Origin: Chloroflexia bacterium
GTDB taxonomy: Bacteria > Chloroflexota > Chloroflexia > QHBQ01
Length of the DNA: 62,420 nucleotides
Direction of reading: 5' to 3'
NCBI GenBank assembly: GCA_038229595.1
Contig: JBBROH010000004.1
Location: forward strand, 1 to 62,420
In this document: positions 1-62,420 of the stretch, piece after piece
Numbering within the stretch: the first letter of the stretch is position 1
Layout: each line of letters opens with the position of its first letter
Program-made: the position numbers and the translations under genes
Notes under the pieces: model-generated
Seen by the model: only the letters and a program-made list of their open reading frames with translations
Databases searched by the model: none
Told to the model about the DNA's origin: nothing

Positions 1-28
1 ACCAGGGACTACTGTGGAGAACAGACTG

Positions 29-1444
29 ATGCGCTACTTCTGCTATCACGGCCACTTCTACCAGCCTCCACGTGAAGACCCCTTCACGGGAGTACTGCCA
101 AAGGAGTTTGGAGCCGACCCCTACCACGACTGGAACGAGCGCATCACCGCCGAGTGCTACCGCCCACTGGCCGAGCTTGGCGTGTTCGACCTGATCAGCT
201 TCAATCTTGGCCCCACCCTGGCAGCTTGGATGGAGGTCAACGCGCCCGATGTGTACCAGCGCATCTTGCAGGCTGACCGCAACCATGCCCAGCGGCAGGG
301 GGTGGGCAACGCCATCGCCCAGGTCTACAATCATATGTTGATGCCGCTGGCGACCCGGCGCGACAAGGAGACGCAGGTGGCCTGGGGGCTAGCCGACTTC
401 CGCCACCGCTATGGGCGGGTGGCCGAGGGGATGTGGCTGGCCGAGTGCGCGGTAGATTTGGAGACCCTGACCGTAATGCAGGAGCAGGGGGTGCGCTTCA
501 CCATCCTTGCGCCCTGGCAGGCCGAGCATAGCGCGGTGGACAGCAGCGAGCCGCAACTGATCGCCCTGCCCAACGGCAAGCAGATGACGGTCTTCTTCTT
601 TGACGAGGGGCTATCGCGCAACACCAACCATGTGCCGCGCATCAGCGAGGACGTGCAGGAGTACGCCGAGGTTGCAATGCAGATTTCGACCAAGTGGGAC
701 AAGCTCAAGCGCGACGAGGATCAACTAGTGCTGGTCGCCACCGACGGCGAATACTTCGGCCACCACTACAAGGGGCGCGACCTGTTCATGAGCGACCTCC
801 TACACACGGTTGCCCCGGCCAACGGCTGGCAGGTGACTAGCCTGAGCAGCTACCTGCGTGATCACCCAGCGGTCAATACCGTGCGGCTGGCCGAGCGCAC
901 GGCCTGGAGTTGCTACCACGGCATCGACCGCTGGCAGAAGGAGTGTGGCTGCTACCCTGGCCTGGGCGAGTGGAAGGCACCGTTCCGCCGCGCCCTGGAC
1001 AACCTGGCGGCGGCCATCGACGACTACTTCGAGGTAGCAGCTGGCGAACTACTGCGCGACCCCTGGGCGGCGCGCAACGACTACATCCACGTGCGGCAGG
1101 GCTACGAGCCAATCGCCCAGTTGCTAGACCGCCACGCCTCGCACCAACTGGACGACGCGGAGCAGGCACGGGCGGCGGCCTTCCTGGAAGCGCAATACTA
1201 CCGCCTGCTCATGTACACCAGTTGCGCCTTCTTCTTCGAGGAGTTCGCCCGCATCGAGCCAAGCAACGCTATCGCTTGTGCTGCCCGCGCTCTGGACTAC
1301 CACAAGACGGCAACTGGGGTGGACTTGCAGGAGAACTTCCTGGCCGAGTTGCGCCGCATCCGGGGGCGGGCCAGTGAGATGAACGGCGAGCAAATCTACC
1401 GCTATCTTGCCCGCAAGCAGCCAGTACCGAGGCACCGGGATTGA
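29..1444 (+). CDS. GH57-family glycoside hydrolase with DUF3536 domain
   Basis: HGHFYQPPRE N-terminal motif, EGMWLAE nucleophile region, ATDGEYFGHH, WSCYHGIDRW. ATG at 29 preferred over GTG at 14. Confidence 0.88.
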   Translation: MRYFCYHGHFYQPPREDPFTGVLPKEFGADPYHDWNERITAECYRPLAELGVFDLISFNLGPTLAAWMEVNAPDVYQRILQADRNHAQRQGVGNAIAQVYNHMLMPLATRRDKETQVAWGLADFRHRYGRVAEGMWLAECAVDLETLTVMQEQGVRFTILAPWQAEHSAVDSSEPQLIALPNGKQMTVFFFDEGLSRNTNHVPRISEDVQEYAEVAMQISTKWDKLKRDEDQLVLVATDGEYFGHHYKGRDLFMSDLLHTVAPANGWQVTSLSSYLRDHPAVNTVRLAERTAWSCYHGIDRWQKECGCYPGLGEWKAPFRRALDNLAAAIDDYFEVAAGELLRDPWAARNDYIHVRQGYEPIAQLLDRHASHQLDDAEQARAAAFLEAQYYRLLMYTSCAFFFEEFARIEPSNAIACAARALDYHKTATGVDLQENFLAELRRIRGRASEMNGEQIYRYLARKQPVPRHRD

Positions 1445-1521
1445 GCGGCGCATGATAGGATGTTGATAGCTAAAGCGCATTTAGCGCACTACCTCTAGCT
1501 TTGGACAGAGCAAGGAACCGC

Positions 1522-2151
1522 ATGGCGACAAACTGTGGGGCGTTGATCCTGGCAGGCGGGGTGAGCCGTCGGATGGGACTGGACAAGGCGTTGCTGCCGA
1601 TCCCAATCGGTGGGCGACCGGCAATCCAGCGGATCGTACTGGCAGCCTGCCGCGTTGCCGATCCGCTCGATGTGGTGGTGGTCGGCAAACCGGGCCTGTA
1701 CGAGGGGCTGGGGCTGGCTGTGGTGCCAGACATCCTGCCGGGGCAGGGGCCGCTAGTCGGTCTCTACAGCGGCTTGCGCCAGAGCGAGCAGGAGTGGAAC
1801 CTGGTGATCGGCTGCGAGTTCCCCCTGGTGCGGGCTGCCGTCCTCATCCACCTGCGTAATCTTGCCTACCGCGACTACGATGCGGTCGTTCCGGTGCCGC
1901 AGCCGGGCTACGCGCAGCCGCTCTGCGCTGTCTACCACCAGCGGGTGGCAGCGGTGGCCGAGGCGGTGTTGGCGAAGGGTAGCAAGCGGCTGGCCGACCT
2001 GCGCGACCGACTGAAGATACTGTACGTCAGCCGCGAGGAGTTGTTGGCGAATGACCCTGACCTGCGTACCTTCATGGCGATCAACAGCTCCGCCGACTAC
2101 GAACGGGTGATCGCCCTGGCCGAGGAGGAACAACGTGAGCGCAGCAAATAG
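1522..2151 (+). CDS. mobA: molybdenum cofactor guanylyltransferase (MobA-like NTP transferase)
   Basis: LILAGGVSRRMGLDKA, GQGPLVGLYSGL and QPLCAVY motifs. Confidence 0.85.
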   Translation: MATNCGALILAGGVSRRMGLDKALLPIPIGGRPAIQRIVLAACRVADPLDVVVVGKPGLYEGLGLAVVPDILPGQGPLVGLYSGLRQSEQEWNLVIGCEFPLVRAAVLIHLRNLAYRDYDAVVPVPQPGYAQPLCAVYHQRVAAVAEAVLAKGSKRLADLRDRLKILYVSREELLANDPDLRTFMAINSSADYERVIALAEEEQRERSK

Positions 2152-2152
2152 C

Positions 2153-3826
2153 ATGGCCGCCTTCGCCAGCGTCAGCGAACGGGCGGGGGCGACCAGCAAG
2201 CGGCTGGCGAAGGGGGCGATCCTGGCGGACTACCTGGCGGCCCTGGACGACGAAAGCCTGCCCATCGCCTGCCGCTTCCTCAGCGGCAATCCCTTCCCCA
2301 CCGCCGATCAGCGCGTCTTGCAGGTGGGCGGCAGCGCGATCAGCGGGCTGATCGCTACCGTCAGCGGCCTCTCACTCGACGCGGTGAACAACACGCTGGT
2401 GCGGCTGGGCGACTACGGCGAAGTGGCAGAGCAAGCCTTCACTGCCGCCAGCCACCAGCCAGAGGGTGCGCCCCTCAGCCTGACCGAGACGATGGCTGCC
2501 TATGCCGAGATCGCAGCAACCAGCGGCAAGGGTGGGCCGGGGCGCAAAGCGGCGATCCTGGAGGGGTTGCTGCGTCGGGCCGACCCGCTGGTGGCAAAGT
2601 ATCTGCTCAAGATCGTGACCAATGAGCTACGCACTGGCTTGCGCGAGAGCATGGTAGAAGACGCACTGGCGCGGCTGAGCGGGCTGAAGGTGGCCGAGTT
2701 GCAGCGCGTCAATATGCTGCTGGGCGACATTGGCGCAGTTGCTCTGCGGGCGCGGCATGGCACGCTGGGGGAGGCCCAAATGGTGCTTTTCCAGCCCCTC
2801 AAGTCCATGCTAGCCAGCCCGGTGGAGAAGCCGGGTGATGTGCTGAAGGAAGCGGAGCCGACAGTGATCGTCGAGGACAAGTACGACGGCGTGCGGGTGC
2901 AGGCACACAAGGTGGGCGAGCGGGTCGAACTCTACTCGCGCACCCTGGACCTGGTTACGCACCGCTTCCCCGAAGTAGTCACCGCGCTGGCTGCCCTCCC
3001 TGGCGACTTCATCCTGGACGGTGAGGTGGTCGCCTACGCGGGCGGCGTGTTCTTGCCCTTCAGCCTCTTGCAGCAGAGGCTAGGCCGCAAGCAGGTGACA
3101 GACGAGATGTTGGCTAACATCCCGGTGATCTTCGTCGCCTTCGATCTGTTGTACAATGATGGCGCAGTGCTGCTCGATCAGCCGTTGCGCGAACGCTGGG
3201 CGGGGCTGGTGCGCCTGCTCAGCGGAGCGGCGGCGGGTCTGCGCCTGGCCGAACACGACGAGCCGACGCGGGAGCAGCTTGGCCCGCAAGCCGAGGAGCT
3301 TGACCGCTACTTCTTGGCGGCACGGGCGCGGGGCAATGAGGGGCTGATGATCAAGCTACCTTCCTCCCTCTACGCCCCTGGCAAGCGCGGCAAGACCTGG
3401 CTGAAGGTAAAGAAGGCGTTGGCGACCCTGGATGTGGTGGTCACGGCGGTGGAGTGGGGTTATGGGCGGCGGCACACCGTCCTCAGCGACTACACCTTCG
3501 CCGTGCAGGGTGCAGATGGCGCGTTGCTGAACGTGGGCAAAGCCTACTCTGGCCTGACCGATGCAGAGATAGCCGAGCTAACCGAGTGGTTCAAGGCCCA
3601 CACCTTGCAAGAGTTCGCGCATGGCAAGGTGCGGCTGGTAGAGCCGAAGATCGTGATCGAGATTGCCTTCGACCGGGTGCAGCGCAGCCCCCGGCACAAG
3701 AGCGGCTTTGCGCTGCGCTTCCCCCGCATCATCCGCCTACGCGAGGACAAGCCAGTGAGCGAGATCAACACCCTGGAGGACGTGCGGAAACTGGCCGACG
3801 ACGAGCAGGAGAGTGGAGCAAGCTAA
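2153..3826 (+). CDS. ATP-dependent DNA ligase (LigB/archaeal type with N-terminal DNA-binding domain)
   Basis: EDKYDGVRVQ adenylation motif, LDGEV, EGLMIK, WLKVK, ALRFPRI. ATG two bases after the mobA stop; GTG 2135 is an alternative start. Confidence 0.92.
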   Translation: MAAFASVSERAGATSKRLAKGAILADYLAALDDESLPIACRFLSGNPFPTADQRVLQVGGSAISGLIATVSGLSLDAVNNTLVRLGDYGEVAEQAFTAASHQPEGAPLSLTETMAAYAEIAATSGKGGPGRKAAILEGLLRRADPLVAKYLLKIVTNELRTGLRESMVEDALARLSGLKVAELQRVNMLLGDIGAVALRARHGTLGEAQMVLFQPLKSMLASPVEKPGDVLKEAEPTVIVEDKYDGVRVQAHKVGERVELYSRTLDLVTHRFPEVVTALAALPGDFILDGEVVAYAGGVFLPFSLLQQRLGRKQVTDEMLANIPVIFVAFDLLYNDGAVLLDQPLRERWAGLVRLLSGAAAGLRLAEHDEPTREQLGPQAEELDRYFLAARARGNEGLMIKLPSSLYAPGKRGKTWLKVKKALATLDVVVTAVEWGYGRRHTVLSDYTFAVQGADGALLNVGKAYSGLTDAEIAELTEWFKAHTLQEFAHGKVRLVEPKIVIEIAFDRVQRSPRHKSGFALRFPRIIRLREDKPVSEINTLEDVRKLADDEQESGAS

Positions 3827-3885
3827 GTCGGGAGACCCAACCCGGATACGAAGAAAAGCCGAAGACTACAAACAGGGAGAGCGCG

Positions 3886-5424
3886 ATGATCGTTACTCAG
3901 GTGCAGGTGTTGCGTGGCCCCAACCGTTACGCTACGTGTCCGATGATCGAGTTGGTAGTGGACGCAGAGGCGGCGGGCGATGATAGCTACCGGGCGGTGC
4001 AGGCGTTCGCCGAGCGCATTATGGCCTTGCAGCGCGAAGCTGGCCCGCTGCCAGCTAGCAGCAAGGTAATGAGCCGCCCGTTGGCTGGCACCTACCGCCT
4101 GGCAGTCGCCTACGACAACGAGGCGCGGGCGCGGGCAGCGGTGGAGTTGGCGACGCGGGAGGCGAACGGTGAGTCCCTGGGCGCAAACGAGATCGCCGAA
4201 CTGAAGGCGATCCCCCAACCGACCGAGCCGCCCGATGAGGTGCGGGCGCGGCAGAGTGGCAAGTTCATCGTTGCGGTCACTGGCACGAACGGCAAGACCA
4301 CTACCTCCCGCCTGATCGCCCACCTCTACGCAACGGGGGGCGAGGTGGTTGGCTTCACCAGCACCGAGGGTACTTACATCAACGGCAAGCTGTTTGAGGA
4401 CGGCGACAACGCTGGGCCAAAGAGTGCGCGGGATGTGTTGCTCAACCCGGAAGTGGAGATTGCCGTGTTGGAGACGGCGCGGGGCGGTATCCTACGCGAG
4501 GGTCTGGCCTTCGACCAGGCGGATGTGGCGGTCGTGACCAACGTCGCTGCTGACCACCTGGGCCTGCGGGGGATTAACACGGTGGAGGAGTTGGCCGAGG
4601 TCAAGGGGGTGCTGGTTGATGCGCTGGCCCCTGACGGCGCGGCGGTACTGAATGCGGAGGACGTACTGGTGGCGGCTATGGCCCAACGCACGAAGGCGGA
4701 GACGATCTACTTCGCGCTTGATCGGGCGGCGGTGGCTGACCACCTGAAGCGGGGTGGGCGCGCGGTCTACCGTGCTGACGAGGCGATCATGCTCGGCTGG
4801 GGGCGGCACGAGGAGCGGCTGACCAGTCTGAGCGCAGTGCCAGTGACCCTCGGCGGCGCACTCGGCTTCCAGGTGCAGAACGCACTGGCAGCGGTAGCAG
4901 CGGCCTGGGCGGGCGATCTACCGCTGGACAAGATCGTTAGCGGGCTGGCTACCTTCAAGGGCGACATGGCGATGAGTCATGGCCGCTTCAACTTCTTCGA
5001 CCTGCGCGGCGCAACTGTGATCCTCGACTACGGCCACAACGCAGCGGCAGTGCGCGCCCTCGGTCAGGCGGCGGCCAACCTGCCTGCCACACGGCGCATC
5101 GTGATGGTGGCAACCGCAGGCGACCGCCGCGACGAGGACATTCGGCTGCTGGGCGAAGAAGCGGCGCGCTGGTTCGACAAGGTGATCGCCAAAGATGTGA
5201 ACAACCGACGCGGGCGCAGGCGGGCTGAGGTGTCGGGGCTGATCCGCGAGGGCGCACTACGCATCCACCCGGAGCGCGAGGTGCTGATGTACACCGACCT
5301 TGACCAGGCATATAAGGAGACGCTGGCTGCTCTACAAGCGGGCGAACTGCTGCTGATCTGTGAGGACGACCTTGCCTTCGTCATGCCGCAGATGGATGCA
5401 GCGGGGGCTGTGGCGCGGGCTTAG
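3886..5424 (+). CDS. cyanophycin synthetase-like Mur ligase lacking the ATP-grasp domain
   Basis: CphA-like N-terminus (VLRGPNRY), then VAVTGTNGKTTT, VLETARGGILREGL, ADHLG, DYGHN, AGDRRDED. RBS GGGAG lies before ATG 3886. Confidence 0.8.
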   Translation: MIVTQVQVLRGPNRYATCPMIELVVDAEAAGDDSYRAVQAFAERIMALQREAGPLPASSKVMSRPLAGTYRLAVAYDNEARARAAVELATREANGESLGANEIAELKAIPQPTEPPDEVRARQSGKFIVAVTGTNGKTTTSRLIAHLYATGGEVVGFTSTEGTYINGKLFEDGDNAGPKSARDVLLNPEVEIAVLETARGGILREGLAFDQADVAVVTNVAADHLGLRGINTVEELAEVKGVLVDALAPDGAAVLNAEDVLVAAMAQRTKAETIYFALDRAAVADHLKRGGRAVYRADEAIMLGWGRHEERLTSLSAVPVTLGGALGFQVQNALAAVAAAWAGDLPLDKIVSGLATFKGDMAMSHGRFNFFDLRGATVILDYGHNAAAVRALGQAAANLPATRRIVMVATAGDRRDEDIRLLGEEAARWFDKVIAKDVNNRRGRRRAEVSGLIREGALRIHPEREVLMYTDLDQAYKETLAALQAGELLLICEDDLAFVMPQMDAAGAVARA

Positions 5425-5433
5425 GGCGGCTTG

Positions 5434-6192
5434 CTAGCCTATCTTCACCCCCACCGCCTGTAGGATGGCGACTAGGAGCGGGGCGTAGAGCAGGGCGGGC
5501 AAGAAGTTGGCGACTGGTAGCTGCTTGATCTCCAACAACTTGAGGGCAACCGCCAGCACGGTCAGGCCACCAACCGCCGTCATCTCGTTGACCTGCAAGG
5601 TGGTGAGCAAGCCACTGCCAACTACCCCTGCTAGCAGGCTGATGCCGCCTTGCACGATGAGGATGGTGACGACGGTGAACAGCACCCCGAAGCCGAGGCT
5701 GGCGGCGAAGGCGATGGCCGCGAAGCCGTCGAGGGTAGACTTGAGGGCAAGCAACTGGATGTCGTTGGGGTTGATGCCGTTCTGGATCGAGCCGAGGATG
5801 GTTAGCGGGCCGACGCAGAAGACGAGACTGGTGGTAATAAAGGCTTGCGATATGGTAGCCAGACCGCGCCTGGGCGGTGCATCGGGGTCAGCCTCAACCT
5901 GTTGGCCCAGCCTGCGGGCGGTGGTAGCCTGTAGCCAGTTGCCCAGTTGCTCAAGCCGCTGTTCAAGGCGCAACCACTCGCCGGTTAGTGCGCCGAGCAT
6001 CAACGCACCGAGGGGGATCAGGGCGTTTTTGGTGCTGCTCATCATTTGGATGCTGAACAGGATGGTGGTCAAGCTGAGGCTCTGCAATATGATGCGCTGG
6101 TAGCGTTCTGGCAGCCTGTTGCCTAGCAAGGTGCCGAAGATGCCGCCGAGGAGGACGGTGAGTGCGTTGAGCAGGGTGCCGCCGAGGATCAT
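5434..6192 (-). CDS. DUF554 (YdfK-like) membrane protein
   Basis: GTLLNALTVLLGG, FCVGPLTILGSI, LKSTLDGFAAIAFAAS, VANFLPAL. Confidence 0.9.
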   Translation of the reverse strand: MILGGTLLNALTVLLGGIFGTLLGNRLPERYQRIILQSLSLTTILFSIQMMSSTKNALIPLGALMLGALTGEWLRLEQRLEQLGNWLQATTARRLGQQVEADPDAPPRRGLATISQAFITTSLVFCVGPLTILGSIQNGINPNDIQLLALKSTLDGFAAIAFAASLGFGVLFTVVTILIVQGGISLLAGVVGSGLLTTLQVNEMTAVGGLTVLAVALKLLEIKQLPVANFLPALLYAPLLVAILQAVGVKIG

Positions 6193-6250
6193 AGGTTGCT
6201 CCTGAAGGGGATGGGCAAGAGAATGGGCCGCCGGATCGCTCCGACAGCCC

Positions 6251-6278
6251 ATTATAACTGAAGTTGGCAGCTTGTCAA
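6251..6278 (-). promoter_or_regulatory. sigma70-type promoter for the DUF554 gene
   Basis: TTGACA-16bp-TATAAT on the minus strand. Confidence 0.6.
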
Positions 6279-6571
6279 CGAGCGGCGGCCAGGCCATGTT
6301 CCCACACGCCGCTGGGCAGGCCGTGTGAGCGTACCTCCTCGGAGAGCATTGGTTCGAGCAGGCGTTGCATCGCCATCACGTGACAGCAGGTGTTGTAGCC
6401 CTCCCGCTCAAAGAAGGAGCAGGTGCAGTGCCAGGTGCCAGCGGTGAGTGTCACCTTGTGGCTGTCATTTTCGCCGCGAAAGTCTACGCTAATGTCGGTC
6501 ATGCGGGCGCGGGCGGGTTCTTCCGCATAGAGCTTGGCCTTCTCGATCTTGCTAATCAAGCTGGAATACAT
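6275..6571 (-). CDS. small SWIM zinc-finger protein
   Basis: CTC...CCH SWIM-type motif; strong RBS GAGGAGG. Confidence 0.75.
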   Translation of the reverse strand: MYSSLISKIEKAKLYAEEPARARMTDISVDFRGENDSHKVTLTAGTWHCTCSFFEREGYNTCCHVMAMQRLLEPMLSEEVRSHGLPSGVWEHGLAAAR

Positions 6572-6685
6572 AGGGTCGGTACCTCCTCATGGTGTGCCAG
6601 GCTGCCCGCCTGGGGTGAGGGCCGCCTACCACTGCCCAGCGGTGGCGGTCAGAGTATGCTCGAAGAACAATCCTCCTCCTCAGCA

Positions 6686-6730
6686 GAAACAAAGCGACCG
6701 ACCAGCAGGCGGCTGCTTGGTGGTCGGTCG
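6686..6730 (-). terminator. terminator/attenuator-like hairpin in the leader of the SWIM gene
   Basis: 10-bp arms CGACCGACCA/TGGTCGGTCG (6695-6704, 6721-6730) followed by CTTTGTTTC on the minus strand. Confidence 0.6.
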
Positions 6731-6830
6731 GGCTGACAGGTATGCGATTGTGGGTGGACGCTTGCTGACCATAGCATGGCCCCTCCGCTCCAACGTAAAA
6801 CTCTGGCTGGTTTCTCTCGCTGATTGAACC

Positions 6831-6859
6831 ATTATAAACCCCGCTCGCAGCAGAGTCAA
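6831..6859 (-). promoter_or_regulatory. sigma70-type promoter
   Basis: TTGACT-17bp-TATAAT on the minus strand. Confidence 0.7.
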
Positions 6860-6947
6860 GCGAGCAAAGGGGTTGGTTTTGATGAGAAGTTGGTGCGCTT
6901 TGCTGTTGTTGGGTGCTGCTAAGTTACGACCTCGCTTGTGATGTTTA

Positions 6948-8042
6948 TCACAACCGCTTGCCGAGCCGCTCCAACGCGCTGGCGGCAACGCTGGCAACGC
7001 TGCGGCCAAAGACGGTGCGCCAGTCGTGCAGCAGGGCGCGTAGGGGATTGGTCGCCTCTGTGCTACCGCTGGCCGCGAGGTACTGCGTGGCATGAACACG
7101 GCTGGCTGGGTCGTCTACTTGCAACGCACTAACCATCACAGCTACTATTGTGGGGCTGCCAGGGAAGTGCGTGAGGGCCACAAGGCTGGCACGGCGCACG
7201 GTCAGGCTCTCGTCGTGAGTGGCTACCTTGAGCAGAGCAGAGAGGGTAGCGGGGTCGGCGATCTGGCCGAGGCTGCTAGCAGCCGCAGCCCGCACCCAGG
7301 CGTGGTCGTCGGCCAGAGCAACCAGGAGCGGCAAACCCGCCTGAGGGTCGGCGATCTGGCCGAGGGCTTCAGCGGCACTCTGGCGCACGCCGCTATCAGG
7401 GTCGCGCAGCAGGGGGCGGAGGTCGCTGGCAGCAGTAGCATCATGCAGCCCAGCGAGGGTGGCAGCGGCAGTGCGCCGCGCAAGTGGGTTGCTGGCGCGC
7501 AAGAGCGGGCGCAGGCTGGCGGCAGTGGTTTGGTCGGCCAGGGCAACGAGGGCGACGCTGGCGGCATAGCGTACTGCCGCGTAGGGATCGCCGATCAGGG
7601 CGAGGAGTGCGGAGCGAAGGCTATTGGCGTGGCTATTGGCTAGGGTGGCAGGGGAGAGGCTGGCGACCAACTCTGTCGCTTGCCAACGTTCTGCGTCACC
7701 TGCTTGCAGGGCGGCTAGCAGTTCGGTCAGCAGCCTCTCCTGCCACTCCCCGGCCTGGAGCAGGCTGGCGACCTGCCAGCGCACAGCCAGGCTAGGGTCA
7801 TCCTTCAGTTCAACAAGGGCAGCGGCTACTGCGGCATCCGTCATGATCACTGCCAGCATTGCCACCGCACTGGCGCGCACCTGCCAGCGGGGGCTATGCA
7901 AGGCGGCCAGCAATGTTCCACGTGCAACATCGTCGCCTGCCAGGTCAACGGTGGTTGGCAGGCTGGCTAGCTCCTGATCGAGGGTGAGGGTGAGGTCATC
8001 ACCTGCCTGCCGCCTGCCAAAGAAGTTGGGGATGATTGGCAT
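6948..8042 (-). CDS. HEAT repeat protein
   Basis: repeated LxDxxxxVRxxAAxALGxI motifs; start codon uncertain. Confidence 0.85.
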   Translation of the reverse strand: MPIIPNFFGRRQAGDDLTLTLDQELASLPTTVDLAGDDVARGTLLAALHSPRWQVRASAVAMLAVIMTDAAVAAALVELKDDPSLAVRWQVASLLQAGEWQERLLTELLAALQAGDAERWQATELVASLSPATLANSHANSLRSALLALIGDPYAAVRYAASVALVALADQTTAASLRPLLRASNPLARRTAAATLAGLHDATAASDLRPLLRDPDSGVRQSAAEALGQIADPQAGLPLLVALADDHAWVRAAAASSLGQIADPATLSALLKVATHDESLTVRRASLVALTHFPGSPTIVAVMVSALQVDDPASRVHATQYLAASGSTEATNPLRALLHDWRTVFGRSVASVAASALERLGKRL

Positions 8043-8073
8043 CGTTAATCTACCCATTGCTGCGACGTGCTGC

Positions 8074-8232
8074 TCAGGCAGCAGCGGCCTGCTCTGGCTT
8101 GTCCAACTCAATCTCCACTACCTCGTCATCAAACTCATCGTCGTAAAACTCCTCCTCGTTCAGGCGGCCCCAAAGCCAACCCACCAGCAGGCCAACAGCA
8201 GCCCCGATCAAGAAACGGGCGATTATCTTCAT
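8074..8232 (-). CDS. small single-TM acidic protein (YtxH-like N-terminus)
   Basis: MKIIARFLIGAAVGLLVGWLW followed by an acidic tail; RBS GGAG; extended -10 TGCTATAAT upstream. Confidence 0.65.
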   Translation of the reverse strand: MKIIARFLIGAAVGLLVGWLWGRLNEEEFYDDEFDDEVVEIELDKPEQAAAA

Positions 8233-8350
8233 TTGGTCACTCCTTACGTGCAGTCTCGTTGCGCAGCCCATTATAGCACGCCTGCTGGCAGCACACAAGC
8301 GCAGTTGGTGGCGCGTGGTATAATAGCCAAACACTTGAGAGGAGACGAAC

Positions 8351-8773
8351 TTGAGTACAGTAAGCAAGAGCATCGAAGTCACCGCCCCATTGGGCGCAGT
8401 GGCAGCCTACATCAGCGACCTGAACCACATCACCACCTACATCCCCGACGTGCATGAGGTTAGCAACATCCAGCACGCCAGCAGCGAGACGTTGCTCGGT
8501 AGCAGTGCCACCTTCCGCATGAGCATCGCTGGTATGGAGCAGTCGTTGCCGCTGATTATCGACCGCTATGAGGCAGGCGCGCCGACCTATATCCGCCTCA
8601 GCAATGAGGGCGAGGGTATCTACATCGAACTGCGGGTTGACCCAGGCGGTGAGGAGCAAAGCACAGTGCAGGTGGCCCTTAGTGCGCCAGTCGCTAGCTT
8701 CCTGCTGAACATGATGTTCGGCGGCACGCTCGAACGCGGTCTGCACACCCTCAAAACGATCATGGAGGGTTGA
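8351..8773 (+). CDS. SRPBCC/polyketide cyclase (CoxG-like) protein
   Basis: VSKSIEVTAP...ISDLNHITTYIP N-terminus and a C-terminal helix LxxLKxxME; RBS GAGGAG. Confidence 0.75.
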   Translation: MSTVSKSIEVTAPLGAVAAYISDLNHITTYIPDVHEVSNIQHASSETLLGSSATFRMSIAGMEQSLPLIIDRYEAGAPTYIRLSNEGEGIYIELRVDPGGEEQSTVQVALSAPVASFLLNMMFGGTLERGLHTLKTIMEG

Positions 8774-8786
8774 AGGGTCAAGCAGA

Positions 8787-8921
8787 TGTTGCACGTGGAA
8801 CAATGTTTGGCGAACCAACAGTACCTGTGTTCCACGTGCAACATTGCTTGACGAACTAGCGGCCCTATGTTCCACGTGCAACATTGCTTGACGGCAAGAG
8901 GGGAGCGTTCCACGTGGAACA
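8787..8921. other. cluster of four parS (ParB-binding centromere) sites
   Basis: TGTTGCACGTGGAACA 8787-8802, TGTTCCACGTGCAACA 8828-8843 and 8868-8883, CGTTCCACGTGGAACA 8906-8921; all match the parS consensus tGTTnCACGTGnAACa. Confidence 0.88.
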
Positions 8922-8942
8922 CTGCCCTTGTGCTAGCTCCCC

Positions 8943-9755
8943 TCAGCCTACCGTAGTGCCAAAGATCATCAGCGGGCTACTACCGGTGAAGGGATCGCCG
9001 TCGTAGCTGCCCCAACGTTCGCTGATCGTCAGGCCAGCGGCAGTGATCAGCAGTTCTAGTTCGCGGGGGAAGTAGGTGTGGCTGTCGAAGGTGGCAACTG
9101 ACTTGTGGGTGTGACCGTTCTCTAGGTATTGCTCGTAGACGAAGGTGATGCGTTCGCGCTGGCTATCGGGCGTGTACTGGTGGGTAATATAGCGCAGCAG
9201 GCGGCTAACCCCCACCGCAGGGTTGCTCAGGTCGAGGTCGAGCCGCATGATGGTGGGCGGCTTGCTCTCGGCCAACTGCGCGAGGTTGGGATGAAACACA
9301 TCCACCACGAAGTGACCGCCCGGCGCGAGGCAGGCTGCGGCGTTGCGAAAGGTGGAGATTTGGTCTCTGCTGTCGTGGATATGGGCCATCGAGTTGTAGG
9401 GAACGTAGATCAGGTCGTATGAGCCGCCCGCATCGTCAGTGCAGAAGCTGGTCATGTCGCCAACTAGCAGGCGCACACGCTGCTGCACCTCCACCCGCTC
9501 GCCCGCTAGCTTCCCCTGCGCCTTAGCGATCATGGGGGCTGAAGCGTCTAGACCAGTGAACTGATACTCGTTGCCGCTGAAGTGGCGAGCAAGATGTAGG
9601 AGGATCCGCCCAGTGCCAACCGCCAGTTCTAGCACTCGCTTTGCCTGGTACTGCTCAACAACCCGCTGCCAGAAGCCAAGATCGTCCCGCGACTCCTTGT
9701 TCTCCAACTCGTAGAGCCAAGTGTCGCTATACATTACCGCTGCGTCGCTCTCCAT
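8943..9755 (-). CDS. class I SAM-dependent methyltransferase
   Basis: VLELAVGTGR motif I, GLDASAPM, GDM, LAPGGHFVVD. Confidence 0.9.
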   Translation of the reverse strand: MESDAAVMYSDTWLYELENKESRDDLGFWQRVVEQYQAKRVLELAVGTGRILLHLARHFSGNEYQFTGLDASAPMIAKAQGKLAGERVEVQQRVRLLVGDMTSFCTDDAGGSYDLIYVPYNSMAHIHDSRDQISTFRNAAACLAPGGHFVVDVFHPNLAQLAESKPPTIMRLDLDLSNPAVGVSRLLRYITHQYTPDSQRERITFVYEQYLENGHTHKSVATFDSHTYFPRELELLITAAGLTISERWGSYDGDPFTGSSPLMIFGTTVG

Positions 9756-9774
9756 CTGCTGCTACCCCCTGTTT

Positions 9775-9832
9775 TGTTTCACGTGGAACGTGGTGCGGAG
9801 AACAAAAGGAAGGTTATGTTCCACGTGGAACA
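9775..9832. other. two further parS sites
   Basis: TGTTTCACGTGGAACG 9775-9790 and the perfect palindrome TGTTCCACGTGGAACA 9817-9832. Confidence 0.88.
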
Positions 9833-9995
9833 CCAAGCTCTTGCCCCTACTTGCCTGTTACACGCTGTTATGCAAGATTTGGGCCAGTTCTGGCCTTGCA
9901 CATTTCGGCTAGAAGGGGTATCCTAGTGGTTGGCTGAAGGGTTTGCGCCCTGGCTACCTATTACTTACAGAAACCAAGAAGGAGGAAGTGCTATC

Positions 9996-11507
9996 TTGCG
10001 AACAACGATCAAGGCACGGGGGCTACTGTTCGCCCTGCTGCTACTGCTGCTCAGTGGGCCGCTGGCGGGCCGCAGCTTCGCCCAGACCAGCGACGGTGGC
10101 GGAGTGCCGCCTGCCAACACGCTCAACCCTTTCGGGGTCAACCTGCTGCTTGACACCGAGGTGGAGGCGGTCAAGGTGGAGCGAACCATCTTCCTGGCCG
10201 CAGACGCGAACATGGGCTGGATCAAGCAGGAGTTCCCCTGGCAGGATATTGAGATCAACGCGAAGGGTGACTTCAACGACACTCGCGGTGGCGGCAGCAA
10301 AAGTGCGTGGGACAAGTACGACCGCATCGTGGGCTACGCCGAGCAGTACAAACTGAACATCGTCGCCCGACTGGACAAGGCTCCGCAGTGGGCGGGTGGG
10401 GTACCAGGCAATGCTGCTGCTTACTATGACTTCATCGAGGCTTTCATCAACCACTACAAGGGGCGGATCAAGTACATCCAGGTCTGGAACGAGCCGAACC
10501 TCAGTGCCGAGTGGCTGGATGGGCAGGTGCCAGACCCCGTCGCCTACACCACCTACCTGCGGGGGGCCTACCAACGCATCAAGCAGCTAGACCCTAGCAT
10601 TATCGTCCTCTCTGCGCCAATGGCCGCCACCACCGAGCCAGAGGGTAGCGTGCGGGGGATGAACGAGCTTACCTACTGGCAGGGGATGTACAAGGCGGGC
10701 GCGAAGGATGCGTTCGACGTGGCCTCGGCCAACGCCTACGGCCTCGCTGACGCGCCCGATGTTGCCCCCGACGCAGGCAAGCTCAACTTCCGCCGCGTAG
10801 AGTTGCTACATCAGGTGATGGAGAACAACGGCGATGGCAACAAGCAAATCTGGTTCAACGAGTACGGCTGGAATGCCAACCCCGGCCCGCCAAAGTTGAG
10901 CCAGGAGCAGACCGACTACTACCGCCAGGTCACGCCAGAGCAGCAGGCTCAATACACAGTGGACGGCATCAACTACGCCCGCCAGAACTGGCCCTGGGCA
11001 GGCGTGTTCTTCATCTGGTATCTGCGGCAGGATGGACAGCGCATCGCGGACAACGACGCGCAGTTCTACTTCGCTCTCGTCAACCCCGACTTCAGCATCA
11101 ACCCGGTCTACGGCGCAGTGAAGCGGGCGGCAGAGCAGTTCAAGGCCAACGCAGCCGCGCCACCTACACCAGTGCCAGCCACCTTCGCCCCTACCCCTAC
11201 CGGCGTGCCACCACCAACCAGCACCTCTGGTAGCGGTGGCGGCATCCTCGAACCGACGGTGACGAACGCACCGCCTGCTGCTGCTTCGCCAACCAGCCCA
11301 GCCGTTGCCACGCCCCGTATGGTGGCGCAGGCCACCGTCGCCAGCACAGCAACCCCAGCTAGCGGTAGCACCGACAGCGGCAACAACGGCCTTGTGCTGA
11401 TCATCCTCGTGGTGGTGGCGGCAGTTGCTCTGGTTGGCGGGGTCGCCTTCTTCTTGCGTGGCAGTGGCGGCAACGCTGGCAGCAGCGGGGGTAATGCCCG
11501 CCTCTAG
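9996..11507 (+). CDS. secreted, C-terminally membrane-anchored clan GH-A glycoside hydrolase (GH5/GH39-like)
   Basis: signal peptide, WNEPNL acid/base motif, IWFNEYGW nucleophile motif, Pro/Thr linker and C-terminal TM helix; TTG start after GGAGG. Confidence 0.82.
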   Translation: MRTTIKARGLLFALLLLLLSGPLAGRSFAQTSDGGGVPPANTLNPFGVNLLLDTEVEAVKVERTIFLAADANMGWIKQEFPWQDIEINAKGDFNDTRGGGSKSAWDKYDRIVGYAEQYKLNIVARLDKAPQWAGGVPGNAAAYYDFIEAFINHYKGRIKYIQVWNEPNLSAEWLDGQVPDPVAYTTYLRGAYQRIKQLDPSIIVLSAPMAATTEPEGSVRGMNELTYWQGMYKAGAKDAFDVASANAYGLADAPDVAPDAGKLNFRRVELLHQVMENNGDGNKQIWFNEYGWNANPGPPKLSQEQTDYYRQVTPEQQAQYTVDGINYARQNWPWAGVFFIWYLRQDGQRIADNDAQFYFALVNPDFSINPVYGAVKRAAEQFKANAAAPPTPVPATFAPTPTGVPPPTSTSGSGGGILEPTVTNAPPAAASPTSPAVATPRMVAQATVASTATPASGSTDSGNNGLVLIILVVVAAVALVGGVAFFLRGSGGNAGSSGGNARL

Positions 11508-11530
11508 GCTACAAATCACATTCGGGATTG

Positions 11531-11562
11531 AGGGCTGGCCTATAAAGCCAGCCCTTCCCCTT
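11531..11562 (+). terminator. intrinsic terminator
   Basis: AGGGCTGGC-loop-GCCAGCCCT followed by a pyrimidine tract. Confidence 0.55.
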
Positions 11563-11588
11563 TGCCAGATTACAGAACATTTGTTTTG

Positions 11589-11618
11589 TTGACAAGGCCG
11601 CTGCCAGCATCCTATAAT
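11589..11618 (+). promoter_or_regulatory. sigma70 promoter giving a probably leaderless rpe mRNA
   Basis: TTGACA-18bp-TATAAT; the ATG begins 7 nt after the -10 box and has no SD. Confidence 0.7.
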
Positions 11619-11624
11619 AGCCGC

Positions 11625-12332
11625 ATGAGCAACGGCTACCAGATAAAGATCGCCCCCTCGATCCTCGCTGCTGACTTCGCCCAGATCGGGGCTGAAGTGG
11701 CGCGGGCCGAGGCTGGTGGCGCAGACTATCTGCACCTAGACATTATGGACGGCGAGTTTGTGCCAAACATCACCTTCGGCCCACAGATGGTAGCCGCCAT
11801 CCGCGCCCATACCCACCTGCCGCTCGACATCCACCTGATGATCGTCCGCCCCGAACGCTACCTGCGCGACTTCGCTGAGGCTGGTGGCGACATCCTCAAC
11901 ATCCACGCTGAGGCTACTAACCACCTGCACCGCGCTGTGCAACAAATCCACGACCTCGGCAAGCGAGCGGGCGTAACGATCAACCCGGCTACCCCCGTTG
12001 CTGCCCTAGAGGAGATCATCCCCTACGTTGAACTGGTGCTGGTGATGAGCGTCAACCCTGGCTTTGGCGGCCAGAGCTTCATCCCCACCAGCCTGCGGAA
12101 GATCGCCCGCCTGCGCCAGATGATCGACAGTTGCGAACCGCACACCCCCAGCGGCCAGCGTGCCGACCTGGAGGTGGATGGTGGGGTCAAGCTGGGCAAC
12201 ATCCTTGCCTGCGCCGAGGCGGGGGCGAACGTGCTGGTAGCTGGCTCTGCGGTCTACAACCAGCAGCAGAGCGTGGCCGAGGCGATCAGCCAGCTACGTG
12301 CGGCGGTCAACGGCGACCAACCTCCTCATTAG
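11625..12332 (+). CDS. rpe: ribulose-phosphate 3-epimerase
   Basis: IAPSILAADF, HLDIMDGEFVPNITFG, MSVNPGFGGQ, EVDGG. Confidence 0.97.
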   Translation: MSNGYQIKIAPSILAADFAQIGAEVARAEAGGADYLHLDIMDGEFVPNITFGPQMVAAIRAHTHLPLDIHLMIVRPERYLRDFAEAGGDILNIHAEATNHLHRAVQQIHDLGKRAGVTINPATPVAALEEIIPYVELVLVMSVNPGFGGQSFIPTSLRKIARLRQMIDSCEPHTPSGQRADLEVDGGVKLGNILACAEAGANVLVAGSAVYNQQQSVAEAISQLRAAVNGDQPPH

Positions 12333-12341
12333 GCAAACACG

Positions 12342-13190
12342 ATGCAGCCAACGGCTACCACCCTCCGCCCTCTCGCCCCCGCCGACGAAGCTGACCTCCG
12401 CCGCCTGCTTGCCCCTGCGCCCGCTGCCAACCTCTTTCAGCTAGCCCGCCTGCGCGAGTATGGCCTTAGTAACACCGATGCTCCCAACGCACTGCGCTCT
12501 TGGGGAGCATATCGCAGCCGGGGGCTGGTCGCCGAAGTGACCACCTACAACAACAGCCTGGCCCTCTACTGCCCCGACCCCGCCGACCTGCCAGCCCTCG
12601 TCGAGCAGATACTCTCCCTACGCCCCAGCGTAGGGAGCGGCATCCGTGAGCAGGTGGAGCCGCTAGTCACAGCCCTCGGCCCCACAGCAGTGCTGAGCCG
12701 CGACCGCTGTACCTTCTGCGCGGTTGGGCCAGACAGCGAACTGCGCTTCAGCCTGCCCAATCCTAACCTACCTACCCCACGCCTTGCTGTCCTCTCTGAC
12801 ATCGAGATGCTGGTAGACTTCTATCAGCACAACTTCTACACGCTGACCCAGCTACCCAACCGCCTGCTCTGGCGGCAACGGCTGCTCAACCAACTGCTCA
12901 AGCGTGACACAATGATCATCGTGGTCAAAGGGCAGGTAGTGGCTGCGGCTCAGTGCAGCGCAGAGACAGAAGACCATGCGATGATCGGTGGGGTAGCGAC
13001 CCTCAATCAGCAGCGCGGGCGGGGCTATGCTGCTGCCTGTGTAGCCGCGCTTTGCGCCCATCTGCTCAGCAAGGGGACAGAGCGCGTCTGCCTGTTCTAC
13101 CTCAGCAGCAACGAACCAGCCGCCGCCCTCTACCGCAGACTCGGCTTCGCCCCCTTCGGCGAGTGGCAGATTTGCAGGCTGGGTTTGTAG
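12342..13190 (+). CDS. GNAT family N-acetyltransferase
   Basis: VATLNQQRGRGYA acetyl-CoA motif, NEPAAALYRRLGF. Confidence 0.88.
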   Translation: MQPTATTLRPLAPADEADLRRLLAPAPAANLFQLARLREYGLSNTDAPNALRSWGAYRSRGLVAEVTTYNNSLALYCPDPADLPALVEQILSLRPSVGSGIREQVEPLVTALGPTAVLSRDRCTFCAVGPDSELRFSLPNPNLPTPRLAVLSDIEMLVDFYQHNFYTLTQLPNRLLWRQRLLNQLLKRDTMIIVVKGQVVAAAQCSAETEDHAMIGGVATLNQQRGRGYAAACVAALCAHLLSKGTERVCLFYLSSNEPAAALYRRLGFAPFGEWQICRLGL

Positions 13191-13532
13191 CTTGTTGCTT
13201 GACAGAATCAGCCAAAAGTCGTATCCTTAAACAAGGGACAGAATCGCTGTCCTCTGTTCTGCTTTACTAGCCGCTACTTGTGGCAGGCACAGCAGAGCCA
13301 CAGACCCGCCGCTCCCCCCTGCTTTAGTTCTAGCCAGCGGAGCGGGATCGCTTGCGCGGGATCGCTGCAATGCAGCAACCCGGCAGGCCAGCTTTACCTA
13401 TCGAATCGAAGGGTCGCTAGCTCTTTGAACGCGATCCTATCAACCCAACTTTCATAATTCACCCTCTAGGGTGAACTGCGCTGCCACCGCCTGTGTCGGC
13501 GTGAACCTTAACAACCCAATAGGAGGTTCCCT

Positions 13533-15236
13533 ATGTTTATGCTAACATGGCTGTCGGCCCTTGCTGGCGGCCAGGGGAGCAGTCTGCCCTCCATCCTCCT
13601 CGCTGATACTGGCTTCGACCTGAGCAGCCTTTTGCTCGGTGTGGTGGGCCTGGTCGTCGGTCTGGTGATCGGTGGTGCGCTCTACTACGTCGCTAGCAAC
13701 AACGCGAAGACGGCAGCCGCCGCCCAGCAACAGCGACATGGCGAAGATGTGCGCCGTGTGGAGGAGGAGATGCGCCGCCTGAAGGAGAGTCAGGTAGTCG
13801 CTCACAAGCAGGCTGAGGAGGAAGCCGCCCGCATCCTGGACAATGCGCGCACCCAACAGAAGCAAATCATCCTTGATGCCAAAGATGAGGTGCTGAAGAT
13901 GCGCGAGCAGGTCGAGCAGGAAGCGCGCGAGCGGCGCAACGAAGCGCAGCGCATCGAACGGCGTATGCAGCAGAAAGAGGAGCAGTTTGATGCCAAGGTC
14001 GAGACGCTAGAACGCCGCGACCGTTCGTTGCAGGGCAAGGAGCGCGAGGCCGAGCGTATCCGTGCGGAGATCGACCAGGCCTACACGATCAAGCTGCACG
14101 AGCTTGAACGGGTGGCGGGCCTGAGCGCAGACCAGGCGAAGGCCGAGTTGATCGGGCAGATCGAGCAAGACTACCGCGCCGACGCTGCCCGCAAAATCCG
14201 CGAGATCGAGGCCGATACCCGCGAGGACGCTGATACCCGCGTGCGTGGTATCCTGGCTATCGCCGCCGCCCGCGTCGCTAGCGAGTACGTACCAGAGATC
14301 ACCGTCACTACCGTTCCCCTCCCCAACGACGAGATGAAGGGCCGCATCATCGGGCGCGAGGGCCGCAACATCCGCTCGCTCGAACAAGCCACCGGCGTTG
14401 ACCTGATCATTGACGACACCCCGGAGGCTGTCACCCTCTCCTGCTTCGATCCAGTGCGCCGCGAAGTGGCCCGCCGCGCCCTGACCAAGCTGATCCAGGA
14501 TGGTCGCATCCACCCCGCCCGCATCGAAGACCTCGTTGCTAAATCGTGGACGGAAGTGGAAGCCAACCTGCGCGAGGAAGGCGAACGGGCCGCCCTCGAA
14601 GTCGGCGTGCAAGGTCTGCATCCCGACCTGATCAAGCTGCTCGGTCGCCTGCGCTACCGCTACAGCTACGGCCAGAACCAACTACAACACGCGATAGAAA
14701 CGTCCATCGTCGCGGGCGCAGTCGCCGCCGAACTCGGTGCCGACGTTAACATCTCCAAGACTGCTGGCCTCTTGCACGACATCGGCAAGGCGGTTGACCA
14801 CGAAGTGGAAGGCCCACACGCCCTGATCGGGGCAGACATCGCCAAACGGCTCGGTCGCTCGCCCAAAATCGTCCACGCCATCGCCGCTCACCATATGGAC
14901 GAGGAGCCGACCACCGTCGAAGCCTGGATCGTCATGGCCGCCGACGCGATCTCTGGCGCACGCCCTGGCGCACGCCGCGAGAGTGTCGAGAACTACATCA
15001 AGCGGCTAGAGCGGCTGGAGGAAGTCGCTAACTCGTTCGAGGCGGTCGAACGCAGCTTCGCCATCCAGGCGGGCCGCGAAGTCCGCATCCTGGTCAGGCC
15101 TGAGGCACTGGACGACCTCGGCATGGCGAAGCTAGCCCACGACGTAGTGAAGAAGATCGAGGAGAGCCTTGAATACCCCGGCCAGATCAAAGTAACGGTG
15201 ATCCGCGAAACTCGCGCCACCGACTACGCCCGCTAA
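13533..15236 (+). CDS. rny: ribonuclease Y
   Basis: N-terminal TM, coiled coil, KH domain ([14 protein letters not shown]), HD domain (LLHDIGKA), ARPGARRES. Confidence 0.97.
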
Positions 15237-15272
15237 CCTCTCTCCTGGTGAGGGAGCAAGCTAGGCACAAGT

Positions 15273-15308
15273 AGAGGAGTCGTGTATAACGCACGACTCC
15301 TCTTTTTG
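15273..15308 (+). terminator. intrinsic terminator after rny
   Basis: 12-bp stem AGAGGAGTCGTG/CACGACTCCTCT followed by a T-tract. Confidence 0.8.
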
Positions 15309-15358
15309 TTATGTGTTATAATGGCAGAAATCGTAGAAAAGCTGAGGGAACGGGGCGT

Positions 15359-16168
15359 GTGCGCGTACTGATGATCGGTGACGTGGTCGGTAGGTTGGGG
15401 CGGCAGACGGTCAACCACCTGCTGCCTGGCCTGCGGGCCGAGTTGAGCCTGGATATGGTGATCGCCAATGGCGAGAATGCCGCTGGGGGCTTCGGCCTCT
15501 CCCGCCAGACCGCAGAAGACCTGTTCGCGGCGGGCGTGGATGTGATCACCAGCGGCAACCACATCTGGGATCAGAAGGAAGCCTTCACCTATGTGGCCGA
15601 GGATGTGCCAGTCTTGCGCCCCCACAACTACAGTGCAGGGCTGCCTGGGCGTGGCTATATCGTCCACCCGATCACATTGGCCGACGGTAGCAGCCAACCG
15701 GTGGCGGTGCTAAACCTGCAAGGGCAGGTGTTCATGCCCCAGAACCTGCGTAGTCCCTTCGAGGCCGCTGACGAGGTGCTTGGCCCCCGCGAAGCGGCGG
15801 GGCCGCTGACAATGCCCGTCTTTGTAGACTTTCATGCCGAGGCCACGGCAGAGAAGGCCGCCCTTGCCTGGTACCTGGCTGGACGAGTAAGCGCAGTAGT
15901 CGGCACCCATACGCACGTAGCGACCGCCGACCCCCGCCTGCTCCCACCCGGTTGTGCCTTCATCAGCGACCTGGGCATGAGCGGCCCGCGAGACTCGATC
16001 ATTGGGGCCAACATCGAAAACAGCATCCGCCAGATGCGCTTCCAGACCCCTGGCGGGCGCGGGGTAGTGATTGAGGGGCCAGCGATCTTTAACGCAGTGC
16101 TGATTGAGACCGACCCGCAGAGCCACCGCGCCACCGCCATCCGGCGCGTAGACCGCTCAACCGAATAA
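15359..16168 (+). CDS. ymdB: YmdB/TIGR00282 metallophosphoesterase
   Basis: IGDVVG, NGENAAGG, TSGNHIWD, DFHAEAT, GTHTHV; lies downstream of rny. Confidence 0.93.
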   Translation: MRVLMIGDVVGRLGRQTVNHLLPGLRAELSLDMVIANGENAAGGFGLSRQTAEDLFAAGVDVITSGNHIWDQKEAFTYVAEDVPVLRPHNYSAGLPGRGYIVHPITLADGSSQPVAVLNLQGQVFMPQNLRSPFEAADEVLGPREAAGPLTMPVFVDFHAEATAEKAALAWYLAGRVSAVVGTHTHVATADPRLLPPGCAFISDLGMSGPRDSIIGANIENSIRQMRFQTPGGRGVVIEGPAIFNAVLIETDPQSHRATAIRRVDRSTE

Positions 16169-16197
16169 CCATCTTTCAGTACAGGAGAAGCCACGTC

Positions 16198-16938
16198 ATG
16201 GATAAGATGTTTCAAGACCTCGACCTCAGCCAGATCAAAGTGGGGGCCGGTTCCCGCTTCCCCGCCGAGGGCGGCGCGAATGCCGCTGCTGCCGAGCAAC
16301 CCACCGCTGACGTTGACGAAGGCACCGCAGCGGCCACCATGCCAGACACGGAGATTGCGGGCAGGGAGGAGCAGGATAGCGACGAGCCAGCCAGCTACGC
16401 CGAGCAGCCAGAGCGCAGCCAGCCCAACAGCTATGCCCCCCACCCAGAGCGCAGCCAACCCGGTAGCTACGCCGCCCAGCCAGAGCGCAGCCAGCCCAGC
16501 AGCTATGCCCCCCGCCCAGAGCGCAGCAATGCAGAGCGCAGCAAATACACTCCACCCCCCCGCCCAGAACGCAGCGATAGCCCTCGCCCAGAGCGTAGTA
16601 CGGCAGAGCCGGGGGCCAGCGTCGCAGGCAATGAAGAGGGAGTGCTGAAGGTCTCCTCTCAGTCGCGCCACAGCGCAGTAGCCGGGGCCATCGCCCGCGT
16701 CCTCCGCCAGCAGGATAAGGCAGAAGTGCAGGCCATTGGCGCGGCAGCCTGCTACCAGGCGATCAAGGCAGTCGCTACCGCCCGCAACTACCTGCTGCCA
16801 GAGGGGATCGACATCGCCTGCGTGCCGATGTTCACCGATGTGAACATTGGCGAACACGAGCGCACTGCCATCCGCTTCATTGTCACCCGCACCCTGCTAG
16901 AGAGCAAGCCCGCCGCTGCCGAGCAGCCCCAGGATTAG
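16198..16938 (+). CDS. spoVS: SpoVS (Alba-like) domain protein with a long repetitive N-terminal extension
   Basis: VLKVSSQS..SAVAGAIA..EVQAIGA..QAIKAVATAR..ERTAIRF; rny-ymdB-spoVS gene order. Confidence 0.88.
   Translation: MDKMFQDLDLSQIKVGAGSRFPAEGGANAAAAEQPTADVDEGTAAATMPDTEIAGREEQDSDEPASYAEQPERSQPNSYAPHPERSQPGSYAAQPERSQPSSYAPRPERSNAERSKYTPPPRPERSDSPRPERSTAEPGASVAGNEEGVLKVSSQSRHSAVAGAIARVLRQQDKAEVQAIGAAACYQAIKAVATARNYLLPEGIDIACVPMFTDVNIGEHERTAIRFIVTRTLLESKPAAAEQPQD
16393..16527 (+). repeat. about 4 x 36-bp coding tandem repeat (SYAxxPERSQPx)
   Basis: units start at 16393, 16429, 16465 and 16501. Confidence 0.9.
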
Positions 16939-17010
16939 CGCACAACAGGAACGGACAAACAGGCCAGATTCGGTTGCAACAAGTGGAAGGCAACGTGCGT
17001 AGAGTAAAGT

Positions 17011-17919
17011 ATGGATAATCAGAGTTTGACAAGCAACGAACGGCACGTGGGCGGCGTACCCAGCGCGGGGCGCAGCCAGGTTGACCTGCACTGTCATAGC
17101 GTCGTCTCCGACGGTGCCTACAGCCCCAGCCAGGTGGTGGCAATGGCGGCCCAGGCGGGAGTGCTGCACCTCGCCCTTACCGACCACGACAACCTGGACG
17201 GCGTAGCCGAGGCGCAGGCAGCGGCGGCTCAGTACGGTATCGAGATCATCCCCGGTATCGAACTCAGTGCCGACGGCAGCGGGGGCCGCGAAGTTCACAT
17301 CCTCGGCCTCTACCTGGACGTGACCAACCAGACCTTGCAGAGCGAACTTGCCCGCCTGCGCCGAGGCCGCGATGGGCGGGCGCAAGCCATGGTCGAGAAG
17401 CTGGGCGAACTGGGGATGCCTCTTAGCTATGAGCGCGTCTTGGAGATCGCAGGTAGCGGCTCCGTCGGCAGGCCGCACATTGCTCGCGCCATGCTTGAGC
17501 GCGGCTACGTGCAGAGCAACAACGAAGCCTTCGACCGCTTCCTCGGCGACAACGGCCCGGCCCACGTGGAGCGAGCCAAACTCAGCCCCGAAGCCTCGGT
17601 CGCCCTGATCCACCAGGCTGGCGGGGTCGCTAGCTTCGCCCACCCCATCTACACCCCAGCCTTCGACCAGATGATCGACGAATTGGCAGCAGTCGGCCTC
17701 GATGCGGTTGAAGCCTACTACGGCAAGTACACCAGCGACGCGCACGATAACATCTTGCGTCTGACCCTCAAGAAGGGACTGATCCCCACTGGCGGCAGCG
17801 ACTTCCACGGCCAACCAACGATGAACGACACCCCTATCGGCGGCGTGTTCGTGCCGCTGGAGACGATCACTCGTCTGCAAGCGCAGGCGGCTAAGTACCG
17901 TACTACCCTCGCATCATAG
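17011..17919 (+). CDS. PHP-domain phosphoesterase (YciV/TrpH-like)
   Basis: DLHCHSVVSDG, LTDHD, GIELS, GRPHIA, TGGSDFHG. Confidence 0.92.
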   Translation: MDNQSLTSNERHVGGVPSAGRSQVDLHCHSVVSDGAYSPSQVVAMAAQAGVLHLALTDHDNLDGVAEAQAAAAQYGIEIIPGIELSADGSGGREVHILGLYLDVTNQTLQSELARLRRGRDGRAQAMVEKLGELGMPLSYERVLEIAGSGSVGRPHIARAMLERGYVQSNNEAFDRFLGDNGPAHVERAKLSPEASVALIHQAGGVASFAHPIYTPAFDQMIDELAAVGLDAVEAYYGKYTSDAHDNILRLTLKKGLIPTGGSDFHGQPTMNDTPIGGVFVPLETITRLQAQAAKYRTTLAS

Positions 17920-17932
17920 AAGGGAGCATCCT

Positions 17933-18814
17933 GTGACAGTTGACAACTTCAGGCAAGACGGCCAGCCCGGTGCAACCAGCGGCGGCCAGACGATCAGCAG
18001 CGGCGACCAGAAGTTCAGCTATGCCGCCAACGGTTACGGCGCACCCGACGTGTCCAAGCCGCCGGTTGAGTGGCAGGGCCAGGGTCTCAGCGGCATCAAG
18101 TACCAGATCATCGGCACCGTACTACAAGCGGTAACGATGGAGTTCACCCACCCCAGCCAGATCGTCTACTCGCACTCCGGCGGAATGTCGTGGATGAGTA
18201 GCGGCGTGCAGATGAACACCAACACCGGTGGCGGCATCGGCAAGATGTTTGGCCGCATGATGAGCGGCAGCACCGCTTTCGTCGTAGACTTCCACTCGCC
18301 CGGTGAGCCAGGCACGATCTGCTTCACCTCCGACGCGCCCGGCAAAATCATCCCGATCCTGCTTGCCCAGGGCCAGAACATCATCATGCAGAAGGATGCT
18401 TTCCTTGCCGCCGAAAAGAGCGTGGAACTGGACATCTTCCTCAACCAGAAGCTGGGGGCGGGCTTCTTCGGCGGCGAAGGCTTCATCTTGCAGAAGTTCA
18501 CCGGCCCCGGCCTCTGCTTCGCCCAGTTCGACGGCGAGATCATGGAGTACACCTTGCAGCCCGGCCCGCGGATGCTCGTCCACCCCGGCCACGTCGGGAT
18601 GTTCGAGCCAACCGTCAGCTTCGACATTCAGCGGGTCAAGGGCATCACCAATATGCTGTTTGGCGGCGAAGGTATCTTCCTCAGCACCCTGACCGGCCCC
18701 GGTCGCGTCTGGTTGCAGACCATGCCTATGATGGTGCTGGCCGCGCGCATCGGCCACTACCTGCCGCACAACAGTGGCAGTGGCGGCGAAGGCTTTAACA
18801 TCAAGCTTGGCTAA
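17933..18814 (+). CDS. AIM24/TIGR00266 family protein
   Basis: GGMSWM, QKDAFLA, GFFGGEGFILQK, LTGPGRVWLQTMP. Confidence 0.9.
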   Translation: MTVDNFRQDGQPGATSGGQTISSGDQKFSYAANGYGAPDVSKPPVEWQGQGLSGIKYQIIGTVLQAVTMEFTHPSQIVYSHSGGMSWMSSGVQMNTNTGGGIGKMFGRMMSGSTAFVVDFHSPGEPGTICFTSDAPGKIIPILLAQGQNIIMQKDAFLAAEKSVELDIFLNQKLGAGFFGGEGFILQKFTGPGLCFAQFDGEIMEYTLQPGPRMLVHPGHVGMFEPTVSFDIQRVKGITNMLFGGEGIFLSTLTGPGRVWLQTMPMMVLAARIGHYLPHNSGSGGEGFNIKLG

Positions 18815-19111
18815 CCGCGTCCTCCACACAGTGCAGCGGGGTGGCTAATGGCAACCCCCCAGCAACTTATAGCGACAAGCAGGGCGGCTCTGGGCCGCTC
18901 TACTTTGGCCCACGCCAGTAGCAGCGGCTGCTGCTCATCCCCACCAAGCGCAAGCGTGCTGTACTACGCCCCCGCGCACTACCACCTTTCCCCCGCCCAT
19001 GCTCCCCTCGCGGAGCGTTCAACCAGCCGCAGCGAACGGGCGCAAACCTTATCAGCCCCAATCGGTGCGGGTGCATTATTGTTCCGGCATTGATTAGCCT
19101 GGAGGTTCCCT

Positions 19112-20188
19112 GTGAATATCGAGACTGTCCTCCGCATTATGGGGGCCGGTGTTGGACTGGTACTGGGTTACATTGGCGCGCTCTACCTCTTTTTTGCTGC
19201 GCCAGCCGACCTCAAGCAGTTCTACGTTCTGGCCCTTGCGCTCCTCAGCGGCGTTGCCTTCCTACTCGGCACGCCGCTCGTTACCACCGTCCCCTTCCGC
19301 GCCGTACTGCACCGCCTCCAACAGCTATCTACCGCCGACGTAGTAGCGGGGGCGATTGGCTTGCTGCTTGGCCTACTGGCAGCGGCTCTGCTCACCGCCC
19401 CACTGCGCGAGTTGCCAGCCGTCGGCAACTTCGCGCCCGCCCTCGCCAGCTTCTTCTTCGCCTACGTTGGGGCGTGGATCATGATGCTGCGGAAGAAAGA
19501 CATCGCCAACTACTTCGGTGCCTTCAACCGCCGCCCCGTTACCGCCGCCAATCCGATCCTCGCGGCTGAAGCAGCCGTCTCCATCGCCGTCGAACGCGGC
19601 GTACTGGTAGATACCAGCGCGATCATTGACGGGCGTATCGCTGACATCGCCCAGACAGGCTTCGTCGAGGGTACGCTGCTCGTCCCCCGCTTCGTGCTGA
19701 ACGAACTACAGCACATCGCAGACAACGCCGACGCACTACGCCGCGCAAGAGGCAGACGCGGGCTGGAAATCCTCAATCGGATGCAGAAGGACAGTAGCGT
19801 GACGATCCAAATCTCCGACCTGGATGTGGAGAACACGCCAGAGGTGGATGGCAAGCTGATCAAGCTCGCCCGCCAGCACCGCTACGCGATCCTGACCAAC
19901 GATTACAACATGAACCGCGTCGCCGAATTGCAAGGCGTGCGCGTGCTGAACATCAACTCGCTGGCGAACGCGCTCAAGCCGATGCTGCTGCCTGGTGAGA
20001 CAATGGAGGCCCACGTGATCCAGGATGGTAAGGAGATCAACCAGGGGGTGGCTTACCTTGACGACGGCACGATGGTGGTGGTGGAGAACGGCAGACAGCA
20101 CATGAACCACACCGTCACCGTGCTAGTTACACGGGTGTTGCAGACAGCCCAGGGGCGGATGATCTTTGCCCAACTGATGCGGGATTAG
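19112..20188 (+). CDS. membrane-anchored PIN/TRAM domain protein (YacL-like)
   Basis: 4 TM helices, VDTSAIIDGRI, RGRRGLEIL, LTNDYN, GVAYLDDGTMVVVE, QTAQGRMIFA. Confidence 0.93.
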   Translation: MNIETVLRIMGAGVGLVLGYIGALYLFFAAPADLKQFYVLALALLSGVAFLLGTPLVTTVPFRAVLHRLQQLSTADVVAGAIGLLLGLLAAALLTAPLRELPAVGNFAPALASFFFAYVGAWIMMLRKKDIANYFGAFNRRPVTAANPILAAEAAVSIAVERGVLVDTSAIIDGRIADIAQTGFVEGTLLVPRFVLNELQHIADNADALRRARGRRGLEILNRMQKDSSVTIQISDLDVENTPEVDGKLIKLARQHRYAILTNDYNMNRVAELQGVRVLNINSLANALKPMLLPGETMEAHVIQDGKEINQGVAYLDDGTMVVVENGRQHMNHTVTVLVTRVLQTAQGRMIFAQLMRD

Positions 20189-20194
20189 CCAGCC

Positions 20195-20653
20195 ATGCGC
20201 CTGGTGATCCAGCGGGTACGCAGCGGTTCAGTGGCAGTGGCGGGCGTGGTCGTCGGCCAGATCGGGGGCGGTCTCGTCGTCCTGATCGGCATAACCCATG
20301 ACGACACGCCTGCCACCGCCGACCTGCTGGCAAACAAGCTAGTCAACCTGCGTATCTTCAACGATGCGGCAGGCAAGATGAACCGCTCTGCCCTCGATGT
20401 GGCCGCCGAGGTGCTGGTCATCTCCCAGTTCACGCTCTACGCCGATGCGCGCAAGGGACGGCGGCCCAGCTTCGTAGATGCTGCCCCGCCAGCCCCTCCC
20501 GCCTCACTCTACCAGGCGTTCGCCGCCGCCGTTGCCGCCAGTGGCCTACGGGTCGCCACTGGGCAGTTTCAGACCGAGATGCTGGTCGAAATCTGGAACG
20601 AAGGCCCGGTGACAATCGTGCTGGACTCTGCCGACTTCGCAGGTAAGGGATAG
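20195..20653 (+). CDS. dtd: D-aminoacyl-tRNA deacylase
   Basis: MRLVIQRV, SQFTL, GRRPSF, NEGPVT. Confidence 0.96.
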   Translation: MRLVIQRVRSGSVAVAGVVVGQIGGGLVVLIGITHDDTPATADLLANKLVNLRIFNDAAGKMNRSALDVAAEVLVISQFTLYADARKGRRPSFVDAAPPAPPASLYQAFAAAVAASGLRVATGQFQTEMLVEIWNEGPVTIVLDSADFAGKG

Positions 20654-21115
20654 ATGGACAAGACCCCAGCCAAGATCACCTGGCGCGCCCCCGTGCCAAA
20701 GACTGCCGCCCGTACTGCCCTGCTGCTGGCTAGCTGCGGCCTCATCTTCGTCATCCTGCTGCTCACCTTCAAGCTGTTCCTGGCTGTGGTAGTGACAGCC
20801 ACCTACGCCCTCTACCTACTACCCCCCTACTTCATCGCGCTCAGTTTCACAGTAGACAGCACGGGCGTGGGCTGGCGCAAGGGTGTGCAGAAGGGCAGCC
20901 GCCCCTGGGTTGCCTTCCGCCTCTACCGCCGCTACGCTGACGGCCTGGAACTGAGTGCCTTCCCACGCACGGCTGGCACCCCGCCGCCGCGCCTCAACCA
21001 GTACCGCGCCGTCTTCCTGCCCTTCGGCGAGAGCGATCCCGCCCAGCTGGAAGCGATAGTTAGCTGCCATCTGCCACTCGAAAGCGCAACCACAGAGCGC
21101 GAAAACGCAGTTTAG
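20654..21115 (+). CDS. hypothetical membrane protein (2 TM helices plus a PH-like tail)
   Basis: start abuts the dtd stop; hydrophobic hairpin. Confidence 0.65.
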   Translation: MDKTPAKITWRAPVPKTAARTALLLASCGLIFVILLLTFKLFLAVVVTATYALYLLPPYFIALSFTVDSTGVGWRKGVQKGSRPWVAFRLYRRYADGLELSAFPRTAGTPPPRLNQYRAVFLPFGESDPAQLEAIVSCHLPLESATTERENAV

Positions 21116-21158
21116 CCCCACTTTGCGCCCATTTTGGCAAATTGCAGCAGCGGGGTAC

Positions 21159-21187
21159 TTGACGTAACGTGGGAACGGTAATATACT
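21159..21187 (+). promoter_or_regulatory. sigma70 promoter of the 21239-30067 operon
   Basis: TTGACG-17bp-TATACT. Confidence 0.65.
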
Positions 21188-21238
21188 ATAGCAAGGGTTG
21201 GCGGTATGCTGCCCCAAAACTGGCTATGGTGGCTATAA

Positions 21239-21526
21239 ATGAACAAGCCGATTGACGACATTCAGGCTGCTGACCAGGCGGTGGAGACGATCCGCCGCTG
21301 GGGTCTGCGCGACCCTGCCCTGATCAGCCTGGAAGTGGGCAAGCCAGTGGCCTTCCTCGGCGCACAAATGCTCTACATTGCCAGCCCCCTCCTACACCTG
21401 TTCGACAGGGTGAGTGGGCGCAAGGTTGCGCCGCAAGCGGAGGCGGTCGCCCACCTGTTGGAGAACCCCGCCGCTACCACCTACCTCGGCGACCGCCTCA
21501 GCGAGCCAGAAGGAGAGCCACGATGA
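21239..21526 (+). CDS. conserved-looking small hypothetical protein
   Basis: LEVGKPVAFLGAQMLY motif; ATGA overlap with the next gene. Confidence 0.7.
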   Translation: MNKPIDDIQAADQAVETIRRWGLRDPALISLEVGKPVAFLGAQMLYIASPLLHLFDRVSGRKVAPQAEAVAHLLENPAATTYLGDRLSEPEGEPR

Positions 21527-22329
21527 ACCCAGCCTTCAGCGAGAAGATGGTAGTTGCCGCCCTTGCCCTGCTAGTCGTCTACCTGCTTATCTACCTCTAC
21601 CTGCTGGCCGCCAGCCGCCGCCGCTCTGCCCTGCCACCCCTGCGCGAGATTGCTGCCTATACCCGGTTGGACAATGCGGTGGCAAGGGCAGCAGAACTGG
21701 GCAAGGGCATCCACATCAGCCCCGGCGCAGGTGGCATCGAGAGCGGTAGCCACCCGGCAGAGACGCTGGCGGGCCTGACCGCGATGGAACACGTCGCCCG
21801 CCAAACGGCACTCAGTGGGGCCAACCTGATCGCCACTGCTGGCGAAGTGGCTAGCTACGCCCTGGCCGACAACGTGGTGGCACGCGGCTACGCGGCGGTT
21901 GGTCGCTCGGCAGATTACCAGCCGACTACTACCCGCTTCGTCAGCCAGAGCCAGAGCAACACGCTACCCTATACCGTCGGGGCGGCAGACGTGATCGAGC
22001 ATGAGGGAGTGGAGGCCAGCGTGACCATCGGCGCGTTCGGCCCTGACTACCTGCTACTGGGCGAGGCAGGACACCGCCAGGGGGTAGAGCAGGTGGTGGG
22101 GGCAACCAACCCCCAAGCCCTGACCACGATGGTGCTGGCGAACCCGCTCGGCCAGGTGTTGATTGGCGAGGAGATTTTCGCTGCTGGTGCCTACCTGCAA
22201 GGGCGCAGCAGCCACCGCGCCAGCCTGGTCGCGCAGGACGCGATCCGCATCCTGCTGATCCTGCTGATCATCGGCGGGGCGGTGTTGGCAACGGTCAGCC
22301 CGCAACTGCTCCAGGACTTGTTGAAGTGA
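21523..22329 (+). CDS. DUF6754-like membrane protein
   Basis: LREIAAY..AVARAAELGKGIH, LIGEEIFAAGAYL, SLVAQDAIR; TM helix at each end. Confidence 0.75.
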   Translation: MNPAFSEKMVVAALALLVVYLLIYLYLLAASRRRSALPPLREIAAYTRLDNAVARAAELGKGIHISPGAGGIESGSHPAETLAGLTAMEHVARQTALSGANLIATAGEVASYALADNVVARGYAAVGRSADYQPTTTRFVSQSQSNTLPYTVGAADVIEHEGVEASVTIGAFGPDYLLLGEAGHRQGVEQVVGATNPQALTTMVLANPLGQVLIGEEIFAAGAYLQGRSSHRASLVAQDAIRILLILLIIGGAVLATVSPQLLQDLLK

Positions 22330-22345
22330 AGCGTGAGGGAGAGCC

Positions 22346-23176
22346 ATGCTGAGACGCAATGCCGGTCGCAAAGACAGCCCCAAGCCAGACACGCCAGCGG
22401 CTACCCCCCCTGTTGCTGGGCCAGAGACTAGCCCGGCCAAAGTAGTGCGGGTAGCCCGGGTGCGCGGCAGAGGGGCGACCCCCCCTGGGACAACAGCGGC
22501 CCCGCCCGGAGCGCGCCTGCCAGCCCCCTTTGCTACCGTGGTGGTGGTGATTAGCGGCATAGTCGCCCTGGTCAGCTACTTCGTGCGCGGCAGCTTCAAC
22601 GTCGGCAGCGTGACGGTCAACGTCGGCGGTCTGGGCGACCTGCTGATCGGGCTGGTCAGCCTGCTACTCGCCTTCGCCCTGTTCGTCGGCCTCGCCAATC
22701 TGCTACGCGTCCACCTGCGGCGCGTCGGCAAGCGAGAGAGTGGCTGGCCCTACAGCCTCGTGCTACTCGGCAGCGCACTGGCTACCATCATTGCCGGGGT
22801 AGTGGGCAGCGTGAGCAGCAACAAGAGTGGCCTCAGCGGTGACGCGGCCAGTTGGATTTTCCAGAACATCTACCAACCGTTGGGCAGCACCTTCTACAGC
22901 CTGCTGGCCTTCTTCATCGCCACCGCTGCCTTCCGCGCCTTGCGCGCCCACACGGTAGAGGTTGGCATCATGGCAGTGGTTGCCCTGATCGTGGTGGCAG
23001 GACTGGCCCCGATTAGCCAGTTGCCAGAACTAAAGAGCGTGGCTGACCTGGGCAACTGGGTTCTCAACTATCCAGCGCAGGCAGGCGTGCGCGGGATCGC
23101 AATCGGTGCGTCGCTGGGGGTAATCGCCACCAGTTTGCGCGTGCTGCTCGGCATTGATCGGCAGTACCTCGGCTAG
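22346..23176 (+). CDS. multi-pass membrane protein of the DUF6754/GlmL-like operon
   Basis: about 6 TM helices; FYSLLAFFIATAAFRALR, RGIAIGASLGVIATSLRVLLGIDR. Confidence 0.75.
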   Translation: MLRRNAGRKDSPKPDTPAATPPVAGPETSPAKVVRVARVRGRGATPPGTTAAPPGARLPAPFATVVVVISGIVALVSYFVRGSFNVGSVTVNVGGLGDLLIGLVSLLLAFALFVGLANLLRVHLRRVGKRESGWPYSLVLLGSALATIIAGVVGSVSSNKSGLSGDAASWIFQNIYQPLGSTFYSLLAFFIATAAFRALRAHTVEVGIMAVVALIVVAGLAPISQLPELKSVADLGNWVLNYPAQAGVRGIAIGASLGVIATSLRVLLGIDRQYLG

Positions 23177-23188
23177 GCGGAGAGTATA

Positions 23189-26038
23189 ATGGCTGACGAC
23201 ATGGACATCATCGTACCAATCCGTTGCCCCAACTGCGACGGTCTCAACCCACCTGACAGCAAGCGTTGCCAGTTCTGTGGGCAGTCGTTGGTTGGCGCAA
23301 AGCCGACGGCCATCGCGCCGCCCAGTGGGGAGCTACGTAGCCCGGCGGCTCCGCCCACCCCACCTACACCCGACTTCCTCAGCCGCCCAGCGGATGCACG
23401 GCCAGCGGCTGGCCCAATCGCCTCACCCTTTGCTGCCGCCCCACCGCCACCGCAGCAACGAGTTGAGCCGATCCCCCAGCCTCAACCGGCCCCGCCTGCC
23501 AGCCCAGCCGCCAGGGGTGGCGGCGCACTGGCTTCGCGCCTGGGTGGTCAAGCACCAGCCCCAGCTAACGACGCGCTTGGTGGCCTCGACAACCTGCGAA
23601 GTGGGATCGCTGGGTTCTCAGCCGCCGACTTGCCGCAGACTGGCGAACTGAACGGCTATGTGGTGCCGCCGCAGCCGGTCGCCAGCCCCTTCCGCCGCGA
23701 GGAGGAGGAGACCCGCCACCGCGATAGCGAGTCGGCGGTAGACTGGCTGGCTAGCTTGCGTGCATCGTCCAGCCTGCCAGAAGAAGCGGAGCAGGCTGGC
23801 GAGGCAGGCGACAGCTGGCTCAATCGGGTGCGCGGAGCGGATAGCTACAACCCGCCGCCCACAGGCCGCTCGCTCAGTCAGCCACTCGATGTGGCACGGC
23901 CAACCTCAGCCCCACTCAACCCGCCCCCCAATCAGCTAGCCGAAGTACAACACGGGGTAGTAGAGCAGCCCAACAGCAGTCAGTCCCTGCCCGATTGGTT
24001 CCGCAGCCTGCGCGGTGAGGAGACAGAGCCGCCCGCGCCCACCGCCGACAGCATCCCGCCCTGGCTGGCAGAGCAGCCTGCACCCGCCGCCAGCAACCTC
24101 CCGGCCTGGTTGAGCGGGGAGGATGAGTCAGCCACAAGCGCGGCCCCTGCACCGACCAGAGCGGACAGCGACCTGCCACCCTGGTTGCAGGAGGAGGCCA
24201 CCAGCCAACCGCCCGCCGCTGCCAGCAATCTGCCCTCCTGGTTGAGCGGGGAGGAGGTGGACACCGCCCCTGCGCCCACTAGCAACCGGCCCGCCTGGTT
24301 GAGCGGCGCAACGCCAGAGACAACGACCAGCAGCAGCCCAACCTGGGCCAGCAGCCCCCCACCTGCGCCTACCCCCCCCGCCCACGACAGCAACCCCGGC
24401 CTGCTAGGGGAAGTGGACGCACCCTGGTTGCAGCAACTTGCTGCCCAACCGCTGCCTACCCCACCCGCAGCAACCCAGCCGCAGCGCAATGCTGCCGACT
24501 TCTTTCCTGCCAGCGTCCCAGCCAACCAAGCGGATGAGATGGCAGAGGAGAACGACGAGATGCCGCCCTGGTTGCTAGCCGAGGAGCAGGACGAGGCAGC
24601 CACCGCCACTAGCCAGAGCTTCGTTCAAGCCGAACCCGACCCAGAAGGGGACACGGACGAGGTGGAGGAGCAAGCTGTAGCTGAGCCGACCGCTGGGCGG
24701 AAGAAGGCAACAGGGCTGATCAACGAGGAGGACTTGCCCGCCTGGTTGCGGGCGCAGGTGGCCGAGCAGGAGCAGGGCCAGGTGCGCCTGCCTCGCTCTG
24801 CCAGCCGCGCCAACACCACCGCCCCGCGCCCAGAGCAGGGTGAGGGCAGCGGCTACGTACCGAACTGGTTGCGGAACCTGGGGACGAGCGACGAGGACGC
24901 GACCGCTGCTGCCAACGCTGCAACCGCCGCCAGCGACCTGACCGCGACGCTAGCCCCTGCTATCCCCAAGATCAGCCGCACCATGACGATCCGTAGCCCC
25001 CGCACTGGGGCCGCCGAAGCCTTCGCTGCCCTCGTCTCCTCGCCCAGCAGCGCGACCCTGACCTCCTCTGTTTTGCGCCACGAACCACGCGGGGCAGCCG
25101 GGGCGATGCGCTACCTGACCGCGGATCGCCTGATCTACCTGCTCACCCTGGCCGTGATCATCACGGCTTATGTGCTAGGCCAGAGTTCGAGTGGCGGCCC
25201 GCTCGGTAATATCGCCAAGCCCAATATTGCGCCTGCGGTTAGCAGCTTCTACAGCACGATTGAGAACCTGCCCGCTGATGCGCCGGTGCTGGTGGCCTTC
25301 GACTGGGATGCCGACCGCCAGGCGGAGTTGCAACCGCTCAGTTACGCTGTGCTGCGCCACCTGTTCGACCGTCAGCGGCGGGTGACAACCGTCAGCCTGC
25401 TACCAGCGGGGGCCGCCTTCGCCCAGCAGGAGTTGCAGCGGGCCAGCAAGGACTACAACGCGAGCCAGCAGAACACCGGTAAGAAGATCGAATACCTCAA
25501 CCTCGGCTACCTGCCAGGCAACGAGATCGGCCTGCGCGGGCTGGCGACTGGCCCCCTTGCCAACGCTCTGACCGGGCGGGCCGACTTCCAGGGCAACCCC
25601 CTGACTGGCAGTGCCGCCCTGCGTGGGGTCAGCCGCCTGAGCGACTACCGCCTGATCGTGCTGCTAGAGGGTGATGAGGGACTGGCCCGCCAGTGGGCCG
25701 AGCAACTGAACGCAGCCCGCCTGCAAACCCAGCAGGTAGCCAACGCCAGCGGCGTGAACCAGGCTACCCAGGTAGTGATCGGTTACAGCCAGGCGGCCCA
25801 GGCGACCGTCAATCTCTACTTGAACGGCAGCCGCCCTCTGTTTAGCGGCAATATCGCGGGCCTGCTCGGCACCGACCAGTACGCGCTCGCCCTCAACCAG
25901 GCAGGCAAGGCTCTGGACAGCCAACTGGGGCGCGAACAACGCTCCAACGTCCTCTCCTTCGCCCTGATCCTCATCGTCCTCTTGATCATCATCGGCAATA
26001 TCGTGCTGATTAGCCGCTGGGCCAGCAACCGGCGTTAG
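23189..26038 (+). CDS. zinc-ribbon + PxWL-repeat disordered region + TM-flanked globular domain protein
   Basis: CPNC..CQFC, about 13 Trp-centred motifs in an acidic Pro/Ala-rich region, TM helix, VLVAFDWD..ELQP and YLNLGYLPG domain, C-terminal TM. Confidence 0.8.
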   Translation: MADDMDIIVPIRCPNCDGLNPPDSKRCQFCGQSLVGAKPTAIAPPSGELRSPAAPPTPPTPDFLSRPADARPAAGPIASPFAAAPPPPQQRVEPIPQPQPAPPASPAARGGGALASRLGGQAPAPANDALGGLDNLRSGIAGFSAADLPQTGELNGYVVPPQPVASPFRREEEETRHRDSESAVDWLASLRASSSLPEEAEQAGEAGDSWLNRVRGADSYNPPPTGRSLSQPLDVARPTSAPLNPPPNQLAEVQHGVVEQPNSSQSLPDWFRSLRGEETEPPAPTADSIPPWLAEQPAPAASNLPAWLSGEDESATSAAPAPTRADSDLPPWLQEEATSQPPAAASNLPSWLSGEEVDTAPAPTSNRPAWLSGATPETTTSSSPTWASSPPPAPTPPAHDSNPGLLGEVDAPWLQQLAAQPLPTPPAATQPQRNAADFFPASVPANQADEMAEENDEMPPWLLAEEQDEAATATSQSFVQAEPDPEGDTDEVEEQAVAEPTAGRKKATGLINEEDLPAWLRAQVAEQEQGQVRLPRSASRANTTAPRPEQGEGSGYVPNWLRNLGTSDEDATAAANAATAASDLTATLAPAIPKISRTMTIRSPRTGAAEAFAALVSSPSSATLTSSVLRHEPRGAAGAMRYLTADRLIYLLTLAVIITAYVLGQSSSGGPLGNIAKPNIAPAVSSFYSTIENLPADAPVLVAFDWDADRQAELQPLSYAVLRHLFDRQRRVTTVSLLPAGAAFAQQELQRASKDYNASQQNTGKKIEYLNLGYLPGNEIGLRGLATGPLANALTGRADFQGNPLTGSAALRGVSRLSDYRLIVLLEGDEGLARQWAEQLNAARLQTQQVANASGVNQATQVVIGYSQAAQATVNLYLNGSRPLFSGNIAGLLGTDQYALALNQAGKALDSQLGREQRSNVLSFALILIVLLIIIGNIVLISRWASNRR

Positions 26039-26049
26039 GGGGTCTGTCC

Positions 26050-26691
26050 GTGTCTGTACCATTCATCGTCGCAGCCCTGCTTACCCTGGTAGTTTATAGC
26101 TACCTGGTGGGCGACAACCCGGCCTACCGCGCCGCCCAGCACCTCTTTGTGGGGGTCAGCGTGGGGATCGCCGTGCTGGTGGCCTTCTACAACGTGGTCT
26201 GGCCCCAGCTACTCTTTCTCTACCAGCAGAAGGACACCTTCACCATCTTCACCAACCCCAGCCTGCTGTTCCTATTCCTCAGCCTGATCCTCGGTGTGGT
26301 GTTGCTGTTCAAGCTAACCCTCCCCCGCAATGCTGCCTCTAACTCGGTGCTGGGCATCATCCTCGGCACCGGGGCGGCGGTCGCCCTCGCTGGCGCACTG
26401 ATCGGCACCCTGATCCCACAAGCTCTGGCGACGATGGTACCGCTGAACGGCAACGGCACCATCCCCTCAATCCTGGGCAACGTCGTACTAGTTGTCGGCG
26501 TGGTCACCACCCTCTCCTACTTCTACTTCACCGGGCGCAAAGACGGCAGTCGTGGGCCAGTAGCGCAATACGGCGCAACCCTGGGCCGCTACTTCATCAT
26601 GATCGCCTTCGGGGCGATCTTCGGCCTGCTCACCGTCTCCTTCTTCGCCGCTCTTTACGGGCGTATCTTCTTCCTTGCCAACCCAAGCTGA
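26050..26691 (+). CDS. multi-pass membrane protein of the same operon
   Basis: TLVVYSYLVGDNPAYRAAQHLFVGV, GRYFIMIAFGAIFG; about 6 TM helices. Confidence 0.75.
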   Translation: MSVPFIVAALLTLVVYSYLVGDNPAYRAAQHLFVGVSVGIAVLVAFYNVVWPQLLFLYQQKDTFTIFTNPSLLFLFLSLILGVVLLFKLTLPRNAASNSVLGIILGTGAAVALAGALIGTLIPQALATMVPLNGNGTIPSILGNVVLVVGVVTTLSYFYFTGRKDGSRGPVAQYGATLGRYFIMIAFGAIFGLLTVSFFAALYGRIFFLANPS

Positions 26692-26705
26692 CCGAGGCGA
26701 TATAA

Positions 26706-28817
26706 ATGCTCAACTTTGAAGCACACAACAGCCCCCGCATCGAATCGATCCTCACCGCCGACGTGGGTAGCCTGTGGACGCGCGTGGCCCTCTTTGACGT
26801 GGTGGCGGGCGAATACCGCTTCCTTGCCCGCGCCAGTGCGCCGTCTACCGCCGAGCTACCCTTCGGCGATATCACAGTGGGCCTCTACAACGCGATGAGC
26901 GAGTTGGAGAAGCTGACAGGACGGCAACTAGTGGACGAGGGCCACATTCTGCTGCCAATGACCACCAACGGTAACGGCGTGGATGCCTTCATTGCCGCCA
27001 GCAGTGCAGCCCCCAGTATGCGTGTCGTCTTGCTGGCGATCACCCGCGACATCACAGCCCGCAGTGCGATCCACGCCGCCGAGAGTACCTACAGCAACGT
27101 GCTTGAGTTGATCACGGTGGACGAGACGACCGCGAAGGGCGACCAGCCAGAGGCCGAGGGTGACTGGTTCGTGCGCCAGGTGCGCCGCATGATAGCCTTG
27201 CAGCCAGAGGCGGCGATCATCGTCGGCGGGGTGGATGGTGGGCCGGTCGCACCGCTGATCAAGCTGGCGAACGTGGTAGCTGCTGCCGCCCAGGATCGCA
27301 ACAACCGCGCCCAACTGGTGAATGCCCGCCAGGCCCAGCTACCGGTCGTCTACGCGGGCAACCAGAGCGCACGCGGCAAGATATTGGAGACGCTGGAGAC
27401 GATCACCGACCTGCGCCTGATCGACAATATCCGCCCCCGGCTCGACCGCGAACGGCTCGGCCCAGCCCAGGAGCAACTGGATAGCCTCTACATCAAGAGC
27501 CAGCTTGACCACGTAGCTGGCTATCAACGGTTGAGTAGCTGGACGGAGACGATCATGCCAACGGCACTGGCGACGGGGATCGTCACGCGCTACGTGGCTG
27601 GGCAGTACAAGCGCGACGTGCTAACGGTGGACATTGGTGCGTCGTCGGTCAGTGCCTTCCTGACCAATAGCGCGACCTCGGACGTGGAGGATCGGCCAGC
27701 GGGCCAGGCCCAGTCTAGCTTCTATCGGGTGGTGCGGGGCGACTTCGGTCTCAGCTACGGCCTGCCCAACCTGCTGCGCGAAGTGGGGGTGGCGGCGATC
27801 AACCGCTGGCTGCCCTTCGAGATCGGCGAGGAGGAGTTGAGCGAGTGGGCCTTGAACCGAATGCTGCGCCCGCTCACCATCAGCCAGACCCGCCGCGAGT
27901 TGCAGCTTGAACACGCCTTCGCCCGCGAGGGGATGCGCTACCTTGCCCGCCGCCTACGCGAACAGGCACCGGATGGCCGCCCCAGCTATGACTTGCTGAT
28001 TGGCACTGGCGGCGTACTGGCTCATGCCCCCAGCCTGGCGGCGGCGGCCTTGCTGATGCTGGACGGCCTGGAGCCGGAGGGTCTGCCCGCTGGTTCAGTA
28101 GAGTTGGCAGTAGACGGCACCATGATCCTACCCCACATCGGGGTGATGGCTGCCGTCAGTCCCGCTGCCGCTGCCTACATCTTCGACCGCGACAGCCTCC
28201 TTTGGCTCGGCACTGCGGTGGTGCCGCTGCCAGCCGTCGCCCATCCCAGCCCCGGTCAGCCCGCCGTCACCGTCACCGTTACCTACGCCGACGGCAGCGA
28301 ACCGCTCAAGGCAGAGGTGGCTTACGGCGAAATCCGCCTAATCCCACTGCGCCTCGATCAGCGAGCTAGCCTGGCGGTACAGCCCGGTAAGGACTTCCGC
28401 ATTGGCAGCGGCGAGCGTGGCAAGCTGGTACGAACCATGGGCGACGACGTAAAGGGCGGCTATGTCGGGTTGATCGTGGACGCACGCGGACGACCACTGC
28501 ACCTACCTGCGGACGTGCAAGGTAGGCAGGCGACCATGCGCCGTTGGCAGCAAGCTCTTGGCATTGTCGCCCCAGAAGCGACCACCCGCCAGCCAACCGG
28601 CACCCTGCGCCCGCCTGGTGCGCCCGACCAGACCCTACCGCCCCTCGCCACTCGCCTCAACCTCAACCCAGAGGATGAGCAGGCCACCGAGGAAACCAGC
28701 TTCGATTTTGGCATTGGCAGCAGCGGCAATGGTGGCGACGACGTGATCGCCAATCGCTTGAGCCAACTGAGCCGCCCGCCTGCCAACCCGGATGAGGGGA
28801 GAAAGAAACGCCGATGA
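26706..28817 (+). CDS. GlmL/MutL (glutamate mutase L)-like actin-fold ATPase
   Basis: phosphate-1 motif TADVGSLWT, SSAAPSMR, GGVDGG, YAGN, DNIRP, IMPT, phosphate-2 motif VDIGASS, IGTGGVLAH, GLIVDARGRP. Confidence 0.8.
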   Translation: MLNFEAHNSPRIESILTADVGSLWTRVALFDVVAGEYRFLARASAPSTAELPFGDITVGLYNAMSELEKLTGRQLVDEGHILLPMTTNGNGVDAFIAASSAAPSMRVVLLAITRDITARSAIHAAESTYSNVLELITVDETTAKGDQPEAEGDWFVRQVRRMIALQPEAAIIVGGVDGGPVAPLIKLANVVAAAAQDRNNRAQLVNARQAQLPVVYAGNQSARGKILETLETITDLRLIDNIRPRLDRERLGPAQEQLDSLYIKSQLDHVAGYQRLSSWTETIMPTALATGIVTRYVAGQYKRDVLTVDIGASSVSAFLTNSATSDVEDRPAGQAQSSFYRVVRGDFGLSYGLPNLLREVGVAAINRWLPFEIGEEELSEWALNRMLRPLTISQTRRELQLEHAFAREGMRYLARRLREQAPDGRPSYDLLIGTGGVLAHAPSLAAAALLMLDGLEPEGLPAGSVELAVDGTMILPHIGVMAAVSPAAAAYIFDRDSLLWLGTAVVPLPAVAHPSPGQPAVTVTVTYADGSEPLKAEVAYGEIRLIPLRLDQRASLAVQPGKDFRIGSGERGKLVRTMGDDVKGGYVGLIVDARGRPLHLPADVQGRQATMRRWQQALGIVAPEATTRQPTGTLRPPGAPDQTLPPLATRLNLNPEDEQATEETSFDFGIGSSGNGGDDVIANRLSQLSRPPANPDEGRKKRR

Positions 28818-30067
28818 GCTTCTACTACCCAACCAAGCAGCCACCGATCTCGCTCACTACCCTGGTGCGCGTCGAACGCCGCCTACCGCTCGCGGGCGAA
28901 GTGACGGTGCGCGTCGGCACGCGGGTAGACCCTGGCGACATCGTGGCCCGCACCCTGATCCCTGGACAGAAGGTGGTGCTTGACCTGGCTAGAGAACTGG
29001 GGGTTAAGCCGAAGGAGGTGGCGAAGCTGCTGCGGCGCAAGGAGGGCGAGCAGATTGAGCCGGGCGAAGTGATCGCCGGGCGGCGCGGCATCGGCGGCAA
29101 GCAGATCAAGTCGCCTATCTCTGCCGAACTGAGCAGTGTGGACAGCGGCACGGGCAGCGTTACCCTCACTCCGATGGGCGAGATGTTCGAGCTTGACGCG
29201 CACCTCAAAGGTATCGTGATGGAGGTCTTCCCCCTGCAAGGGGTTAGCGTGGAGACCCCCGCTGCTGTCGTGCGTGGCTTGTGGGGCATGGGTGGCGACC
29301 GCTATGGCGTACTCAAGCTACTCGTCACTGGGGCGGATGAGCCGCTGACCGCTGACCTGGTAGACGCGAAGGCCACCTACGCCGTGGTCGTAGGCGGGGC
29401 GGCAGTGACGGCGGACGCACTAAAGCGGTGCATCGAAAACCGCGTGCGGGGGGTGATCGTTGGCAGCATGGCCCTGAGCGAACTCCGCAATTTCCTGCTT
29501 GAATACTACACGCCAGAGGCGTACATGGCCGCCAGCGACCTGCTGGACTGGCCGCTGGGCAGGCTGGGCTGGCAGTTCCCGCCCGTGCCGCTCTTTCCAG
29601 AGCGTGCGCCGCTCGACCGCCGTGGCTCGGCGGCCCGCCAGTTGCCGGGGCAGGCCCAGCAACCGCTAGCTCTCCCCTTCACCCTGATCGTCACTGAGGG
29701 CTTCGGCCAGATGCCGATGTCCAACCGCGCCTTCGACCTGCTAGCCGCCGCCGACGGTCAGGAGGTGACGATCAGCGGCACCACCCGCCTGCGTGGTGGC
29801 CTCGCCCGACCAGAGGTGATCATCCCCTTGCCACGCAGCAGCGTGCAGGGCCGCGACCTGAGCGACAGCCAGACAGCACCAGCGATCCACGTTGGCAGCA
29901 CAGTGCGCCTGATCGCTGCCCCTTATATTGGCGGCATTGCAAAGGTGACGGCCTTGCCTGGCGCAGCCCGCCCACTACCCAGCGGCCTCACCGCCCGTGT
30001 CGCCGAGGTCGCCCTCGACAATGACCACCTGCTGATCCCCATCTTCGACCTTGAGGTGCTGGACTGA
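28814..30067 (+). CDS. hypothetical protein with barrel-sandwich hybrid motifs and a C-terminal KOW/SH3-like domain
   Basis: RRLPLAGEVTVRVGTRVDPGDIVA, TEGFGQMPM, RPEVII, VGSTVRLIAAPYIGG; ATGA overlap with the ATPase gene. Confidence 0.75.
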   Translation: MSFYYPTKQPPISLTTLVRVERRLPLAGEVTVRVGTRVDPGDIVARTLIPGQKVVLDLARELGVKPKEVAKLLRRKEGEQIEPGEVIAGRRGIGGKQIKSPISAELSSVDSGTGSVTLTPMGEMFELDAHLKGIVMEVFPLQGVSVETPAAVVRGLWGMGGDRYGVLKLLVTGADEPLTADLVDAKATYAVVVGGAAVTADALKRCIENRVRGVIVGSMALSELRNFLLEYYTPEAYMAASDLLDWPLGRLGWQFPPVPLFPERAPLDRRGSAARQLPGQAQQPLALPFTLIVTEGFGQMPMSNRAFDLLAAADGQEVTISGTTRLRGGLARPEVIIPLPRSSVQGRDLSDSQTAPAIHVGSTVRLIAAPYIGGIAKVTALPGAARPLPSGLTARVAEVALDNDHLLIPIFDLEVLD

Positions 30068-30092
30068 GCAGCGCAAATTGGCAGATAGCAAG

Positions 30093-30120
30093 AGGCCCGC
30101 TGGATTGCTCCGGCGGGCCT
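30093..30120. terminator. hairpin between convergent genes
   Basis: AGGCCCGCTGGA-TTGC-TCCGGCGGGCCT. Confidence 0.6.
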
Positions 30121-30184
30121 GCTGCTTGTGCTGGTGGGGGCGGGGAGGCGACTAATCGCCTCCCTGCCCTTTGCCCAACGGAGC

Positions 30185-32017
30185 TTACTTGCTGAACCAG
30201 TCGGGCTGGCTGTCGCTGAAGCTGTTCTGCACGATAGGCACCAGTTCGCTGTTGTCAGCGCGGGCGCGGAACAGTTGCAGGCGGCCACTCGTCCCCTGCT
30301 CGCGGGCGTACGCGATGCGCCCACCGTCGCTGCTGAAGGCCGGATCCCAGTCATTGCTGTTATTGTTGGTCAACCGCTGGTTGTTGCTGCCGTCAACCTT
30401 GACCAGGTAGAGTTCCAAAGCGGCTGCGCTACCATCTGGGCCACCAACGTAGATGATGCGGCTGCCCTGTGGCGACCAGCGCGGTAGGATGTTAGCGTTG
30501 CCGATGCCGGGGTTGGTTACGCGGCGCACGTTGGTGCCGTCGGCGTTCATCACGTAGATGCTCTTGGCCCCGTCGCGGTTGCTGACGAAAGCGATCTGAG
30601 TCGCGTCGGGCGACCAACTGGGGTCAACGTCGAAGCTGGTGTTGCCAGTCAGCCGCACAGGGTCGGCCCCCACAAAGAGGTCGGTAGTGAAGATTTCCTC
30701 TGCGCCATAAGCCTCCTCGAAGCCGACGAAGGCGATCTTCTGGCCGTCGGGCGACCAGGATGGCTTGCTCTGGCGACCAGGGTAGTTGTTGTTGAGCAGG
30801 ATCGGGTTGCTGCCGTCCTTGTTCATGATGTACAGCTTGAACTCGCCGCTGCGGTTGCTGATGAAGGCGATCTTGCTGCCGTCAGGCGACCAAACCGGGT
30901 CTTTGTTGACGCTGTTATCGTTGGTCAGGTTGACGCGGCTGCTACCAGTCGGCTTCATCGCGTAAATCTGCGACTTGGTGGTGTCGGTGTACTGGTTGGA
31001 GGTGAAGACGATCACGCCAGCCAGTGGCCCCGGCTGCGGGGTAGCCGTCGGCTGTGCGCCAGCAGTCGCGGTCGGGCTGGCGGCAGGCGTACCTGGCACA
31101 GGGGTGTTGACCACCGGGGTGCTTGCGCCGATCAGTTGGTACCGCCACTTGTAGTAGTGTTGGCCGATGTTGCCCATCTCCACCTTGAAGCCGGGCGGGT
31201 TGGAGGGAACGTAGGTGAGGACGCGTCGCTCGTAAAGCTGGATCATCACGTCCAGGCCGCTGACCCCAGCTATCTTGACCTTCGTCCAGTACGGCTCGCT
31301 GATCGGCAGGCCACTGGCGTAGAACCAGGGGTCGTTCAGCCGCTCCGACTGGCCGCCGCCACCAACCGGGCCGCTGGCATTGAGGAAGTTCCACATCACT
31401 TCGGGGATATTGTGCCTGGTGGTGGTGTCGAAGTAGACGTTGCGGGTGCCGGGCAGGTTGGCCTTGTTCGGATCGAGACCGAGGCCGCCGAAGCGGTCAA
31501 TCGTGTCAATCACGTTCTGGCCGCGGCGGTCGGCAGCAGGGCCGGTGAAGCTGGTGAAGGTGGCGTAGGTGGGCGCGTTCGCATCGTCGGGGTCGCCCGA
31601 AACGGGGATCTGCGCCGGGCTGTACTGCTGGAAGGTATTATCGCCCAATTGAAGCTTGCCACTGACAAGCTCGGTTGTGAGCAGGCCGTTGGTAACGTAG
31701 AACTTGCTGTTGCGATCTGCGTTGGGGTTGTTGATCTCCATGCGGCTCTTGTCGAAGTATTGGACGAGGTGCTGGCCGTTAACCCCCTGGGCGTATGGCT
31801 CGTAGAGGCCCGCCGTGTTGGGCTGTGGCCCCCAGTACCAACTGCGGGTGGCACTGCCGTTCTGCACGGGCAGGTCAGTGCGCTGCCACACATTGTAGAA
31901 GGCAGGGTCGGCGAAGCCGGTTTGGGCGGCGGCGGGGCTGATGTTGCTGAGGATGCCGAGGATCATCAGCAGGGCGATTGCGCTGGCCGCCAGCTTGCGG
32001 CGGTTGTTCTTGTACAT
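30185..32017 (-). CDS. secreted protein: N-terminal cell-surface domain + TolB-like PD40 beta-propeller
   Basis: signal peptide; RTDLPV..RSWYWGP..VQYFDKSRME domain; repeated PxWSPDGxxIAF; RBS AAGGAG. Confidence 0.88.
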   Translation of the reverse strand: MYKNNRRKLAASAIALLMILGILSNISPAAAQTGFADPAFYNVWQRTDLPVQNGSATRSWYWGPQPNTAGLYEPYAQGVNGQHLVQYFDKSRMEINNPNADRNSKFYVTNGLLTTELVSGKLQLGDNTFQQYSPAQIPVSGDPDDANAPTYATFTSFTGPAADRRGQNVIDTIDRFGGLGLDPNKANLPGTRNVYFDTTTRHNIPEVMWNFLNASGPVGGGGQSERLNDPWFYASGLPISEPYWTKVKIAGVSGLDVMIQLYERRVLTYVPSNPPGFKVEMGNIGQHYYKWRYQLIGASTPVVNTPVPGTPAASPTATAGAQPTATPQPGPLAGVIVFTSNQYTDTTKSQIYAMKPTGSSRVNLTNDNSVNKDPVWSPDGSKIAFISNRSGEFKLYIMNKDGSNPILLNNNYPGRQSKPSWSPDGQKIAFVGFEEAYGAEEIFTTDLFVGADPVRLTGNTSFDVDPSWSPDATQIAFVSNRDGAKSIYVMNADGTNVRRVTNPGIGNANILPRWSPQGSRIIYVGGPDGSAAALELYLVKVDGSNNQRLTNNNSNDWDPAFSSDGGRIAYAREQGTSGRLQLFRARADNSELVPIVQNSFSDSQPDWFSK

Positions 32018-32212
32018 AAAGTCACTCCTTTGGTACAATCGGTAGTGTGTGGTGGGCAGGCTGCCCGCTAACCAGCCGGTTGCGGCTGTCTGACCATTAT
32101 AACGGATAAGCGGCGCAGAGGTTGCATCCGCTACTATACGTCCCCATCCTACCAGCGGAGGGGGTGGTTGGCACGAAAAAGGCGCATCGCTGCGCCCGGT
32201 CTGCCAAATGGT

Positions 32213-32794
32213 TTAGCTGTCCCGGCCCGAAGTAGGGGGCGGGCTGGGGTAGACGAACAAGGCGACGGTGTAGCGGGGAGCAGTTGGCTTCTTGCGCCCG
32301 CTGCTGCGCTGATCTTCTAGCGTAGCAGTGATGAAACTGAGCAATTCGCGTGCCTGCACTGCTGTCAGGCGGAAACCCTCCTCGACGTGAGCCTCTACCA
32401 CGCTCTCCTCTGCCTCGGCGGGCTGGCGGTGGGCAGCGACGAACCCGGCCCGCACCCGCTCGGCAGTAGCCAGGTAGGTGGGTGGCGGCTCGTCCGTCAG
32501 GGCAAAGAGGAGAGGATCAACGGCGTAGCTATCGGCGGTGGTGGTGTAATACTTCTCGATGATGCTACCCTTCTCCTGCCGACTGCTGAGGACGATCAGC
32601 CCATGCCGTTCCAACTCCTTGACGTGGTAGTGGATGCGACCGGCCACCGCCCCCACCGCGTCGGCGATCTGCTTGACGGTGGCGGGTTGCTGATGTAGCA
32701 CGCGCAGGATACGCAGGCGCATCGGCTCGGCTAGCACGCGCACCCGCTCCAGGTCGTTCAAGATCAGCACGGCGGGCTTCTGCTCTGTTGACAT
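32213..32794 (-). CDS. ArsR/HTH_20 winged-helix transcriptional regulator
   Basis: LAEPMRLRIL..TVKQIADAVG..IHYHVKELERHGLI..EKYY. Confidence 0.88.
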   Translation of the reverse strand: MSTEQKPAVLILNDLERVRVLAEPMRLRILRVLHQQPATVKQIADAVGAVAGRIHYHVKELERHGLIVLSSRQEKGSIIEKYYTTTADSYAVDPLLFALTDEPPPTYLATAERVRAGFVAAHRQPAEAEESVVEAHVEEGFRLTAVQARELLSFITATLEDQRSSGRKKPTAPRYTVALFVYPSPPPTSGRDS

Positions 32795-33057
32795 AAGTGG
32801 TAAGCCTCTCTGTAATTCTTTATTCTAGCCCAATCTAACAACTTGTTCTGGATTTGTCAATCGGGATTCAGCGGAATCGGATCGGGATTCTGGAATTGCA
32901 TAGGCTGAATAGCCACCATCGTCTCCCTTGAGGGGCGTTTATGATCAATATGCCAGAAAGGCTTGCTTTTTCGATAAGTTTGGTGGATGATAGCAATTAA
33001 CGACAGTAGAGGCAAGAACTGATAGCTTAGCAGCGGACAACGAAAGAGTAGTGACAA

Positions 33058-34487
33058 ATGTTTACTAGTTCACAGTTTAGAATGCTGGCGGCAGCGGTTA
33101 TAGCTGCGACGCTGCTGTTTGGCTGCGACAGCGGCACGTCTACACCGCCACAGCAAGTAGTGGCTGCTACGAGCATTCCCGCACCGGACACCACTGCTGC
33201 TGACACCACGCCGCCTCATCCCACCGCCCCGCTTGCAACGGTTTCACAGCAAGCAGCGGCTACCCCGACTGTCGCCGCAGCAACTAACACTACTACTGAC
33301 ACCGCAACGCCTTATCCTTATCCCACCTCCCCGCCTGCAACAGTTCTTAGCCAGGAGAGTATCAACTTAGCCCTGTGTTCGCGGACATCCGCATGGTGCA
33401 GCCGCCTGCAACAGTTCTTAGCCAGGAGAGTATCAACCCTAACTCAGCAGGTACTCCGATTATCTGGGCTGTAGAGTCTAAGGACTCCCTCACGCTCTGG
33501 TTGGGGTACTTTGATGATCAGCCCGCAGCGCAGTTGGTGAATGCACACCCGCTTGTACAATGGCAAGGCAACTTCATAGTTTTGGACATGAAGGTTTCAC
33601 CGAGCAAACATTCGGTTGCCGCCCTGGTATCAGAGGACAGACCAGAGGAGGGTCTGGCCCGTTGGATCGCTGTCGTTGACCTGGACACGAACAGCGTACA
33701 AAGCGCATCTGACTACATGGCACCGGAAACCAGCGGCGCGTACTCCATACTTGGTTGGATCGACGACACCACCATCGCCTTCCAATCTTTTAACAGCGTG
33801 AGATTTGCGTCACTGGCGACCCGTAAGGTAAGTCAGTGTCCATTCCCCAAAACGCAGTGGGGAGTGGCACAGAGTGTACTTTCAGCAGACCGTAGATCAA
33901 TCGTTTCTCTGGTGATAGCCGATCAAGAACACACCGGCTACTGGCGATACAATGTAGATTGCAGCAATCTCCAAAAGGTGGTTGACTCCGAGCATCTTAT
34001 CCCAGGACGTATTTATAGTTGGTCGTCAGATGGCAGAACAGTTAGTTTCGTTCATGAACTCAGACCAGACGCTAGCAAGCAGCAAGTATGGACGCTGGAT
34101 GTGGAGAGCGGTAAGCAGCAGCCGATCACTGAAAGCAACGCCTGGAGTGTTAATCCAGCATGGTCGCCAGACGGCAAGCGGCTAGCATACCTCCAGGCAA
34201 GTACACTGCCAAAGATCAACGATCAGCCAGGTTCTAATCGCCCATCGGCAGCGGACACCAACATCTTTGTTACTGGCGAAGGTCTGAGTACAGCACAACA
34301 ACTGAATACCAACCCGCCACGAGCCAATGCTGGCCTGGCCTGGATCAACAACAGCTACCTGGTCATGGCCTCTGGCAGCAAAAGCAGCCGAACAAGCCTA
34401 GTTGCGCTTTCCCTCGCTGGTCAGGCAACTAACTTGCAGACCGCGCCCCCAGGGGCAGGCATTGCTTGGCTGGCAGTTGTCCGCTAG
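33058..34487 (+). pseudogene. lipoprotein with PD40/TolB-like propeller, frameshifted by a 71-bp insertion/duplication
   Basis: ORF 33058-33474 has a lipobox (LFGC); ORF 33375-34487 has WSSDG/PAWSPDG repeats. Deleting 33367-33437 gives one 1359-nt frame (452 aa). Confidence 0.85.
33331..33437. repeat. perfect 36-bp direct repeat flanking a 35-bp insert (repeat-spacer-repeat geometry)
   Basis: CCGCCTGCAACAGTTCTTAGCCAGGAGAGTATCAAC at 33331-33366 and 33402-33437; insert TTAGCCCTGTGTTCGCGGACATCCGCATGGTGCAG. Confidence 0.95.
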
Positions 34488-34670
34488 CAAAATAGGAGAA
34501 ATCAGCAGTTCTATCCCAATCTGAGTGCTACACGAGCGCAGGTCGCCATGTTTCTGCACGAAGTAGTAGTCCAAACTACGTGCAAAAACTCAGATGATGG
34601 AAGCGCAGCCACAGCTTGTCGGACACAGTGACAAGCTCTAGCTTAGCAGCCCAAGCGCGCAGAGCTACGC

Positions 34671-37301
34671 TCACGCGGCAAACAACTGCTCGTCCTCCTC
34701 GGCCACTGGCAGCGGTAGCAGGCGCGGGCTGGCAGGTGGCGGTGGGGTGGGTAGGGCAGCAGGCAGGCTGTCGCGCTCGGCGGTGAAGTTGCACGCGCTG
34801 CACTTGACTGTCTGCCCATCCTTCCCACGCAGGGTAAGCAATGCGCCACAGGCAGGGCAGGGCGGGCTGGCGAGGGGCCGATCCCAGAGCGAGTAGACGC
34901 AGTCGGGGTAGCGGCCACAACTAAAGAAGACGCGCCCCTTCTTACTTCGCTTCTCGATAATCTCGCCCTGCGCGCACTGGGGGCAGGTTACGCCGGTGCC
35001 GCCGCCAAAAGGCCGCGTATTGCGGCAGTTGGGGAAGCCGGAGCAAGCGATGAACTTGCCGTAGCGACCGAGCTTGATCACTAGCGGGCTGGCGCACTTC
35101 TCGCACGCTTCGCCGGTTGGCACGTCGCGCACTACCACCTTACCGATGGCACTATCGGCTAGCTCCACTGCTTCGTGCAGGGGATTGTAGAAGCTGGCGA
35201 TCACCGGCTGCCAGGCCCGCTCGCCGTTGGAGATGTCGTCAAGCTCCTGCTCCATCCGCGAAGTGAAGCTGGGGTTGACAATGGCGGCGAAGTGCTGCAC
35301 CAGCAGATCGTTGACGATCATGCCCAGTTCGGTCGGCACCAACTTCTTGTCTTCGCGCATCACGTAGCCGCGATCCTGGATCGTCGCCAGGGTGGGAGCG
35401 TAGGTGCTGGGTCGGCCAATGCCCTGCTCCTCCAACATCTTGACCAGACTAGCCTCGGTGTAGCGCGGAGGCGGCTGGGTGAAGTGCTGCAAGGGCAGCA
35501 GCTTGAGCAGATCAAGCGGTTCGCCCACTTCGAGCCTGGGCAGTGGCGGCTGCTTGTCCTCCGCTTGCTCGGCGGTCTCGTCGTCGTTATCCTCGCGGTA
35601 GACGGCCAGGAAGCCAGGGAACTTGATTACGCTGCCGCTGGTGCGGAACAGATAGGGCCGGATCGTCCCCTTGCCCGCTGCGATCTCTACGCTGGTGCTG
35701 TCGAAGACGGCCTGGGTCATCTGGCTGGCAAGGAAGCGTTGCCAGATCAGCTTGTAGAGCTTGTACTGCTCAGCAGTCAGGCTGCTCTTGATTGCGTCGG
35801 GGTCGCGGCCTGTTACGGTAGGGCGGATCGCCTCATGGGCCTCCTGGGCGTTCTTCGACTTCTTGGTGTAGGTGGGTGGGGCGGGGGGCAGGTAGGGTTC
35901 GCCGTAGCGAGCGGCGATCACCTGCCGCGCCTCGGCCTGGGCTGAAGCCGCCACGTTGGTGCTGTCCGTCCGCATATAGGTGATCAGGCCCACGCTGCCC
36001 TCGCCGCCGCCCACGTCAATGCCCTCGTAGAGTTGCTGGGCGATGATCATCGTGCGCCGGGCGGTATAGCCGAGCTTGCGGCCCGCCTCCTGCTGCAAGG
36101 TGCTGGTGGTGAAGGGCGCAACGGGGCTGCGGCGTACCTCCCGCGTCTTGACGCTGCTAACCAGGTAATCTGCATCGTCCAAGCCCTTGATGATGACGTT
36201 GGCATCTTCAGCGTTGCCGATCTCTGCCTTCTTGCCGTTGACCTGGGCCAGGGCAGCATGGAACTGATCGCCGCGCTTTGGCTTCGCCACCTGCTTCTGC
36301 AAGTCAACCTCGATGCTCCAATACTCGACTGGCACGAACGCCTCGATCTCGCGCTCGCGCTCGACGATCAGGCGCACCGCCACCGACTGCACCCGGCCTG
36401 CACTGAGACCACCCTTGACCTTGCGCCAGAGGATTGGGCTGATGCTATAGCCGACCAGCCGATCCAGGATGCGACGCGCTTGCTGGGCGTTGACCAGGTC
36501 CATGTCCAGCGTGCGGGGGTGGGCAATGGCGTGCTGCACGGCCTCTTTGGTCACCTCGTGAAACTCCACCCGGTAGACCGGCTTGCCAGCAGCCTGGGTC
36601 GCCTCCAACAGATGCCAGGCAATCGCCTCGCCCTCGCGGTCTGGGTCGGTTGCCAGGTAAATCGCCTTCGCGCGCGCCACATCCGCCTTCAGTTCCTTGA
36701 CCGTCGCGCTCTTTTCGCGGGGGATCAGGTACTGGGGGGTAAAGTCGTGTTCGGTGTCCACCCCCATCTTGCTCTTGGGCAGGTCACGCACGTGGCCGTA
36801 GCTGGCACGCACGGCATAGCCGCGACCGAGGTACTTGCTGATTGTCTTCGCCTTCGTCGGCGACTCGACGATCACCAGATTAACCCCCTGGGGGATGCTG
36901 CTGACTGAGGCACGCACACTGCTACTACCCTCGCCGGTTGCCTTCTTCGTCGTGCTGCGGCTGGTGGTACTGCGCGTAGTGGTGCCGGTTGCCTTCTTCG
37001 TCGTGCTGCGCGTAGTGGTGCCGGTTGCCTTCTTTGTCGTGCTGCGCGTAGTGGTGCCAGTCGCCTTCTTTGTCGTTGCCTTCTTCGTTGGGGCAGCGGT
37101 AGCCGTCGTGCTGCTGGCACGAGTGGCGCGCTTGGCAGTGACTGGGGTGGCAGCGTCAGTGCTGACGACGGCAGCGGCACGCTTGCGCGGAGTAGTGACA
37201 GGCGCAGTAGCGTCGACAGCGGGGGTGGCAGCACGCTTGCGGGTAGTAGGGGAGGTTGTAGGGGCTTCAGCGTCGCCTGCAATAATCTTTTTCGTGGGCA
37301 T
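34671..37301 (-). CDS. topA: DNA topoisomerase I with a basic N-terminal extension and C-terminal zinc fingers
   Basis: LVIVESPTKAKTI, LATDPDREGE, SAGRVQS, LITYMRTD, QEAHEAIRPT, GIGRPSTYA, C4 zinc ribbons. Confidence 0.97.
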   Translation of the reverse strand: MPTKKIIAGDAEAPTTSPTTRKRAATPAVDATAPVTTPRKRAAAVVSTDAATPVTAKRATRASSTTATAAPTKKATTKKATGTTTRSTTKKATGTTTRSTTKKATGTTTRSTTSRSTTKKATGEGSSSVRASVSSIPQGVNLVIVESPTKAKTISKYLGRGYAVRASYGHVRDLPKSKMGVDTEHDFTPQYLIPREKSATVKELKADVARAKAIYLATDPDREGEAIAWHLLEATQAAGKPVYRVEFHEVTKEAVQHAIAHPRTLDMDLVNAQQARRILDRLVGYSISPILWRKVKGGLSAGRVQSVAVRLIVEREREIEAFVPVEYWSIEVDLQKQVAKPKRGDQFHAALAQVNGKKAEIGNAEDANVIIKGLDDADYLVSSVKTREVRRSPVAPFTTSTLQQEAGRKLGYTARRTMIIAQQLYEGIDVGGGEGSVGLITYMRTDSTNVAASAQAEARQVIAARYGEPYLPPAPPTYTKKSKNAQEAHEAIRPTVTGRDPDAIKSSLTAEQYKLYKLIWQRFLASQMTQAVFDSTSVEIAAGKGTIRPYLFRTSGSVIKFPGFLAVYREDNDDETAEQAEDKQPPLPRLEVGEPLDLLKLLPLQHFTQPPPRYTEASLVKMLEEQGIGRPSTYAPTLATIQDRGYVMREDKKLVPTELGMIVNDLLVQHFAAIVNPSFTSRMEQELDDISNGERAWQPVIASFYNPLHEAVELADSAIGKVVVRDVPTGEACEKCASPLVIKLGRYGKFIACSGFPNCRNTRPFGGGTGVTCPQCAQGEIIEKRSKKGRVFFSCGRYPDCVYSLWDRPLASPPCPACGALLTLRGKDGQTVKCSACNFTAERDSLPAALPTPPPPASPRLLPLPVAEEDEQLFAA
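36970..37086 (-). repeat. 3 x 36-bp coding repeat (KKATGTTTRSTT) in the TopA N-terminal extension
   Basis: units at 36970, 37006 and 37042 on the + strand. Confidence 0.9.
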
Positions 37302-37524
37302 GGTAATCTCTTCCTGGGTTTGTAGCATCGAGCTTGCGCCCACAATTGCGCGGGCGTAATTTCACTATAACTACTTTGACGGCCAATTGTCAAGCGGGCG
37401 CAAAAGATTCACACAACGGGCTAATGCTTTGCGGCGGGGCAGCGGGCGACTAAAGCAATGGGCGGGGCGGAGGTATGACTCCCGGCCCCACCCATCTACT
37501 TGCACCTTGCACCAGGGCGGTTGG

Positions 37525-39177
37525 CTAGTGGGCCATCACTGGCGCAGAGTCGCTGCTCTTTTGGTCGGCCTGTTGGCTGCTGGACATTCGCTCGTAGTGA
37601 CCGGGCCAGCCAGGCAGGGTGAGGGCCAGGACAGCCGAGGCTATTGCCAGGCCGAAGGTGATCCAGTAGCAGGCTTCGAAGCCGTTGATGTACTCGTTGC
37701 CGAACTTGAGGATCGCTTCCCTCGCCTGGGGCGGCAGGTTGGCTGGGAGGTTGGCAAAGTCCAGCCGAGCCGCGCTAGCTGTGCCGCTGGGTGCCTGACC
37801 AGGCGTGAGGGCGTTGGTTAGCACGGTGGCAAGGGCAGCCACGCCGATAGCCTGCACTACCTGTCGGGTGGAGTTGACCAGCGCGCTAGCCCCGGTCGTC
37901 TCCTGCACCGGCACATCACGCAGGGCAGCAACGAAGCTGTTCTGGATCACCAGGGCGAAACCCACACCGCGAACAATCAGCAGCAAGGTTATATAGCCGA
38001 GGTCGGTGTCCAACTTGATCTGGGCCAACTGCCAGGTGTTGACCGCCAGCAAGAGGAAGCCCAGCACCAGCGGCAGGCGCGGCCCGATGCGGTCAGCGAT
38101 GATACCAGCGATGGGGATCAGGATGCCAGAGGTGATCGCCAGCGGCAGCAGAAAGAGGCCAGTATCGAAGGCCGACTTGCCACGCAGGATTTGCAGGTAG
38201 AGCGGCAGCAGGAACTCAGCCCCGAACAGCGCAATGATGCCGACGTAGCCGACGATGTTGGCGAGGGCAAAGCTCCTGATCTGGAACAGACGAAGGTCTA
38301 GCACCGGGTCTTTGACCCGCAACTCGGTGATCGTAAAGAGGATCAGGCCGACGAAACCGACTGCGAACAAGGTCAGCACCAGTGGGTCGCCCCAGCCACG
38401 ACCTTCTTCGCCCGCAATCGAGGCAGCGTAGAGGACGGAGCCGAAACCGATGGTCGAGAAGAAGATGCCCAGCCAGTCAGTGCGGGCTGTGCTACCCCTA
38501 CGCTGCTCGCGCAAGAAGCGGGAGGCGATGAACACGGCCACCATACCGAGGGGAACGTTGATGTAGAAAATCCAGGGGATCAGCTTAGCATCAACGAACG
38601 CGCCACCAAGCAGCGGGCCGATGGCCGGGGCGAACACCAGCGAGATACCAAAGATACCGAGTGCCTTGCCGCGCTCCGCTGGTGGGAAGGCGGCGAACAG
38701 CAGACCAGTGCCAAGCGGTAGGGCGATACCACCACCGACACCCTGCACAGCACGAGCCGCGATCAGCCAGAAGATATTGCCGCTGAAGCTGATCGCCAGG
38801 CCGCAGAGTAGCGAACCGAGTACGAACAGGGCGATGCCCCCAACGTAGATGCGCTTGGTGCCGAAGCGAATGCCGAGGAAGGCCGAGAGCGGGGTGGCGA
38901 TGCCCAGTGCAAGGGTGTAGAGGCTGATCGTCCATTGCGCCTCGTTGGTCTTGACCCCGTACTGGTCTTGCAGGCCGCGCAGAGCGACGTTAACGACGGT
39001 AGTATCCAGCAGCACGATAAAGAGGCCGCCCAGGACTGCGACCAGTACCTTCCACTTGTAGCTGGGGTCGGTTTCGGCGGGGGCATTAGCCCCCCACTGC
39101 TGGGGTGGGCCGCCCGTGGTGCTTGCCTCAGTAACGGCCAAGCCGCTAGCCCCATTATGTTGATCCTTCATCTCCAC
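37525..39177 (-). CDS. DHA2 (EmrB/QacA) MFS efflux permease
   Basis: LDTTVVNVAL, ARAVQGVGGG, APAIGPLLGG, WIFYINVP, LDLRLF. Confidence 0.93.
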   Translation of the reverse strand: MEMKDQHNGASGLAVTEASTTGGPPQQWGANAPAETDPSYKWKVLVAVLGGLFIVLLDTTVVNVALRGLQDQYGVKTNEAQWTISLYTLALGIATPLSAFLGIRFGTKRIYVGGIALFVLGSLLCGLAISFSGNIFWLIAARAVQGVGGGIALPLGTGLLFAAFPPAERGKALGIFGISLVFAPAIGPLLGGAFVDAKLIPWIFYINVPLGMVAVFIASRFLREQRRGSTARTDWLGIFFSTIGFGSVLYAASIAGEEGRGWGDPLVLTLFAVGFVGLILFTITELRVKDPVLDLRLFQIRSFALANIVGYVGIIALFGAEFLLPLYLQILRGKSAFDTGLFLLPLAITSGILIPIAGIIADRIGPRLPLVLGFLLLAVNTWQLAQIKLDTDLGYITLLLIVRGVGFALVIQNSFVAALRDVPVQETTGASALVNSTRQVVQAIGVAALATVLTNALTPGQAPSGTASAARLDFANLPANLPPQAREAILKFGNEYINGFEACYWITFGLAIASAVLALTLPGWPGHYERMSSSQQADQKSSDSAPVMAH

Positions 39178-39783
39178 TTACTTGTTCTCCTTATTGCTGA
39201 TGCCATCGAGGAACGTATCTACAATTACGTCGGCGATGCCCTGCCCATGACAATCGTGGCGCGGGATCATCTCACGCGGCTTGCCAACCACCACGCTGGT
39301 GGACATGAACAGCCAGGTGATCATCCGGGTGTCAATCGTCGGCTGCAACTCGCCGTTTGCTACCCCCTGCACAAATAGGGCGTGGGTGGGGCCAAAAATG
39401 TCGCGCTCAAAGGCGTGGGCTACCATCTGCCGCCGCTCGTCGTCGAGGTTGAGCGTAATGTTCGCCATCATGCCATCCATATCATAGGTCGCGCTAGAAT
39501 ACATATAGTTGACCATCGCCTTTAGCCCCTCACGGATGCCCTTGCCTGCGGTCAGGCGGTCAAGATCGCGGTGGTGGCGGGCAGTCTGACGGATCAACAT
39601 CTGGGTGTACAACTCTTGCTTGTCGCGGAAGTAGTAGTAGATTGCGGGCTTGCTCACACTGCAAGCCTCGGCTAGCTGGCTCATCGACATCCCGCGGTAG
39701 CCCTGCTCACTAAACAGGTGCGCGGCCTGCTCCATAATCCGCTCCAGGGTATCATCACCATTGATGTAGCTTTGCTCTGCCAA
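39178..39783 (-). CDS. TetR/AcrR family regulator
   Basis: AAHLFSEQGYRGMSMSQLAEACSVSKPAIYYYFRDKQEL; TTG start assumed. Confidence 0.92.
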   Translation of the reverse strand: MAEQSYINGDDTLERIMEQAAHLFSEQGYRGMSMSQLAEACSVSKPAIYYYFRDKQELYTQMLIRQTARHHRDLDRLTAGKGIREGLKAMVNYMYSSATYDMDGMMANITLNLDDERRQMVAHAFERDIFGPTHALFVQGVANGELQPTIDTRMITWLFMSTSVVVGKPREMIPRHDCHGQGIADVIVDTFLDGISNKENK

Positions 39784-39827
39784 TCTTTCCCTGCTCCCTA
39801 GCCCGCTAAACAACTCACCACATCCTA

Positions 39828-39916
39828 CTTACCGTTCGGTCAGATTATACAATAACTTGCTTGAGCTGTCAAGGATTTCCGTCCTTTTGGGCCAAAACCG
39901 CTTACCGCCAGGTCAG
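39828..39916 (-). promoter_or_regulatory. tetR promoter with two operator-like imperfect palindromes
   Basis: TTGACA(39867-72)-17bp-TATAAT(39844-49) on the minus strand; CTTACCGTTCGGTCAG 39828-43 and CTTACCGCCAGGTCAG 39901-16. Confidence 0.7.
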
Positions 39917-39983
39917 GGCCAGGCAGCAAAGCGGGGCGGCTTAAGGCCGCCCCTTGCATCTGCGAAACTGGGTGGTGGCCGCA

Positions 39984-40844
39984 TCAGGGTTGTGGTGCGG
40001 TCGGCGGCGGGCTGGAATTGTCTATGCTAGCCCCCAGCTTCCTGTACTTCTGCACGAAAGCGTCAGCGCGAGCTTCATCAAAGACATCCATGTTCAGCAT
40101 CCTGCGCCAGGCCATCACTGCAATGCGCTGCTTCATGTTCGGGTAGGGGGCGACCAGCACCGTGTCGCCACTCTCGATAGCAACCTGCTCGGCAGTCAGC
40201 CCACTCTGCCCCTGGTACTGGCTGGCGTTGTCGTACTTAGCAGCAAACTTCTTCAGCTTGTCCACCAGGTCGGGGCAGTTGCAGTTGTAGAAGACGAGGA
40301 TGTTACCATGCTCAAGCATATGCACCCCGTACTTCGGCCCCATCGGGCTGCTGCTGACGAATGAGGGGAGGAACACCTCATTGTGTACGCCAGAGGTGGG
40401 CGGGGAACTGTTATACTTGAAGGCGGCGATCTCGCTATCGCTGACGTGCTGACCCCCCTGCGAAGGGAAGATCACCTCGCTGCCCTCAGTTGTGGTTGGG
40501 GTGAGGGTAGCAAGCTGCGGCAGGTTGGAGTCGAAGGCCAGCGGCGCATTCTGGTCGCCCTTGAACAGGCCGGGCAGGAAGATGAAGGCCGCCAGCCCGC
40601 CAAAGATGACCAGGGTGGCGATCACCGCGATCAGAGCCACGTTGCCGCCAGCCTGCGGGGCGGGGGTGCGGCGTGGCTGCTGCAGGCGGCTGGGGGTGAC
40701 TGCTGGGCGGCTAACTGGGGTGGTCGGCGGCTGCTGCGGACGCGTTGCCGTCGCTGGCGTGGCTGGGCGGTTGCTGCTACCGCTGTTGCTGGTTCGGTTG
40801 CTGCGCGGTGTGCGACTACCATTGGGGTTGCGGTTGCTACTCAA
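39984..40844 (-). CDS. DUF3105 domain membrane-anchored protein
   Basis: YNSSPPTSGVH, VHMLEHGNILVFYNC, VAPYP, AW motifs; N-terminal TM helix. Confidence 0.85.
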   Translation of the reverse strand: MSSNRNPNGSRTPRSNRTSNSGSSNRPATPATATRPQQPPTTPVSRPAVTPSRLQQPRRTPAPQAGGNVALIAVIATLVIFGGLAAFIFLPGLFKGDQNAPLAFDSNLPQLATLTPTTTEGSEVIFPSQGGQHVSDSEIAAFKYNSSPPTSGVHNEVFLPSFVSSSPMGPKYGVHMLEHGNILVFYNCNCPDLVDKLKKFAAKYDNASQYQGQSGLTAEQVAIESGDTVLVAPYPNMKQRIAVMAWRRMLNMDVFDEARADAFVQKYRKLGASIDNSSPPPTAPQP

Positions 40845-40997
40845 TGCGGTTTGCTCCTGACTAGAGGGGTAACTACGCCTCTATTGTACCAGAAAGCTGC
40901 GGCTGTTGGCAATAAGGGGCGAAGGTGGGCAGGGGCTACCTGGCCGCTTATCCGCGCTACTAACCCACTGGCTGGCCCCTAGCCAGAGCAGGCAAGC

Positions 40998-41027
40998 AAA
41001 AAACCCTCCACATTGCCGAGGAGGGTT
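40998..41027 (-). terminator. intrinsic terminator
   Basis: AACCCTCC/GGAGGGTT stem with a T-tract on the minus strand. Confidence 0.65.
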
Positions 41028-41051
41028 GTGATACCGCAGAGAGGCTGCTAG

Positions 41052-42137
41052 TTAGGGTAGCACCTCGACGGTCAGTTGCAGCATCCCCTTGCTGAGGGGG
41101 GCGAGTTGGGCGAACACCTGACGGCTGAGGTCAACCACGATCCCCTTGCGGCGCACCGAGGCAATGTCGCGGTAGGCGATCACATCTACCAGTTGCGCGT
41201 CAACGTGCTTGCCGCCATAGCTGATCCGCACGGTGTGGCCGTAGAGTCGATACTTTTCGGTGATGTCCTCTGGCAGAGCGGCGTACAGCCCACTGCCCCG
41301 ATAGTCGGCGGGCAGGTTGCCCCAGCCTTTGTTCAGGCGGATCAGCGTACTCCAATCGGTATCAAAGTAGGTACACCAGCCACTCCAACTCATGCCAATG
41401 GCAGCGGGGTCGGCCTCCCACTTAGCGGTAGGTCGCTCTCCTCCCCGCGAGGTCGGGGTCGGGCGGGCTGGTTGGGCTACCTTCTGGGCGGGGGCTGCGG
41501 CTGCCACGGCGCGGCTGAACAGGACAGGGTGCTGTTCGGGGTAAAGTCGCTCCAGACCGAGCAGGCCGAGGTTAACCTTCTCCTGCTTTGCATCCCACTC
41601 GAAGCGGGCGCGCTCGAACCACTGCACCACCTTGCCGGTCGCATCGTCTGGTTCGGAGAGGGGATAGCCGAAGCGGGCGAGTCCACCATTTGCCTGCCAG
41701 TAGGCAAGGAAGCGGCGACTGAGCGAATGCCCACTCTGCACGAAGTAGATGCTGTCGCTGCGACTCTTAAAGGCGGCTACTTTGGCGAAGCTGTGGCCGC
41801 TAGTTAGTTCGCTGCCCAGCAGACCAGGCTTGACTGCGCCATTCGCCTGCTGTTCCAGGCGGGCGCGCTCAAAGTATTGCAGCGTGCTGCCGTCCGCCTG
41901 CGGCATGGGCGGGGCTATTGGGTAGCCGAGCAAGTTGACCTGGCCGTTGCCACGCCAGTAATCCAATAGGGGGCCAGCCACAGTGTGACCGGTCTCTTTG
42001 AAAAAGAGACTGTTGGGCGCAGCTTGCGCCGGGCCAAGCGGGACGATCAGGATAGCGAGCAGGCCGAGTGTCGCAAGGACGACTGCGGGCCGGGCTACGG
42101 GGCCGGGGTTACTACCTTCTGACACTACGGGTTCCAA
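41052..42137 (-). CDS. secreted protein with LGFP-like cell-surface repeats and a C-terminal RlpA/DPBB-like domain
   Basis: signal peptide; 2 x ETGH..YW..NG..GYP..QxFERAR; VRISYGGKHVDAQLVD..VDLSRQVFAQL. Confidence 0.75.
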   Translation of the reverse strand: MEPVVSEGSNPGPVARPAVVLATLGLLAILIVPLGPAQAAPNSLFFKETGHTVAGPLLDYWRGNGQVNLLGYPIAPPMPQADGSTLQYFERARLEQQANGAVKPGLLGSELTSGHSFAKVAAFKSRSDSIYFVQSGHSLSRRFLAYWQANGGLARFGYPLSEPDDATGKVVQWFERARFEWDAKQEKVNLGLLGLERLYPEQHPVLFSRAVAAAAPAQKVAQPARPTPTSRGGERPTAKWEADPAAIGMSWSGWCTYFDTDWSTLIRLNKGWGNLPADYRGSGLYAALPEDITEKYRLYGHTVRISYGGKHVDAQLVDVIAYRDIASVRRKGIVVDLSRQVFAQLAPLSKGMLQLTVEVLP

Positions 42138-42854
42138 CCTCCACTACCAACCTTGCGGTCGCATCTACCCCAGCACGTGCGCTGCGGGCAGGATGATCGG
42201 CGCGGGTGCGGGGCGCAGAATACAACGAATCTCACAGCCCCATCGATCCCAACAAAGGCACCTGCCGACTTCGGAAGATTAAAGAAAGATGAAAAATAGC
42301 TCTCTCATGCTACCATATGGTACATCACCTTGTCAATAGGCAGATCGGGCAATTGCTGGCAGCAGCCAATAGTACCAGGGTCAGCGGTAAGGTTGCTGGT
42401 AAGGTTGCTCGGCAAAGGTGGGCATGGTACTTTTGGGCTATGCTATGCTTACATCGCACGCTGAAAACTTGATCGCGCCCCTCGTAGCCTCTCCACAAAA
42501 GGTTCATCTTCTGGTGAAAAATAGTACCAATGGGCTAGTCGCTCACGCTTCCCTTCCATGTGTAACGTGTGCTATATTGCACACGTTCGTTTCAGAGAGG
42601 CGGTAACGTCACTAGGGGGCGGGCGGAGGTGACACAGTCGCGTGGTGGCGGCGTGTCCGCTGGTCAACCAGTCGGCTAGCGTTGTACGGGCAACGCAGCT
42701 TGCTTGTGCAGCTTCCCTGCTGTACCCCGGCGGCATCCCCCGACCATGAGAAAGCGTGTGTCATCCTCCAGCGTGAGAACCGTGCCAGCAAGCGCGGTTT
42801 GTACGACCGGGCGGCAAGGCTTGCCCGGTGTCCCAAGAAAGGATCTGCGAGCAG

Positions 42855-45644
42855 ATGCACTTCTCCAACTCTCGTACTTTGCTACAGCGTCGTGCAAGGT
42901 ACATTGCCATCCTGGTTCTGGTAGCGACCTTCATCAGCCTCAGCATTAGTTCATACGCCTCTCATCCCGCCCAACAGGTAGCCCCGGATGGCACCATGCT
43001 GGAGTCCGCCCCCCTCATTCGTCTGCAATACGCCACCTTCGACCCGCTCAAAGGCGAGCCGGTCATCGCTGACAACCTCAAGCTCAACGTGAAGGATAGC
43101 GACGCGGCTCATTACTACATCGTCCAGTTCTCTGGCCCGGTCTACGACGGCTGGAAGGAAGCGGTAGTCAAGGCAGGCGGCAGCATCTACGACTACATCC
43201 CCGACTTCGCCTTCGTCATGCGCCTGGACGGAGCAGCCAAGAAGCAAGTAGCTGCCATGCCCTTCGTGCGCTGGATCGGCGACTACCAGCCCGCCTACAA
43301 GCTCTCGCCCGAACTGGCAGAGCTGGGTAGCAAGGGCGCAAAGGGCGGCCTCAGCCTCAACGTGCTAACCTTCGGCCAGGCCAACGGTGCTGCCCTCACG
43401 GCGGCCCTCGGCAACGGGGTGACGGCAGTGAGCGAGGGTGTATACGGCTCTGTAGTACGCGCCACCGCCGACAGCAGCCAGGTGACCGGTCTCGCCCAGC
43501 GTGAGGACGTTAGCTGGATCGAAATCCACCATGCCCCCCAACTCTACAATGATGTGGCCCGCACCGTCAACGGCGTGAACAGTGTTTGGAGCGACCTCGG
43601 CCTTTACGGTCAGGGCCAGATCGTTGCCGTTGCTGATACCGGCCTGGACACTGGTAGCACCAGCACCCTCAGCCCCGACTTCGCCGGGCGGATCATCTCC
43701 ACCTACGGTCTGGGGCGCAGCGGCAACTGGTCGGACACTGACGGCCACGGCACCCACGTCGCTGGCACCGTGCTGGGCAGCGGCAACCGCAGCGGCAGCA
43801 ATCCCGCCAGCCACAGCTACACCAGCAGCTTCGCGGGTATGGCCCCAGAAGCCAAGCTGGTCATGCAATCGCTGCTCGACAGCAGTGGCGGCCTCGGTGG
43901 TCTCCCTGCCGACCTCAATACCCTGTTCCAGCAGGCCTATAACGACGGCGCACGGGTTCACAGCGACAGTTGGGGATCGAACACCGCTGGCACCTACGAC
44001 GTGGACGCGCAGCAGGTTGACCAGTTCACCTGGAACCATAAGGACTTGACCATCGTCTTTGCCGCTGGCAACGCTGGCAAGGACGCTAACCGTAACGGGG
44101 TGATCGACACTGGCAGCGTGGGCAGCCCCGCCACCGCCAAGAACGACATCACGGTGGGCGCAAGCGAGAACCCGCGCACCGGCAGCGGCGGCTACATCAC
44201 CCTGCAATGGGGCAGCGGCTGGCCGAGCGACTTCGGTGCCGCGCCGATCAAGACCGATACCACCAGCAACAATGTCAACGGCATGGCCGCCTTTAGCAGC
44301 CGTGGCCCCGACAAGGATGGCCGCATCGAGCCTAGCATCGCCAACCCTGGTACCAACATCGTCTCCGTTCGCAGCCAGGCTCCCGGCGCGAACACCGGCT
44401 GGGGCGTGTACAATACCTACTATATGTATGAAGGCGGTACCAGCCAGGCGACCCCCGGCGTATCCGGCGCGTCCGCCCTCGTGCGCCAGTTCTTTGTAGA
44501 CCGCCAGGGCATCAACCCCTCTGCTGCCCTGATCAAGGCCACCATCCTCAACTCGGCTTCGGACATGACCCCTGGGCAGTATGGCACTGGCAGCTTCAAG
44601 GAGATGGGCAACCGCCCCAACAACGTCGAGGGCTGGGGTCGGATGAACATCGCCAGCGCGATTGACACCGCCAACTTCCAGTACAGCGACAGCAGCAGCG
44701 CAAGCACCGGCCAGACCCAGACCTTCAGCTACAACGTGACCAGCAGCAGCACTCCCCTGCATATCACCCTCGCCTGGACGGACTATGCTGCCAGCACTAG
44801 CAGCAGTAAGGCACTGGTCAACGACCTGGACCTGACCGTGACTGGGCCAAGCGGCACCATCTACTATGGCAACGGCGTGAGCGGCGGCGACCGCACCAAC
44901 AACATTGAGACGGTTGACCTCTCCTCGCCCACGACCGGTAGCTATACGGTCAAGGTCAAGGGCTTCAACGTGCCGCAGGGTACCAACCAGCCCTTCGCCC
45001 TCGCTCTGCATGGCGCGTTCGGCAGCGGCCCAGCCCCGACCGCGACCAACAGCCCAGTCGCCCCGACCAACACCCCAGTCGCCCCGACCAACACCCCCGT
45101 TGGCCCGACCAACACCCCCGTGCCACCGACCAACACCCCGGTTGCTCCTACCCCAACCAACACCCCAATCAGCGGCGGCTGCTCGCAAGTGGTTGTCAAC
45201 GGCGGCTTCGAGAGCGGCAACGCCAACTGGACGGAGAGTAGCAGCGGTGGCTACGAGATCGTGGACACCACCCGCCCGCACGCTGGCAGCAAGAGTGCCT
45301 ACCTCGGCGGCTACAACAGTGCCAACGACCAGATTTGGCAAACGGTCAGCATCCCAGCTGGGGCGACCAGTGCGAACCTCTCCTTCTACTACTACATCAG
45401 CACGCAGGAGACCTCGCATCCCTACGACTACTTCTACGCCAAGGTTCGCAACAGCAGCGGCACCGTCCTTGCCACCCTGCTGACTAAGAGCGACGCGAAC
45501 GCCAGCACCGCCTGGCAGTCGGCCAACTTCAACCTCGCGGCCTACGCCGGGCAGACTGTCCAGATTTACTTCCAGGCGACGACCGACAGCAGCGCAACCA
45601 GCAGCTTCTTCCTGGACGACGTGACGCTGAACGTCTGCAACTAG
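42855..45644 (+). CDS. secreted S8 (subtilisin, KP-43-like) serine protease with PPC and C-terminal beta-sandwich domains
   Basis: [41 protein letters not shown]. Confidence 0.93.
45043..45168 (+). repeat. 21-bp coding tandem repeat (PTNTPVx linker)
   Basis: about 6 copies of CCGACCAACACCCC-type units. Confidence 0.85.
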
Positions 45645-45660
45645 CTAGCCTCCCAACCGG

Positions 45661-45698
45661 GAAGCCCCCACTCTCAATGGCGAGAGCGGGGGCTTTCG
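45661..45698 (+). terminator. intrinsic terminator
   Basis: AAGCCCCC.CTCTC/GAGAG.GGGGGCTT stem. Confidence 0.65.
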
Positions 45699-45812
45699 TG
45701 TGCGCGGCCAGCGTATGAAACGTGTTAGCTCGCTCGCAAAGCTGCAACCCTGTGTTCAGCGGTTGCGTATGTTATGATGAAGTAGCGATAAGTTCGCTAG
45801 AGGAGAACGCGG

Positions 45813-46001
45813 ATGTCACCGACGCTGGCCGAGGGAAGCATTGCACTGATCGTCTTTGTCGGTATCGTCGTGCTGGGTTTCGCCCTTGCGCCGCTGATCG
45901 CCCACTTCTGGGCCGCTCACTTTGGCCGCGCTGCAAACATTGCCAACCGCATCGAGCAGCAGCCTGCCAGGCAAGAGGACGACGAGAAGCAACAAGACTA
46001 A
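45813..46001 (+). CDS. small single-TM protein
   Basis: RBS GAGGAG, hydrophobic segment, lies upstream of the SPFH gene. Confidence 0.6.
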   Translation: MSPTLAEGSIALIVFVGIVVLGFALAPLIAHFWAAHFGRAANIANRIEQQPARQEDDEKQQD

Positions 46002-46037
46002 AGATAGCCAATACTGCATTAACTACAAGGAAGGGTT

Positions 46038-47165
46038 ATGATGGACGAAGACGACAACAGGATAGTACGTAACACCCGCCGCACCAGCAGTGGCAGCAGC
46101 GGCAGTAGCGGCAGTAGCAATAGTGGCGGCAACTTCACCCCACCCAATCTACCACGCGTCAATGGCCGCTTGATCGGTGTGGGTGTCACCATCCTGGTGA
46201 TCGCCGCCATCGCTGCCTCGCTGGTCGGCTCGGTCTGGAAAAGCGTAGACCTGGGCTACGCAGGGGTGATCTTCGACAAGGTGAGCAACACCGTGCGCCA
46301 GTCGCCGCCCGGCTGGGTCTTCATCAACCCCTTCACTGAGAGCCTGACCCAGTATCCCGCCAGCGTGCGTACCCTGATCATGGTGCAGGCTTCGGGCGAA
46401 GGGCAGGTGGCAGGCGACGATAGCGTGAAGGTAAACAGCAGCGAAGGGCAGTCGCTCCAGGCTGATGTCAGCGTCCTCTACCGGGTCAAGAGCAACGAGG
46501 CGGGCGAACTCTACAAGCAGTACGCTGGTGCGCCGATTGATCAGATTGAGAGCAATGTGGTGCGCCAGCTTACCCGCTCGGCGATGAACGATGCAGCCTC
46601 GCGCTACGGCTGGGAGCAGATTTTTAGCAGCGACCGCATCACCTACACCCTACAGGTCAGCGAACGTCTGGTGCGCGAGTTCGCCACCAGCCACATTGAG
46701 CTAGTCAACTTCAACCTGCGGGCCTGGCACTTGCCGCAGAACTTGCAGGCCGCCCTCGACCAGAAGATCGCTGCCCAGCAGCAAGCCGAGCAGCAGAAGT
46801 ATCAACTTGAGCAGGCCCGGATCAAGGCTGACCAGGACAAGGTGCAGGCCGAAGGGCAGGCAGGTGCGCTTAGGGCGAAGGCGGATGGTGACGCTTACGC
46901 CACAACCAAGAACGCCGAAGCCGCCGCTACCGCCCGCCGTACCCAGGCCGATGCAGAGACCTACGCCAACCAGAAGATCGCCCAATCTCTATTACCACAG
47001 GTAGTGCAATACTACCAGCTTACCAAGTGGAACGGCCAGCTACCGATGTTCGGCGGCGGCGGGGCTGGCAGCAACGTCTTCCTCACCGTTAACCCCAACG
47101 ACATCGCCAATAGCGTGCCGACCCCGGCGGCCAGCCAACCCGCCCCGGCCCAGCCAACCCGCTAG
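46038..47165 (+). CDS. SPFH/prohibitin (band 7) family protein
   Basis: TM helix, GYAGVIFD, PGWVFINPF, SSEGQSLQADVSVLYR, AQ-rich coiled coil, KWNGQLP. Confidence 0.9.
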   Translation: MMDEDDNRIVRNTRRTSSGSSGSSGSSNSGGNFTPPNLPRVNGRLIGVGVTILVIAAIAASLVGSVWKSVDLGYAGVIFDKVSNTVRQSPPGWVFINPFTESLTQYPASVRTLIMVQASGEGQVAGDDSVKVNSSEGQSLQADVSVLYRVKSNEAGELYKQYAGAPIDQIESNVVRQLTRSAMNDAASRYGWEQIFSSDRITYTLQVSERLVREFATSHIELVNFNLRAWHLPQNLQAALDQKIAAQQQAEQQKYQLEQARIKADQDKVQAEGQAGALRAKADGDAYATTKNAEAAATARRTQADAETYANQKIAQSLLPQVVQYYQLTKWNGQLPMFGGGGAGSNVFLTVNPNDIANSVPTPAASQPAPAQPTR

Positions 47166-47199
47166 CCCGCTTGCGGTGAGCTGAGCGCGCCAACAGAGA

Positions 47200-47237
47200 G
47201 AGCGGGGACGGCCAACTGCCAGCCCCGCTCCTTCTTT
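47200..47237. terminator. hairpin between convergent genes
   Basis: GAGCGGGG...CCCCGCTC followed by CTTCTTTT. Confidence 0.6.
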
Positions 47238-47261
47238 TGCCCCAGCACCGCTACGGCCCGG

Positions 47262-48275
47262 CTAGAGGTGCATCCCCTTAACCGTGTCCGCGACGGCGGC
47301 GACGTTCTTGGCGGGGCTACGCACGTCTATCGAGCAGTCGGCGGCGGCCAGCCAGCGCGGTTCGCCGTCGGCCTGGTCAAGATCGTGGACAAGCTGGGCG
47401 TGTAGCTGCTCTGGCGTACCCTCAAGCAGGGTAGTCAGGCCAACCCCGCCGATCAAGGCCTTGTCGGTCTTGCCCAGCATCGTCTGCAAATCGGGGTTGC
47501 CCGCCTCGTGCGCTGCCCAACTGAAGGCCCGCACTGGATAGTCGATCAGGTCGAGCAGCATATTGTTCGCCTTGCAGACGTGCAGCAGGTTGAACTCGGC
47601 CTCCTGCGCCGCCTTTAGTATCCTCATGTCGTAGGGGCGGCCAAACTCGGCGTACTGCTCCTTCGTCAGCCGGTCGTAGCTACCCCACTCGGTAGTCGCA
47701 AAGAAGATACCATCACAGAGGTTGATCGCCTCGGCCACGTACTGCTCAAAGGTGCGCGTAATCTGCTCCAACGCCGCGTGCAGTTGCTCTGGGGCTTCCT
47801 GCAAGTGCTGCTTGAACACAGCATCCGTCGCTACCAGGTCGGCGGCGACAGAGAGGGGCGAGAACACCGTCTGCACAAATAGCACCCGCTCATCACCCTT
47901 CAAAGCCCGCTTGAGCAGGTTGAGAGCCTGCAACTGCTCGCCCAGTGCGCCAGCGGTGGGGGACTGCTGGGTAATCTGCTGCCAGTCCTCCGCTTGCTGC
48001 ACTGGCAGGCTGAGGGTGGTGGGCTTGGTCACGCCGTCGCGGTGGTACTTGAAGCGCGCCCCCCAGGGTTCGATGTGATACTGCGCTCGTGGATTAACCT
48101 TCATGAAGTCCCAGCCATACTGCCGTTGCCAGCGCAGCATCGCAGCCACCAGTCCCTCGGCATCCTCCTCACTTTCATAAAAGTGCCGCCAGAGGCTAAC
48201 CGCTGGCCGGTCTACTGCCTCGTTCGCCAAAGCCGCCCGTACCCGCTCCAAACTGCTGATCGCTGCTACCATCAT
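47262..48275 (-). CDS. uroporphyrinogen decarboxylase (URO-D)-family protein
   Basis: ERVRAALANEAVDRPAVSLWRHF, QTVFSPLS, DGIFFAT, FGRPYD, LLHVC; RBS GAGGAGG. Confidence 0.85.
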   Translation of the reverse strand: MMVAAISSLERVRAALANEAVDRPAVSLWRHFYESEEDAEGLVAAMLRWQRQYGWDFMKVNPRAQYHIEPWGARFKYHRDGVTKPTTLSLPVQQAEDWQQITQQSPTAGALGEQLQALNLLKRALKGDERVLFVQTVFSPLSVAADLVATDAVFKQHLQEAPEQLHAALEQITRTFEQYVAEAINLCDGIFFATTEWGSYDRLTKEQYAEFGRPYDMRILKAAQEAEFNLLHVCKANNMLLDLIDYPVRAFSWAAHEAGNPDLQTMLGKTDKALIGGVGLTTLLEGTPEQLHAQLVHDLDQADGEPRWLAAADCSIDVRSPAKNVAAVADTVKGMHL

Positions 48276-48451
48276 TGCCCTCCTCACTGACAAACCGCCA
48301 CGCCAATATATGCGTTGAGCGATCCGCTTGCAATGTTCGTACCCCAGTCGGATTGCCCTACCATGATTATAGCTAGCCAGGTCGGGAACTGTCAATCGGG
48401 GGCGGTTTTGGTTAGAGCGGTGTGAGATTGGTAGATTGAGGGGCCACAAAG

Positions 48452-48480
48452 TTGACACCTGCCCCCCAGCCTGCTATAAT
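48452..48480 (+). promoter_or_regulatory. sigma70 promoter about 520 bp upstream of potA
   Basis: TTGACA-17bp-TATAAT with an extended -10 TG. Confidence 0.8.
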
Positions 48481-48494
48481 GTATGTTGCTTGCC

Positions 48495-48704
48495 ATGTTA
48501 TTTGGCGGGCGCAAACATCTCTCTACAACAGAAACAACGGTAACGAACGTGACATACGTGAACCAGCAAATTGAATGGAACGTCTACGAGCCGGTCGTCT
48601 ACAAGATAGACAACCTGCGGAACGAGGCTACCCTGAAGATCAACGCCGACATCTACGGGCGAGTGGTCGAGCTGGTATGTCGTGGTGGCTGTGGCTTTGG
48701 TTAG
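48495..48704 (+). CDS. small hypothetical protein / candidate leader peptide
   Basis: open frame directly after a consensus promoter, with genome-like codons in its 3' half; ends VELVCRGGCGFG; start uncertain. Confidence 0.45.
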   Translation: MLFGGRKHLSTTETTVTNVTYVNQQIEWNVYEPVVYKIDNLRNEATLKINADIYGRVVELVCRGGCGFG

Positions 48705-48999
48705 CTTGCTGAATGCAGACGGCGGTTGGCGAACGGGCCAACCAAAGGGCAACAGCGGAGGTCTTCCTGTTTATGTTTAATCTAAAACTAGCAATTATCT
48801 ACAACCCCCAGTTGGCGAAGGCTGGCTGAGTTAGCCACCAGGCTAGCTTTGCTGCACCGTGCGGCAGGGATCAGTAGTGCGAAGATAGAGCAAACCCAGG
48901 GAAACAAACTAACCAACGGCCAGCGTTCAGAGGCGATTTCAGCCAGCCTCTCTGAACCTGGTCTTTAGTTTTGCCTTTTTTAGGGTGATTTTGGAGGTT

Positions 49000-50214
49000 A
49001 TGCGAGTGAACAAGAGTACTGAGGGTGCCGTAAGCAGCGTCGAACTGGTTGGCATCAGCAAGAAGTTTGGCGACAGCTTTGCGGTAGACAACATCAGCCT
49101 GAGCATCCGTGAGGGCGAGTTCTTCAGCCTGCTGGGGCCGAGCGGCTGTGGCAAGACAACTACCCTGCGGATGATCGCGGGCTTTGAGCAACCGACCAGC
49201 GGCCAACTCTACATCGCGGGCCAGCCAGTCGCGGGCGTACCGGCCTTCCGCCGCAACGTCAACACCGTCTTCCAGAACTACGCCCTCTTTCCCCACATGA
49301 ACGTGGCCGACAACGTAGCCTTTGGCCTGGAAGCCACCCATGCCGCCAGCAAGACTGAGATCGCCAGCCGCGTGCAGGACGCGCTCGACCTGGTGCGCCT
49401 GGGCAACTACGGCAAGCGTCGCCCGCGCCAGCTATCTGGCGGCCAACAACAGCGGGTTGCCCTCGCCCGCGCCCTCGTCAACCGCCCTGCAGTGCTGCTG
49501 CTCGACGAACCGCTGGGTGCGCTAGACCAGAAGCTCCGCAAGGAGATGCAAATCGAACTGAAGCACTTGCAGAGTCAGGTGGGTATCACCTTCATCTTCG
49601 TCACCCACGACCAGGAAGAAGCCCTGACCATGAGCGACCGCATCGCGGTAATGTCCAACGGCAAGGTGTTGCAGGTGGACTCACCGGCTGCGATCTATGA
49701 GCGGCCAAACTGCAAGTTTGTGGCTGACTTCATCGGCCAGAGCAACTTCTTCGCTGGGCGCGTAACCGGGATCGATAGCGACTCGGTGACAGTGGCGGTT
49801 GGCGGCAGCGACGGTGGCAGCTTCGCAGTGCAGGCTCCACGCACCAACGGGGTGCAGGCCGGGCAAGAGGTGACGGTCGCAGTGCGGCCAGAGAAGATCG
49901 GCCTGCGCCGGGTGGTGGGCAGCGATGCAATCCACAGCAACGGCCTCAACCGCACCCCTGGGCGCATCCAGCGGGTGATCTACATGGGGACTTCGACCCA
50001 GTACGTGGTGGACATCCCCGGTGGCAGCACCCTGACGGTGGAGCGGCAGAACAGCGGCATCGCTGAACCGAACCTCCCCCGCTTTGCGCGCAACACGCAG
50101 GGGATTGACCTGCCTGGGGACAGCGGCCTGGTGGAACACGAGGAAGTACTCCTCGAATGGTCGCCCGCAGTTACGCTCCTATTGGACAAGTTACGTTGCC
50201 ACTTGAGGCAGTGA
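49000..50214 (+). CDS. potA: polyamine ABC transporter ATP-binding protein
   Basis: [40 protein letters not shown] domain. Confidence 0.9.
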
Positions 50215-50225
50215 GGGATTAGAGA

Positions 50226-51155
50226 TTGAAGCAATTGGATATCAAGGAAAATAGAGGGCTGGCCGCCTGGGTGCGGCGCAGGCCAGGGGTGCAGGCAGCG
50301 GGGTTGCTGCTGCCGGGGCTGATTGCCTTTGGCCTTTTCTTCGTCATCCCCCTGTTGATCGTGGTTGGGGTCAGCTTCACGGCCAAGAAGGCGGGGACGG
50401 TTGACTGGACGCATTGGACGCTGAACAACTATGTCAGCTTGGTGACGAACTTCGCGGGCGACTTCGACCCGCTCTACCTCAACATCTTCCTTCGCTCGCT
50501 CTGGTTCGCCTTGCTAACCACAGTAATCTGCCTGCTGGTTGGCTACCCCCTGGCCTACTTCATCGCCCGTCGCGGCGAAAAGTGGCGCGCCGCCTTGATC
50601 TTGCTGATCATGATCCCCTTCTGGACTAACTTCCTGGTGCGAACTTACGCCCTGCAACTGATCTTCCGCAAAGAAGGGCTGCTCAACAGTCTGCTGCTGG
50701 ACGGCCATATCATTAAGCAACCGCTGGACATGATGTTTACCCCTGGGCTGGTGCTGTTCGGCCTGGTCTACGGCTACCTGCCCTTCATGGTGCTACCGCT
50801 CTACGCCAGCATTGAGAAGTTCGACTTCAGCCTGCTGGAAGCGGCTCAAGACCTCGGTGCGGGGACGTTCCGTACCCTGCGTAAGGTGCTACTGCCTCTC
50901 ACCATGCCAGGGGTGGTCGCGGGTAGCATCCTGGTCTTCATCCCGGTGGTCGGCAGCTATGTGACTAGCGACCTGCTGGGCGCGCAGTCCAGTGGTACGC
51001 TGATGGTTGGCAACACGATTGAGAACCAGTTCCTCAAATCGCAGAACTGGCCGCTCGGCTCGGCAATGTCGCTGGTGCTGATGGCGGTGGTACTGCTGGC
51101 AATCATCATCTACTTCCGCGTGGCGCGGGGTGACAAGGAGGGGGCAGCACTTTGA
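50226..51155 (+). CDS. potB: polyamine ABC transporter permease
   Basis: PFWTNFLVRTYA, YLPFMVLPLY, EAAQDLGA, NWPLGSA. Confidence 0.88.
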   Translation: MKQLDIKENRGLAAWVRRRPGVQAAGLLLPGLIAFGLFFVIPLLIVVGVSFTAKKAGTVDWTHWTLNNYVSLVTNFAGDFDPLYLNIFLRSLWFALLTTVICLLVGYPLAYFIARRGEKWRAALILLIMIPFWTNFLVRTYALQLIFRKEGLLNSLLLDGHIIKQPLDMMFTPGLVLFGLVYGYLPFMVLPLYASIEKFDFSLLEAAQDLGAGTFRTLRKVLLPLTMPGVVAGSILVFIPVVGSYVTSDLLGAQSSGTLMVGNTIENQFLKSQNWPLGSAMSLVLMAVVLLAIIIYFRVARGDKEGAAL

Positions 51156-52078
51156 GCGCAATCAATTACAACGACAAGCCAGGCCAGATGAACGCTGCGA
51201 TTGTGGCGAAGGAGCAGGCAGCCGGTCATGCCCAGGCAGGCAGTGCGGCGCAAGCTATCAGCCGTCCCCCTGCGCGCCTCGCCCTACCCGCCTGGTTGGG
51301 CAACCTGCTACTCAAGAGCAACGCCCTGGTTGTTTTCCTCGTCCTCTACCTGCCAGTCGTGATCTTGATCGTCTTCAGCTTCAACTCCGCCCGCAGCGGG
51401 GTGAACTGGACGGGCTTCAGCCTGGACTGGTACAACAAGTTGCTGCACGACGGCAACATCGGCTCGGCGGCGATTAAGACGCTGATCGTGGCTGGCTTTG
51501 CAACCGTGATCTCGACGATCATCGGCACTATGACCGCCCTCGCGTTGGAGCGGCACAAGTTTGTGGGCAAGGTGGTGTTTGAGGGGGTAATGTACCTGCC
51601 GATCATCATCCCAGAGATCGTGATGGGCCTCTCGCTGCTGCTGTTCTTCCGCGCTGTTGGCGTAGATCTGAGCCTAGTGACGGTAATCATCGCCCACGTC
51701 GTCTTCTGCATCCCCTTCGTCGCGGTGATCGTGCGGGCGCGCCTGGCCGACTTCGACCGCCGCCTGGAGGAGGCTGCCATGGACCTGGGGGCCGATGAAC
51801 TAGCCACCTTCCGCAAGGTGACGCTACCACTGCTGATGCCTGCGATCATTGGCGGGGCAGTGATGGCCTTCACCCTCTCAATTGACGACGTGATCGTGAC
51901 CCAGTTCACCGCTGGGGTCGGCTCGACCACCCTACCGCTCTACATCTACTCGCAGGTGCGCGTGGGGATCACCCCAGTAATCAATGCCCTCTCGACGATC
52001 ATGCTGGTCGCCAGCATCGGCTTGGTGCTGACCTCGCTGTTCCTCCAGCGCGACCCAGCGGGCAAGAAGGCGAAGTAA
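51152..52078 (+). CDS. potC: polyamine ABC transporter permease
   Basis: LYLPVVILIVFSFN, PEIVMG, EEAAMDLGA, FTLSIDD, TLPLYIYS, PVINAL. Confidence 0.88.
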   Translation: MSAINYNDKPGQMNAAIVAKEQAAGHAQAGSAAQAISRPPARLALPAWLGNLLLKSNALVVFLVLYLPVVILIVFSFNSARSGVNWTGFSLDWYNKLLHDGNIGSAAIKTLIVAGFATVISTIIGTMTALALERHKFVGKVVFEGVMYLPIIIPEIVMGLSLLLFFRAVGVDLSLVTVIIAHVVFCIPFVAVIVRARLADFDRRLEEAAMDLGADELATFRKVTLPLLMPAIIGGAVMAFTLSIDDVIVTQFTAGVGSTTLPLYIYSQVRVGITPVINALSTIMLVASIGLVLTSLFLQRDPAGKKAK

Positions 52079-52106
52079 AGCGAAGCACAGCAGCAAAGCA
52101 AACAGG

Positions 52107-52139
52107 AAGCCCGCTGAGTAATCGGCGGGCTTGCTTGTT
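52107..52139. terminator. hairpin between convergent potC and ybaB
   Basis: AAGCCCGCTGA-GTAA-TCGGCGGGCTT. Confidence 0.65.
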
Positions 52140-52177
52140 AGAACTAGCTACCACCCCTGGTGAGCCAGACGATTAGC

Positions 52178-52495
52178 TTAGAAGCCCATCCCTGGCAGGC
52201 CCATGCCCCCAGTGACTCCGCCCATGCGCTGCTCGGCGAGAGCGGCTGCCTTCTCCATCGCCTCGTTGAAGGCTAGCATGATCAGGTCTTGCAGGGTCTC
52301 CACGTCCTCTGGGTCTACTGCCTCCTTGCTGATCGTGATGGTTTTCAGTTCCTTGAGGCCAGTCATCTGTACGACGACTGCGCTGCCACCGGCTGAACCC
52401 TCGACCAGCTCCTGGCCTAGCTTCTCCTGCTCCTTCGCCAACTGCTTCTGCATCTGCTGAACCTGGCGCATCATCTTGTTCATGTCCATACTCAT
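52178..52495 (-). CDS. ybaB: YbaB/EbfC nucleoid-associated protein
   Basis: MNKMMRQVQQMQ, GSAGG, VDPEDVETLQDLI; lies downstream of dnaX. Confidence 0.93.
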   Translation of the reverse strand: MSMDMNKMMRQVQQMQKQLAKEQEKLGQELVEGSAGGSAVVVQMTGLKELKTITISKEAVDPEDVETLQDLIMLAFNEAMEKAAALAEQRMGGVTGGMGLPGMGF

Positions 52496-52511
52496 CTCGT
52501 TCGCTCCTCTC

Positions 52512-54284
52512 TTACTGTTCCTTAACGTCGGTGATTGTGCCATTAAAGATACTAACTACTGCGCGCACGCGCACGTCCTGCCTGGCTGCTTGCGCCCGCT
52601 CGCTCAGCGTGGCGCGGCGGGCGGGGGCGGCCTGGCCCTCCAACAACTGACAGATCACCTGCCAGTCGCCACCCACCACCTTGCCGATCAGTTGCTCGAT
52701 CAACAGGCGGTTGGTCGGGTCGTTGGTTTTGCTATAGTGGAAGGGGTACTTGCAGCCCAGCACCACCGTGCTGCCTTCGATGCTGATCGGGTAGACATCC
52801 AGCAGAACCCCCTTGAGCATCTTGTTGTGAACCTCCATTGCGCTGACGATGCGCGGCCAGGCGGCGGTCATCTGCTCCAAACTGATGCTACCATCGCTGG
52901 TGGTCTCAGCGGCCTCCGCTGCTGCAACTGGCTCCGCTACCGCCACCGGCTCAACACGCAGGGGCGGCTCTGGGCGGGCGGGTAGCTTGACCTGGACTAC
53001 AGCAGCCGGTTGGCTGGCTGCTTGGTCGGGCTGCGGCTCCACGGCTGGACGCAGCAAGCGTGGGGGCTGCTGGTTGCCAACAGGCGGTTGGGGGCGGCTG
53101 GCGGGTAGGGGCTGGGGGCCACTAGGGCGTGGCTGCTCAACGCGCTGCTCCGCTCCCGCCAGCGTTGCTTCAACGAAGGCCACCTCTAGCGGCAACTGGC
53201 CGTAGGGGGTAGAGCGCAGCAGGCTGTCAGCTGCGCTGAAGGTCTTAACCCAGCCCACGATCTGGCCGAGGTTGGCGGCCTCCGCTTGCCCGTGCAGGCG
53301 GCCTAGCGTCTCTTGGGTTACGTCGAGAGTGGGCAGCGACGCGCCGCCCGCTTTGAGCAACATCAGATTCCGTAGGTGGTCAACCAGTTGGCGGTTGAAC
53401 TGGCGCAGGTCTACGCCATCCTCCTGCATTGCGCTGATCTGGCCCAGGCCCGCCCCCAACTCGCCCGCCAGCAGGTTGTCCACAAAGGCGGCCACCCGCT
53501 CGCCACCAGTTGCCCCCAGCATATCTTGGGCGGCAGCCAGCGTCACCTGCGTGCCATTGTAGGCGACGAGTTGATCAAGCAGACTGAGAGCATCACGCAT
53601 ACTACCCGTCGCGGTGCGGCAGAGCAGTTCGAGGGCGGCAGGTTCGGCCACGATCCCTTCTTCGGCGCAGACGTGGGTGGCGCGGGCTACCATATCGCCC
53701 AGCGGCACCCGCCGAAAGTCGTAGCGTTGGCAGCGCGAGAGGACGGTAGCCGGTATCTTGTGAACCTCAGTCGTCGCCAGAATGAAGATGGCGTGTTCGG
53801 GCGGCTCCTCCAACGTCTTGAGCAACGCGTTGAAGGCGGCAGTGGAGAGCATATGCACCTCGTCAATGATGTAGACGCGGTACTTGAATAGGCTGGGCGA
53901 GAAGTTCACGCCGTCGCGCAGGACGCGCACATCGTCCACGCCAGTGTTGCTGGCCGCGTCGATCTCCACCAGGTCGATTGCATTGCCAGCGGCCACCGCC
54001 TGACAGTTGGCGCATTGGCCGCAGGGAACCGGCTGGCCCGCCACTACCGCTTCGGCACTGTAGCGTAGACAGTTAACCGCCTTCGCCAGCAGTCGGGCGG
54101 TCGAGGTCTTGCCCGTACCACGTGGCCCCGTGAACAGGTAGGCGTGGGCGAGGCGGCCCGTCGCCAGTGCGTTCTGCAAGGTACGCACCACGTGTTCCTG
54201 GCCCACCAGTTCGTCGAACGTCTGCGAACGCCACTTGCGGTAGAGCGACTGACCCTGTTGATTGTTGCTGGCTATGTTGTCCAT
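52512..54284 (-). CDS. dnaX: DNA polymerase III subunit gamma/tau
   Basis: LYRKWR, GPRGTGKTS, EIDAASN, IDEVHML, KTLEEPP, SRCQ, GSMRDA. Confidence 0.97.
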   Translation of the reverse strand: MDNIASNNQQGQSLYRKWRSQTFDELVGQEHVVRTLQNALATGRLAHAYLFTGPRGTGKTSTARLLAKAVNCLRYSAEAVVAGQPVPCGQCANCQAVAAGNAIDLVEIDAASNTGVDDVRVLRDGVNFSPSLFKYRVYIIDEVHMLSTAAFNALLKTLEEPPEHAIFILATTEVHKIPATVLSRCQRYDFRRVPLGDMVARATHVCAEEGIVAEPAALELLCRTATGSMRDALSLLDQLVAYNGTQVTLAAAQDMLGATGGERVAAFVDNLLAGELGAGLGQISAMQEDGVDLRQFNRQLVDHLRNLMLLKAGGASLPTLDVTQETLGRLHGQAEAANLGQIVGWVKTFSAADSLLRSTPYGQLPLEVAFVEATLAGAEQRVEQPRPSGPQPLPASRPQPPVGNQQPPRLLRPAVEPQPDQAASQPAAVVQVKLPARPEPPLRVEPVAVAEPVAAAEAAETTSDGSISLEQMTAAWPRIVSAMEVHNKMLKGVLLDVYPISIEGSTVVLGCKYPFHYSKTNDPTNRLLIEQLIGKVVGGDWQVICQLLEGQAAPARRATLSERAQAARQDVRVRAVVSIFNGTITDVKEQ

Positions 54285-54471
54285 GCTACCCTTCATCCTC
54301 TATGGGCTGGTGCAGCCTTGCGCCCCGCCGCTTGCTGCCCTATTATACAGCAACATCCCCCTGGATGCCACTTGCAGACGGTTAGATTCGGTGCTAAACT
54401 GCTGGCATAAACCCCCAGCCAGTGAGCGGCAAAGAAAAGCGACCAAAGAAAAGGATGCTTAGAAGGAGACG

Positions 54472-54732
54472 GTGGAGATGCAGAACCAGGAGCAAGAGCA
54501 AGAGATCGCCCGCCTGACCGCTGAGGTTGCGGCCCAGCCAACTGCTGCGCTCTACACCCAGCGCGGCAAGCTGCTTGCCAGCCTCAAGCGGTATGATGAG
54601 GCGATCACCGACTATAGCCGCGCAATAGAGCTTGACCCCAACCACACCCGCGCCTATACCGGTCGCGCCAACGCCTACACCGCGACAGGCCGCTTCATGG
54701 AGGCACTGGCCGACGTGAACAAGGTCCTGTGA
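54472..54732 (+). CDS. small TPR protein
   Basis: YTQRG..YDEAITDYSRAIELDP..AYTGRA. Confidence 0.85.
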   Translation: MEMQNQEQEQEIARLTAEVAAQPTAALYTQRGKLLASLKRYDEAITDYSRAIELDPNHTRAYTGRANAYTATGRFMEALADVNKVL

Positions 54733-54751
54733 CCCACCAATGGCACAAAGA

Positions 54752-54784
54752 GAGGGGCGGTTGCCAGTTGGCAGCCGCCCCTTC
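54752..54784. terminator. hairpin between convergent genes
   Basis: AGGGGCGGTTGCCA/TGGCAGCCGCCCCT. Confidence 0.65.
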
Positions 54785-54819
54785 GCTATCTACCGGCGAA
54801 GCCGCTGGTATGTTCTGCT

Positions 54820-57057
54820 TTACGGGGTCTGCAACTTGTTGGCCTGGCTCTCAGCGTCGCGGAGGGCATCCGTCACGCTGCGAGTACCCTTGATCGCTAC
54901 AGTCATCGCGTTAGAGATGATGTCGCGCACCTGCTGGTAGCTGCCCAACTTCGGCTCGCTGCGGGTGGCGAACGGTAGCACGTTGAGGTTGCTCTTGGCC
55001 TTCGCGTCCTTGTCGTAGACCGACTTCAGCGGATCGAGCGTGGTTGCGCTCTTGCGTACTGGGAAGTAGCCGCTGACCGAGGCCCAGCGAGCGGACTGCT
55101 GCCCTTCGAGGAACCACTTGACGAACTGCCACGAAGCGGCCTGCTTGGCCTCTGTGGTCTTGTACATGATGATATTGCCGCCGTAGAGGGTGGTGCCAGG
55201 CTGCACACCAGCGGCCTGCGGCATCACAGCAGCGAACCAGTTGAAGTCGTAGGCCGGGTCAACCTTGCCGTCTGCACCCTTCGGGTAGTAGCTCTTGATG
55301 AAGCTGTAGGCCGTGCTGCTGCGGAACAGGAAGGCGACCTTCTTGTTGGCGAAGTCGATCTCGTCCTGGAACGAGTTGACCTCAACCTGGTTGAAGTAAC
55401 CGCCGCGCACGCCGTCTACCAGCAGTTGCAAGGCCTTCTGTGCGCCCGCGTTGTTGAAGTTGTACTTCTTGTTGTCCGCCGTCGTGACCGTGCCACCGAA
55501 GGCGTAGATCATCGCTACGTACATCGAAGTCTCGTTCTCGAACTCAAAGCCGCTGTATTCCTCACCGAGAGCCGCAACCTTCTTGGAGATGCTCACGAAC
55601 TCCTCCCAGGTCTTGGGTGGGCCGCTGGCACCAACCTGCTTGAGCAGGTCTTCGTTGTACCACATGGTCAGAGCCGACTTGGTGAAGGGCAGGCTGTAGA
55701 ACTTGTTGTCGTACTGGGCGTACTTGTTGGTCTCGATGAAGTTCGGGTAAATGTCCGTGAGGTCGGCCTGGCTGAAGCCGTCCGCGCCATTTAGGTAGCT
55801 GTCGAAGGGTACAACGGCATCGGCATCGTAGAGCGAGGGAATCCAGTTCTCGTAACCGACGGTCAGTTCGGGCAGTGCGTTGGCGACCGCAGCGGCCTGC
55901 ACAGCGGTGAGCAACTGCGAGTAGTTGCCCTTGTACTCTGGGATGACCTGGATGTTGGGGTGCGACTTGTTAAAGTCCACTGCCATTGCGGTCAGTTCAG
56001 CCGCGTTGGTGCGGGTCTGGGTGTGCCAGAAGTGGACGATGGTGGCGTTGGGGGCGGCGGTGAAGGTCGGGGCTGGGGTCGCAGTAGCAGCGGGTGGACC
56101 AGCCGGGGTAGGAGTGCTAGCCTTCGGCGTGGCGGTCGGCGGCACGCCCTGACCCTTGTAACGCCAGTCGTAGTAGTGCTGGCCGATATTGCCAACCTGC
56201 ACCTTGAAGCCTTCGGGGGCAGAGGGAACGTAGGTGAGGACGCGCCGCTCGAAAGCCTGGATCAGCACGTCGGTGTTGGCCTGACCCGCGATCCTGACCT
56301 TCGCCCAGTACGGCTCGCTGATCGGCAGGCCGCTGGCGTAGTTCCAGGGGTCGCTCAGTTGCACGTCCTGCTTGGTCGCGCCATTCTCTACGATAGGACC
56401 CTTGCTGTTGAGGAACGTCCAGAAGGCCGCCGGGATGTTGTGGCGGGTGGTCTCGTCGAAGTGGACGTACTTGCCCAGGGCATCGCTGCTCTTGGTCGCG
56501 TCAATACCGGTGCGGCCATCCTTGCGGATCGTGGTGATTGCGTTGTCGCCGGTGTTGTCGCTGACCTGGCCGAGCAGGTTCTTGAAGCTGGCGTAGGTCG
56601 GGGCAGCCTTGTCGTCGCTGTCCGAAGCCAACGGGATGTCGGCGGCCTGCTTGTCCATGAACTTGTCGTTGCCAACCTGCATCCGACCGGAGATCAGTTC
56701 CTGGGTCAGCAACCCGTTGGTGACATAGAACTTGCTGTTCTTGTCGCCCTTCGGGTCGTTGAGTTCCATGCGGCTCTTGTCGAAGTACTGCACCAGCCGC
56801 TTGCCGCTGCCGTCCTTGGCCTCGGCGTAATCTTCCTGAAGTGCGCCGCTGCTTGGGGTCGGCCCCCAGTACCAACTGCGCTTAACCGCGCCGCTGGCAA
56901 CCAGGCTGTCGGTGCGGTTCCAGGTGGTCTGGAACGCGGGGTCGGCAAAGCCGTTGGCGGTGACGGTCTGCGCCTGGGCAGGCCGCAGCTGGATCAGGCC
57001 CGCGAAGACCATGACCAGCATGGCGGCGGCCATAAAGATAGAACCAAACTTCTTCAC
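54820..57057 (-). CDS. CUT1/UgpB-like ABC substrate-binding protein fused to an N-terminal cell-surface domain
   Basis: signal peptide without a lipobox; same N-domain as 30185-32017; SBP region IVHFWH..DFNKSHPNI..YSLPF..PPKTWEE..SGYFPVRKS; GTG start after AAGGAGG. Confidence 0.88.
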   Translation of the reverse strand: MKKFGSIFMAAAMLVMVFAGLIQLRPAQAQTVTANGFADPAFQTTWNRTDSLVASGAVKRSWYWGPTPSSGALQEDYAEAKDGSGKRLVQYFDKSRMELNDPKGDKNSKFYVTNGLLTQELISGRMQVGNDKFMDKQAADIPLASDSDDKAAPTYASFKNLLGQVSDNTGDNAITTIRKDGRTGIDATKSSDALGKYVHFDETTRHNIPAAFWTFLNSKGPIVENGATKQDVQLSDPWNYASGLPISEPYWAKVRIAGQANTDVLIQAFERRVLTYVPSAPEGFKVQVGNIGQHYYDWRYKGQGVPPTATPKASTPTPAGPPAATATPAPTFTAAPNATIVHFWHTQTRTNAAELTAMAVDFNKSHPNIQVIPEYKGNYSQLLTAVQAAAVANALPELTVGYENWIPSLYDADAVVPFDSYLNGADGFSQADLTDIYPNFIETNKYAQYDNKFYSLPFTKSALTMWYNEDLLKQVGASGPPKTWEEFVSISKKVAALGEEYSGFEFENETSMYVAMIYAFGGTVTTADNKKYNFNNAGAQKALQLLVDGVRGGYFNQVEVNSFQDEIDFANKKVAFLFRSSTAYSFIKSYYPKGADGKVDPAYDFNWFAAVMPQAAGVQPGTTLYGGNIIMYKTTEAKQAASWQFVKWFLEGQQSARWASVSGYFPVRKSATTLDPLKSVYDKDAKAKSNLNVLPFATRSEPKLGSYQQVRDIISNAMTVAIKGTRSVTDALRDAESQANKLQTP

Positions 57058-58151
57058 ACAATCCTCCTTGTGAGACTGCACACTGGCCCGGCATACTTCG
57101 CCGGACTGACGAGATATAGGGTGGAACCGTTCGTTGCCCTGGTGGGCGCGTATGGGGTTGGTACGGCAGAGGCTGCGGTGATTGCCCAGCCGAGCGGGGC
57201 ATGGTGGTTGGCTAGTATAAGATAGGGGCTTGATAACTTGACACCCGTCTTGGCGATACCCTCAACAAACTGCCGTTGGGCAAAGAAGTAGATGACGATG
57301 ATCGGCAGGATGGTGAAGGTAGCCGCAGCCATCAGCAGGTGGAACTCGTTCTGCTCGGAGTTGAGGAAGTTGGATAGCCCCACCTGGATTGTCCGCATAC
57401 TATCCTGGCTGGTGACGATCAGCGGCCAGAGCAGGCTGTTCCAACTACCAATAAAGCTGAACAGCCCAGCGGTGATCAGGGCGGGCTTGGAGAGCGGCAC
57501 TGCGAACTGCCAGATGAAGCGCAGACGGCTGCACCCATCCAATGCTGCCGCTTCGTAAATATCCTCTGGTAGGGCGCGGAAGAACTGGCGCAGCAGAAAG
57601 ATGTTGAAAGGGCTGGCGATCCAGGGGATGACCAGCGCGGCGTAGGTGTCGATCCACTGAAGGTTGCGGACGATCACGAAGTTGGGGATGTAGGCAGCCT
57701 CATGAGGGATCATCATCGTTGCCAGCACCAGGCCGAAGATCAGCCCAGACCCTCGGAAGTCGAGCTTGGCGAAGGCGTAGGCCGCCAACACTGAGGTGAT
57801 CAGCACCCCGACGGTGCAGAGGCTTGCCACCAGGATGGAGTTGAAGAAGTAGCGACCGAAGTCCGCCGACTGCCAGGCATCCTTGTAATTGCTCCACTGC
57901 GGGTTGGTCGGCACAAACATCCGCAGGGTGGCCCCCAGGTCAGCGTTCTTGGGGAAGTTGGTCGCCTGGTCGCTAGTCTTGAGCGAGGTAGCGACCATCC
58001 AGACGAAGGGCAGGAGGGCGAAGATCGAGCCGATGATCAGCGCGAGGTGGGTGAGCAGGCCGCTCACCTGGAAGCGGCGTTTGCTGCCCGTGCTGCGGGC
58101 CTCTAGTGCATCGCTGCTGACTGGTACTCTGGTGGAGGCTTCTACGGCCAC
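57054..58151 (-). CDS. carbohydrate ABC transporter permease (MalG/UgpE type), C-terminally extended
   Basis: FFNS, AAYAFAK, FLLRQFF, EAAALDG, WNSLLWP, QRQFVEGI. Confidence 0.9.
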   Translation of the reverse strand: MAVEASTRVPVSSDALEARSTGSKRRFQVSGLLTHLALIIGSIFALLPFVWMVATSLKTSDQATNFPKNADLGATLRMFVPTNPQWSNYKDAWQSADFGRYFFNSILVASLCTVGVLITSVLAAYAFAKLDFRGSGLIFGLVLATMMIPHEAAYIPNFVIVRNLQWIDTYAALVIPWIASPFNIFLLRQFFRALPEDIYEAAALDGCSRLRFIWQFAVPLSKPALITAGLFSFIGSWNSLLWPLIVTSQDSMRTIQVGLSNFLNSEQNEFHLLMAAATFTILPIIVIYFFAQRQFVEGIAKTGVKLSSPYLILANHHAPLGWAITAASAVPTPYAPTRATNGSTLYLVSPAKYAGPVCSLTRRIV

Positions 58152-58166
58152 AGTGCGGCTCTCCCT

Positions 58167-59261
58167 CTAGTAGTTGACGCGGCTGGCCGCGAGGCGAGTC
58201 TGGAAGATCGAGAGGACGACTAGGATGAAGAACAGGATGATCGCCGTAGTCGAGGCGTAGCTGAGGCCCAACTGGGTGTAGCGGAAGGCTGCGGTGTAGA
58301 AGAACAGGGTCATCACGTTGGTCGAGTTATCAGGCCCACCCAGGCGGTCAATCGAGGTGGTGAACACGGTGGTGAAGGCCTGGAACGCGCCGATGGTGCT
58401 GACGATAGCGAGGAAGAAGGTGGTGGGCGAGATCAGCGGCCAAGTGATGTTCTTGAACAGTGTCCAGCCCTGCGCGCCATCTACGCGGGCCGCATCGTAG
58501 AGTTCCTTCGGCACGTTTTGCAGCCCTGCAATAAAGACGACCGTGTTGAAGCCTACCACGCTCCAGATCGCCAGGAGGATGATCGTAGACAGAGCAAGGC
58601 TAGGGCCGCCGAGGAAGCTAGTCAGACCGCCGATCAGCTTCGATCCCAAGTCTTCAGGATTGGCACTGTTGATCACTGGCTGGATGTTGAAAGCGAGTTG
58701 GAAGATACCGCGACTTTCGCCCAGGAAGTCCACCGGCTTGCCGCCAACCCCGACGATCAGCGAGTTGACCAGGCCGCCCGGCCCGTTCTGGTTCGGTGAA
58801 CGGAATAGCCACCGCCAGATCATGCCCGCCACGAGCAACGAGGTTACGTAGGGCAGGAAGAAGATGGTGCGGTAGATGCCAATGCCCCGAATGGGCCGAT
58901 TGAGCAGCAGAGCGAGACCGAGCGCAGTCGCCAGCCCCAACACTACGCTACCGAGGGCGTACCAGATCGTGTTGCCCAGCACCTTCCAGAATATATCGTC
59001 GTTGAGGATGCGGCCATAGTTGTTGAAGCCGGTAAACCGCTCTGGGGCGGGCAGCAAGCCTTTGAAGATCGGGGCGCGGTAGAGGCTGAGGACAAAGGCA
59101 TAGATGATCGGCAGGAAGTGGAAGATGCCGAGAACCAGTATGGCAGGGAGGATCAGCACGTAACCCTCAAGGTTGAGGCGGAACCGCCGTCGCCGTTGCG
59201 AGCGCGCCAGTTGAGCCAACATCTGTTCTTCGCTCTGCAAACCCGCAGTGCCTGTTGTCAT
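58167..59261 (-). CDS. carbohydrate ABC transporter permease (MalF/UgpA type)
   Basis: RTIFFLPYVTS, AGLQNVP, YDAARVDGA, ITWPLISPT, GGPDNST. Confidence 0.92.
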   Translation of the reverse strand: MTTGTAGLQSEEQMLAQLARSQRRRRFRLNLEGYVLILPAILVLGIFHFLPIIYAFVLSLYRAPIFKGLLPAPERFTGFNNYGRILNDDIFWKVLGNTIWYALGSVVLGLATALGLALLLNRPIRGIGIYRTIFFLPYVTSLLVAGMIWRWLFRSPNQNGPGGLVNSLIVGVGGKPVDFLGESRGIFQLAFNIQPVINSANPEDLGSKLIGGLTSFLGGPSLALSTIILLAIWSVVGFNTVVFIAGLQNVPKELYDAARVDGAQGWTLFKNITWPLISPTTFFLAIVSTIGAFQAFTTVFTTSIDRLGGPDNSTNVMTLFFYTAAFRYTQLGLSYASTTAIILFFILVVLSIFQTRLAASRVNY

Positions 59262-59309
59262 CTAACAGCGGCTCCCCCTTGCGTCGCCAAAACTGATTGA
59301 CGCGGCTGT

Positions 59310-59341
59310 ATTTTACCGAACAAGTGTTAACAAGATGTTAA
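59310..59341 (-). promoter_or_regulatory. -10 box with an upstream TTAACA direct repeat (Pho-box-like)
   Basis: minus strand TTAACA-N5-TTAACA-9bp-TAAAAT. Confidence 0.5.
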
Positions 59342-59388
59342 GAAAAGCCAGGGGCTGCACAAATTGCACCAGCCTTGCGGCCCCAGGG

Positions 59389-60000
59389 TCAAAGATGCAG
59401 CAGGCTGAGGAGCAGGTAGCTGCCTAGCATGGCAAGCAGGAAGCTGCTAGCCTGGAGCAGATCGCGCTGGCGGTCGAGTACCCAGTCGTTAAAGTCGATC
59501 AGGCTGGCCTTGCGGAAGGTGATGATGCCACCCAGCATGGCGGGTAGCCCGCGCACCAGCCCATAGAGCGCACCTAGCAGCAGCCCCACTTTGAGGCTGG
59601 CGGCCAGCAACTCCCAGCCTAGCAGTAGATAGAAACCCGCAAAGGGGATGAAGGTAAACACACCTGCACCCAGGGCGAGACCGTAGAAGAAGGTGCCGAC
59701 GAGCGGGTAGTTGACCCCCCAGGAGTTAGGCACTTGCCAGTTGGATTGTGGCGCAGGCAGGCGCAGCACGCCCACCTCGTGCAGGGCGTAGAGCAGGGCA
59801 GCGACCGCCAGCAATGCCATCGGTATAGCCTCTCTGCCAAAGAACAGCAGGTGCAGTGGCTTGCCGAGCAGGGCTAGCAGCAACCCTACCAGTGCGCCAC
59901 CGAGCGTAGATGCGACTACGTATACAACTACTCTGACGAGCCAGAGCCTTACATCCTTTGCCTGCTGACCCAGCGGCACGATCACGTAGATCATGTTCAC
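59389..60000 (-). CDS. MauF-like membrane protein
   Basis: 5-6 TM helices; PQSNWQVP..W..FYGLALGAGVFT motif; operon context. Confidence 0.6.
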   Translation of the reverse strand: MNMIYVIVPLGQQAKDVRLWLVRVVVYVVASTLGGALVGLLLALLGKPLHLLFFGREAIPMALLAVAALLYALHEVGVLRLPAPQSNWQVPNSWGVNYPLVGTFFYGLALGAGVFTFIPFAGFYLLLGWELLAASLKVGLLLGALYGLVRGLPAMLGGIITFRKASLIDFNDWVLDRQRDLLQASSFLLAMLGSYLLLSLLHL

Positions 60001-60003
60001 CCC

Positions 60004-60186
60004 TCAGGCAGAGGAGGTTTTGGCGATGCCAAGCAGCACCGCCAGTGTAGCCGCCAGCGCGAGAGCCGCCCCTGCCCGCAGATCGACGTTGCTCCCCTGC
60101 CACAAGGCAAGGCCCGCCCCGGTCAGGAGACCGGCGGCAGGCCAGATTAGGGAGCTAAAGCGTCTACTTGCGCTAAGGTTAGCCAT
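60004..60186 (-). CDS. small 2-TM protein
   Basis: fills the gap in a tightly packed operon; two hydrophobic segments. Confidence 0.55.
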   Translation of the reverse strand: MANLSASRRFSSLIWPAAGLLTGAGLALWQGSNVDLRAGAALALAATLAVLLGIAKTSSA

Positions 60187-60197
60187 CAGTCAGCTAA

Positions 60198-60650
60198 CTA
60201 GTCGTTGCTGCGCTGGCGACCCAGCCCAGGAGCTACTACCGGCGACTTGCTGGTGCGGAACTCGCGGCAACCACACTGATAGTTGGACGCACCGCAGAAG
60301 CAGTCGGTGCAGACGAAGTAGCCCGGTACCACACCCCGCCCACCCGTGCAGTACGAAGTCCAGGTGCCGGAGGGATAGTAGTTGCGGTTTAGGCGACACT
60401 CCTCCATCGTGCCATGTCCGCTGTCCTGGTAGCAGTTCGCGCCCCGACAGTTGGTGCAGTACGGCCCCGGTGGTGAGCAGGAGCAGGTGCTGTTGGTGTA
60501 AGCCTCGGCCACCTGGGTGAACTTGCCAGTAGCAACCCCGACCAGCACGGCAAACACTGCGGTGCCTGCTTGCTTGAGGAACGAGCGGCGGTCAACGGCC
60601 CTGGCGATGCTCTGGGCCAACCGCTGCGTAGTTGTCAGTTCTTCATCCAT
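60198..60650 (-). CDS. Tat-exported cysteine-rich protein (distantly MauA-like)
   Basis: DRRSFLK twin-arginine signal, AEA cleavage site, 12 Cys and a single Trp in the mature part; RBS AGGAG. Confidence 0.85.
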   Translation of the reverse strand: MDEELTTTQRLAQSIARAVDRRSFLKQAGTAVFAVLVGVATGKFTQVAEAYTNSTCSCSPPGPYCTNCRGANCYQDSGHGTMEECRLNRNYYPSGTWTSYCTGGRGVVPGYFVCTDCFCGASNYQCGCREFRTSKSPVVAPGLGRQRSND

Positions 60651-60665
60651 TGTGTTACTCCTATA

Positions 60666-61286
60666 CTAAACTGCGATGAAACGAAAGAACCGGGTGGGTA
60701 AGCGGGCGGCCAGCGGAGCGGCAGTGCTGCTCCCCGCCTCGGCCTCGCGCAGGTAGGTTTCCAGGTTTTGCCTGGTGTTTGCCAGCCCCTTGACCAGCAC
60801 CTTGCCGTTGGGGTTGAGCAGGAAAACGAACGGGGTGACGCGCACCTGGTAGCGTTCCATCAGGCTGCCGTCGTCGCTGCTGACGGTCGGCAGGGCCGAC
60901 TCCATCTCTGCGACGTAGCGCACGCTCTCCTCATGGGTGGTGCGGTTGTTGATCCAGAGGGCGTGGACGCGATCCCCATGCTCGGTCACAAACTGCTGCA
61001 CGTCGGGCAGGAGGCGGCGGCAAGGCTGGCAAGTGGTCGAGCCGAAGACGAGCAGCAGATACCGCTTGCCGTCGAGCAGCGAGCGCATCTGCAAGTTTTC
61101 GCCCTGCTGGTTGAGCGCGCCAAAGTCGGGAGCGAGGGTGTTGGATTTGAGGCCATCACCCGCCACTCCCTGTGCGGTGTTGAGGTACTGCTGCCCGATC
61201 TGGCGGTAGAGCAGCACCACGAGCAAGCCCAGGGCCAGGACTATGGCCCAGAGGACGATATAACTGACCAGCCAGATGCCATCCAT
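60666..61286 (-). CDS. mauD: MauD-like membrane-anchored thioredoxin-fold protein
   Basis: SYIVLW..LYRQIG N-terminus, APDF, CQPC, YQVRVTPF, KGLAN. Confidence 0.8.
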   Translation of the reverse strand: MDGIWLVSYIVLWAIVLALGLLVVLLYRQIGQQYLNTAQGVAGDGLKSNTLAPDFGALNQQGENLQMRSLLDGKRYLLLVFGSTTCQPCRRLLPDVQQFVTEHGDRVHALWINNRTTHEESVRYVAEMESALPTVSSDDGSLMERYQVRVTPFVFLLNPNGKVLVKGLANTRQNLETYLREAEAGSSTAAPLAARLPTRFFRFIAV

Positions 61287-61317
61287 TGGCGTTAAACTGC
61301 CTCTCTTGTACTTCATC

Positions 61318-61896
61318 TTATACTGCCTGCAAGGTCTGGCGGATGTAGCCAAGCACACGACCGCCGAAGACGACCCCCGCGACCGTGATCCCTGCCAGGA
61401 GCAGCACTGGTAGACCGTCGAGCGCGGGGGGGTAGACCCCCTGCCGCCCTGCCACCACCAGGTAGTCGAGCGCAAGCCAGGCCGAGCCAGTGAAGGTCAG
61501 CAGCAGCGCGGCGGTCAACAGCAGCAGGTTACGCAGCAGCGCACCCCAGGTCAGCGTCCCCGCCGAAAAGCTACCAAAGCAGTGACAGTTCTCCGTCTTG
61601 CCAAGCAGCAGCTTGCGGGCCAGCACTACGCTAAAGAGTAGAAACATGGCCGTAGCAGCCAGCCCCGCTATGTTGGTCAGTAGCCCCAGCAGCAGCAGCC
61701 CACCGATAGCTAGCTCAACGAAGGGCAGTAGCCGTGCTGCCAGGCGCGCCAGTGGCAAGGGCAGAAAGCTGACCTCGGCCAGCAGCAGCCCTGGATTGTT
61801 CTCGCGCAGCTTGCCCACCCCAGCAACGAGCAGCACCCCCGCCAGCAATAGGCGAGCAAACAGCACTAGATAGGGTGAATTGACGACCTCTGCCAC
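61318..61896 (-). CDS. mauE: MauE/DoxX-family redox membrane protein
   Basis: ARLLLAGVLLVAGVGKL, LPFVELAIG, CHCFG, LLRNLLL. Confidence 0.85.
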   Translation of the reverse strand: MAEVVNSPYLVLFARLLLAGVLLVAGVGKLRENNPGLLLAEVSFLPLPLARLAARLLPFVELAIGGLLLLGLLTNIAGLAATAMFLLFSVVLARKLLLGKTENCHCFGSFSAGTLTWGALLRNLLLLTAALLLTFTGSAWLALDYLVVAGRQGVYPPALDGLPVLLLAGITVAGVVFGGRVLGYIRQTLQAV

Positions 61897-61961
61897 CGCT
61901 TAGACCTTTATGCAACCGAACGATAGTCTCAAATGCCAGCGAACCTGCTGGCTCTGGCTGA

Positions 61962-61990
61962 ATGTTAGCACAAACTGGGGAGAGAGTCAA
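61962..61990 (-). promoter_or_regulatory. promoter of the mau-like operon
   Basis: TTGACT-17bp-TAACAT with an extended TG on the minus strand. Confidence 0.5.
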
Positions 61991-62227
61991 GGGGCCACCC
62001 AATGTGGTTCAACTACTAGCTGCGCGCAACCACAGCATCTAGCAGTGTGCTAACCTGGGCCAGTAACTCGCGGTGATGTTAGGGGTTGATCCACCATAGC
62101 AGGCGGCTTAGCGGCTGCGTCCAGCAGCACAGTCCCTCTCGCGCTGATCGTGGGCTAATTGTAGCACCGCCGTACTGGATCGTCAGTGTGGTTGCCGCCC
62201 TTTCTCTGCTCTGCTATAATGGAGACC

Positions 62228-62420
62228 ATGCAGGCTACTCCCTTCCTCAAGTGGGCTGGTGGCAAGGGGCAGTTGCTCCGCCACCTGCTGCCCCTCATCC
62301 CCGCACGCTACAGCCGCTACCTGGAGCCATTTATTGGCGGCGGTGCGCTTTACTTTGCCACGCAGCCACGGGTTGCCCTCATTGCCGACGCAAACCGCGA
62401 GTTGGTCACCACTTATGAGG
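62228..62420 (+). CDS. Dam-family (D12) DNA adenine methyltransferase, 5' part only (runs off the window)
   Basis: my translation MQATPFLKWAGGKGQLL...YLEPFIGGGALYF...IADANRELV; absent from the ORF track; TGCTATAAT just upstream. Confidence 0.9.
   Translation, partial: MQATPFLKWAGGKGQLLRHLLPLIPARYSRYLEPFIGGGALYFATQPRVALIADANRELVTTYE

Follow-up and report, generated by a model that had tools for sequence, protein, structure and literature searches.

A conserved Chloroflexota operon joins a GlmL-like ATPase and its three-domain partner to membrane proteins and a tryptophan motif array

The window analysed here is a stretch of 62,420 nucleotides from a Chloroflexia genome, and it holds seven genes, all on the plus strand, that together span positions 21239-30067. 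All seven ORFs were confirmed, and the intergenic gaps from g1 to g7 were -4, +16, +12, +11, +14 and -4 nt. This is the layout described in an earlier note made from the sequence alone, namely seven co-oriented genes with gaps of -4 to +16. The features of the locus are as follows.

21159..21187, plus strand: promoter-like site, TTGACG-17-TATACT, sigma-70-like, agreeing with the consensus at 10 of 12 positions, 52 nt upstream of g1
21239..21526, plus strand: g1, 95 aa, one weakly hydrophobic segment (residues 37-55), overlapping g2 by 4 nt
21523..22329, plus strand: g2, 268 aa, DUF6754 protein (Pfam PF20539) made of a TM helix, a Rossmann-like alpha/beta domain and a second TM helix
22346..23176, plus strand: g3, 276 aa, six hydrophobic segments after a Pro/Ala-rich N-terminus of ~60 aa (from the ORF and its hydrophobicity)
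23189..26038, plus strand: g4, 949 aa, scaffold and membrane protein with a zinc ribbon, a motif array and two TMs
26050..26691, plus strand: g5, 213 aa, membrane protein with six hydrophobic segments
26706..28817, plus strand: g6, 703 aa, GlmL-like ASKHA ATPase with a PF13941 domain (Pfam)
28814..30067, plus strand: g7, 417 aa, barrel-sandwich hybrid, swivelling and KOW domains (from a structure model)
~30093..30120, plus strand: G+C-rich hairpin, likely the end of the operon, 26 nt past the g7 stop

The earlier note had given this set one promoter and a terminal hairpin. A promoter-like site is indeed present, but the consensus match is not significant by itself, because two sigma-70-like sites were seen in 10 kb where 1.1 were expected. 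The hairpin was confirmed as a strong fold (positions 30080-30135, -37.2 kcal/mol, z -4.64, with none of 200 shuffles folding as well), yet it carries no T-run and was not called by the terminator scan. As for the genes, their contents had been read correctly, except that the two 6-TM genes lie on either side of the 949-aa gene and do not both precede it.

The seven-gene set is a genuine operon, kept across Chloroflexota. It was found, with DUF6754, in 79 of the 301 Chloroflexota genomes sampled, or about one in four, in single copy. PF13941 was located on the same contig as DUF6754 in 57 of these 79 genomes, and in all 57 the two were on the same strand, with the ATPase 2.8-8.5 kb downstream. 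Synteny, which the earlier note had proposed to survey, was thus conserved. A tblastn survey of 20 loci, hand-picked from 11 families, recovered g5 and g6 in all 20, g3 in 16, g2 and g4 in 15 each and g1 in 6, with small ORFs at the g1 position in further loci. In the same survey g7 was recovered next to the other genes in 14 loci. Five of the six loci without an adjacent g7 belong to same-class genomes that were searched for it, and g7 was present once elsewhere in each of the five (E about 1e-86). Next to such unlinked g7 genes, genes for receiver domains were seen, which are candidate associates of the family. In families without DUF6754, g6 and g7 were adjacent in 10 of 11 loci, and the pair persisted without any membrane genes in 11 loci. 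Eight loci, from families f27, f31 and f49, showed only a motif-array protein and g6, accompanied by g7 in seven. Family f16 has g6, g7 and the membrane genes but no array, indicating that the system can do without one. Collectively, these data show that the constant core is g6 with its partner g7, and that the membrane genes are not part of the invariant core. The g7 family counts about 3,900 clusters, and about 2,800 representative clusters in public data at E<=1e-10.

We then considered g6, which is single-copy in its genome. It matched Pfam PF13941 over residues 15-495 (E 6e-74; 249.9 bits, gathering cut-off 27) but failed the NCBIfam models NF040745 (107.6 bits, cut-off 475), NF040744 (91.3 bits, cut-off 600) and TIGR01319 (58.3 bits, cut-off 204). 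At E<=0.1, the only other Pfam match was a chance one to Rib, and there was none to FtsA, SHS2, PilM, MreB or ParM. The ASKHA-type glycines and aspartates G21, G174, G175, D309, G311 and G435 were invariant in 21 orthologues, and the ASKHA positions were invariant across alignments of 21-27 orthologues. Past the ATPase domain lies a conserved beta-rich domain (~497-625) with invariant G584, D592, R594, P597 and W614. The protein ends with a disordered tail that finishes in a basic cluster devoid of hydrophobic residues; six same-class orthologues have basic aromatic C-terminal tails. A PDB profile search with g6 returned a single match at E 0.87, and one with its C-terminal domain returned a weak match to TTHB207 (E 0.03) and one to a Mop/TOBE protein (E 1.3), none of them usable. 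Pfam scans of the orthologues of this domain gave no family common to more than three members.

In databases this type of ATPase carries the name of a helper of B12 enzymes, which g6 is not. The label 'glutamate mutase L' is misleading, as the earlier note had argued: g6 scores below the NCBIfam GlmL cut-offs and is separate from the short GlmL proteins. Indeed, a tree (unrooted, Chloroflexota sequences only) split four short GlmL proteins from 27 long sequences with a branch support of 100/100, so that g6 was not nested among the mutase-linked GlmL. The long form has 703 aa in the case of g6, versus 443-483 aa for the short ones, and the difference includes the added conserved beta-domain. 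Three of the four short proteins adjoin MutE/B12-binding or aminomutase genes, and none of the four has a g7 of its own. Because synteny is conserved and g6 lies outside the mutase-linked GlmL, neither of the two patterns that the earlier note regarded as fatal to its reading was seen. That note had also reported no mutase or B12-binding gene at the locus, and we found none among the seven genes and the 10 neighbours scanned.

One could still imagine that g6 is a true B12-mutase reactivase, serving in trans a mutase whose gene lies at another locus. Membership of PF13941 would suit this role, as would the methylmalonyl-CoA-mutase-type genes present on other contigs (C86, C187 and C114). Yet the failure at the GlmL equivalog cut-offs, the 100/100 split from mutase-linked proteins and the linkage to DUF6754 in every one of the 57 same-contig cases all argue against it. 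Moreover, PF06368 had no match in the source genome, although this genome is only 87% complete, and genomes G076 and G184 each have both a short GlmL, next to an aminomutase, and a long form in an operon of its own. We therefore give almost no credence to this possibility.

Like GlmL/MutL of glutamate (methylaspartate) mutase and the Or-4 relative of ornithine degradation, g6 possesses the PF13941 ASKHA domain and keeps the glycines and aspartates of the phosphate and adenosine motifs; unlike them, it adjoins membrane genes and g7, never a mutase. DdrA-DdrB, the diol/glycerol dehydratase reactivase, and EutA are ASKHA-fold chaperones of B12 enzymes, and DdrA contains a 'swivelling' domain. The likeness here is that an ASKHA ATPase goes with a second component, g7, which has a swivelling beta/beta/alpha domain. 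However, DdrA was absent from the fold-search results among the matches listed, the operon neighbourhood includes no B12 enzyme, and the g7 domains form a polypeptide of their own, in which barrel-sandwich and KOW domains come in addition. The best explanation is that the operon represents a conserved system unrelated to B12 mutases.

The g7 model (pLDDT 80.9) comprised a barrel-sandwich hybrid (~19-147), a swivelling beta/beta/alpha domain (~150-339) with a disordered insert of ~45 aa, and a KOW domain (357-417). The first and the last had been recognised in the earlier note, and the middle one comes in addition. VIA matches were to the Enzyme I phosphohistidine domain (Z 10.1), the RnfC N-terminus (Z 8.4) and Spt5 KOW domains (Z 8.5-8.8), and a PDB profile search also gave Spt5/L24 KOW matches. 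The closest match of the swivelling domain was Enzyme I chain 2wqd_A (Z 10.1, 105 residues aligned, rmsd 2.5). More broadly, residues ~150-339 resembled the swivels of Enzyme I, of the pyruvate kinase C-terminal type and of rifampin phosphotransferase (Z 10.1, 9.4 and 9.3, with 104-106 residues aligned and rmsd 2.5-3.1). In contrast to these PEP-utilising enzymes, g7 lacks a conserved His across 15-26 orthologues, its invariant residues being glycines. No candidate phospho-acceptor His was invariant or nearly so in either sequence set (A1, 15 sequences; A4, 26), and the Pfam scan of g7 gave no PEP-utiliser match. A 63-65-residue insert in the barrel-sandwich domain is the part that matches RnfC (Z 8.4) and NqrA (Z 7.8). 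Beyond this insert, an Rnf/Nqr relationship found no support, and neither g3 nor g5 had an Rnf-Nqr Pfam match.

Turning to the membrane genes, g2 matched DUF6754 (PF20539) with E 4e-36. Its model (pLDDT 90.7) placed an alpha/beta domain (44-226) between helices 3-35 and 229-258. The fold search returned generic Rossmann-like folds only (sirtuin, SDR, KTN, USP; best VIA Z 9.7, no standout), and Foldseek nothing at E<=1e-3. No Pfam family exceeded the cut-off for g1, and Pfam scans of the g3 orthologues, of the conserved core of g4 (21 members) and of g5 (21 members) found no family common to more than three members. Searches of the ESM Atlas with g5 and the g4 core retrieved unnamed Chloroflexota clusters only, and profile comparison of g1, g2, g3, the g4 core and g5 indicated no paralogy, all probabilities being <1%. 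None of the fold or family matches thus assigned a function to the membrane subunits.

The earlier note had proposed a membrane complex for transport, secretion or an envelope or cytoskeletal function. The set is membrane-associated, but transport or secretion specifically found no support. In such a device, the channel or permease would be made of g3 and g5, with g2 and g4 as auxiliary subunits and energy coming from the ASKHA ATPase. The scheme is compatible with the presence of two 6-TM proteins and of two bitopic ones, the latter each with a soluble domain between its TM helices, and g3 matched ABC2_membrane_3, albeit at E 0.02. This match, however, is below the cut-off and occurred in one of 20 g3 orthologues; none of 21 g5 and none of 21 g4-core members showed it, and the operon has no ABC ATPase. 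The GldG/ABC-2 permease idea found no support beyond this lone match. Furthermore, no family is shared among the members of g5 or of the g4 core, and the g6-g7 pair persists without membrane genes in 11 loci. No ASKHA ATPase is known to power a transporter. Overall, we regard a transporter or secretion device as quite unlikely.

In g4, the N-terminal zinc ribbon (CxxC...CxxC, residues 13-30) is followed by an Ala/Pro/Ser-rich region of roughly 600 aa and a conserved part covering residues about 640-940. The latter includes TM1 (648-666) and TM2 (923-941), separated by a conserved domain of ~255 aa that probably lies outside the cell. The disordered region carries nine P-x-W-[LF] motifs between residues 268 and 561 (nt 23990-24871). 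In relatives, the number of motifs, of an acidic h-P-x-W-L type, ranged from 0 to 63. Their consensus is [DE]-[DE]-L-P-x-W-L-[RQK], and the aromatic column was almost strictly W (W 362, F 1, Y 1 in 22 proteins). Compared with nine in g4, no ORF in the rest of the genome had more than three motifs (18,938 six-frame ORFs). Directly upstream of g6, all eight loci of families f27, f31 and f49 encode a zinc-ribbon protein with 6-15 motifs, and these array proteins have a basic amphipathic C-terminal tail.

The array consensus resembles the FtsZ tails of the same organisms: the FtsZ of this genome ends in D-D-L-D-I-P-P-F-L-R, and relatives in D-[LI]-D-[IV]-P-x-F-L-R. A possibility was that the array imitates the FtsZ C-terminal peptide and binds FtsA/MinC/SepF-type receptors, with the operon regulating or organising septation. 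The pattern [DE][LIV]P.[FW][LM][RKQ] occurred six times in the 18,938 ORFs (two in g4, one in FtsZ, one in FtsK, two in others), but this count is post hoc, because the pattern was set after both sequences had been viewed. With the aromatic column omitted, the FtsZ peptide scored in the top ~1e-4 of 2.7 million proteome 12-mers; nonetheless, the C-terminal peptide was the best 12-mer in only four of 12 FtsZ proteins, the window's own FtsZ not being among them. At one locus (L035) the operon is immediately preceded by ftsA and ftsZ, but this adjacency was seen in only one of 20 loci. The aromatic residue is always F in FtsZ, whereas the arrays carry W, which points to a separate W-specific receptor, and the arrays always travel with g6. 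We thus consider such mimicry unlikely.

The earlier note had compared the logic to PilM/FtsA-type actin homologues with membrane partners. It recalls FtsA with the FtsZ peptide, and PilM with the PilN N-terminus, in that an actin-fold ATPase goes with a membrane anchor and with a short acidic-hydrophobic motif borne by a disordered arm. The analogy of logic stands, but not membership of the family, as g6 matched neither FtsA nor PilM. There are other differences from FtsZ, since the motif is repeated 9-63 times on a membrane protein instead of being present once on a polymer, and its aromatic residue is strictly W.

Which protein may read the motif was approached by comparing lineages with and without the array. 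Six columns of the g6 alignment (I81, Y129, V293, L387, D494 and G530), of which four are hydrophobic, were kept in lineages that have the array and altered in those that lack it, versus 0, 0, 1 and 3 in control partitions of equal size. The same test on g7 gave one column, versus 1, 0, 0 and 1. These g6 columns come from about four independent lineages, some with long branches, and single-clade controls yielded many more, with 27 for f16 alone. The covariation provides a lead to g6 as the putative receptor of the array. A complex prediction combining the L039 orthologues of g6 and g7 with a 53-residue two-motif fragment scored 0.00 (mark 0.32) and was evidence neither way.

Alternatively, g6 could be a polymerising bacterial actin whose filaments the array anchors to the membrane as a cytoskeletal element. 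The actin fold of g6 and a multivalent array that would tether it to the membrane are compatible with this, and the basic aromatic tails of the same-class g6 proteins, together with the similar tails of the array proteins in three-gene loci, resemble the amphipathic end of FtsA. Against it, g6 had no FtsA, MreB or ParM family match at E<=0.1, and its obligate partner g7 and extra beta-domain look more chaperone- or enzyme-like. In addition, a passage of a review places glutamate mutase (GlmL-type protein) among the non-polymerising members of the superfamily (PMC5597319). A polymer therefore appears distinctly improbable to us.

The reading we prefer, with a probability of about one half, is that the g4 array tethers the g6-g7 pair at the membrane, where the pair would drive a chaperone- or reactivase-like ATP cycle on the g2-g5 complex. 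The constant cytoplasmic unit would consist of g6, with its actin/Hsp70-type ASKHA fold and added C-terminal beta-domain, and of the three-domain g7. The disordered arm of g4 would lie in the cytoplasm, where its acidic h-P-x-W-L-[RQK] motifs would serve for multivalent docking, with g6 as the likeliest binder, so holding the pair at the membrane. In this operon g4 would be one of four membrane subunits, g2-g5, on which g6-g7 would act through an ATP-driven conformational cycle and not as a filament. The data show the seven genes and how they are conserved, how g6 separates from GlmL, which folds the domains have, and a motif array of variable copy number; in this scheme we infer the binder of the motif, ATP hydrolysis by g6 and the role of the membrane complex.

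A bolder version, which we see as a long shot, is that the arrays are multivalent FtsZ-tail look-alikes with g6 as their dedicated actin-fold receptor, in the way that FtsA serves FtsZ, forming a membrane-cytoskeletal or divisome-linked organiser not described before. The array would then gather ATPase units by the tens at defined spots of the membrane, for example septa or cell-cell junctions, and its copy number (0-63) would tune ATPase concentration between lineages. Should the FtsZ-tail resemblance be functional, it would bear on membrane or septum organisation in these bacteria.

The operon matches no described system. A full-text literature search found no paper for DUF6754 or PF13941, and 'glutamate mutase L' and related names retrieved mismatch-repair MutL only, among the matches listed. 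Here a bacterial array of short linear motifs, with up to 63 putative docking sites per protein, goes together with an actin/Hsp70-fold ATPase, in a case that is tractable for study.

Incidentally, the hits of the pattern to FtsK, C170, C94, C85 and, on C112, a TPR protein each seem to be isolated and due to chance. At the DNA level, the array of one relative consists of 84-nt units repeated 14 times with 91% identity, and that of the window retains only a weak 45-nt repeat (x1.9). In the window, then, the motif has been retained and its spacers have diverged.

Seven genes follow one another on the forward strand of the window, at successive spacings of -4, +16, +12, +11, +14 and -4 nt, as the earlier note had read them. 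The two proteins of about six TM segments and the zinc-ribbon, disordered membrane protein that it described were also recovered:

21159-21187, candidate promoter TTGACG-17-TATACT, a consensus match
21239-21526, + strand, g1
21523-22329, + strand, g2, DUF6754 protein (Pfam, E 4e-36)
22346-23176, + strand, g3, membrane protein with six hydrophobic segments
23189-26038, + strand, g4, scaffold protein with a zinc ribbon, a ~600-aa Ala/Pro/Ser-rich region and two TM segments
26050-26691, + strand, g5, membrane protein with six hydrophobic segments
26706-28817, + strand, g6, GlmL-like ATPase (Pfam PF13941 'MutL', E 6e-74)
28814-30067, + strand, g7, partner of g6, with a three-domain model
26 nt past the g7 stop, G+C-rich hairpin

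No Pfam family scored above cut-off for g1, g3, g4, g5 or g7. The single promoter that had been proposed is plausible but not statistically significant, because two such sites occur in the region against 1.1 expected. The end hairpin folds strongly (-37.2 kcal/mol, z -4.64; 0/200 shuffles fold as well), but it lacks a T-run and was not called by the terminator scan.

We then considered the label 'glutamate mutase L', which the earlier note held to be misleading. This was borne out, as g6 stayed below all three curated cut-offs (GlmL equivalog, 107.6 bits for a cut-off of 475; Or-4, 91.3 for 600; TIGR01319, 58.3 for 204). In a maximum-likelihood tree of 31 sequences, all from Chloroflexota and unrooted, four short GlmL proteins (443-483 aa) were split from 27 long forms with a branch support of 100/100. 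Three of the four short forms adjoin MutE and a B12-binding subunit or ornithine/lysine aminomutase. Around the operon, the ten scanned neighbour genes (YmdB, SpoVS, PHP, AIM24, PIN-TRAM, D-Tyr-tRNA deacylase, PD40 repeat proteins and an HTH regulator) included no mutase gene. The genome, a Chloroflexota metagenome assembly in 318 contigs of which the window is C4, had no PF06368 match, an absence that is not proof at 87% completeness. The least likely of the rival explanations is that g6 would be a reactivase acting in trans; three methylmalonyl-CoA-mutase-type matches do exist in this genome, all on contigs other than C4.

DUF6754 was found in 79/301 sampled Chloroflexota genomes, one copy each and almost all-or-none per family, and in none of 14 control genomes. 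PF13941 matched in 168/301, with 135 over the cut-off; both tallies include two genomes that are flagged as unpublished and are without DUF6754 (G038 and G272), on which nothing else depends. The long ATPase lay on the contig of DUF6754 in 57/79 genomes, on the same strand in 57/57 and 2.8-8.5 kb downstream (median 5.0 kb), so that the linkage for which a neighbourhood survey had been suggested holds. Elsewhere, the ATPase was on another contig (19/79) or not listed (3/79). The 19 split cases are fragmented assemblies, with DUF6754 and the ATPase often close to contig ends; the repeat arrays of g4 (84-nt units in one relative) probably break them. We fetched 20 of the 79 loci, picked for family spread and long contigs. 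By tblastn (E<=1e-3), g5 and g6 were recovered in 20, g3 in 16, g2 and g4 in 15, g7 in 14 and g1 in 6, and in ORF maps the order of genes matched, position by position, in 20/20. Given the tree split, the scores below cut-off, the lack of mutase neighbours and this shared order, neither nesting within mutase-linked GlmL clades nor absence of conserved synteny applies here. The operon is genuine and conserved, and it has no relation to B12 mutases. A literature search of article full texts gave no paper on DUF6754 or PF13941.

The best-supported account is that of a constant ATPase-partner pair, g6-g7, which the tryptophan-motif scaffold g4 would hold at the membrane by multivalent contacts; in the window, this scaffold would be joined to a four-subunit membrane complex. 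In families without DUF6754, g7 adjoined g6 in 10/11 loci and membrane genes were present in 0/11, which speaks against the rival reading of the operon as a transporter. Eight of these 11 loci (families f27, f31 and f49) carry, directly upstream of g6, a gene for a zinc-ribbon protein whose tryptophan motifs number 6-15 and whose C-terminal tail is basic and amphipathic. In the six same-class loci g7 was not beside g6, and in 5/5 searched genomes of those six it was present once elsewhere (E ~1e-86). Among 1.84 billion proteins, representative clusters of the g7 family numbered 3,943 at E<=1e-3, of which 2,846 stayed at E<=1e-10.

The g4 protein bears nine P-x-W-[LF] motifs over residues 268-561, while the other six-frame ORFs of the genome (18,938 in all) have three at most. 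Its orthologues carry 0 to 63 copies, and in the four f16 loci g4 consists of the TM-domain-TM core only. Over 22 relatives the motif profile reads [DE]-[DE]-L-P-x-W-L-[RQK]. In one relative (L034) the array is a young tandem DNA repeat (84 nt x14.2, 91% identity). That just a weak 45-nt x1.9 repeat is left in the window while the motif is retained argues for selection on the motif. Six columns of the g6 alignment (I81, Y129, V293, L387, D494 and G530 in the window protein, four of them hydrophobic) were conserved in array-bearing and changed in array-less lineages, versus 0, 0, 1 and 3 in control partitions of equal size; for g7 it was one column versus 1, 0, 0 and 1. About four independent lineages, some with long branches, underlie this covariation, and single-clade controls yield many more columns, so that g6 as receptor of the motif is a weak lead.

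The C-terminal conserved peptide of FtsZ docks FtsA and other partners. A 2025 mBio article (PMC12607630) describes it as ~14 conserved residues after a disordered linker, binding many partners. FtsZ of the window genome ends in D-D-L-D-I-P-P-F-L-R-Y-R-Q-R, and eight relatives share the form D-[LI]-D-[IV]-P-x-F-L-R. Six matches to a pattern set after seeing both sequences, [DE][LIV]P.[FW][LM][RKQ], lie in the ORFs of this genome, two of them in g4, one in FtsZ and the other three elsewhere. Among 2.7 million proteome 12-mers, the FtsZ peptide scored within the uppermost 7e-5 to 1.3e-4 once the aromatic column was omitted. We read this as a real likeness of form, and the first-ranked rival explanation is mimicry of the FtsZ tail acting on the divisome. 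Yet the aromatic residue differs, the arrays using W 362 times, F once and Y once, whereas FtsZ always has F. The peptide was the best-scoring 12-mer in just 4/12 FtsZ sequences, the window's own not among them, and ftsA-ftsZ lay beside the operon in 1/20 loci. Together, this argues for docking in a comparable manner on a putative separate W-specific receptor rather than for plain mimicry. In that one locus (L035, genome G036), ftsA and ftsZ (181-2790) are directly upstream of the operon, whose g2 starts at 3027; the frame changes within the FtsZ linker, and the D-D-L-D-I-P-P-F-L-R tail stands in another frame, which reflects either an error in sequencing or a genuine frameshift. Two single matches in the window genome may be chance: D-E-L-P-F-W-L-Q in the cytoplasmic tail of a 613-aa membrane protein (C170:437-2278, minus strand) and V-P-K-W-M-R-E near the gamma domain of FtsK (C132:7056-9983, minus strand).

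As for the proteins themselves, g6 combines an ASKHA domain (invariant G21, G174, G175, D309, G311, G435), a beta-rich conserved domain at ~497-625 (invariant G584, D592, R594, P597, W614) and a disordered tail restricted to this class; an actin-like filament is a rival reading of this ATPase. A basic aromatic stretch, resembling the amphipathic end of FtsA, closes the tail in six same-class relatives. One of these six, the g6 orthologue of locus L036 (9598-11775), has two P-D-W-L copies in its tail, the same motif as in the g4 array. The predicted g7 model (pLDDT 80.9) contains the barrel-sandwich and KOW domains claimed for it, plus a swivelling beta/beta/alpha domain between them. The first matches biotinyl carriers and RnfC/NqrA N-termini (Z ~8) and the KOW domain matches Spt5 (Z 8.5-8.8). 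The swivelling domain is closest in fold to the Enzyme I phosphohistidine domain (Z 10.1), followed by rifampin phosphotransferase (Z 9.4) and the pyruvate kinase C-domain (Z 9.3), but g7 orthologues have no conserved His. The g2 model (pLDDT 90.7), with generic fold matches, is a Rossmann-like domain flanked by two long helices; judging by the basic residues that follow the first helix, this domain would face the cytoplasm. Neither paralogy nor a common Pfam family was found among the membrane subunits.

Several minor observations were made. By eye, another inverted repeat stands out at 30140-30165, just past the end of a convergent gene for PD40 repeats (30185-32038, minus strand), and it is probably the terminator of that gene. 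Right ahead of the candidate promoter, a 153-aa ORF (20654-21115) gave neither a Pfam family nor, in the 20 loci, a tblastn match. PIN-TRAM and D-Tyr-tRNA deacylase genes precede the operon (19112-20653), likewise in L036 and L038, with the deacylase only in L037. In the 246-aa ORF at 16198-16938, the SpoVS domain is limited to residues 149-229, and the true start is probably downstream of the listed ATG. Finally, in same-class genomes with an unlinked g7, the next downstream same-strand gene encoded a response-regulator receiver domain in 4/4 loci examined:

L058, 6969-8159
L060, 6822-7937
L059, 6277-7947
L062, 9327-10961

The receiver-domain genes, two of which are hybrid histidine kinases, might point to control of the g6-g7 pair by phospho-signalling.

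What the first reader, a model, noticed from the sequence alone, without database searches (positions are those of the whole stretch)
33331..33437. Apparent off-target CRISPR spacer integration (neo-CRISPR) inside a protein-coding gene
Seen: a perfect 36-bp duplication of coding sequence (PPATVLSQESIN appears in both ORF halves) flanks a unique 35-bp insert, and removing the 71 bp restores a single 452-aa lipoprotein. The duplicated unit reads GTTGATAC...GCAGGCGG on the minus strand (ending ATCAAC on plus), resembling the GTT.../...AAC termini of many CRISPR repeats. Known: Cas1-Cas2 inserts a spacer-length fragment and duplicates a repeat-length target, and ectopic integration has been shown experimentally. 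IS target duplications are much shorter, and slippage does not add unrelated sequence. Inference: a natural snapshot of de novo array birth acting as a gene-inactivating mutation. No cas gene is in this window.
Basis: partly seen in the sequence, partly recalled or inferred. Interest (0 to 1): 0.85.

Follow-up and report, generated by a model that had tools for sequence, protein, structure and literature searches.

The report
Stray CRISPR spacer insertion splitting a gene
A CRISPR memory-writing enzyme appears to have pasted a 35-base foreign DNA snippet into an ordinary gene instead of the CRISPR array, breaking that gene, and the same kind of mis-insertion recurs about a dozen more times in this wild Chloroflexota genome and in its sister species.

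Summary
Window 33331-33366 and 33402-33437 are a perfect 36-bp direct repeat around a unique 35-bp insert. The 71 bp split a 452-aa PD40 beta-propeller gene. A same-genus genome (G001) has the intact 450-aa gene, one copy of the target and no insert.

The interpretation, off-target Cas1-Cas2 spacer integration, is well supported:
- The MAG encodes a complete type I-D system and a type I-C adaptation module.
- Its arrays have 37-nt repeats and 33-40-nt spacers (periods 70-77).
- A whole-genome scan over periods 40-130 found isolated two-copy repeats at non-multiple-of-3 periods only at 71, 73, 74 and 76.
- I accept 13 unique events, hold 2 doubtful, and add one inside an IS end that then transposed to 4 sites.
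- Where testable, 4 of 4 events are empty in G001. G001 has 3-4 events of its own, and 2 of 2 testable ones are empty here.
- Targets start with GTKG on one strand, like the repeats' GTTGCA. The other cut lies 36-38 bp away, as a ruler would set it.

Not shown: read support (no run covers the site), the source of any insert, which Cas1-Cas2 acted, or growth into an array. One similar unit sits in a Cas1-less relative, inside an IS.

Verdict: a natural member of a kind known mainly from experiments, at unexpected frequency.

The parts
33331..33366 (-). Target-site duplication, copy 1 (36 bp). On the minus strand it reads GTTGATAC...GCAGGCGG. This is native coding sequence (PPATVLSQESIN).
   Evidence: 100% identical to copy 2. 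The single orthologous copy in G001 is shown.
33367..33401 (.). 35-bp spacer-like insert, unique in the assembly and of unknown origin.
   Evidence: no other copy. Searches found no source in the public collections. The insert is absent from the G001 ortholog.
33402..33437 (-). Target-site duplication, copy 2 (36 bp).
33058..33474 (+). 5' fragment of the disrupted gene. It holds the signal-peptide-like N-terminus (...LLFGC) and a Thr/Pro/Ala-rich linker: 103 native codons, then 35 frameshifted codons read across insert and copy 2, then a stop.
   Evidence: No Pfam hit. The reading as a lipoprotein signal is from recalled motif knowledge and was not tested with a predictor.
33375..34487 (+). 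3' fragment of the disrupted gene. It is a 370-aa open frame whose first possible start (GTG 33375) lies inside the insert. It carries a PD40 (WD40-like beta-propeller) repeat and lacks the signal peptide.
   Evidence: PF07676, E 4.3e-07. The intact 450-aa ortholog in G001 has the same PD40 hit.

Best explanation
The 107-bp structure is the scar of a full-site, off-target spacer integration by one of this organism's own Cas(4)-Cas1-Cas2 adaptation complexes.

Inferred mechanism, from established Cas1-Cas2 chemistry:
1. The integrase, loaded with a 35-nt prespacer, mistook a GTTG-containing site inside a PD40 beta-propeller gene for a leader-repeat junction.
2. It made the first strand transfer at the G of GTTG on the minus strand.
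3. It made the second transfer on the other strand, one ruler length away. That distance is 36 bp here and 37 bp in the canonical repeat.
4. Gap-fill repair then duplicated the 36 bp on both sides of the spacer.

The 71-bp gain shifts the reading frame. It separates the signal peptide and linker from the propeller, so the gene is very probably inactivated.

The event is one of at least 14 in this genome, about 3 per Mb, and similar events occur in the sister species. Leaky target choice therefore looks like a standing property of this lineage's 37-nt-repeat CRISPR systems. The unit is a non-functional proto-array, not a working CRISPR locus.

Shown: the geometry, the match to the host's arrays, the cas genes, the empty ancestral sites and the shared GTKG end.
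Inferred: the order of the strand transfers, which Cas1-Cas2 acted (I-D or I-C), and the foreign origin of the insert.
For: (1) Geometry matches the host's own CRISPRs. The arrays on C94, C52 and C10 have 37-nt repeats with periods 70-77. The 31 I-D spacers measure 34-40 nt, mean 36.9. The 13 accepted events have periods 71-76, and their mean period minus 37 is 36.9.

(2) Period control. Over all periods 40-130, isolated non-tandem repeats (at least 32 of 34 matching, at most 46 bp) at periods not divisible by 3 occur only at 71 (1), 73 (6), 74 (5) and 76 (4). Every other such period gave 0 after the filter.

(3) Adaptation genes are present and full length. C94 carries Cas6, Csc1, Csc2, Cas10d, Cas3', Cas4, Cas1d, Cas2 and then the array. 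C194 carries Cas7c, Cas4, Cas1c and Cas2.

(4) Empty sites. I queried 11 G000 loci against G001 to G004. Four had orthologous DNA across the site, and all 4 lack both insert and duplication: C4, C65 (gap of 76), C165 (gap of 76) and C85.

(5) An independent assembly shows the same thing. In 1,242,960 bases of G001 there are 3 good units and 1 doubtful unit at periods 70-74. Two have orthologous DNA in G000, and both are single-copy and empty there.

(6) Shared target motif. GT lies exactly at one 5' boundary in 8 of 15 loci, against a background of 0.105 (binomial P = 4.7e-05). In the 16-site profile, position 3 is G or T in 14 of 16, position 4 is G in 11 of 16, and position -1 is never C. 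The host repeats begin GTTGCA or GTTTCA.

(7) Targets are modestly more repeat-like than random GT-starting 37-mers: 10.94 against 9.19 matches for the I-D repeat, P = 0.004.

(8) The inserts behave like spacers. None of the 15 has a match above noise in the assembly, and the same holds for the 45 genuine spacers.

(9) The IS-borne event has its own internal control. The 37-nt segment is single in the IS copies on C228 and C258. It is duplicated around a 36-nt insert in the copies on C41, C53, C185 and C265, which have four different flanks.

(10) Literature. Cas1-Cas2 off-target integration is documented in E. coli in vivo (passages in PMC6607411 and PMC7054753). It is also documented in vitro for P. 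furiosus, with a preference for G at the attacked base and spacing equal to the repeat length (passages in PMC6698737).
Against: (1) There is no read-level evidence. The only runs found are Logan contig sets. Their pieces cover 33646-34067 and parts further right, and nothing covers 32800-33645. Allele frequency and both junctions remain unverified by reads.

(2) No protospacer was found for any insert: for the window insert, and for four others. Foreign origin is therefore inferred. Two genuine I-D spacers also found nothing, so this null result has little weight.

(3) The negative control was not clean. G009 is in the same order, is 93% complete, and has no Cas1 hit with PF01867. In 800 kb it still holds one 37+35+37 unit that starts GTTCGAAG. 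The unit lies between two halves of an IS5-like transposase. It may have arrived with the IS or be a relic, but it also allows a Cas1-independent origin.

(4) The duplication here is 36 bp, not 37.

(5) In G002 the one perfect 37+37 unit has no GT at either end. In G000, 2 of 15 candidates also lack it.

(6) For 7 of the 11 G000 loci queried, no orthologous DNA spans the site. Four loci were not queried. The empty state is thus shown for a minority.

(7) The C85 comparison is complicated by an unrelated 30-bp coding-repeat difference in G001.

(8) Events are over-represented on contigs under 10 kb (8 of 13 against 21.4% of bases, P = 0.002) and within 300 bp of contig ends (3 of 13 against 4.5%, P = 0.018). 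This could reflect assembly trouble around them.
Confidence: 0.85

Rival explanations
1. Assembly or chimera artefact: the repeat-insert-repeat structure was created by the metagenome assembler or by chimeric reads and does not exist in cells.
For: No read covers the site in the runs available. The genome is a fragmented MAG of 318 contigs. Events are enriched on small contigs and near contig ends. ORF1, which spans both junctions, was not found in other assemblies, although the window's own record may be left out of that search.
Against: An artefact would not know the host's CRISPR geometry. Hits at periods not divisible by 3 occur only at 71-76. Duplications are 36-38 bp and inserts 32-39 bp, each of different sequence. 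One end carries GT far above chance. The same structures occur in an independent assembly at different sites, with reciprocal empty sites. Four IS copies in different flanks carry the same unit.
Confidence: 0.04
2. A real insertion made by a Cas1-independent process, such as an unknown integrase or transposon footprint, or repair synthesis with filler DNA, that happens to give duplications of about 37 bp with fillers of about 36 bp.
For: One such unit lies in G009, a genome with no Cas1 hit. No protospacer was found for any insert. Which Cas1-Cas2 acted is not shown.
Against: I know of no transposon or repair pathway with a 36-38 bp target duplication and a 33-39 bp cargo of unique sequence (recalled knowledge: IS duplications are about 2-14 bp and casposon duplications about 14-15 bp). 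The insert has no inverted terminal repeats. The lengths equal this genome's repeat and spacer lengths, and the junction motif equals the repeat's 5' end. The G009 unit lies in an IS, so it may have been imported.
Confidence: 0.07
3. A genuine, functional mini-CRISPR array (two repeats and one spacer) that is transcribed and processed, and not an accident.
For: Mini-arrays with one spacer do exist in this genome with true I-D repeats (C22).
Against: The 'repeat' here is coding sequence of a conserved gene and is single-copy in the congener. It shares only GTTG with the host repeats. The 13 units have 13 unrelated repeats. The unit breaks the reading frame of the gene.
Confidence: 0.02
4. Replication slippage or tandem duplication of native sequence, followed by divergence of the middle part.
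For: Coding tandem repeats are common in this genome at periods divisible by 3.
Against: The period is 71, which is not divisible by 3. The two copies are 100% identical while the 35 bp between them has no similarity to them or to anything else in the genome. The congener has the target followed directly by the downstream flank, so the 35 bp is not native.
Confidence: 0.02

Closest known systems
Non-canonical ('neo-CRISPR') spacer integration by E. coli type I-E Cas1-Cas2 (Nivala, Shipman and Church 2018, Nat Microbiol). The paper itself was not held. I know it only through passages in citing papers.
   Same: A spacer-length fragment is inserted outside the array, with duplication of a repeat-length target. 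The product is not a functional spacer. It has been proposed as a seed for new arrays.
   Different: That case used over-produced Cas1-Cas2 in the laboratory. According to bioRxiv 10.1101/148544 (passage), evidence in natural genomes was 'circumstantial' and limited to two other species. Here the events are natural and are fixed in the assembled consensus. They number about 14 in one genome and recur in a sister species. The host carries Cas4-containing I-D and I-C modules with a 37-bp ruler, in Chloroflexota. Any role for IHF-like sites was not examined.
Off-target integration sites of Pyrococcus furiosus Cas1-Cas2 in vitro (PMC6698737; passages read)
   Same: Off-target sites keep the repeat-length spacing between the two strand transfers. 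They prefer G at the attacked nucleotide and resemble the repeat mainly at its borders.
   Different: That study used plasmid DNA in vitro with a 30-bp spacing. Here the sites are chromosomal, in vivo and heritable, with 36-38 bp spacing. Only one border (GTKG) is clearly conserved. The far border shows only a weak preference for a purine then C at positions 36-37.
Type I-D adaptation module of Synechocystis 6803 tested in E. coli (Kieper, Almendros and Brouns 2019, PMC6607411; abstract and passages read)
   Same: It is the same subtype as the complete system on C94. That work reports that Cas1-2 can still integrate at the repeat without any leader, at drastically reduced rates. Recognition therefore rests partly on the repeat itself.
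   Different: That work did not report genomic off-target sites. Here the targets are not repeats at all, and whether the I-D or the I-C module is responsible is open.
Ectopic spacer acquisition inside arrays (Streptococcus thermophilus; passage in PMC8047081)
   Same: Integration occurs away from the leader-proximal repeat.
   Different: Ectopic events still use a genuine CRISPR repeat inside an array. Here the target is unrelated single-copy genomic DNA.
IS and transposon target-site duplications, and casposon integration (recalled knowledge, not from a call)
   Same: Staggered strand transfer followed by gap repair gives a direct duplication flanking the inserted DNA. Casposases are Cas1 homologues.
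   Different: The duplication here is 36-38 bp, against about 2-15 bp. The inserted DNA is 32-39 bp of unique sequence with no terminal inverted repeats and no transposase.

Membership tests
Cas1-Cas2 off-target (non-canonical) spacer integration | The duplicated target has the length of the host's CRISPR repeat | tested here: met
   36 bp here against 37-nt repeats in all three arrays. The whole set measures 36-38 bp from the GT end.
Cas1-Cas2 off-target (non-canonical) spacer integration | The insert has the length of the host's spacers | tested here: met
   35 nt here. Host spacers are 33-40 nt. The mean over events equals the I-D mean of 36.9.
Cas1-Cas2 off-target (non-canonical) spacer integration | The host encodes Cas1 and Cas2 | tested here: met
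   Cas1d and Cas2 on C94, and Cas1c and Cas2 on C194, both with Cas4.
Cas1-Cas2 off-target (non-canonical) spacer integration | The ancestral site is single-copy and lacks the insert | tested here: met
   G001 C122 has an intact 450-aa ORF, one copy of the target and no insert.
Cas1-Cas2 off-target (non-canonical) spacer integration | The target resembles the repeat or the leader-repeat junction | tested here: met
   GTTG at one boundary here. GT is strictly at the boundary in 8 of 15 loci against 0.105 expected (P = 4.7e-05). Similarity is modest over the remaining positions.
Cas1-Cas2 off-target (non-canonical) spacer integration | The insert is captured foreign DNA (a protospacer, with a PAM in the source) | tested here: inconclusive
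   No source was found or 83-86. Genuine spacers also found none. The insert is not derived from the assembled host genome.
Cas1-Cas2 off-target (non-canonical) spacer integration | The structure exists in the DNA of cells (reads span both junctions) | not testable with these tools
   Only contig-level runs were available, and none covers 33331-33437.
Cas1-Cas2 off-target (non-canonical) spacer integration | This host's Cas1-Cas2 catalyses integration at such sites | not testable with these tools
   This needs biochemistry or genetics.
Functional CRISPR array | The repeat sequence is shared with other arrays of the genome or family and carries the Cas6 recognition structure | tested here: not met
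   The repeat is PD40-gene coding sequence and occurs only at this site. It matches the host repeats only at GTTG.
Functional CRISPR array | Several spacers, meaning repeated acquisition at the locus | tested here: not met
   There is one spacer only. No non-CRISPR unit in G000 has three copies.
IS or transposon insertion with target-site duplication | A short duplication (a few to about 15 bp), terminal inverted repeats and transposase-related cargo | tested here: not met
   The duplication is 36 bp. The cargo is 35 bp with no inverted repeat and no other copy in the genome.
Tandem duplication or slippage | All repeated material is native to the locus | tested here: not met
   The 35 bp is absent from the orthologous locus and from the rest of the genome.

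The most novel reading that the evidence does not exclude
In this uncultured Chloroflexota genus, CRISPR adaptation acts as a recurrent natural insertional mutagen. It leaves about 3 heritable spacer insertions per Mb outside arrays. The rule appears to be a GTKG junction mimic plus a 37-bp ruler. The insertions break genes, turn over between sister species, and have landed in an IS end that then carried the repeat-spacer-repeat unit to at least 4 new sites. Mobile elements could thereby spread proto-arrays within genomes and, as the IS-embedded unit in the Cas1-less relative G009 hints, between genomes. If so, this would be a natural catalogue of the first step of CRISPR array birth and a direct measure of the genomic cost of adaptation.
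Probability: 0.5. Interest if true: 0.85.

Novelty: new member of a known kind. Interest (0 to 1): 0.75.

Why it matters
According to the papers I could read, off-target integration by Cas1-Cas2 has been shown with over-produced enzyme in E. coli and in vitro. Those papers describe natural cases only as circumstantial.

This genome provides natural events with matched empty sites in a sister species, in numbers large enough to read an in vivo target rule. Three questions become testable with wild data:
- How specific is adaptation without laboratory over-expression?
- What does adaptation cost the host in broken genes?
- Do proto-arrays arise often enough to seed new CRISPR loci?

There is also a practical point. 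Genome annotation pipelines may misread such units as tiny CRISPR arrays, or as frameshifted pseudogenes of unknown cause.

My searches for 'neo-CRISPR' and for off-target spacer integration in genomes or metagenomes found no report of a wild genome with many such events. The library lacks most subscription journals and supplements were closed, so this is not proof that none exists.

Tried and rejected
**Read support.** The look-up of sequencing runs gave three contig-level runs from one study. When laid, X1 covers 33646-33840 and 33848-34067 with 0 differences, plus a 15-difference piece from 34364 and one short unrelated piece. X2 covers 33772-34030. X3 covers nothing. Nothing covers 32800-33645, so there is no statement either way about the junctions.

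**Source of the insert.** The window's 35-mer had 0 exact matches in metagenome contigs, viral contigs and genome contigs. It had 0 matches at up to 3 mismatches in 40 genomes of the order other than its own site. In the phage collection only noise appeared (E of 1 or more, 22-23 nt). The inserts of C245, C192 and C165 gave 0 in viral contigs, and the C65 insert gave 0 in metagenome contigs. As a control, two genuine I-D spacers also gave 0 in viral contigs. No insert or spacer has a meaningful match in the 1.24-Mb G001 sample (four 16-nt hits at E about 0.006 among 60 queries).

**Empty-site tests that could not be read.** For C53, C192, C245, C106, C222, C210 and C113, relatives G001 to G004 (G001 only for C113) have no orthologous DNA across the site.

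**Candidates dropped or held doubtful.**
- C113:9301 and C142:2121 have 2 mismatches and no GT end, so I hold them doubtful.
- C235, C111 and C7 are coding repeats at periods 75 and 78 and were dropped.
- The four period-73 hits at contig ends are one IS-borne event, not four.
- In G001, L116:3561 is doubtful and L097:5317 is a degenerate true repeat.

**Which system did it.** Similarity of the targets to the I-D, C52 and C10 repeats is modest for all of them and does not discriminate.

**Negative control.** G009 was meant as a Cas1-less control, but it gave one unit in 800 kb. At about 3 per Mb, 2.4 would be expected, so one unit does not separate the hypotheses.

**Other.** The Nivala et al. 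paper is not held. Paper supplements were closed and were not requested. Rfam found nothing in the window.
Full report
**1. The observation**

Window 33331-33366 and 33402-33437 are identical 36-bp direct repeats. They flank a 35-bp insert at 33367-33401. The bases just outside the two copies differ on both sides, so the duplication is exactly 36 bp. No inverted repeat was found around the site. Neither the insert nor the repeat occurs anywhere else in the 4.25-Mb, 318-contig assembly, of which the window is contig C4. The best partial matches of the insert are 14-18 nt, which is noise.

The structure splits one gene:
- ORF1 (33058-33474) has 103 native codons followed by 35 frameshifted codons.
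- ORF2 (33375-34487, 370 aa) starts inside the insert and carries a PD40 beta-propeller repeat.
- Removing the 71 bp in a script gives 452 aa without a stop.

**2. The ancestral state**

The same-genus genome G001 matches the gene in two pieces that overlap on its own contig. The alignment shows one copy of the target, no insert, and an intact 450-aa ORF with the same PD40 hit. The G001 target differs from the window's at 3 of 36 positions, while the window's two copies are identical. The duplication is therefore younger than the split between the two species.

**3. The host's CRISPR-Cas content**

Cas1 and Cas2 are present twice.
- Contig C94 carries a complete type I-D locus: Cas6, Csc1/Cas5d, Csc2/Cas7d, Csc3/Cas10d, Cas3', Cas4, Cas1d and Cas2. 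It is followed by an array of 32 repeats running to the contig end.
- Contig C194 carries Cas7c, Cas4, Cas1c and Cas2 at a contig edge. Downstream lies what looks like a TnpB-type fragment (my reading of the sequence printed, not tested), and no array.
- Two further arrays lie on C52 and C10.

All three arrays have 37-nt repeats that begin GTTGCA or GTTTCA. Their spacers are 33-40 nt, which gives periods of 70-77. The window's 36+35 = 71 falls at the lower edge of this range. All four genomes of the family other than G000 also have a Cas1d above the model's cut-off. G001 has an I-D array whose repeat differs at one base, and an array with the C52 repeat. The cas contigs therefore belong to this lineage.

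**4. The site is one of a class**

I scanned the whole assembly for direct repeats (at least 32 of 34 matching) at every period from 40 to 130. I kept only short ones (at most 46 bp) that are not part of a shorter-period tandem repeat, and I left out the three arrays.

Hits at periods divisible by 3 are scattered and are coding repeats. At periods not divisible by 3 there are hits only at 71 (1), 73 (6), 74 (5) and 76 (4), and none at any other such period. Before the filter there are single stray hits at 40, 49, 55, 56, 70, 77 and 128.

Inspecting every hit at periods 68-79 gives three groups:
- 13 units that I accept: C4:33331, C53:19938, C192:4757, C245:2828, C106:2595, C196:3232, C210:2982, C196:54, C290:2829, C85:10841, C222:121, C165:8299 and C65:1096.
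- 2 doubtful units: C113:9301 and C142:2121.
- A four-copy unit that is treated in section 8.

Nine of the 13 are perfect duplications and four have one mismatch. Each has a different repeat sequence and a different insert. Measured from the GT end, the duplications are 36-38 bp. Part of the 38s is expected from chance extension by one base. The mean period minus 37 is 36.9, the same as the mean I-D spacer length. Each duplicated unit occurs exactly twice in the assembly (12 of the 13 checked; the segment I gave for C65 spanned its mismatch and so matched once), so no empty-allele contigs are present.

**5. Empty sites for other events**

I queried 11 G000 loci against G001 to G004. Four have orthologous DNA across the site, and all four lack the insert and the duplication:
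- C4.
- C65, with a gap of exactly 76.
- C165, with a gap of exactly 76 and a 37-bp overlap of the match pieces.
- C85. Here G001 also differs by a 30-bp coding-repeat unit, so this case is less clean.

For the other seven loci the relatives match only flanking segments. Those events lie in variable DNA. Four loci were not queried.

**6. An independent assembly shows the same class**

I fetched 1,242,960 bases of G001 and ran the same scan. Besides its arrays it holds:
- L059:4702 (36+34, one mismatch; the reverse strand starts GTTGCAAAGT).
- L113:1095 (36+35, perfect; starts GTAGATACC).
- L127:7587 (37/38+35/36; the reverse strand starts GTGTGAGTC).
- One doubtful unit, L116:3561.

Two of these have orthologous DNA in G000. 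Both are single-copy and empty there, with piece overlaps of 37 and 38 bp. Insertions are thus private to each species in both directions. Density is about 3 per Mb in both genomes: 13-14 in 4.25 Mb, and 3-4 in 1.24 Mb.

**7. The target rule**

GT sits exactly at a 5' boundary of the maximal repeat, on one strand or the other, in 8 of 15 loci. In random 37-mers of this genome the frequency is 0.105, giving binomial P = 4.7e-05. If the maximal repeat may be 1-2 nt longer than the true duplication by chance, or may contain one mismatch, 13 of 15 start with GT.

In the profile of 16 oriented sites from G000 and G001:
- Position -1 is never C (G 8, A 4, T 4).
- Position 3 is G or T in 14 of 16.
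- Position 4 is G in 11 of 16.
- Positions 36-37 show only a weak preference for a purine then C.
- No other position stands out.

The host repeats start GTTGCA. Outside the first two positions, the targets match the repeats slightly more often than random GT-starting 37-mers do. The figures are 10.94 against 9.19 for I-D (P = 0.004), 11.41 against 8.72 for the C52 repeat, and 9.82 against 8.81 for C10 (P = 0.057). This supports repeat mimicry but does not identify the module.

The pattern is one recognised junction plus a fixed distance. It agrees with the published behaviour of Cas1-Cas2 on off-target DNA: a preference for G at the attacked base and spacing equal to the repeat length (passages of PMC6698737). 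It also agrees with the report that the I-D integrase can act on a repeat without its leader at low rate (passage of PMC6607411).

**8. An event inside an insertion sequence**

The four period-73 hits at contig ends (C41, C53, C185, C265) are the left end of one IS. Its transposase ORF starts a few bases further on. Two more copies, on C228 and C258, carry the 37-nt segment once. That segment starts GTTGGGG and lies six bases inside the IS end. The four others carry it twice, with the same 36-nt insert between the copies, and each has a different outside flank.

The simplest reading is one off-target integration into an IS end, followed by transposition of the marked IS. The two fixed differences between the copies match differences among the single-copy IS variants, which fits later exchange between IS copies (inference). 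The IS was not found in the G001 sample.

**9. Evidence against, and gaps**

- **Reads.** There is no read-level evidence. The runs found are contig sets that begin at 33646.
- **Insert origin.** No insert could be traced to a source. Two genuine spacers also found nothing, so the collections do not hold this organism's mobile elements. Foreign origin rests on absence from an assembly that is 87% complete.
- **Contig bias.** Events are over-represented on contigs under 10 kb (8 of 13 against 21.4% of bases, P = 0.002) and within 300 bp of contig ends (3 of 13 against 4.5%, P = 0.018). Possible causes are a preference for accessory DNA, assembly breaks at a 37-bp repeat, or mixed alleles. If the cause is assembly breaks, the count is a lower bound.
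- **G009 control.** G009 has no Cas1 hit with the general Pfam model at 93% completeness. In 800 kb it still has one 37+35+37 unit, with one mismatch, starting GTTCGAAG and ending GTTTGAAC. The unit lies between the two halves of an IS5-like transposase (the family name is my reading of the translation, not a search result). It may have come in with the IS or be a relic of a lost system. It keeps a Cas1-independent origin from being excluded. One unit in 800 kb is not statistically different from 3 per Mb.
- **G002.** This genome has Cas1d. In 400 kb it has one perfect 37+37 unit without GT at either end and one imperfect unit. It also has background hits at periods 40, 44, 85 and 96 that look like palindromic repeat elements.

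**10. What it is and is not**

The unit is not a working CRISPR array. Its repeat is coding sequence, it shares four bases with the real repeats, and no such unit has acquired a second spacer. 'Array birth' is therefore shown only as a first step. The gene is most likely inactivated, because the signal-peptide part and the propeller part are now in separate frames.

The organism is an uncultured Chloroflexota bacterium. Its topoisomerase I is 93% identical to that of a 'Chloroflexota bacterium' MAG and 62-69% identical to those of further Chloroflexota and Chloroflexia MAGs.

**11. Comparison with the literature**

Papers citing Nivala et al. 2018 describe rare off-target integrations in E. 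coli over-producing Cas1-Cas2. One preprint states that evidence in nature was circumstantial and limited to two other species. The primary paper was not available to me.

Five full-text searches found no report of many natural events in one wild genome. The library is incomplete and supplements were closed.

I therefore rate the mechanism as known. This case is a new, natural, multi-locus member of that kind. The points of interest are its frequency, the reciprocal empty sites, the readable target rule and the IS-borne copy.

Noticed in passing
G000:C41:~24006, C53:~20943, C185:~8021, C265:~110 (reverse); single-copy forms at C228:~5396 and C258:~4364: Some copies of one IS end carry a 37-nt segment (starting GTTGGGG) once. 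Others carry it twice around a 36-nt insert, and those four have different outside flanks. This looks like an off-target spacer integration that was then spread by transposition.
   Followed up: partly
G009 locus L239:2570-2688: A genome with no Cas1 hit carries one 37+35+37 unit (GTTCGAAG...GTTTGAAC, one mismatch). It lies between the two halves of an IS5-like transposase gene (ORFs 1590-2543 and 2624-3265). Its origin is unexplained: imported with the IS, a relic, or another mechanism.
   Followed up: partly
G000:C22:3656-3758: A mini I-D array away from the cas locus. It has one repeat with a mismatch, a 38-nt spacer, and a repeat truncated after 28 nt.
   Followed up: no
G000:C283:~2224-2260 (minus strand): A solitary full-length I-D repeat with no spacer, preceded by AT-rich, leader-like DNA. 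It may be an empty or collapsed array.
   Followed up: no
G000:C194:1-277: Directly downstream of the type I-C cas2 the contig ends in what reads like the C-terminal zinc-finger part of a TnpB/IS605-OrfB-type protein.
   Followed up: no
G000:C3:32958-33113: A Cas1 fragment (52 model positions in a 178-aa open frame) far from any array. It is probably a remnant.
   Followed up: no
G000:C196 (7545 bp): 54-166 and 3229-3340: Two independent off-target units lie on one 7.5-kb contig. More generally, 8 of 13 events lie on contigs under 10 kb. Possible causes are a hotspot in accessory DNA or an assembly effect.
   Followed up: partly
window 36970-37107: Three 36-bp coding repeats (TTRSTTKKATG units) lie in the N-terminal extension of topoisomerase I (ORF 34671-37343, minus strand).
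   Followed up: no
window 8786-8893: A 40-bp tandem repeat of 2.7 copies at 82% identity. Its nature is unknown.
   Followed up: no
G002 locus L256:16748-16858: A perfect 37+37+37 unit in a family-level relative that has Cas1d, but without GT at either boundary. The target rule may differ between genera.
   Followed up: no

Follow-up and report, generated by a model that had tools for sequence, protein, structure and literature searches.

The window (the whole stretch of 62,420 nucleotides that was analysed, from contig JBBROH010000004.1 of a Chloroflexia bacterium) carries on its minus strand, from 61896 to 59389, five open reading frames in series. They encode, in this order, MauE, a MauD-like protein, a twelve-cysteine protein with a Tat signal (from here on, the client), a 60-aa protein and a MauF-like protein. 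All five genes of the operon described in the original prediction are present, separated by gaps of ~1–15 nt:

61962..61990, minus strand: promoter-like site TTGACT-17-TAACAT, 5′ of mauE (a consensus match only)
61318..61896, minus strand: MauE-family membrane protein of 192 aa with the motif NCHCFG (Pfam PF07291)
60666..61316, minus strand: MauD-like membrane-anchored thioredoxin-fold protein with the motif CQPC (Thioredoxin_8/AhpC-TSA/Redoxin; best NCBIfam match TIGR02661)
60198..60650, minus strand: Tat-signal precursor of 150 aa, its predicted mature part ~101 aa long and beta-rich with 12 Cys and one Trp; in the position of MauA
60004..60186, minus strand: 60-aa membrane protein with two hydrophobic stretches and a C-terminal ..AKTSSA; companion of the MauF-like gene
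59389..59994, minus strand: MauF-like polytopic membrane protein without Cys (hhalign to P. versutus MauF)

Three promoter-like sites were detected within 59100–62420, as compared to 0.5 expected from shuffles. We found no terminator-like site between the MauF-like gene and an ABC permease gene 127 nt downstream, and the transcript may therefore extend beyond the operon at its 3′ end.

The product of the first gene scores 82.9 bits against Pfam PF07291 (cut-off 27), its translation contains a CXC followed by F-G in the form of NCHCFG, and it is the sole above-cut-off match to this family in the host genome (4.25 Mb in 318 contigs, 87% complete). MauE is presumed to be a DsbB-like disulfide generator linked to quinone. 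The second reading frame is open up to 61475 (61475..60666), with ATG 61316 as the probable start and 61286 as a possible one, and its product matches the thioredoxin-fold Pfam families Thioredoxin_8, AhpC-TSA and Redoxin. Its best NCBIfam match is MauD (TIGR02661) at 60.3 bits, which is under the equivalog cut-off of 188.6, followed by the reductases StoA and ResA at ~45 bits; when the protein was compared to plasmids by tblastn, annotated mauD genes were among the best matches (H1, H2 and H4 of 67 records). Judged by these similarities, ‘MauD-like’ is the right label.

The fifth gene had been called MauF-like, and the comparison of its family alignment (A4) with Paracoccus versutus MauF bears this out, with an hhalign probability of 97.6% and an E-value of 3.6e-12 over 186 columns spanning MauF residues 79–265. 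NCBIfam holds no curated MauF HMM, and P. versutus MauF itself matches nothing there. The same family alignment moves the start of the listed frame (60000..59389, 203 aa from GTG 60000) to ATG 59994. The 203-aa protein has no counterpart of the N-terminal ~78 residues of MauF, and the 60-aa gene, being of the right size and in the right position, is possibly this missing part; hhalign of the 60-aa family (A9) against the MauF N-terminus returned nothing (probability 1.5%). The 60-aa gene is conserved alongside the MauF-like gene: 16 out of 17 MauF rows examined show, at the same offset before the latter, a two-helix small ORF with ..KTSSA at its end, and the pair is also found at loci that have no client gene. 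This distribution speaks against the role in immunity or anchoring that had been suggested for the small membrane protein. We know of no function for MauF, even for methylamine dehydrogenase (MADH).

The client’s cysteines (residues 56, 58, 65, 68, 73, 85, 101, 114, 117, 119, 126 and 128) and its single tryptophan, W97, are located exactly as first noted, and the cysteines include CxC, CxxC and CC(D)C motifs. Its Tat signal is recognised by TIGR01409 (18.8 bits, cut-off 16.7), TatC is encoded in the host genome, and no Pfam family matches the protein. At least 12 Cys within any 101-aa stretch occur in 40 of the genome’s 7008 stop-to-stop frames that are 150 aa or longer. The client belongs to an unannotated family with 118 clusters among 1.84 billion representatives, which is present in 30 of the 31 genomes of the window’s order (27 of 28 once three unpublished genomes are left aside) and in 7 of 301 genomes across the phylum. 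Residues C58, C65, W97, C114, D116, C126 and C128 are invariant across 129 family sequences; Cys apart, no residues of the mature domain other than W97 and D116 are invariant. Exactly 12 Cys are found in 51 of the 59 locus ORFs of the family; C96 and C115 are lost together and C56 and C101 are gained together (one member, P0015, has both pairs and 14 Cys in total), i.e. they behave as disulfide pairs. The core is modelled as a confidently folded beta-rich domain of ~85 residues (pLDDT 83), in which W97 and D116 are predicted to lie on neighbouring strands (96–101 and 110–119) of one hairpin.

The operon invites comparison with the MADH cluster mauFBEDACJGMN of P. versutus plasmid pTAV3 (L045), with which it shares homologues of MauE, MauD and MauF. 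The client lies directly after mauD, which is the position of mauA, so that the E-D-client order is that of mauE-mauD-mauA in pTAV3. MauA has six disulfides, and the client, similarly, has 12 Cys in ~100 residues; its Tat leader with an N-terminal extension also resembles that of MauA. In contrast, the window’s operon lacks mauB, mauG, mauJ, mauMN and an amicyanin gene, its MauF appears to be split into the 60-aa and 203-aa genes, and the client’s mature domain has one Trp, no sequence similarity to MauA and nothing after the CGC strand.

The leader and the mature domain of the client behave differently in these comparisons. The leader is of the long MauA type, extended N-terminally before the RR: hhalign of the family alignment A3 against a 34-sequence MauA alignment gave a probability of 95.6% and an E-value of 1.2e-8 over 37 leader columns, and a family leader HMM built without the window’s protein scored the best six MauA leaders at 23.7–27.0 bits, while out of 33,239 frames of this genome no other one exceeded 14.1 bits. 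The reverse search is weak for the window’s client, which received 10.8 bits from the MauA-leader HMM and ranked 6th among the genome’s frames. For the mature domains, hhalign returned a probability of 0.1%, and hmmsearch in both directions at most ~4 bits. The resemblance of W..SYC...CTDCFC...CGC to MauA noted in the original prediction did not hold up either, as the best ungapped score, 29, was reached by 691 of 1000 composition-preserving shuffles. The client does not match PF02975 or TIGR02659 at E≤1, and the genome-wide PF02975 search did not retrieve its ORF; true MauA scores 390.5 bits on TIGR02659. Comparison of the client model to known folds ranked TTQ light chains at the top, with a weak match. 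Among the 30 language-model neighbours of the whole precursor, 18 are PF02975 clusters (up to 0.96) and 12 are unnamed Chloroflexota/Actinomycetota clusters, although this list is weak evidence because the recognition value of 1933 is below the mark of 2300; the search with client residues 54–135 alone produced no usable match. The client probably belongs to the MauA lineage as a very distant offshoot.

With only one Trp, the client cannot be a TTQ enzyme: a single Trp column is invariant in the 129 family members, and the MauA alignment (A5) has two, W114 and W165, the TTQ tryptophans being Trp57 and Trp108 in MADH numbering. Neither the large subunit MauB (PF06433) nor MauG (PF03150), which acts in TTQ synthesis, has a match at E≤1 in the 87%-complete genome, which, along with the single Trp and the unmatched PF02975, upholds the earlier view that this is not a TTQ amine dehydrogenase. 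No mauA was found in the same genome beyond one sub-threshold PF02975 match of 20.5 bits, which we rejected: it carries one internal TGA and is out of frame within a larger ORF.

The arrangement mauE-mauD-client-mauF, with one to three client copies, recurs at loci L004, L009, L011, L012 and L016, and likewise in other families of the phylum (L046–L054); in 29 of the order’s 31 genomes there is a single copy of the MauF-like gene. The actinomycete Nonomuraea gerenzanensis has an identical gene order, with an ORF between MauD and the MauF-like gene that aligns to the client family profile with an hhalign probability of 97.2% and an E-value of 3.1e-11 over 109 columns. The earlier proposal for this locus, that a Cys-rich Tat client goes together with Mau accessory genes in the absence of mauB and mauG, is supported.

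A bioRxiv preprint (10.64898/2026.03.05.709764) defines the role of the CXC-then-F-G motif of MauE, reports that MauE complemented DsbB as an oxidase and that MauA is present in only 10.2% of MauE-bearing species, and argues that MauE is a generalist oxidase. If so, finding MauE beside a Cys-rich gene is less special than it appears, and the window’s MauE likewise has the motif and occurs without MauA. It differs from the generalist of that preprint in that its operon also encodes MauD, a split MauF and one specific Cys-rich client. The host genome encodes VKOR on contig C38, a separate general disulfide route, and DsbB was not found in it; from this, and from the sole MauE being in the operon, we infer that the cassette is dedicated rather than general.

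We consider it probable that the operon provides, all in one place, a client and the Mau-type cassette for its export and oxidative folding, the best reading of the latter being that of a protein other than a TTQ enzyme occupying the MauA position. The 150-aa precursor would leave the cytoplasm through Tat, with cleavage following AEA (residues 47–49). Membrane-anchored MauD (CQPC) would introduce or shuffle the six disulfides in the client, MauE (CHC-FG) would reoxidise MauD and pass the electrons to quinone, and the split MauF (60 aa and 203 aa) would assist in this. The product would be a disulfide-locked beta-rich domain of ~85 residues.

Genes neighbouring the client in relatives offer a lead to what such a domain could be for. 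A Kelch protein gene follows the client gene or array, which in relatives may comprise tandem copies, at 24 of 41 loci, and it follows 29 of the 58 distinct client genes. All 25 client-following Kelch proteins contain Kelch repeats, 23 contain SLH domains and 7 contain cupredoxin domains; the cupredoxin domains of the one tested (L034) score 50 bits against amicyanins vs at most 34 bits against plastocyanins. Across 26 client-Kelch pairs the two distance matrices are correlated (r 0.68), and 0 of 2000 permutations reached this value. MauE and MauF are encoded at other genomic sites in the Kelch-locus relatives. Other client neighbours are UvdE, VWA, FHA, HEAT, DUF6232 and aminotransferase genes, and an ABM monooxygenase-like ORF family is found near the client at 4 loci only. 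The client most likely acts outside the cytoplasm as a folded subunit, or partner, of cell-surface proteins. The window’s own copy stands alone: its operon contains no Kelch gene, and the best Kelch protein of the host genome (contig C165), which has no client gene adjacent, scores 292.8 bits vs 509–747 bits for the client-linked ones. It is also strongly diverged, sharing with the L004 client a long branch of 2.43 changes per column and the absence of the family’s second aromatic Trp and of the C96/C115 pair, and the function of these two may consequently differ from that of the Kelch-linked copies. The spacing of 19 between W and D is confined to the window’s subclade.

A bolder proposal, conceivable though unlikely, is that the client family supplies a new kind of cell-surface oxidoreductase with its small subunit, which would bear a single-Trp or Cys-Trp quinone-type cofactor derived from W97, with D116 as the catalytic base, the Kelch propeller replacing MauB and an amicyanin-like cupredoxin taking the electrons; the window’s copy would then be a stand-alone or trans-acting version. 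The invariant W97/D116 pair on neighbouring modelled strands and the top, if weak, ranking of TTQ light chains are in line with this, and so is the way in which the relatives’ parts parallel MADH: MauD, a small Cys-rich subunit, a beta-propeller and in some cases a cupredoxin, with MauE and MauF elsewhere. MauB is a scaffold rather than a metal enzyme. The Kelch domain has no homology to MauB, and, since no His or Cys is invariant in it among the 25 proteins, it likewise looks like a scaffold and not a metal enzyme. However, the surroundings of client genes show no conserved MauG, flavoprotein or radical-SAM maturase, only the 7 of 25 Kelch proteins have a cupredoxin, and an even 12 Cys fits six disulfides, which would leave no Cys over for a Cys-Trp link. 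Furthermore, the window’s genome has no linked propeller, and it is unusual for an enzyme to have between one and five small-subunit genes in tandem for each propeller gene. In quinohemoprotein amine dehydrogenase a small cross-linked CTQ gamma subunit is held by a beta-propeller subunit, and the gene sets of the relatives follow this architecture, in that a small Trp-containing subunit with many presumed cross-links is encoded next to a beta-propeller and an electron-transfer module. The differences are that the client’s cross-links are presumably disulfides, formed outside the cytoplasm, and that its neighbourhoods contain no maturases of the radical-SAM (QhpD-type), flavoprotein or subtilisin type. 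It is slightly more doubtful that the family forms the small subunit of an unrecognised class of Chloroflexota/Actinomycetota cell-surface oxidoreductases that share the MADH build, a disulfide-locked small subunit being seated on a beta-propeller and connected to an amicyanin-like cupredoxin, and whose single-Trp or otherwise new cofactor arises independently of MauG, and equally doubtful that the window’s MauE, MauD and split MauF are the conserved maturation core of such a class.

It is improbable that the client is a RiPP-like or bacteriocin-like secreted mini-protein that the Mau genes tailor and export, its tandem copies being variant precursors, which was among the options initially raised. 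The decRiPPter study (PMC7794033) describes Streptomyces candidate RiPP clusters with mauE/mauD and Cys-rich precursors. The window resembles these in having Mau accessory genes without the rest of the mau cluster beside a many-Cys small ORF, and the client family likewise occurs in an actinomycete, in identical gene order; it differs from the clusters as described there in that, for the client, a folded domain exported by Tat agrees better with the evidence than a RiPP does. What would be the ‘leader’ is a Tat signal whose AxA site is ordinary, the core is predicted to fold into a single confidently modelled domain, no tailoring, protease, transporter or immunity gene is conserved in the neighbourhoods, and the 60-aa gene tracks MauF and not the client. 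Presence in nearly every genome of the order, next to a mostly single-copy MauF-like gene, is not patchy and is unlike accessory antimicrobial loci, and in relatives SLH-anchored Kelch proteins form a tight pairing with the client. The product is more likely to be a folded subunit at the cell surface.

We give still less credence to the client being a thiolate protein that binds or stores a metal such as copper, with the MauD-like protein acting as a TlpA/ResA-like reductant. The twelve Cys and their motifs, the StoA/ResA reductases coming next after MauD in the NCBIfam matches, and the SLH-anchored cupredoxin proteins encoded in the genome would all suit such a role. On the other hand, the thioredoxin is paired with MauE, a DsbB-complementing oxidase according to the preprint (10.64898/2026.03.05.709764), the Cys count is even with two pairs behaving as disulfides, and the model predicts a compact beta fold and not a thiolate cluster protein. 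Finally, it is very unlikely that the client is a truncated MauA in a decaying remnant of a full mau cluster: while the C-terminal third of MauA, with the second TTQ Trp, has no counterpart and mauB and mauG are absent, the frame is intact, invariant residues are kept across the 118 representative clusters, the family is retained throughout the order bar one genome and in another phylum, and MauB is near-absent from the whole order (one marginal PF06433 match in 31 genomes).

To our knowledge, MauD, MauE and MauF have for decades been known only as helpers of the MADH small subunit. The four-part cassette of MauE, MauD, a Tat client and a small membrane gene plus a MauF-like gene recurs without the dehydrogenase in nearly all genomes of the order and in an actinomycete, and would constitute a second, independent client class for the Mau machinery, one that may help to probe the roles of MauF and of the MauA-type leader. 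It also brings to light a family of mini-proteins that carries no annotation and has six disulfides and a Trp/Asp pair that never varies. The pairing of this family in relatives with SLH-Kelch proteins, some with cupredoxin domains that in the single case tested are amicyanin-like, suggests a testable new surface redox complex; were the product merely structural, the locus would still be a clean case of a dedicated oxidative-folding operon.

The operon lies entirely on the minus strand, as five ORFs separated by gaps of about 1-15 nt, and is preceded by a sigma-70-like site, in keeping with the original prediction of a compact five-gene unit with its own promoter:

61990-61962, minus strand: sigma-70-like site
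61896-59389, minus strand: five ORFs, comprising
MauE, 192 aa, minus strand: PF07291, 82.9 bits against a cut-off of 27
MauD-like thioredoxin-fold protein, minus strand: best NCBIfam match MauD at 60.3 bits, below the equivalog cut-off of 188.6
Cys-rich protein (the client), 150 aa, minus strand: TAT-signal match, no Pfam family
Hydrophobic protein, 60 aa, minus strand
MauF-like membrane protein, 203 aa, minus strand: nothing above noise in Pfam or NCBIfam

The 12 Cys of the client fall exactly at the positions claimed for them, and its Trp is indeed the only one. Searching the genome (4.25 Mb, assembled into 318 contigs at 87% completeness) yielded no match to MauB or MauG, bearing out their predicted absence, and no credible match to MauA; a sub-threshold PF02975 match on contig C81 was dismissed, as it is out of frame within a 499-aa ORF and has a TGA inside. 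The client gene is present in a single copy. As the only MauE of the genome sits in the operon, VKOR is encoded on another contig and DsbB was not found in the genome, we read the Mau cassette as a dedicated system working alongside the general, VKOR-based one; TatC is also present. A word search of sequencing runs listed no RNA runs, and twelve DNA runs contain 0.08-0.27 of the words. Two ORFs outside the operon were also noted. One, of 753 aa (54820-57081, minus strand), lies downstream of two membrane-protein ORFs that come after the operon and, judged by its sequence, resembles an ABC-type solute-binding protein with an N-terminal extension of ~330 residues and a Pro/Thr/Ala-rich linker. 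The other (62186-62419, plus strand) is divergent from the operon, runs open-ended off the window and contains ..WAGGK...EPFIGGGALYF; it may be the start of a putative Dam-type DNA adenine methyltransferase.

The accessory genes are homologues of those for methylamine dehydrogenase (MADH) maturation. Annotated mauD genes are among the best matches of the MauD-like protein in a tblastn search against plasmids, and the mau cluster of Paracoccus versutus pTAV3 (mauF-mauB-mauE-mauD-mauA-amicyanin-mauJ-mauG-mauM-napH) has the same E-D-small subunit order as the window. The NCBIfam blank of the 203-aa protein is uninformative, since NCBIfam holds no MauF model and true MauF itself matches nothing there; an alignment built from 20 relatives of this protein matches P. 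versutus MauF with an hhalign probability of 97.6% (E 3.6e-12) over 186 columns, covering MauF residues 79-265. The window's MauE carries the motif NCHCFG. According to a 2026 preprint (10.64898/2026.03.05.709764), the MauE active site is a CXC followed by F-G, MauE proteins of two phyla replace DsbB in E. coli, and MauA is present in only 10.2% of MauE-bearing species; by that account, MauE commonly occurs without MauA.

The 60-aa gene, for which a role in immunity or anchoring had been proposed, is real and is instead a companion of MauF. In 16 of 17 MauF rows from the fetched loci (12 distinct sequences), the start of the MauF-like gene is immediately preceded by the end of a small ORF with two hydrophobic stretches. 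The offset of this ORF to that gene is 10 in the 11 closest rows, its C-terminus is mostly ..KTSSA, and it precedes MauF also at loci that have neither the client gene nor MauD (L063-L065, from another family of the order). By size and position, the 60-aa protein could correspond to the first ~78 residues of MauF, which are missing from the 203-aa protein; comparison of the 60-aa family with the MauF N-terminus by hhalign gave a probability of 1.5%, which lends no support to such a split-MauF identity. In the three L063-L065 genomes, MauE is grouped with a 72-aa membrane ORF (..SKTSSA) and the MauF-like gene in a three-gene unit of its own (L063:3008-4648, L064:3963-5534 and L065:4157-5700), and MauD and the client gene are found at other loci.

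That the client is not a TTQ enzyme, and that the Mau kit serves a different client here, was the core of the original prediction and proved right: TTQ is excluded, and the client is not a member of PF02975, the MauA family. Its real similarity to MauA lies in the leader, in the context and, perhaps weakly, in the fold. Against an alignment of 34 MauA sequences, the client-family leader scores a probability of 95.6% (E 1.2e-8), over only 37 leader columns. A family leader HMM built without the window's protein gives 23.7-27.0 bits on MauA leaders, the best other frame among 33,239 frames of the genome, other Tat substrates included, reaching 14.1 bits; with the converse MauA-leader HMM, the window's client does not stand out (10.8 bits, rank 6). 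PF02975 clusters account for 18 of the 30 language-model neighbours of the whole precursor, which is weak evidence by the tool's own rating for this query, and a search with client residues 54-135 returned no usable neighbour. For the mature domain of the family, profile comparison with MauA gave a probability of 0.1% and HMM searches at most about 4 bits; Foldseek found no match for the client, and PDB sequence searches with the client and with the client-family profile A1 returned chance rows only (RNase K6, E 0.12; interleukin-37, E 0.48). The motif likeness to MauA that had been noticed in the client is at chance level. A gapless alignment can be drawn between client W97/C101/D116/C117/C126/C128 and MauA W114/C118/D133/C134/C143/C145, and we rejected it as evidence because 691 of 1000 shuffles reach the same resemblance and because the spacing varies within the family. 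Overall, we lean slightly towards a remote common ancestry of the client with MauA.

A word-indexed search for the client family retrieved just 5 relatives. A profile search across 1.84 billion representatives gave 118 clusters at E<=0.001 (33 at <=1e-10), and a pattern scan of species genomes located 41 loci, every one of them in a MAG labelled Chloroflexia or Chloroflexota. These loci hold 59 family ORFs, 51 with exactly 12 Cys, five with 13-16 Cys and three fragments; the single Trp of the window's client is shared only by L004, a 96%-identical twin. When 129 sequences are aligned, R21, C58, C65, W97, C114, D116, C126 and C128 are invariant, which leaves Trp97 and Asp116 as the sole non-Cys residues of the mature part that never vary. 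The window's client lacks the nearly invariant C96 and C115 and carries C56 and C101, and P0015, a relative 51% identical to it, holds all four (14 Cys), a pattern consistent with the loss of one disulfide pair and the gain of another. Together with L004, the window's client occupies a long branch (2.43 changes per column) of a tree in which 20 of the 55 inner branches are open and MauF-linked and Kelch-linked copies are not separated.

Within the window's order, 30 of 31 genomes encode the family (27 of 28 when three unpublished ones are left out); in a sample of 301 genomes from the whole phylum, just 7 do. A single copy of the MauF-like gene occurs in 29 of the order's 31 genomes, and MauB is essentially absent from the order, with one marginal match in the 31 genomes. 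Outside the phylum, Nonomuraea gerenzanensis has consecutive MauE-like, MauD-like, Tat-signal Cys-rich and MauF-like ORFs, the Cys-rich one matching the family profile in both its leader and its core (probability 97.2%, E 3.1e-11, 109 columns). A second, divergent set of MauE-like (CGC), MauF-like and small upstream ORFs lies beside that cassette (L055:7591-8838, minus strand), with a putative lipoprotein ORF next to it (L055 7051-7557).

At 24 of the 41 loci, a gene for a large protein comes after the client gene or after a tandem run of as many as five client genes; the N-terminal ~450 residues of this protein form a Kelch propeller. With open-ended frames counted, the next gene after 58 distinct client genes encodes Kelch in 29 cases, another client in 15 and a MauF-like protein in 8. 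The aligned partners are as follows:

L034:6762-9146, L037:1326-4352 and 23 other loci (alignment A7), Chloroflexia MAGs: Kelch-SLH(-cupredoxin) proteins directly after Cys-rich genes

Every one of the 25 carries Kelch repeats, SLH domains are present in 23, and cupredoxin domains lie at the C-terminus of 7; no His or Cys of the propeller is conserved in all of them. Amicyanin is the electron acceptor of MADH. The cupredoxin domains of L034, the sole ones tested, match amicyanins at ~50 bits; only a nitrite-reductase domain scores higher, and plastocyanins score well below. Many client-Kelch loci hold MauD without MauE or MauF, which occur together elsewhere in the three such genomes examined. 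The relatives thus mirror the MADH parts list (MauD, small Cys-rich subunit, propeller, amicyanin-like domain, MauE and MauF); unlike in MADH, the propeller is non-homologous (Kelch against MauB, hhalign probability 0.7%) and MauG is missing. Client and Kelch distance matrices correlate over 26 pairs (r 0.68; 0 of 2000 permutations as high), which fits co-inheritance and co-duplication, with a contribution from shared species history. Complex prediction with the L033 Kelch domain (55-425) and its adjoining client (62-154) scored 0.01 and 0.17, against the tool's mark of 0.32, an outcome that counts as evidence neither for binding nor against it.

Near the window's operon there is no Kelch gene, and the genome's top-ranking Kelch-SLH protein, encoded at an unlinked site, scores far below the linked Kelch proteins. 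The genome does encode SLH-anchored tandem-cupredoxin proteins, predicted from their domains to be cell-surface blue-copper proteins:

Contig C2, L066:2516-4291 and 4391-6121, minus strand: two adjacent ~580-aa proteins with Copper-bind and Cupredoxin_1 matches and SLH, unlinked to the operon

Several further features of the Kelch loci were recorded. Some MauD-client-Kelch loci (L035:1711-2283 and three others) are preceded by small ORFs, of which one encodes an ABM (antibiotic biosynthesis monooxygenase) domain; this is the only oxidising enzyme seen near the system in more than one locus. The Kelch gene at L033:6443-9108 seems to shift frame past a Pro/Thr-rich linker, its SLH part lying in another frame (8866-9108), and the Cys-rich gene of the pair at L028:9877-10322 is split into two overlapping frames of 4 and 8 Cys, probably reflecting a frameshifted copy or an assembly error. 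Neighbouring UvdE, VWA, FHA/zinc-ribbon, HEAT, DUF6232, aminotransferase and M14 peptidase-SLH genes were judged to be lineage synteny, outside the system.

A RiPP-like product, one of the options first raised, has a precedent in Streptomyces, where mauE/mauD clusters with Cys-rich precursors are described as untested candidate RiPP families (PMC7794033); we judge a folded, envelope-associated subunit more likely. We found no literature on the client family or on its pairing with Kelch proteins, the supplement tables of PMC7794033, which perhaps list related Streptomyces precursors, being outside our scope. Within the literature searched, four things appear to be undescribed: the conserved cassette and its putatively split MauF, the client family and the Trp/Asp pair that is invariant in it, the order-wide presence of this family, and its pairing with Kelch-SLH-cupredoxin proteins.
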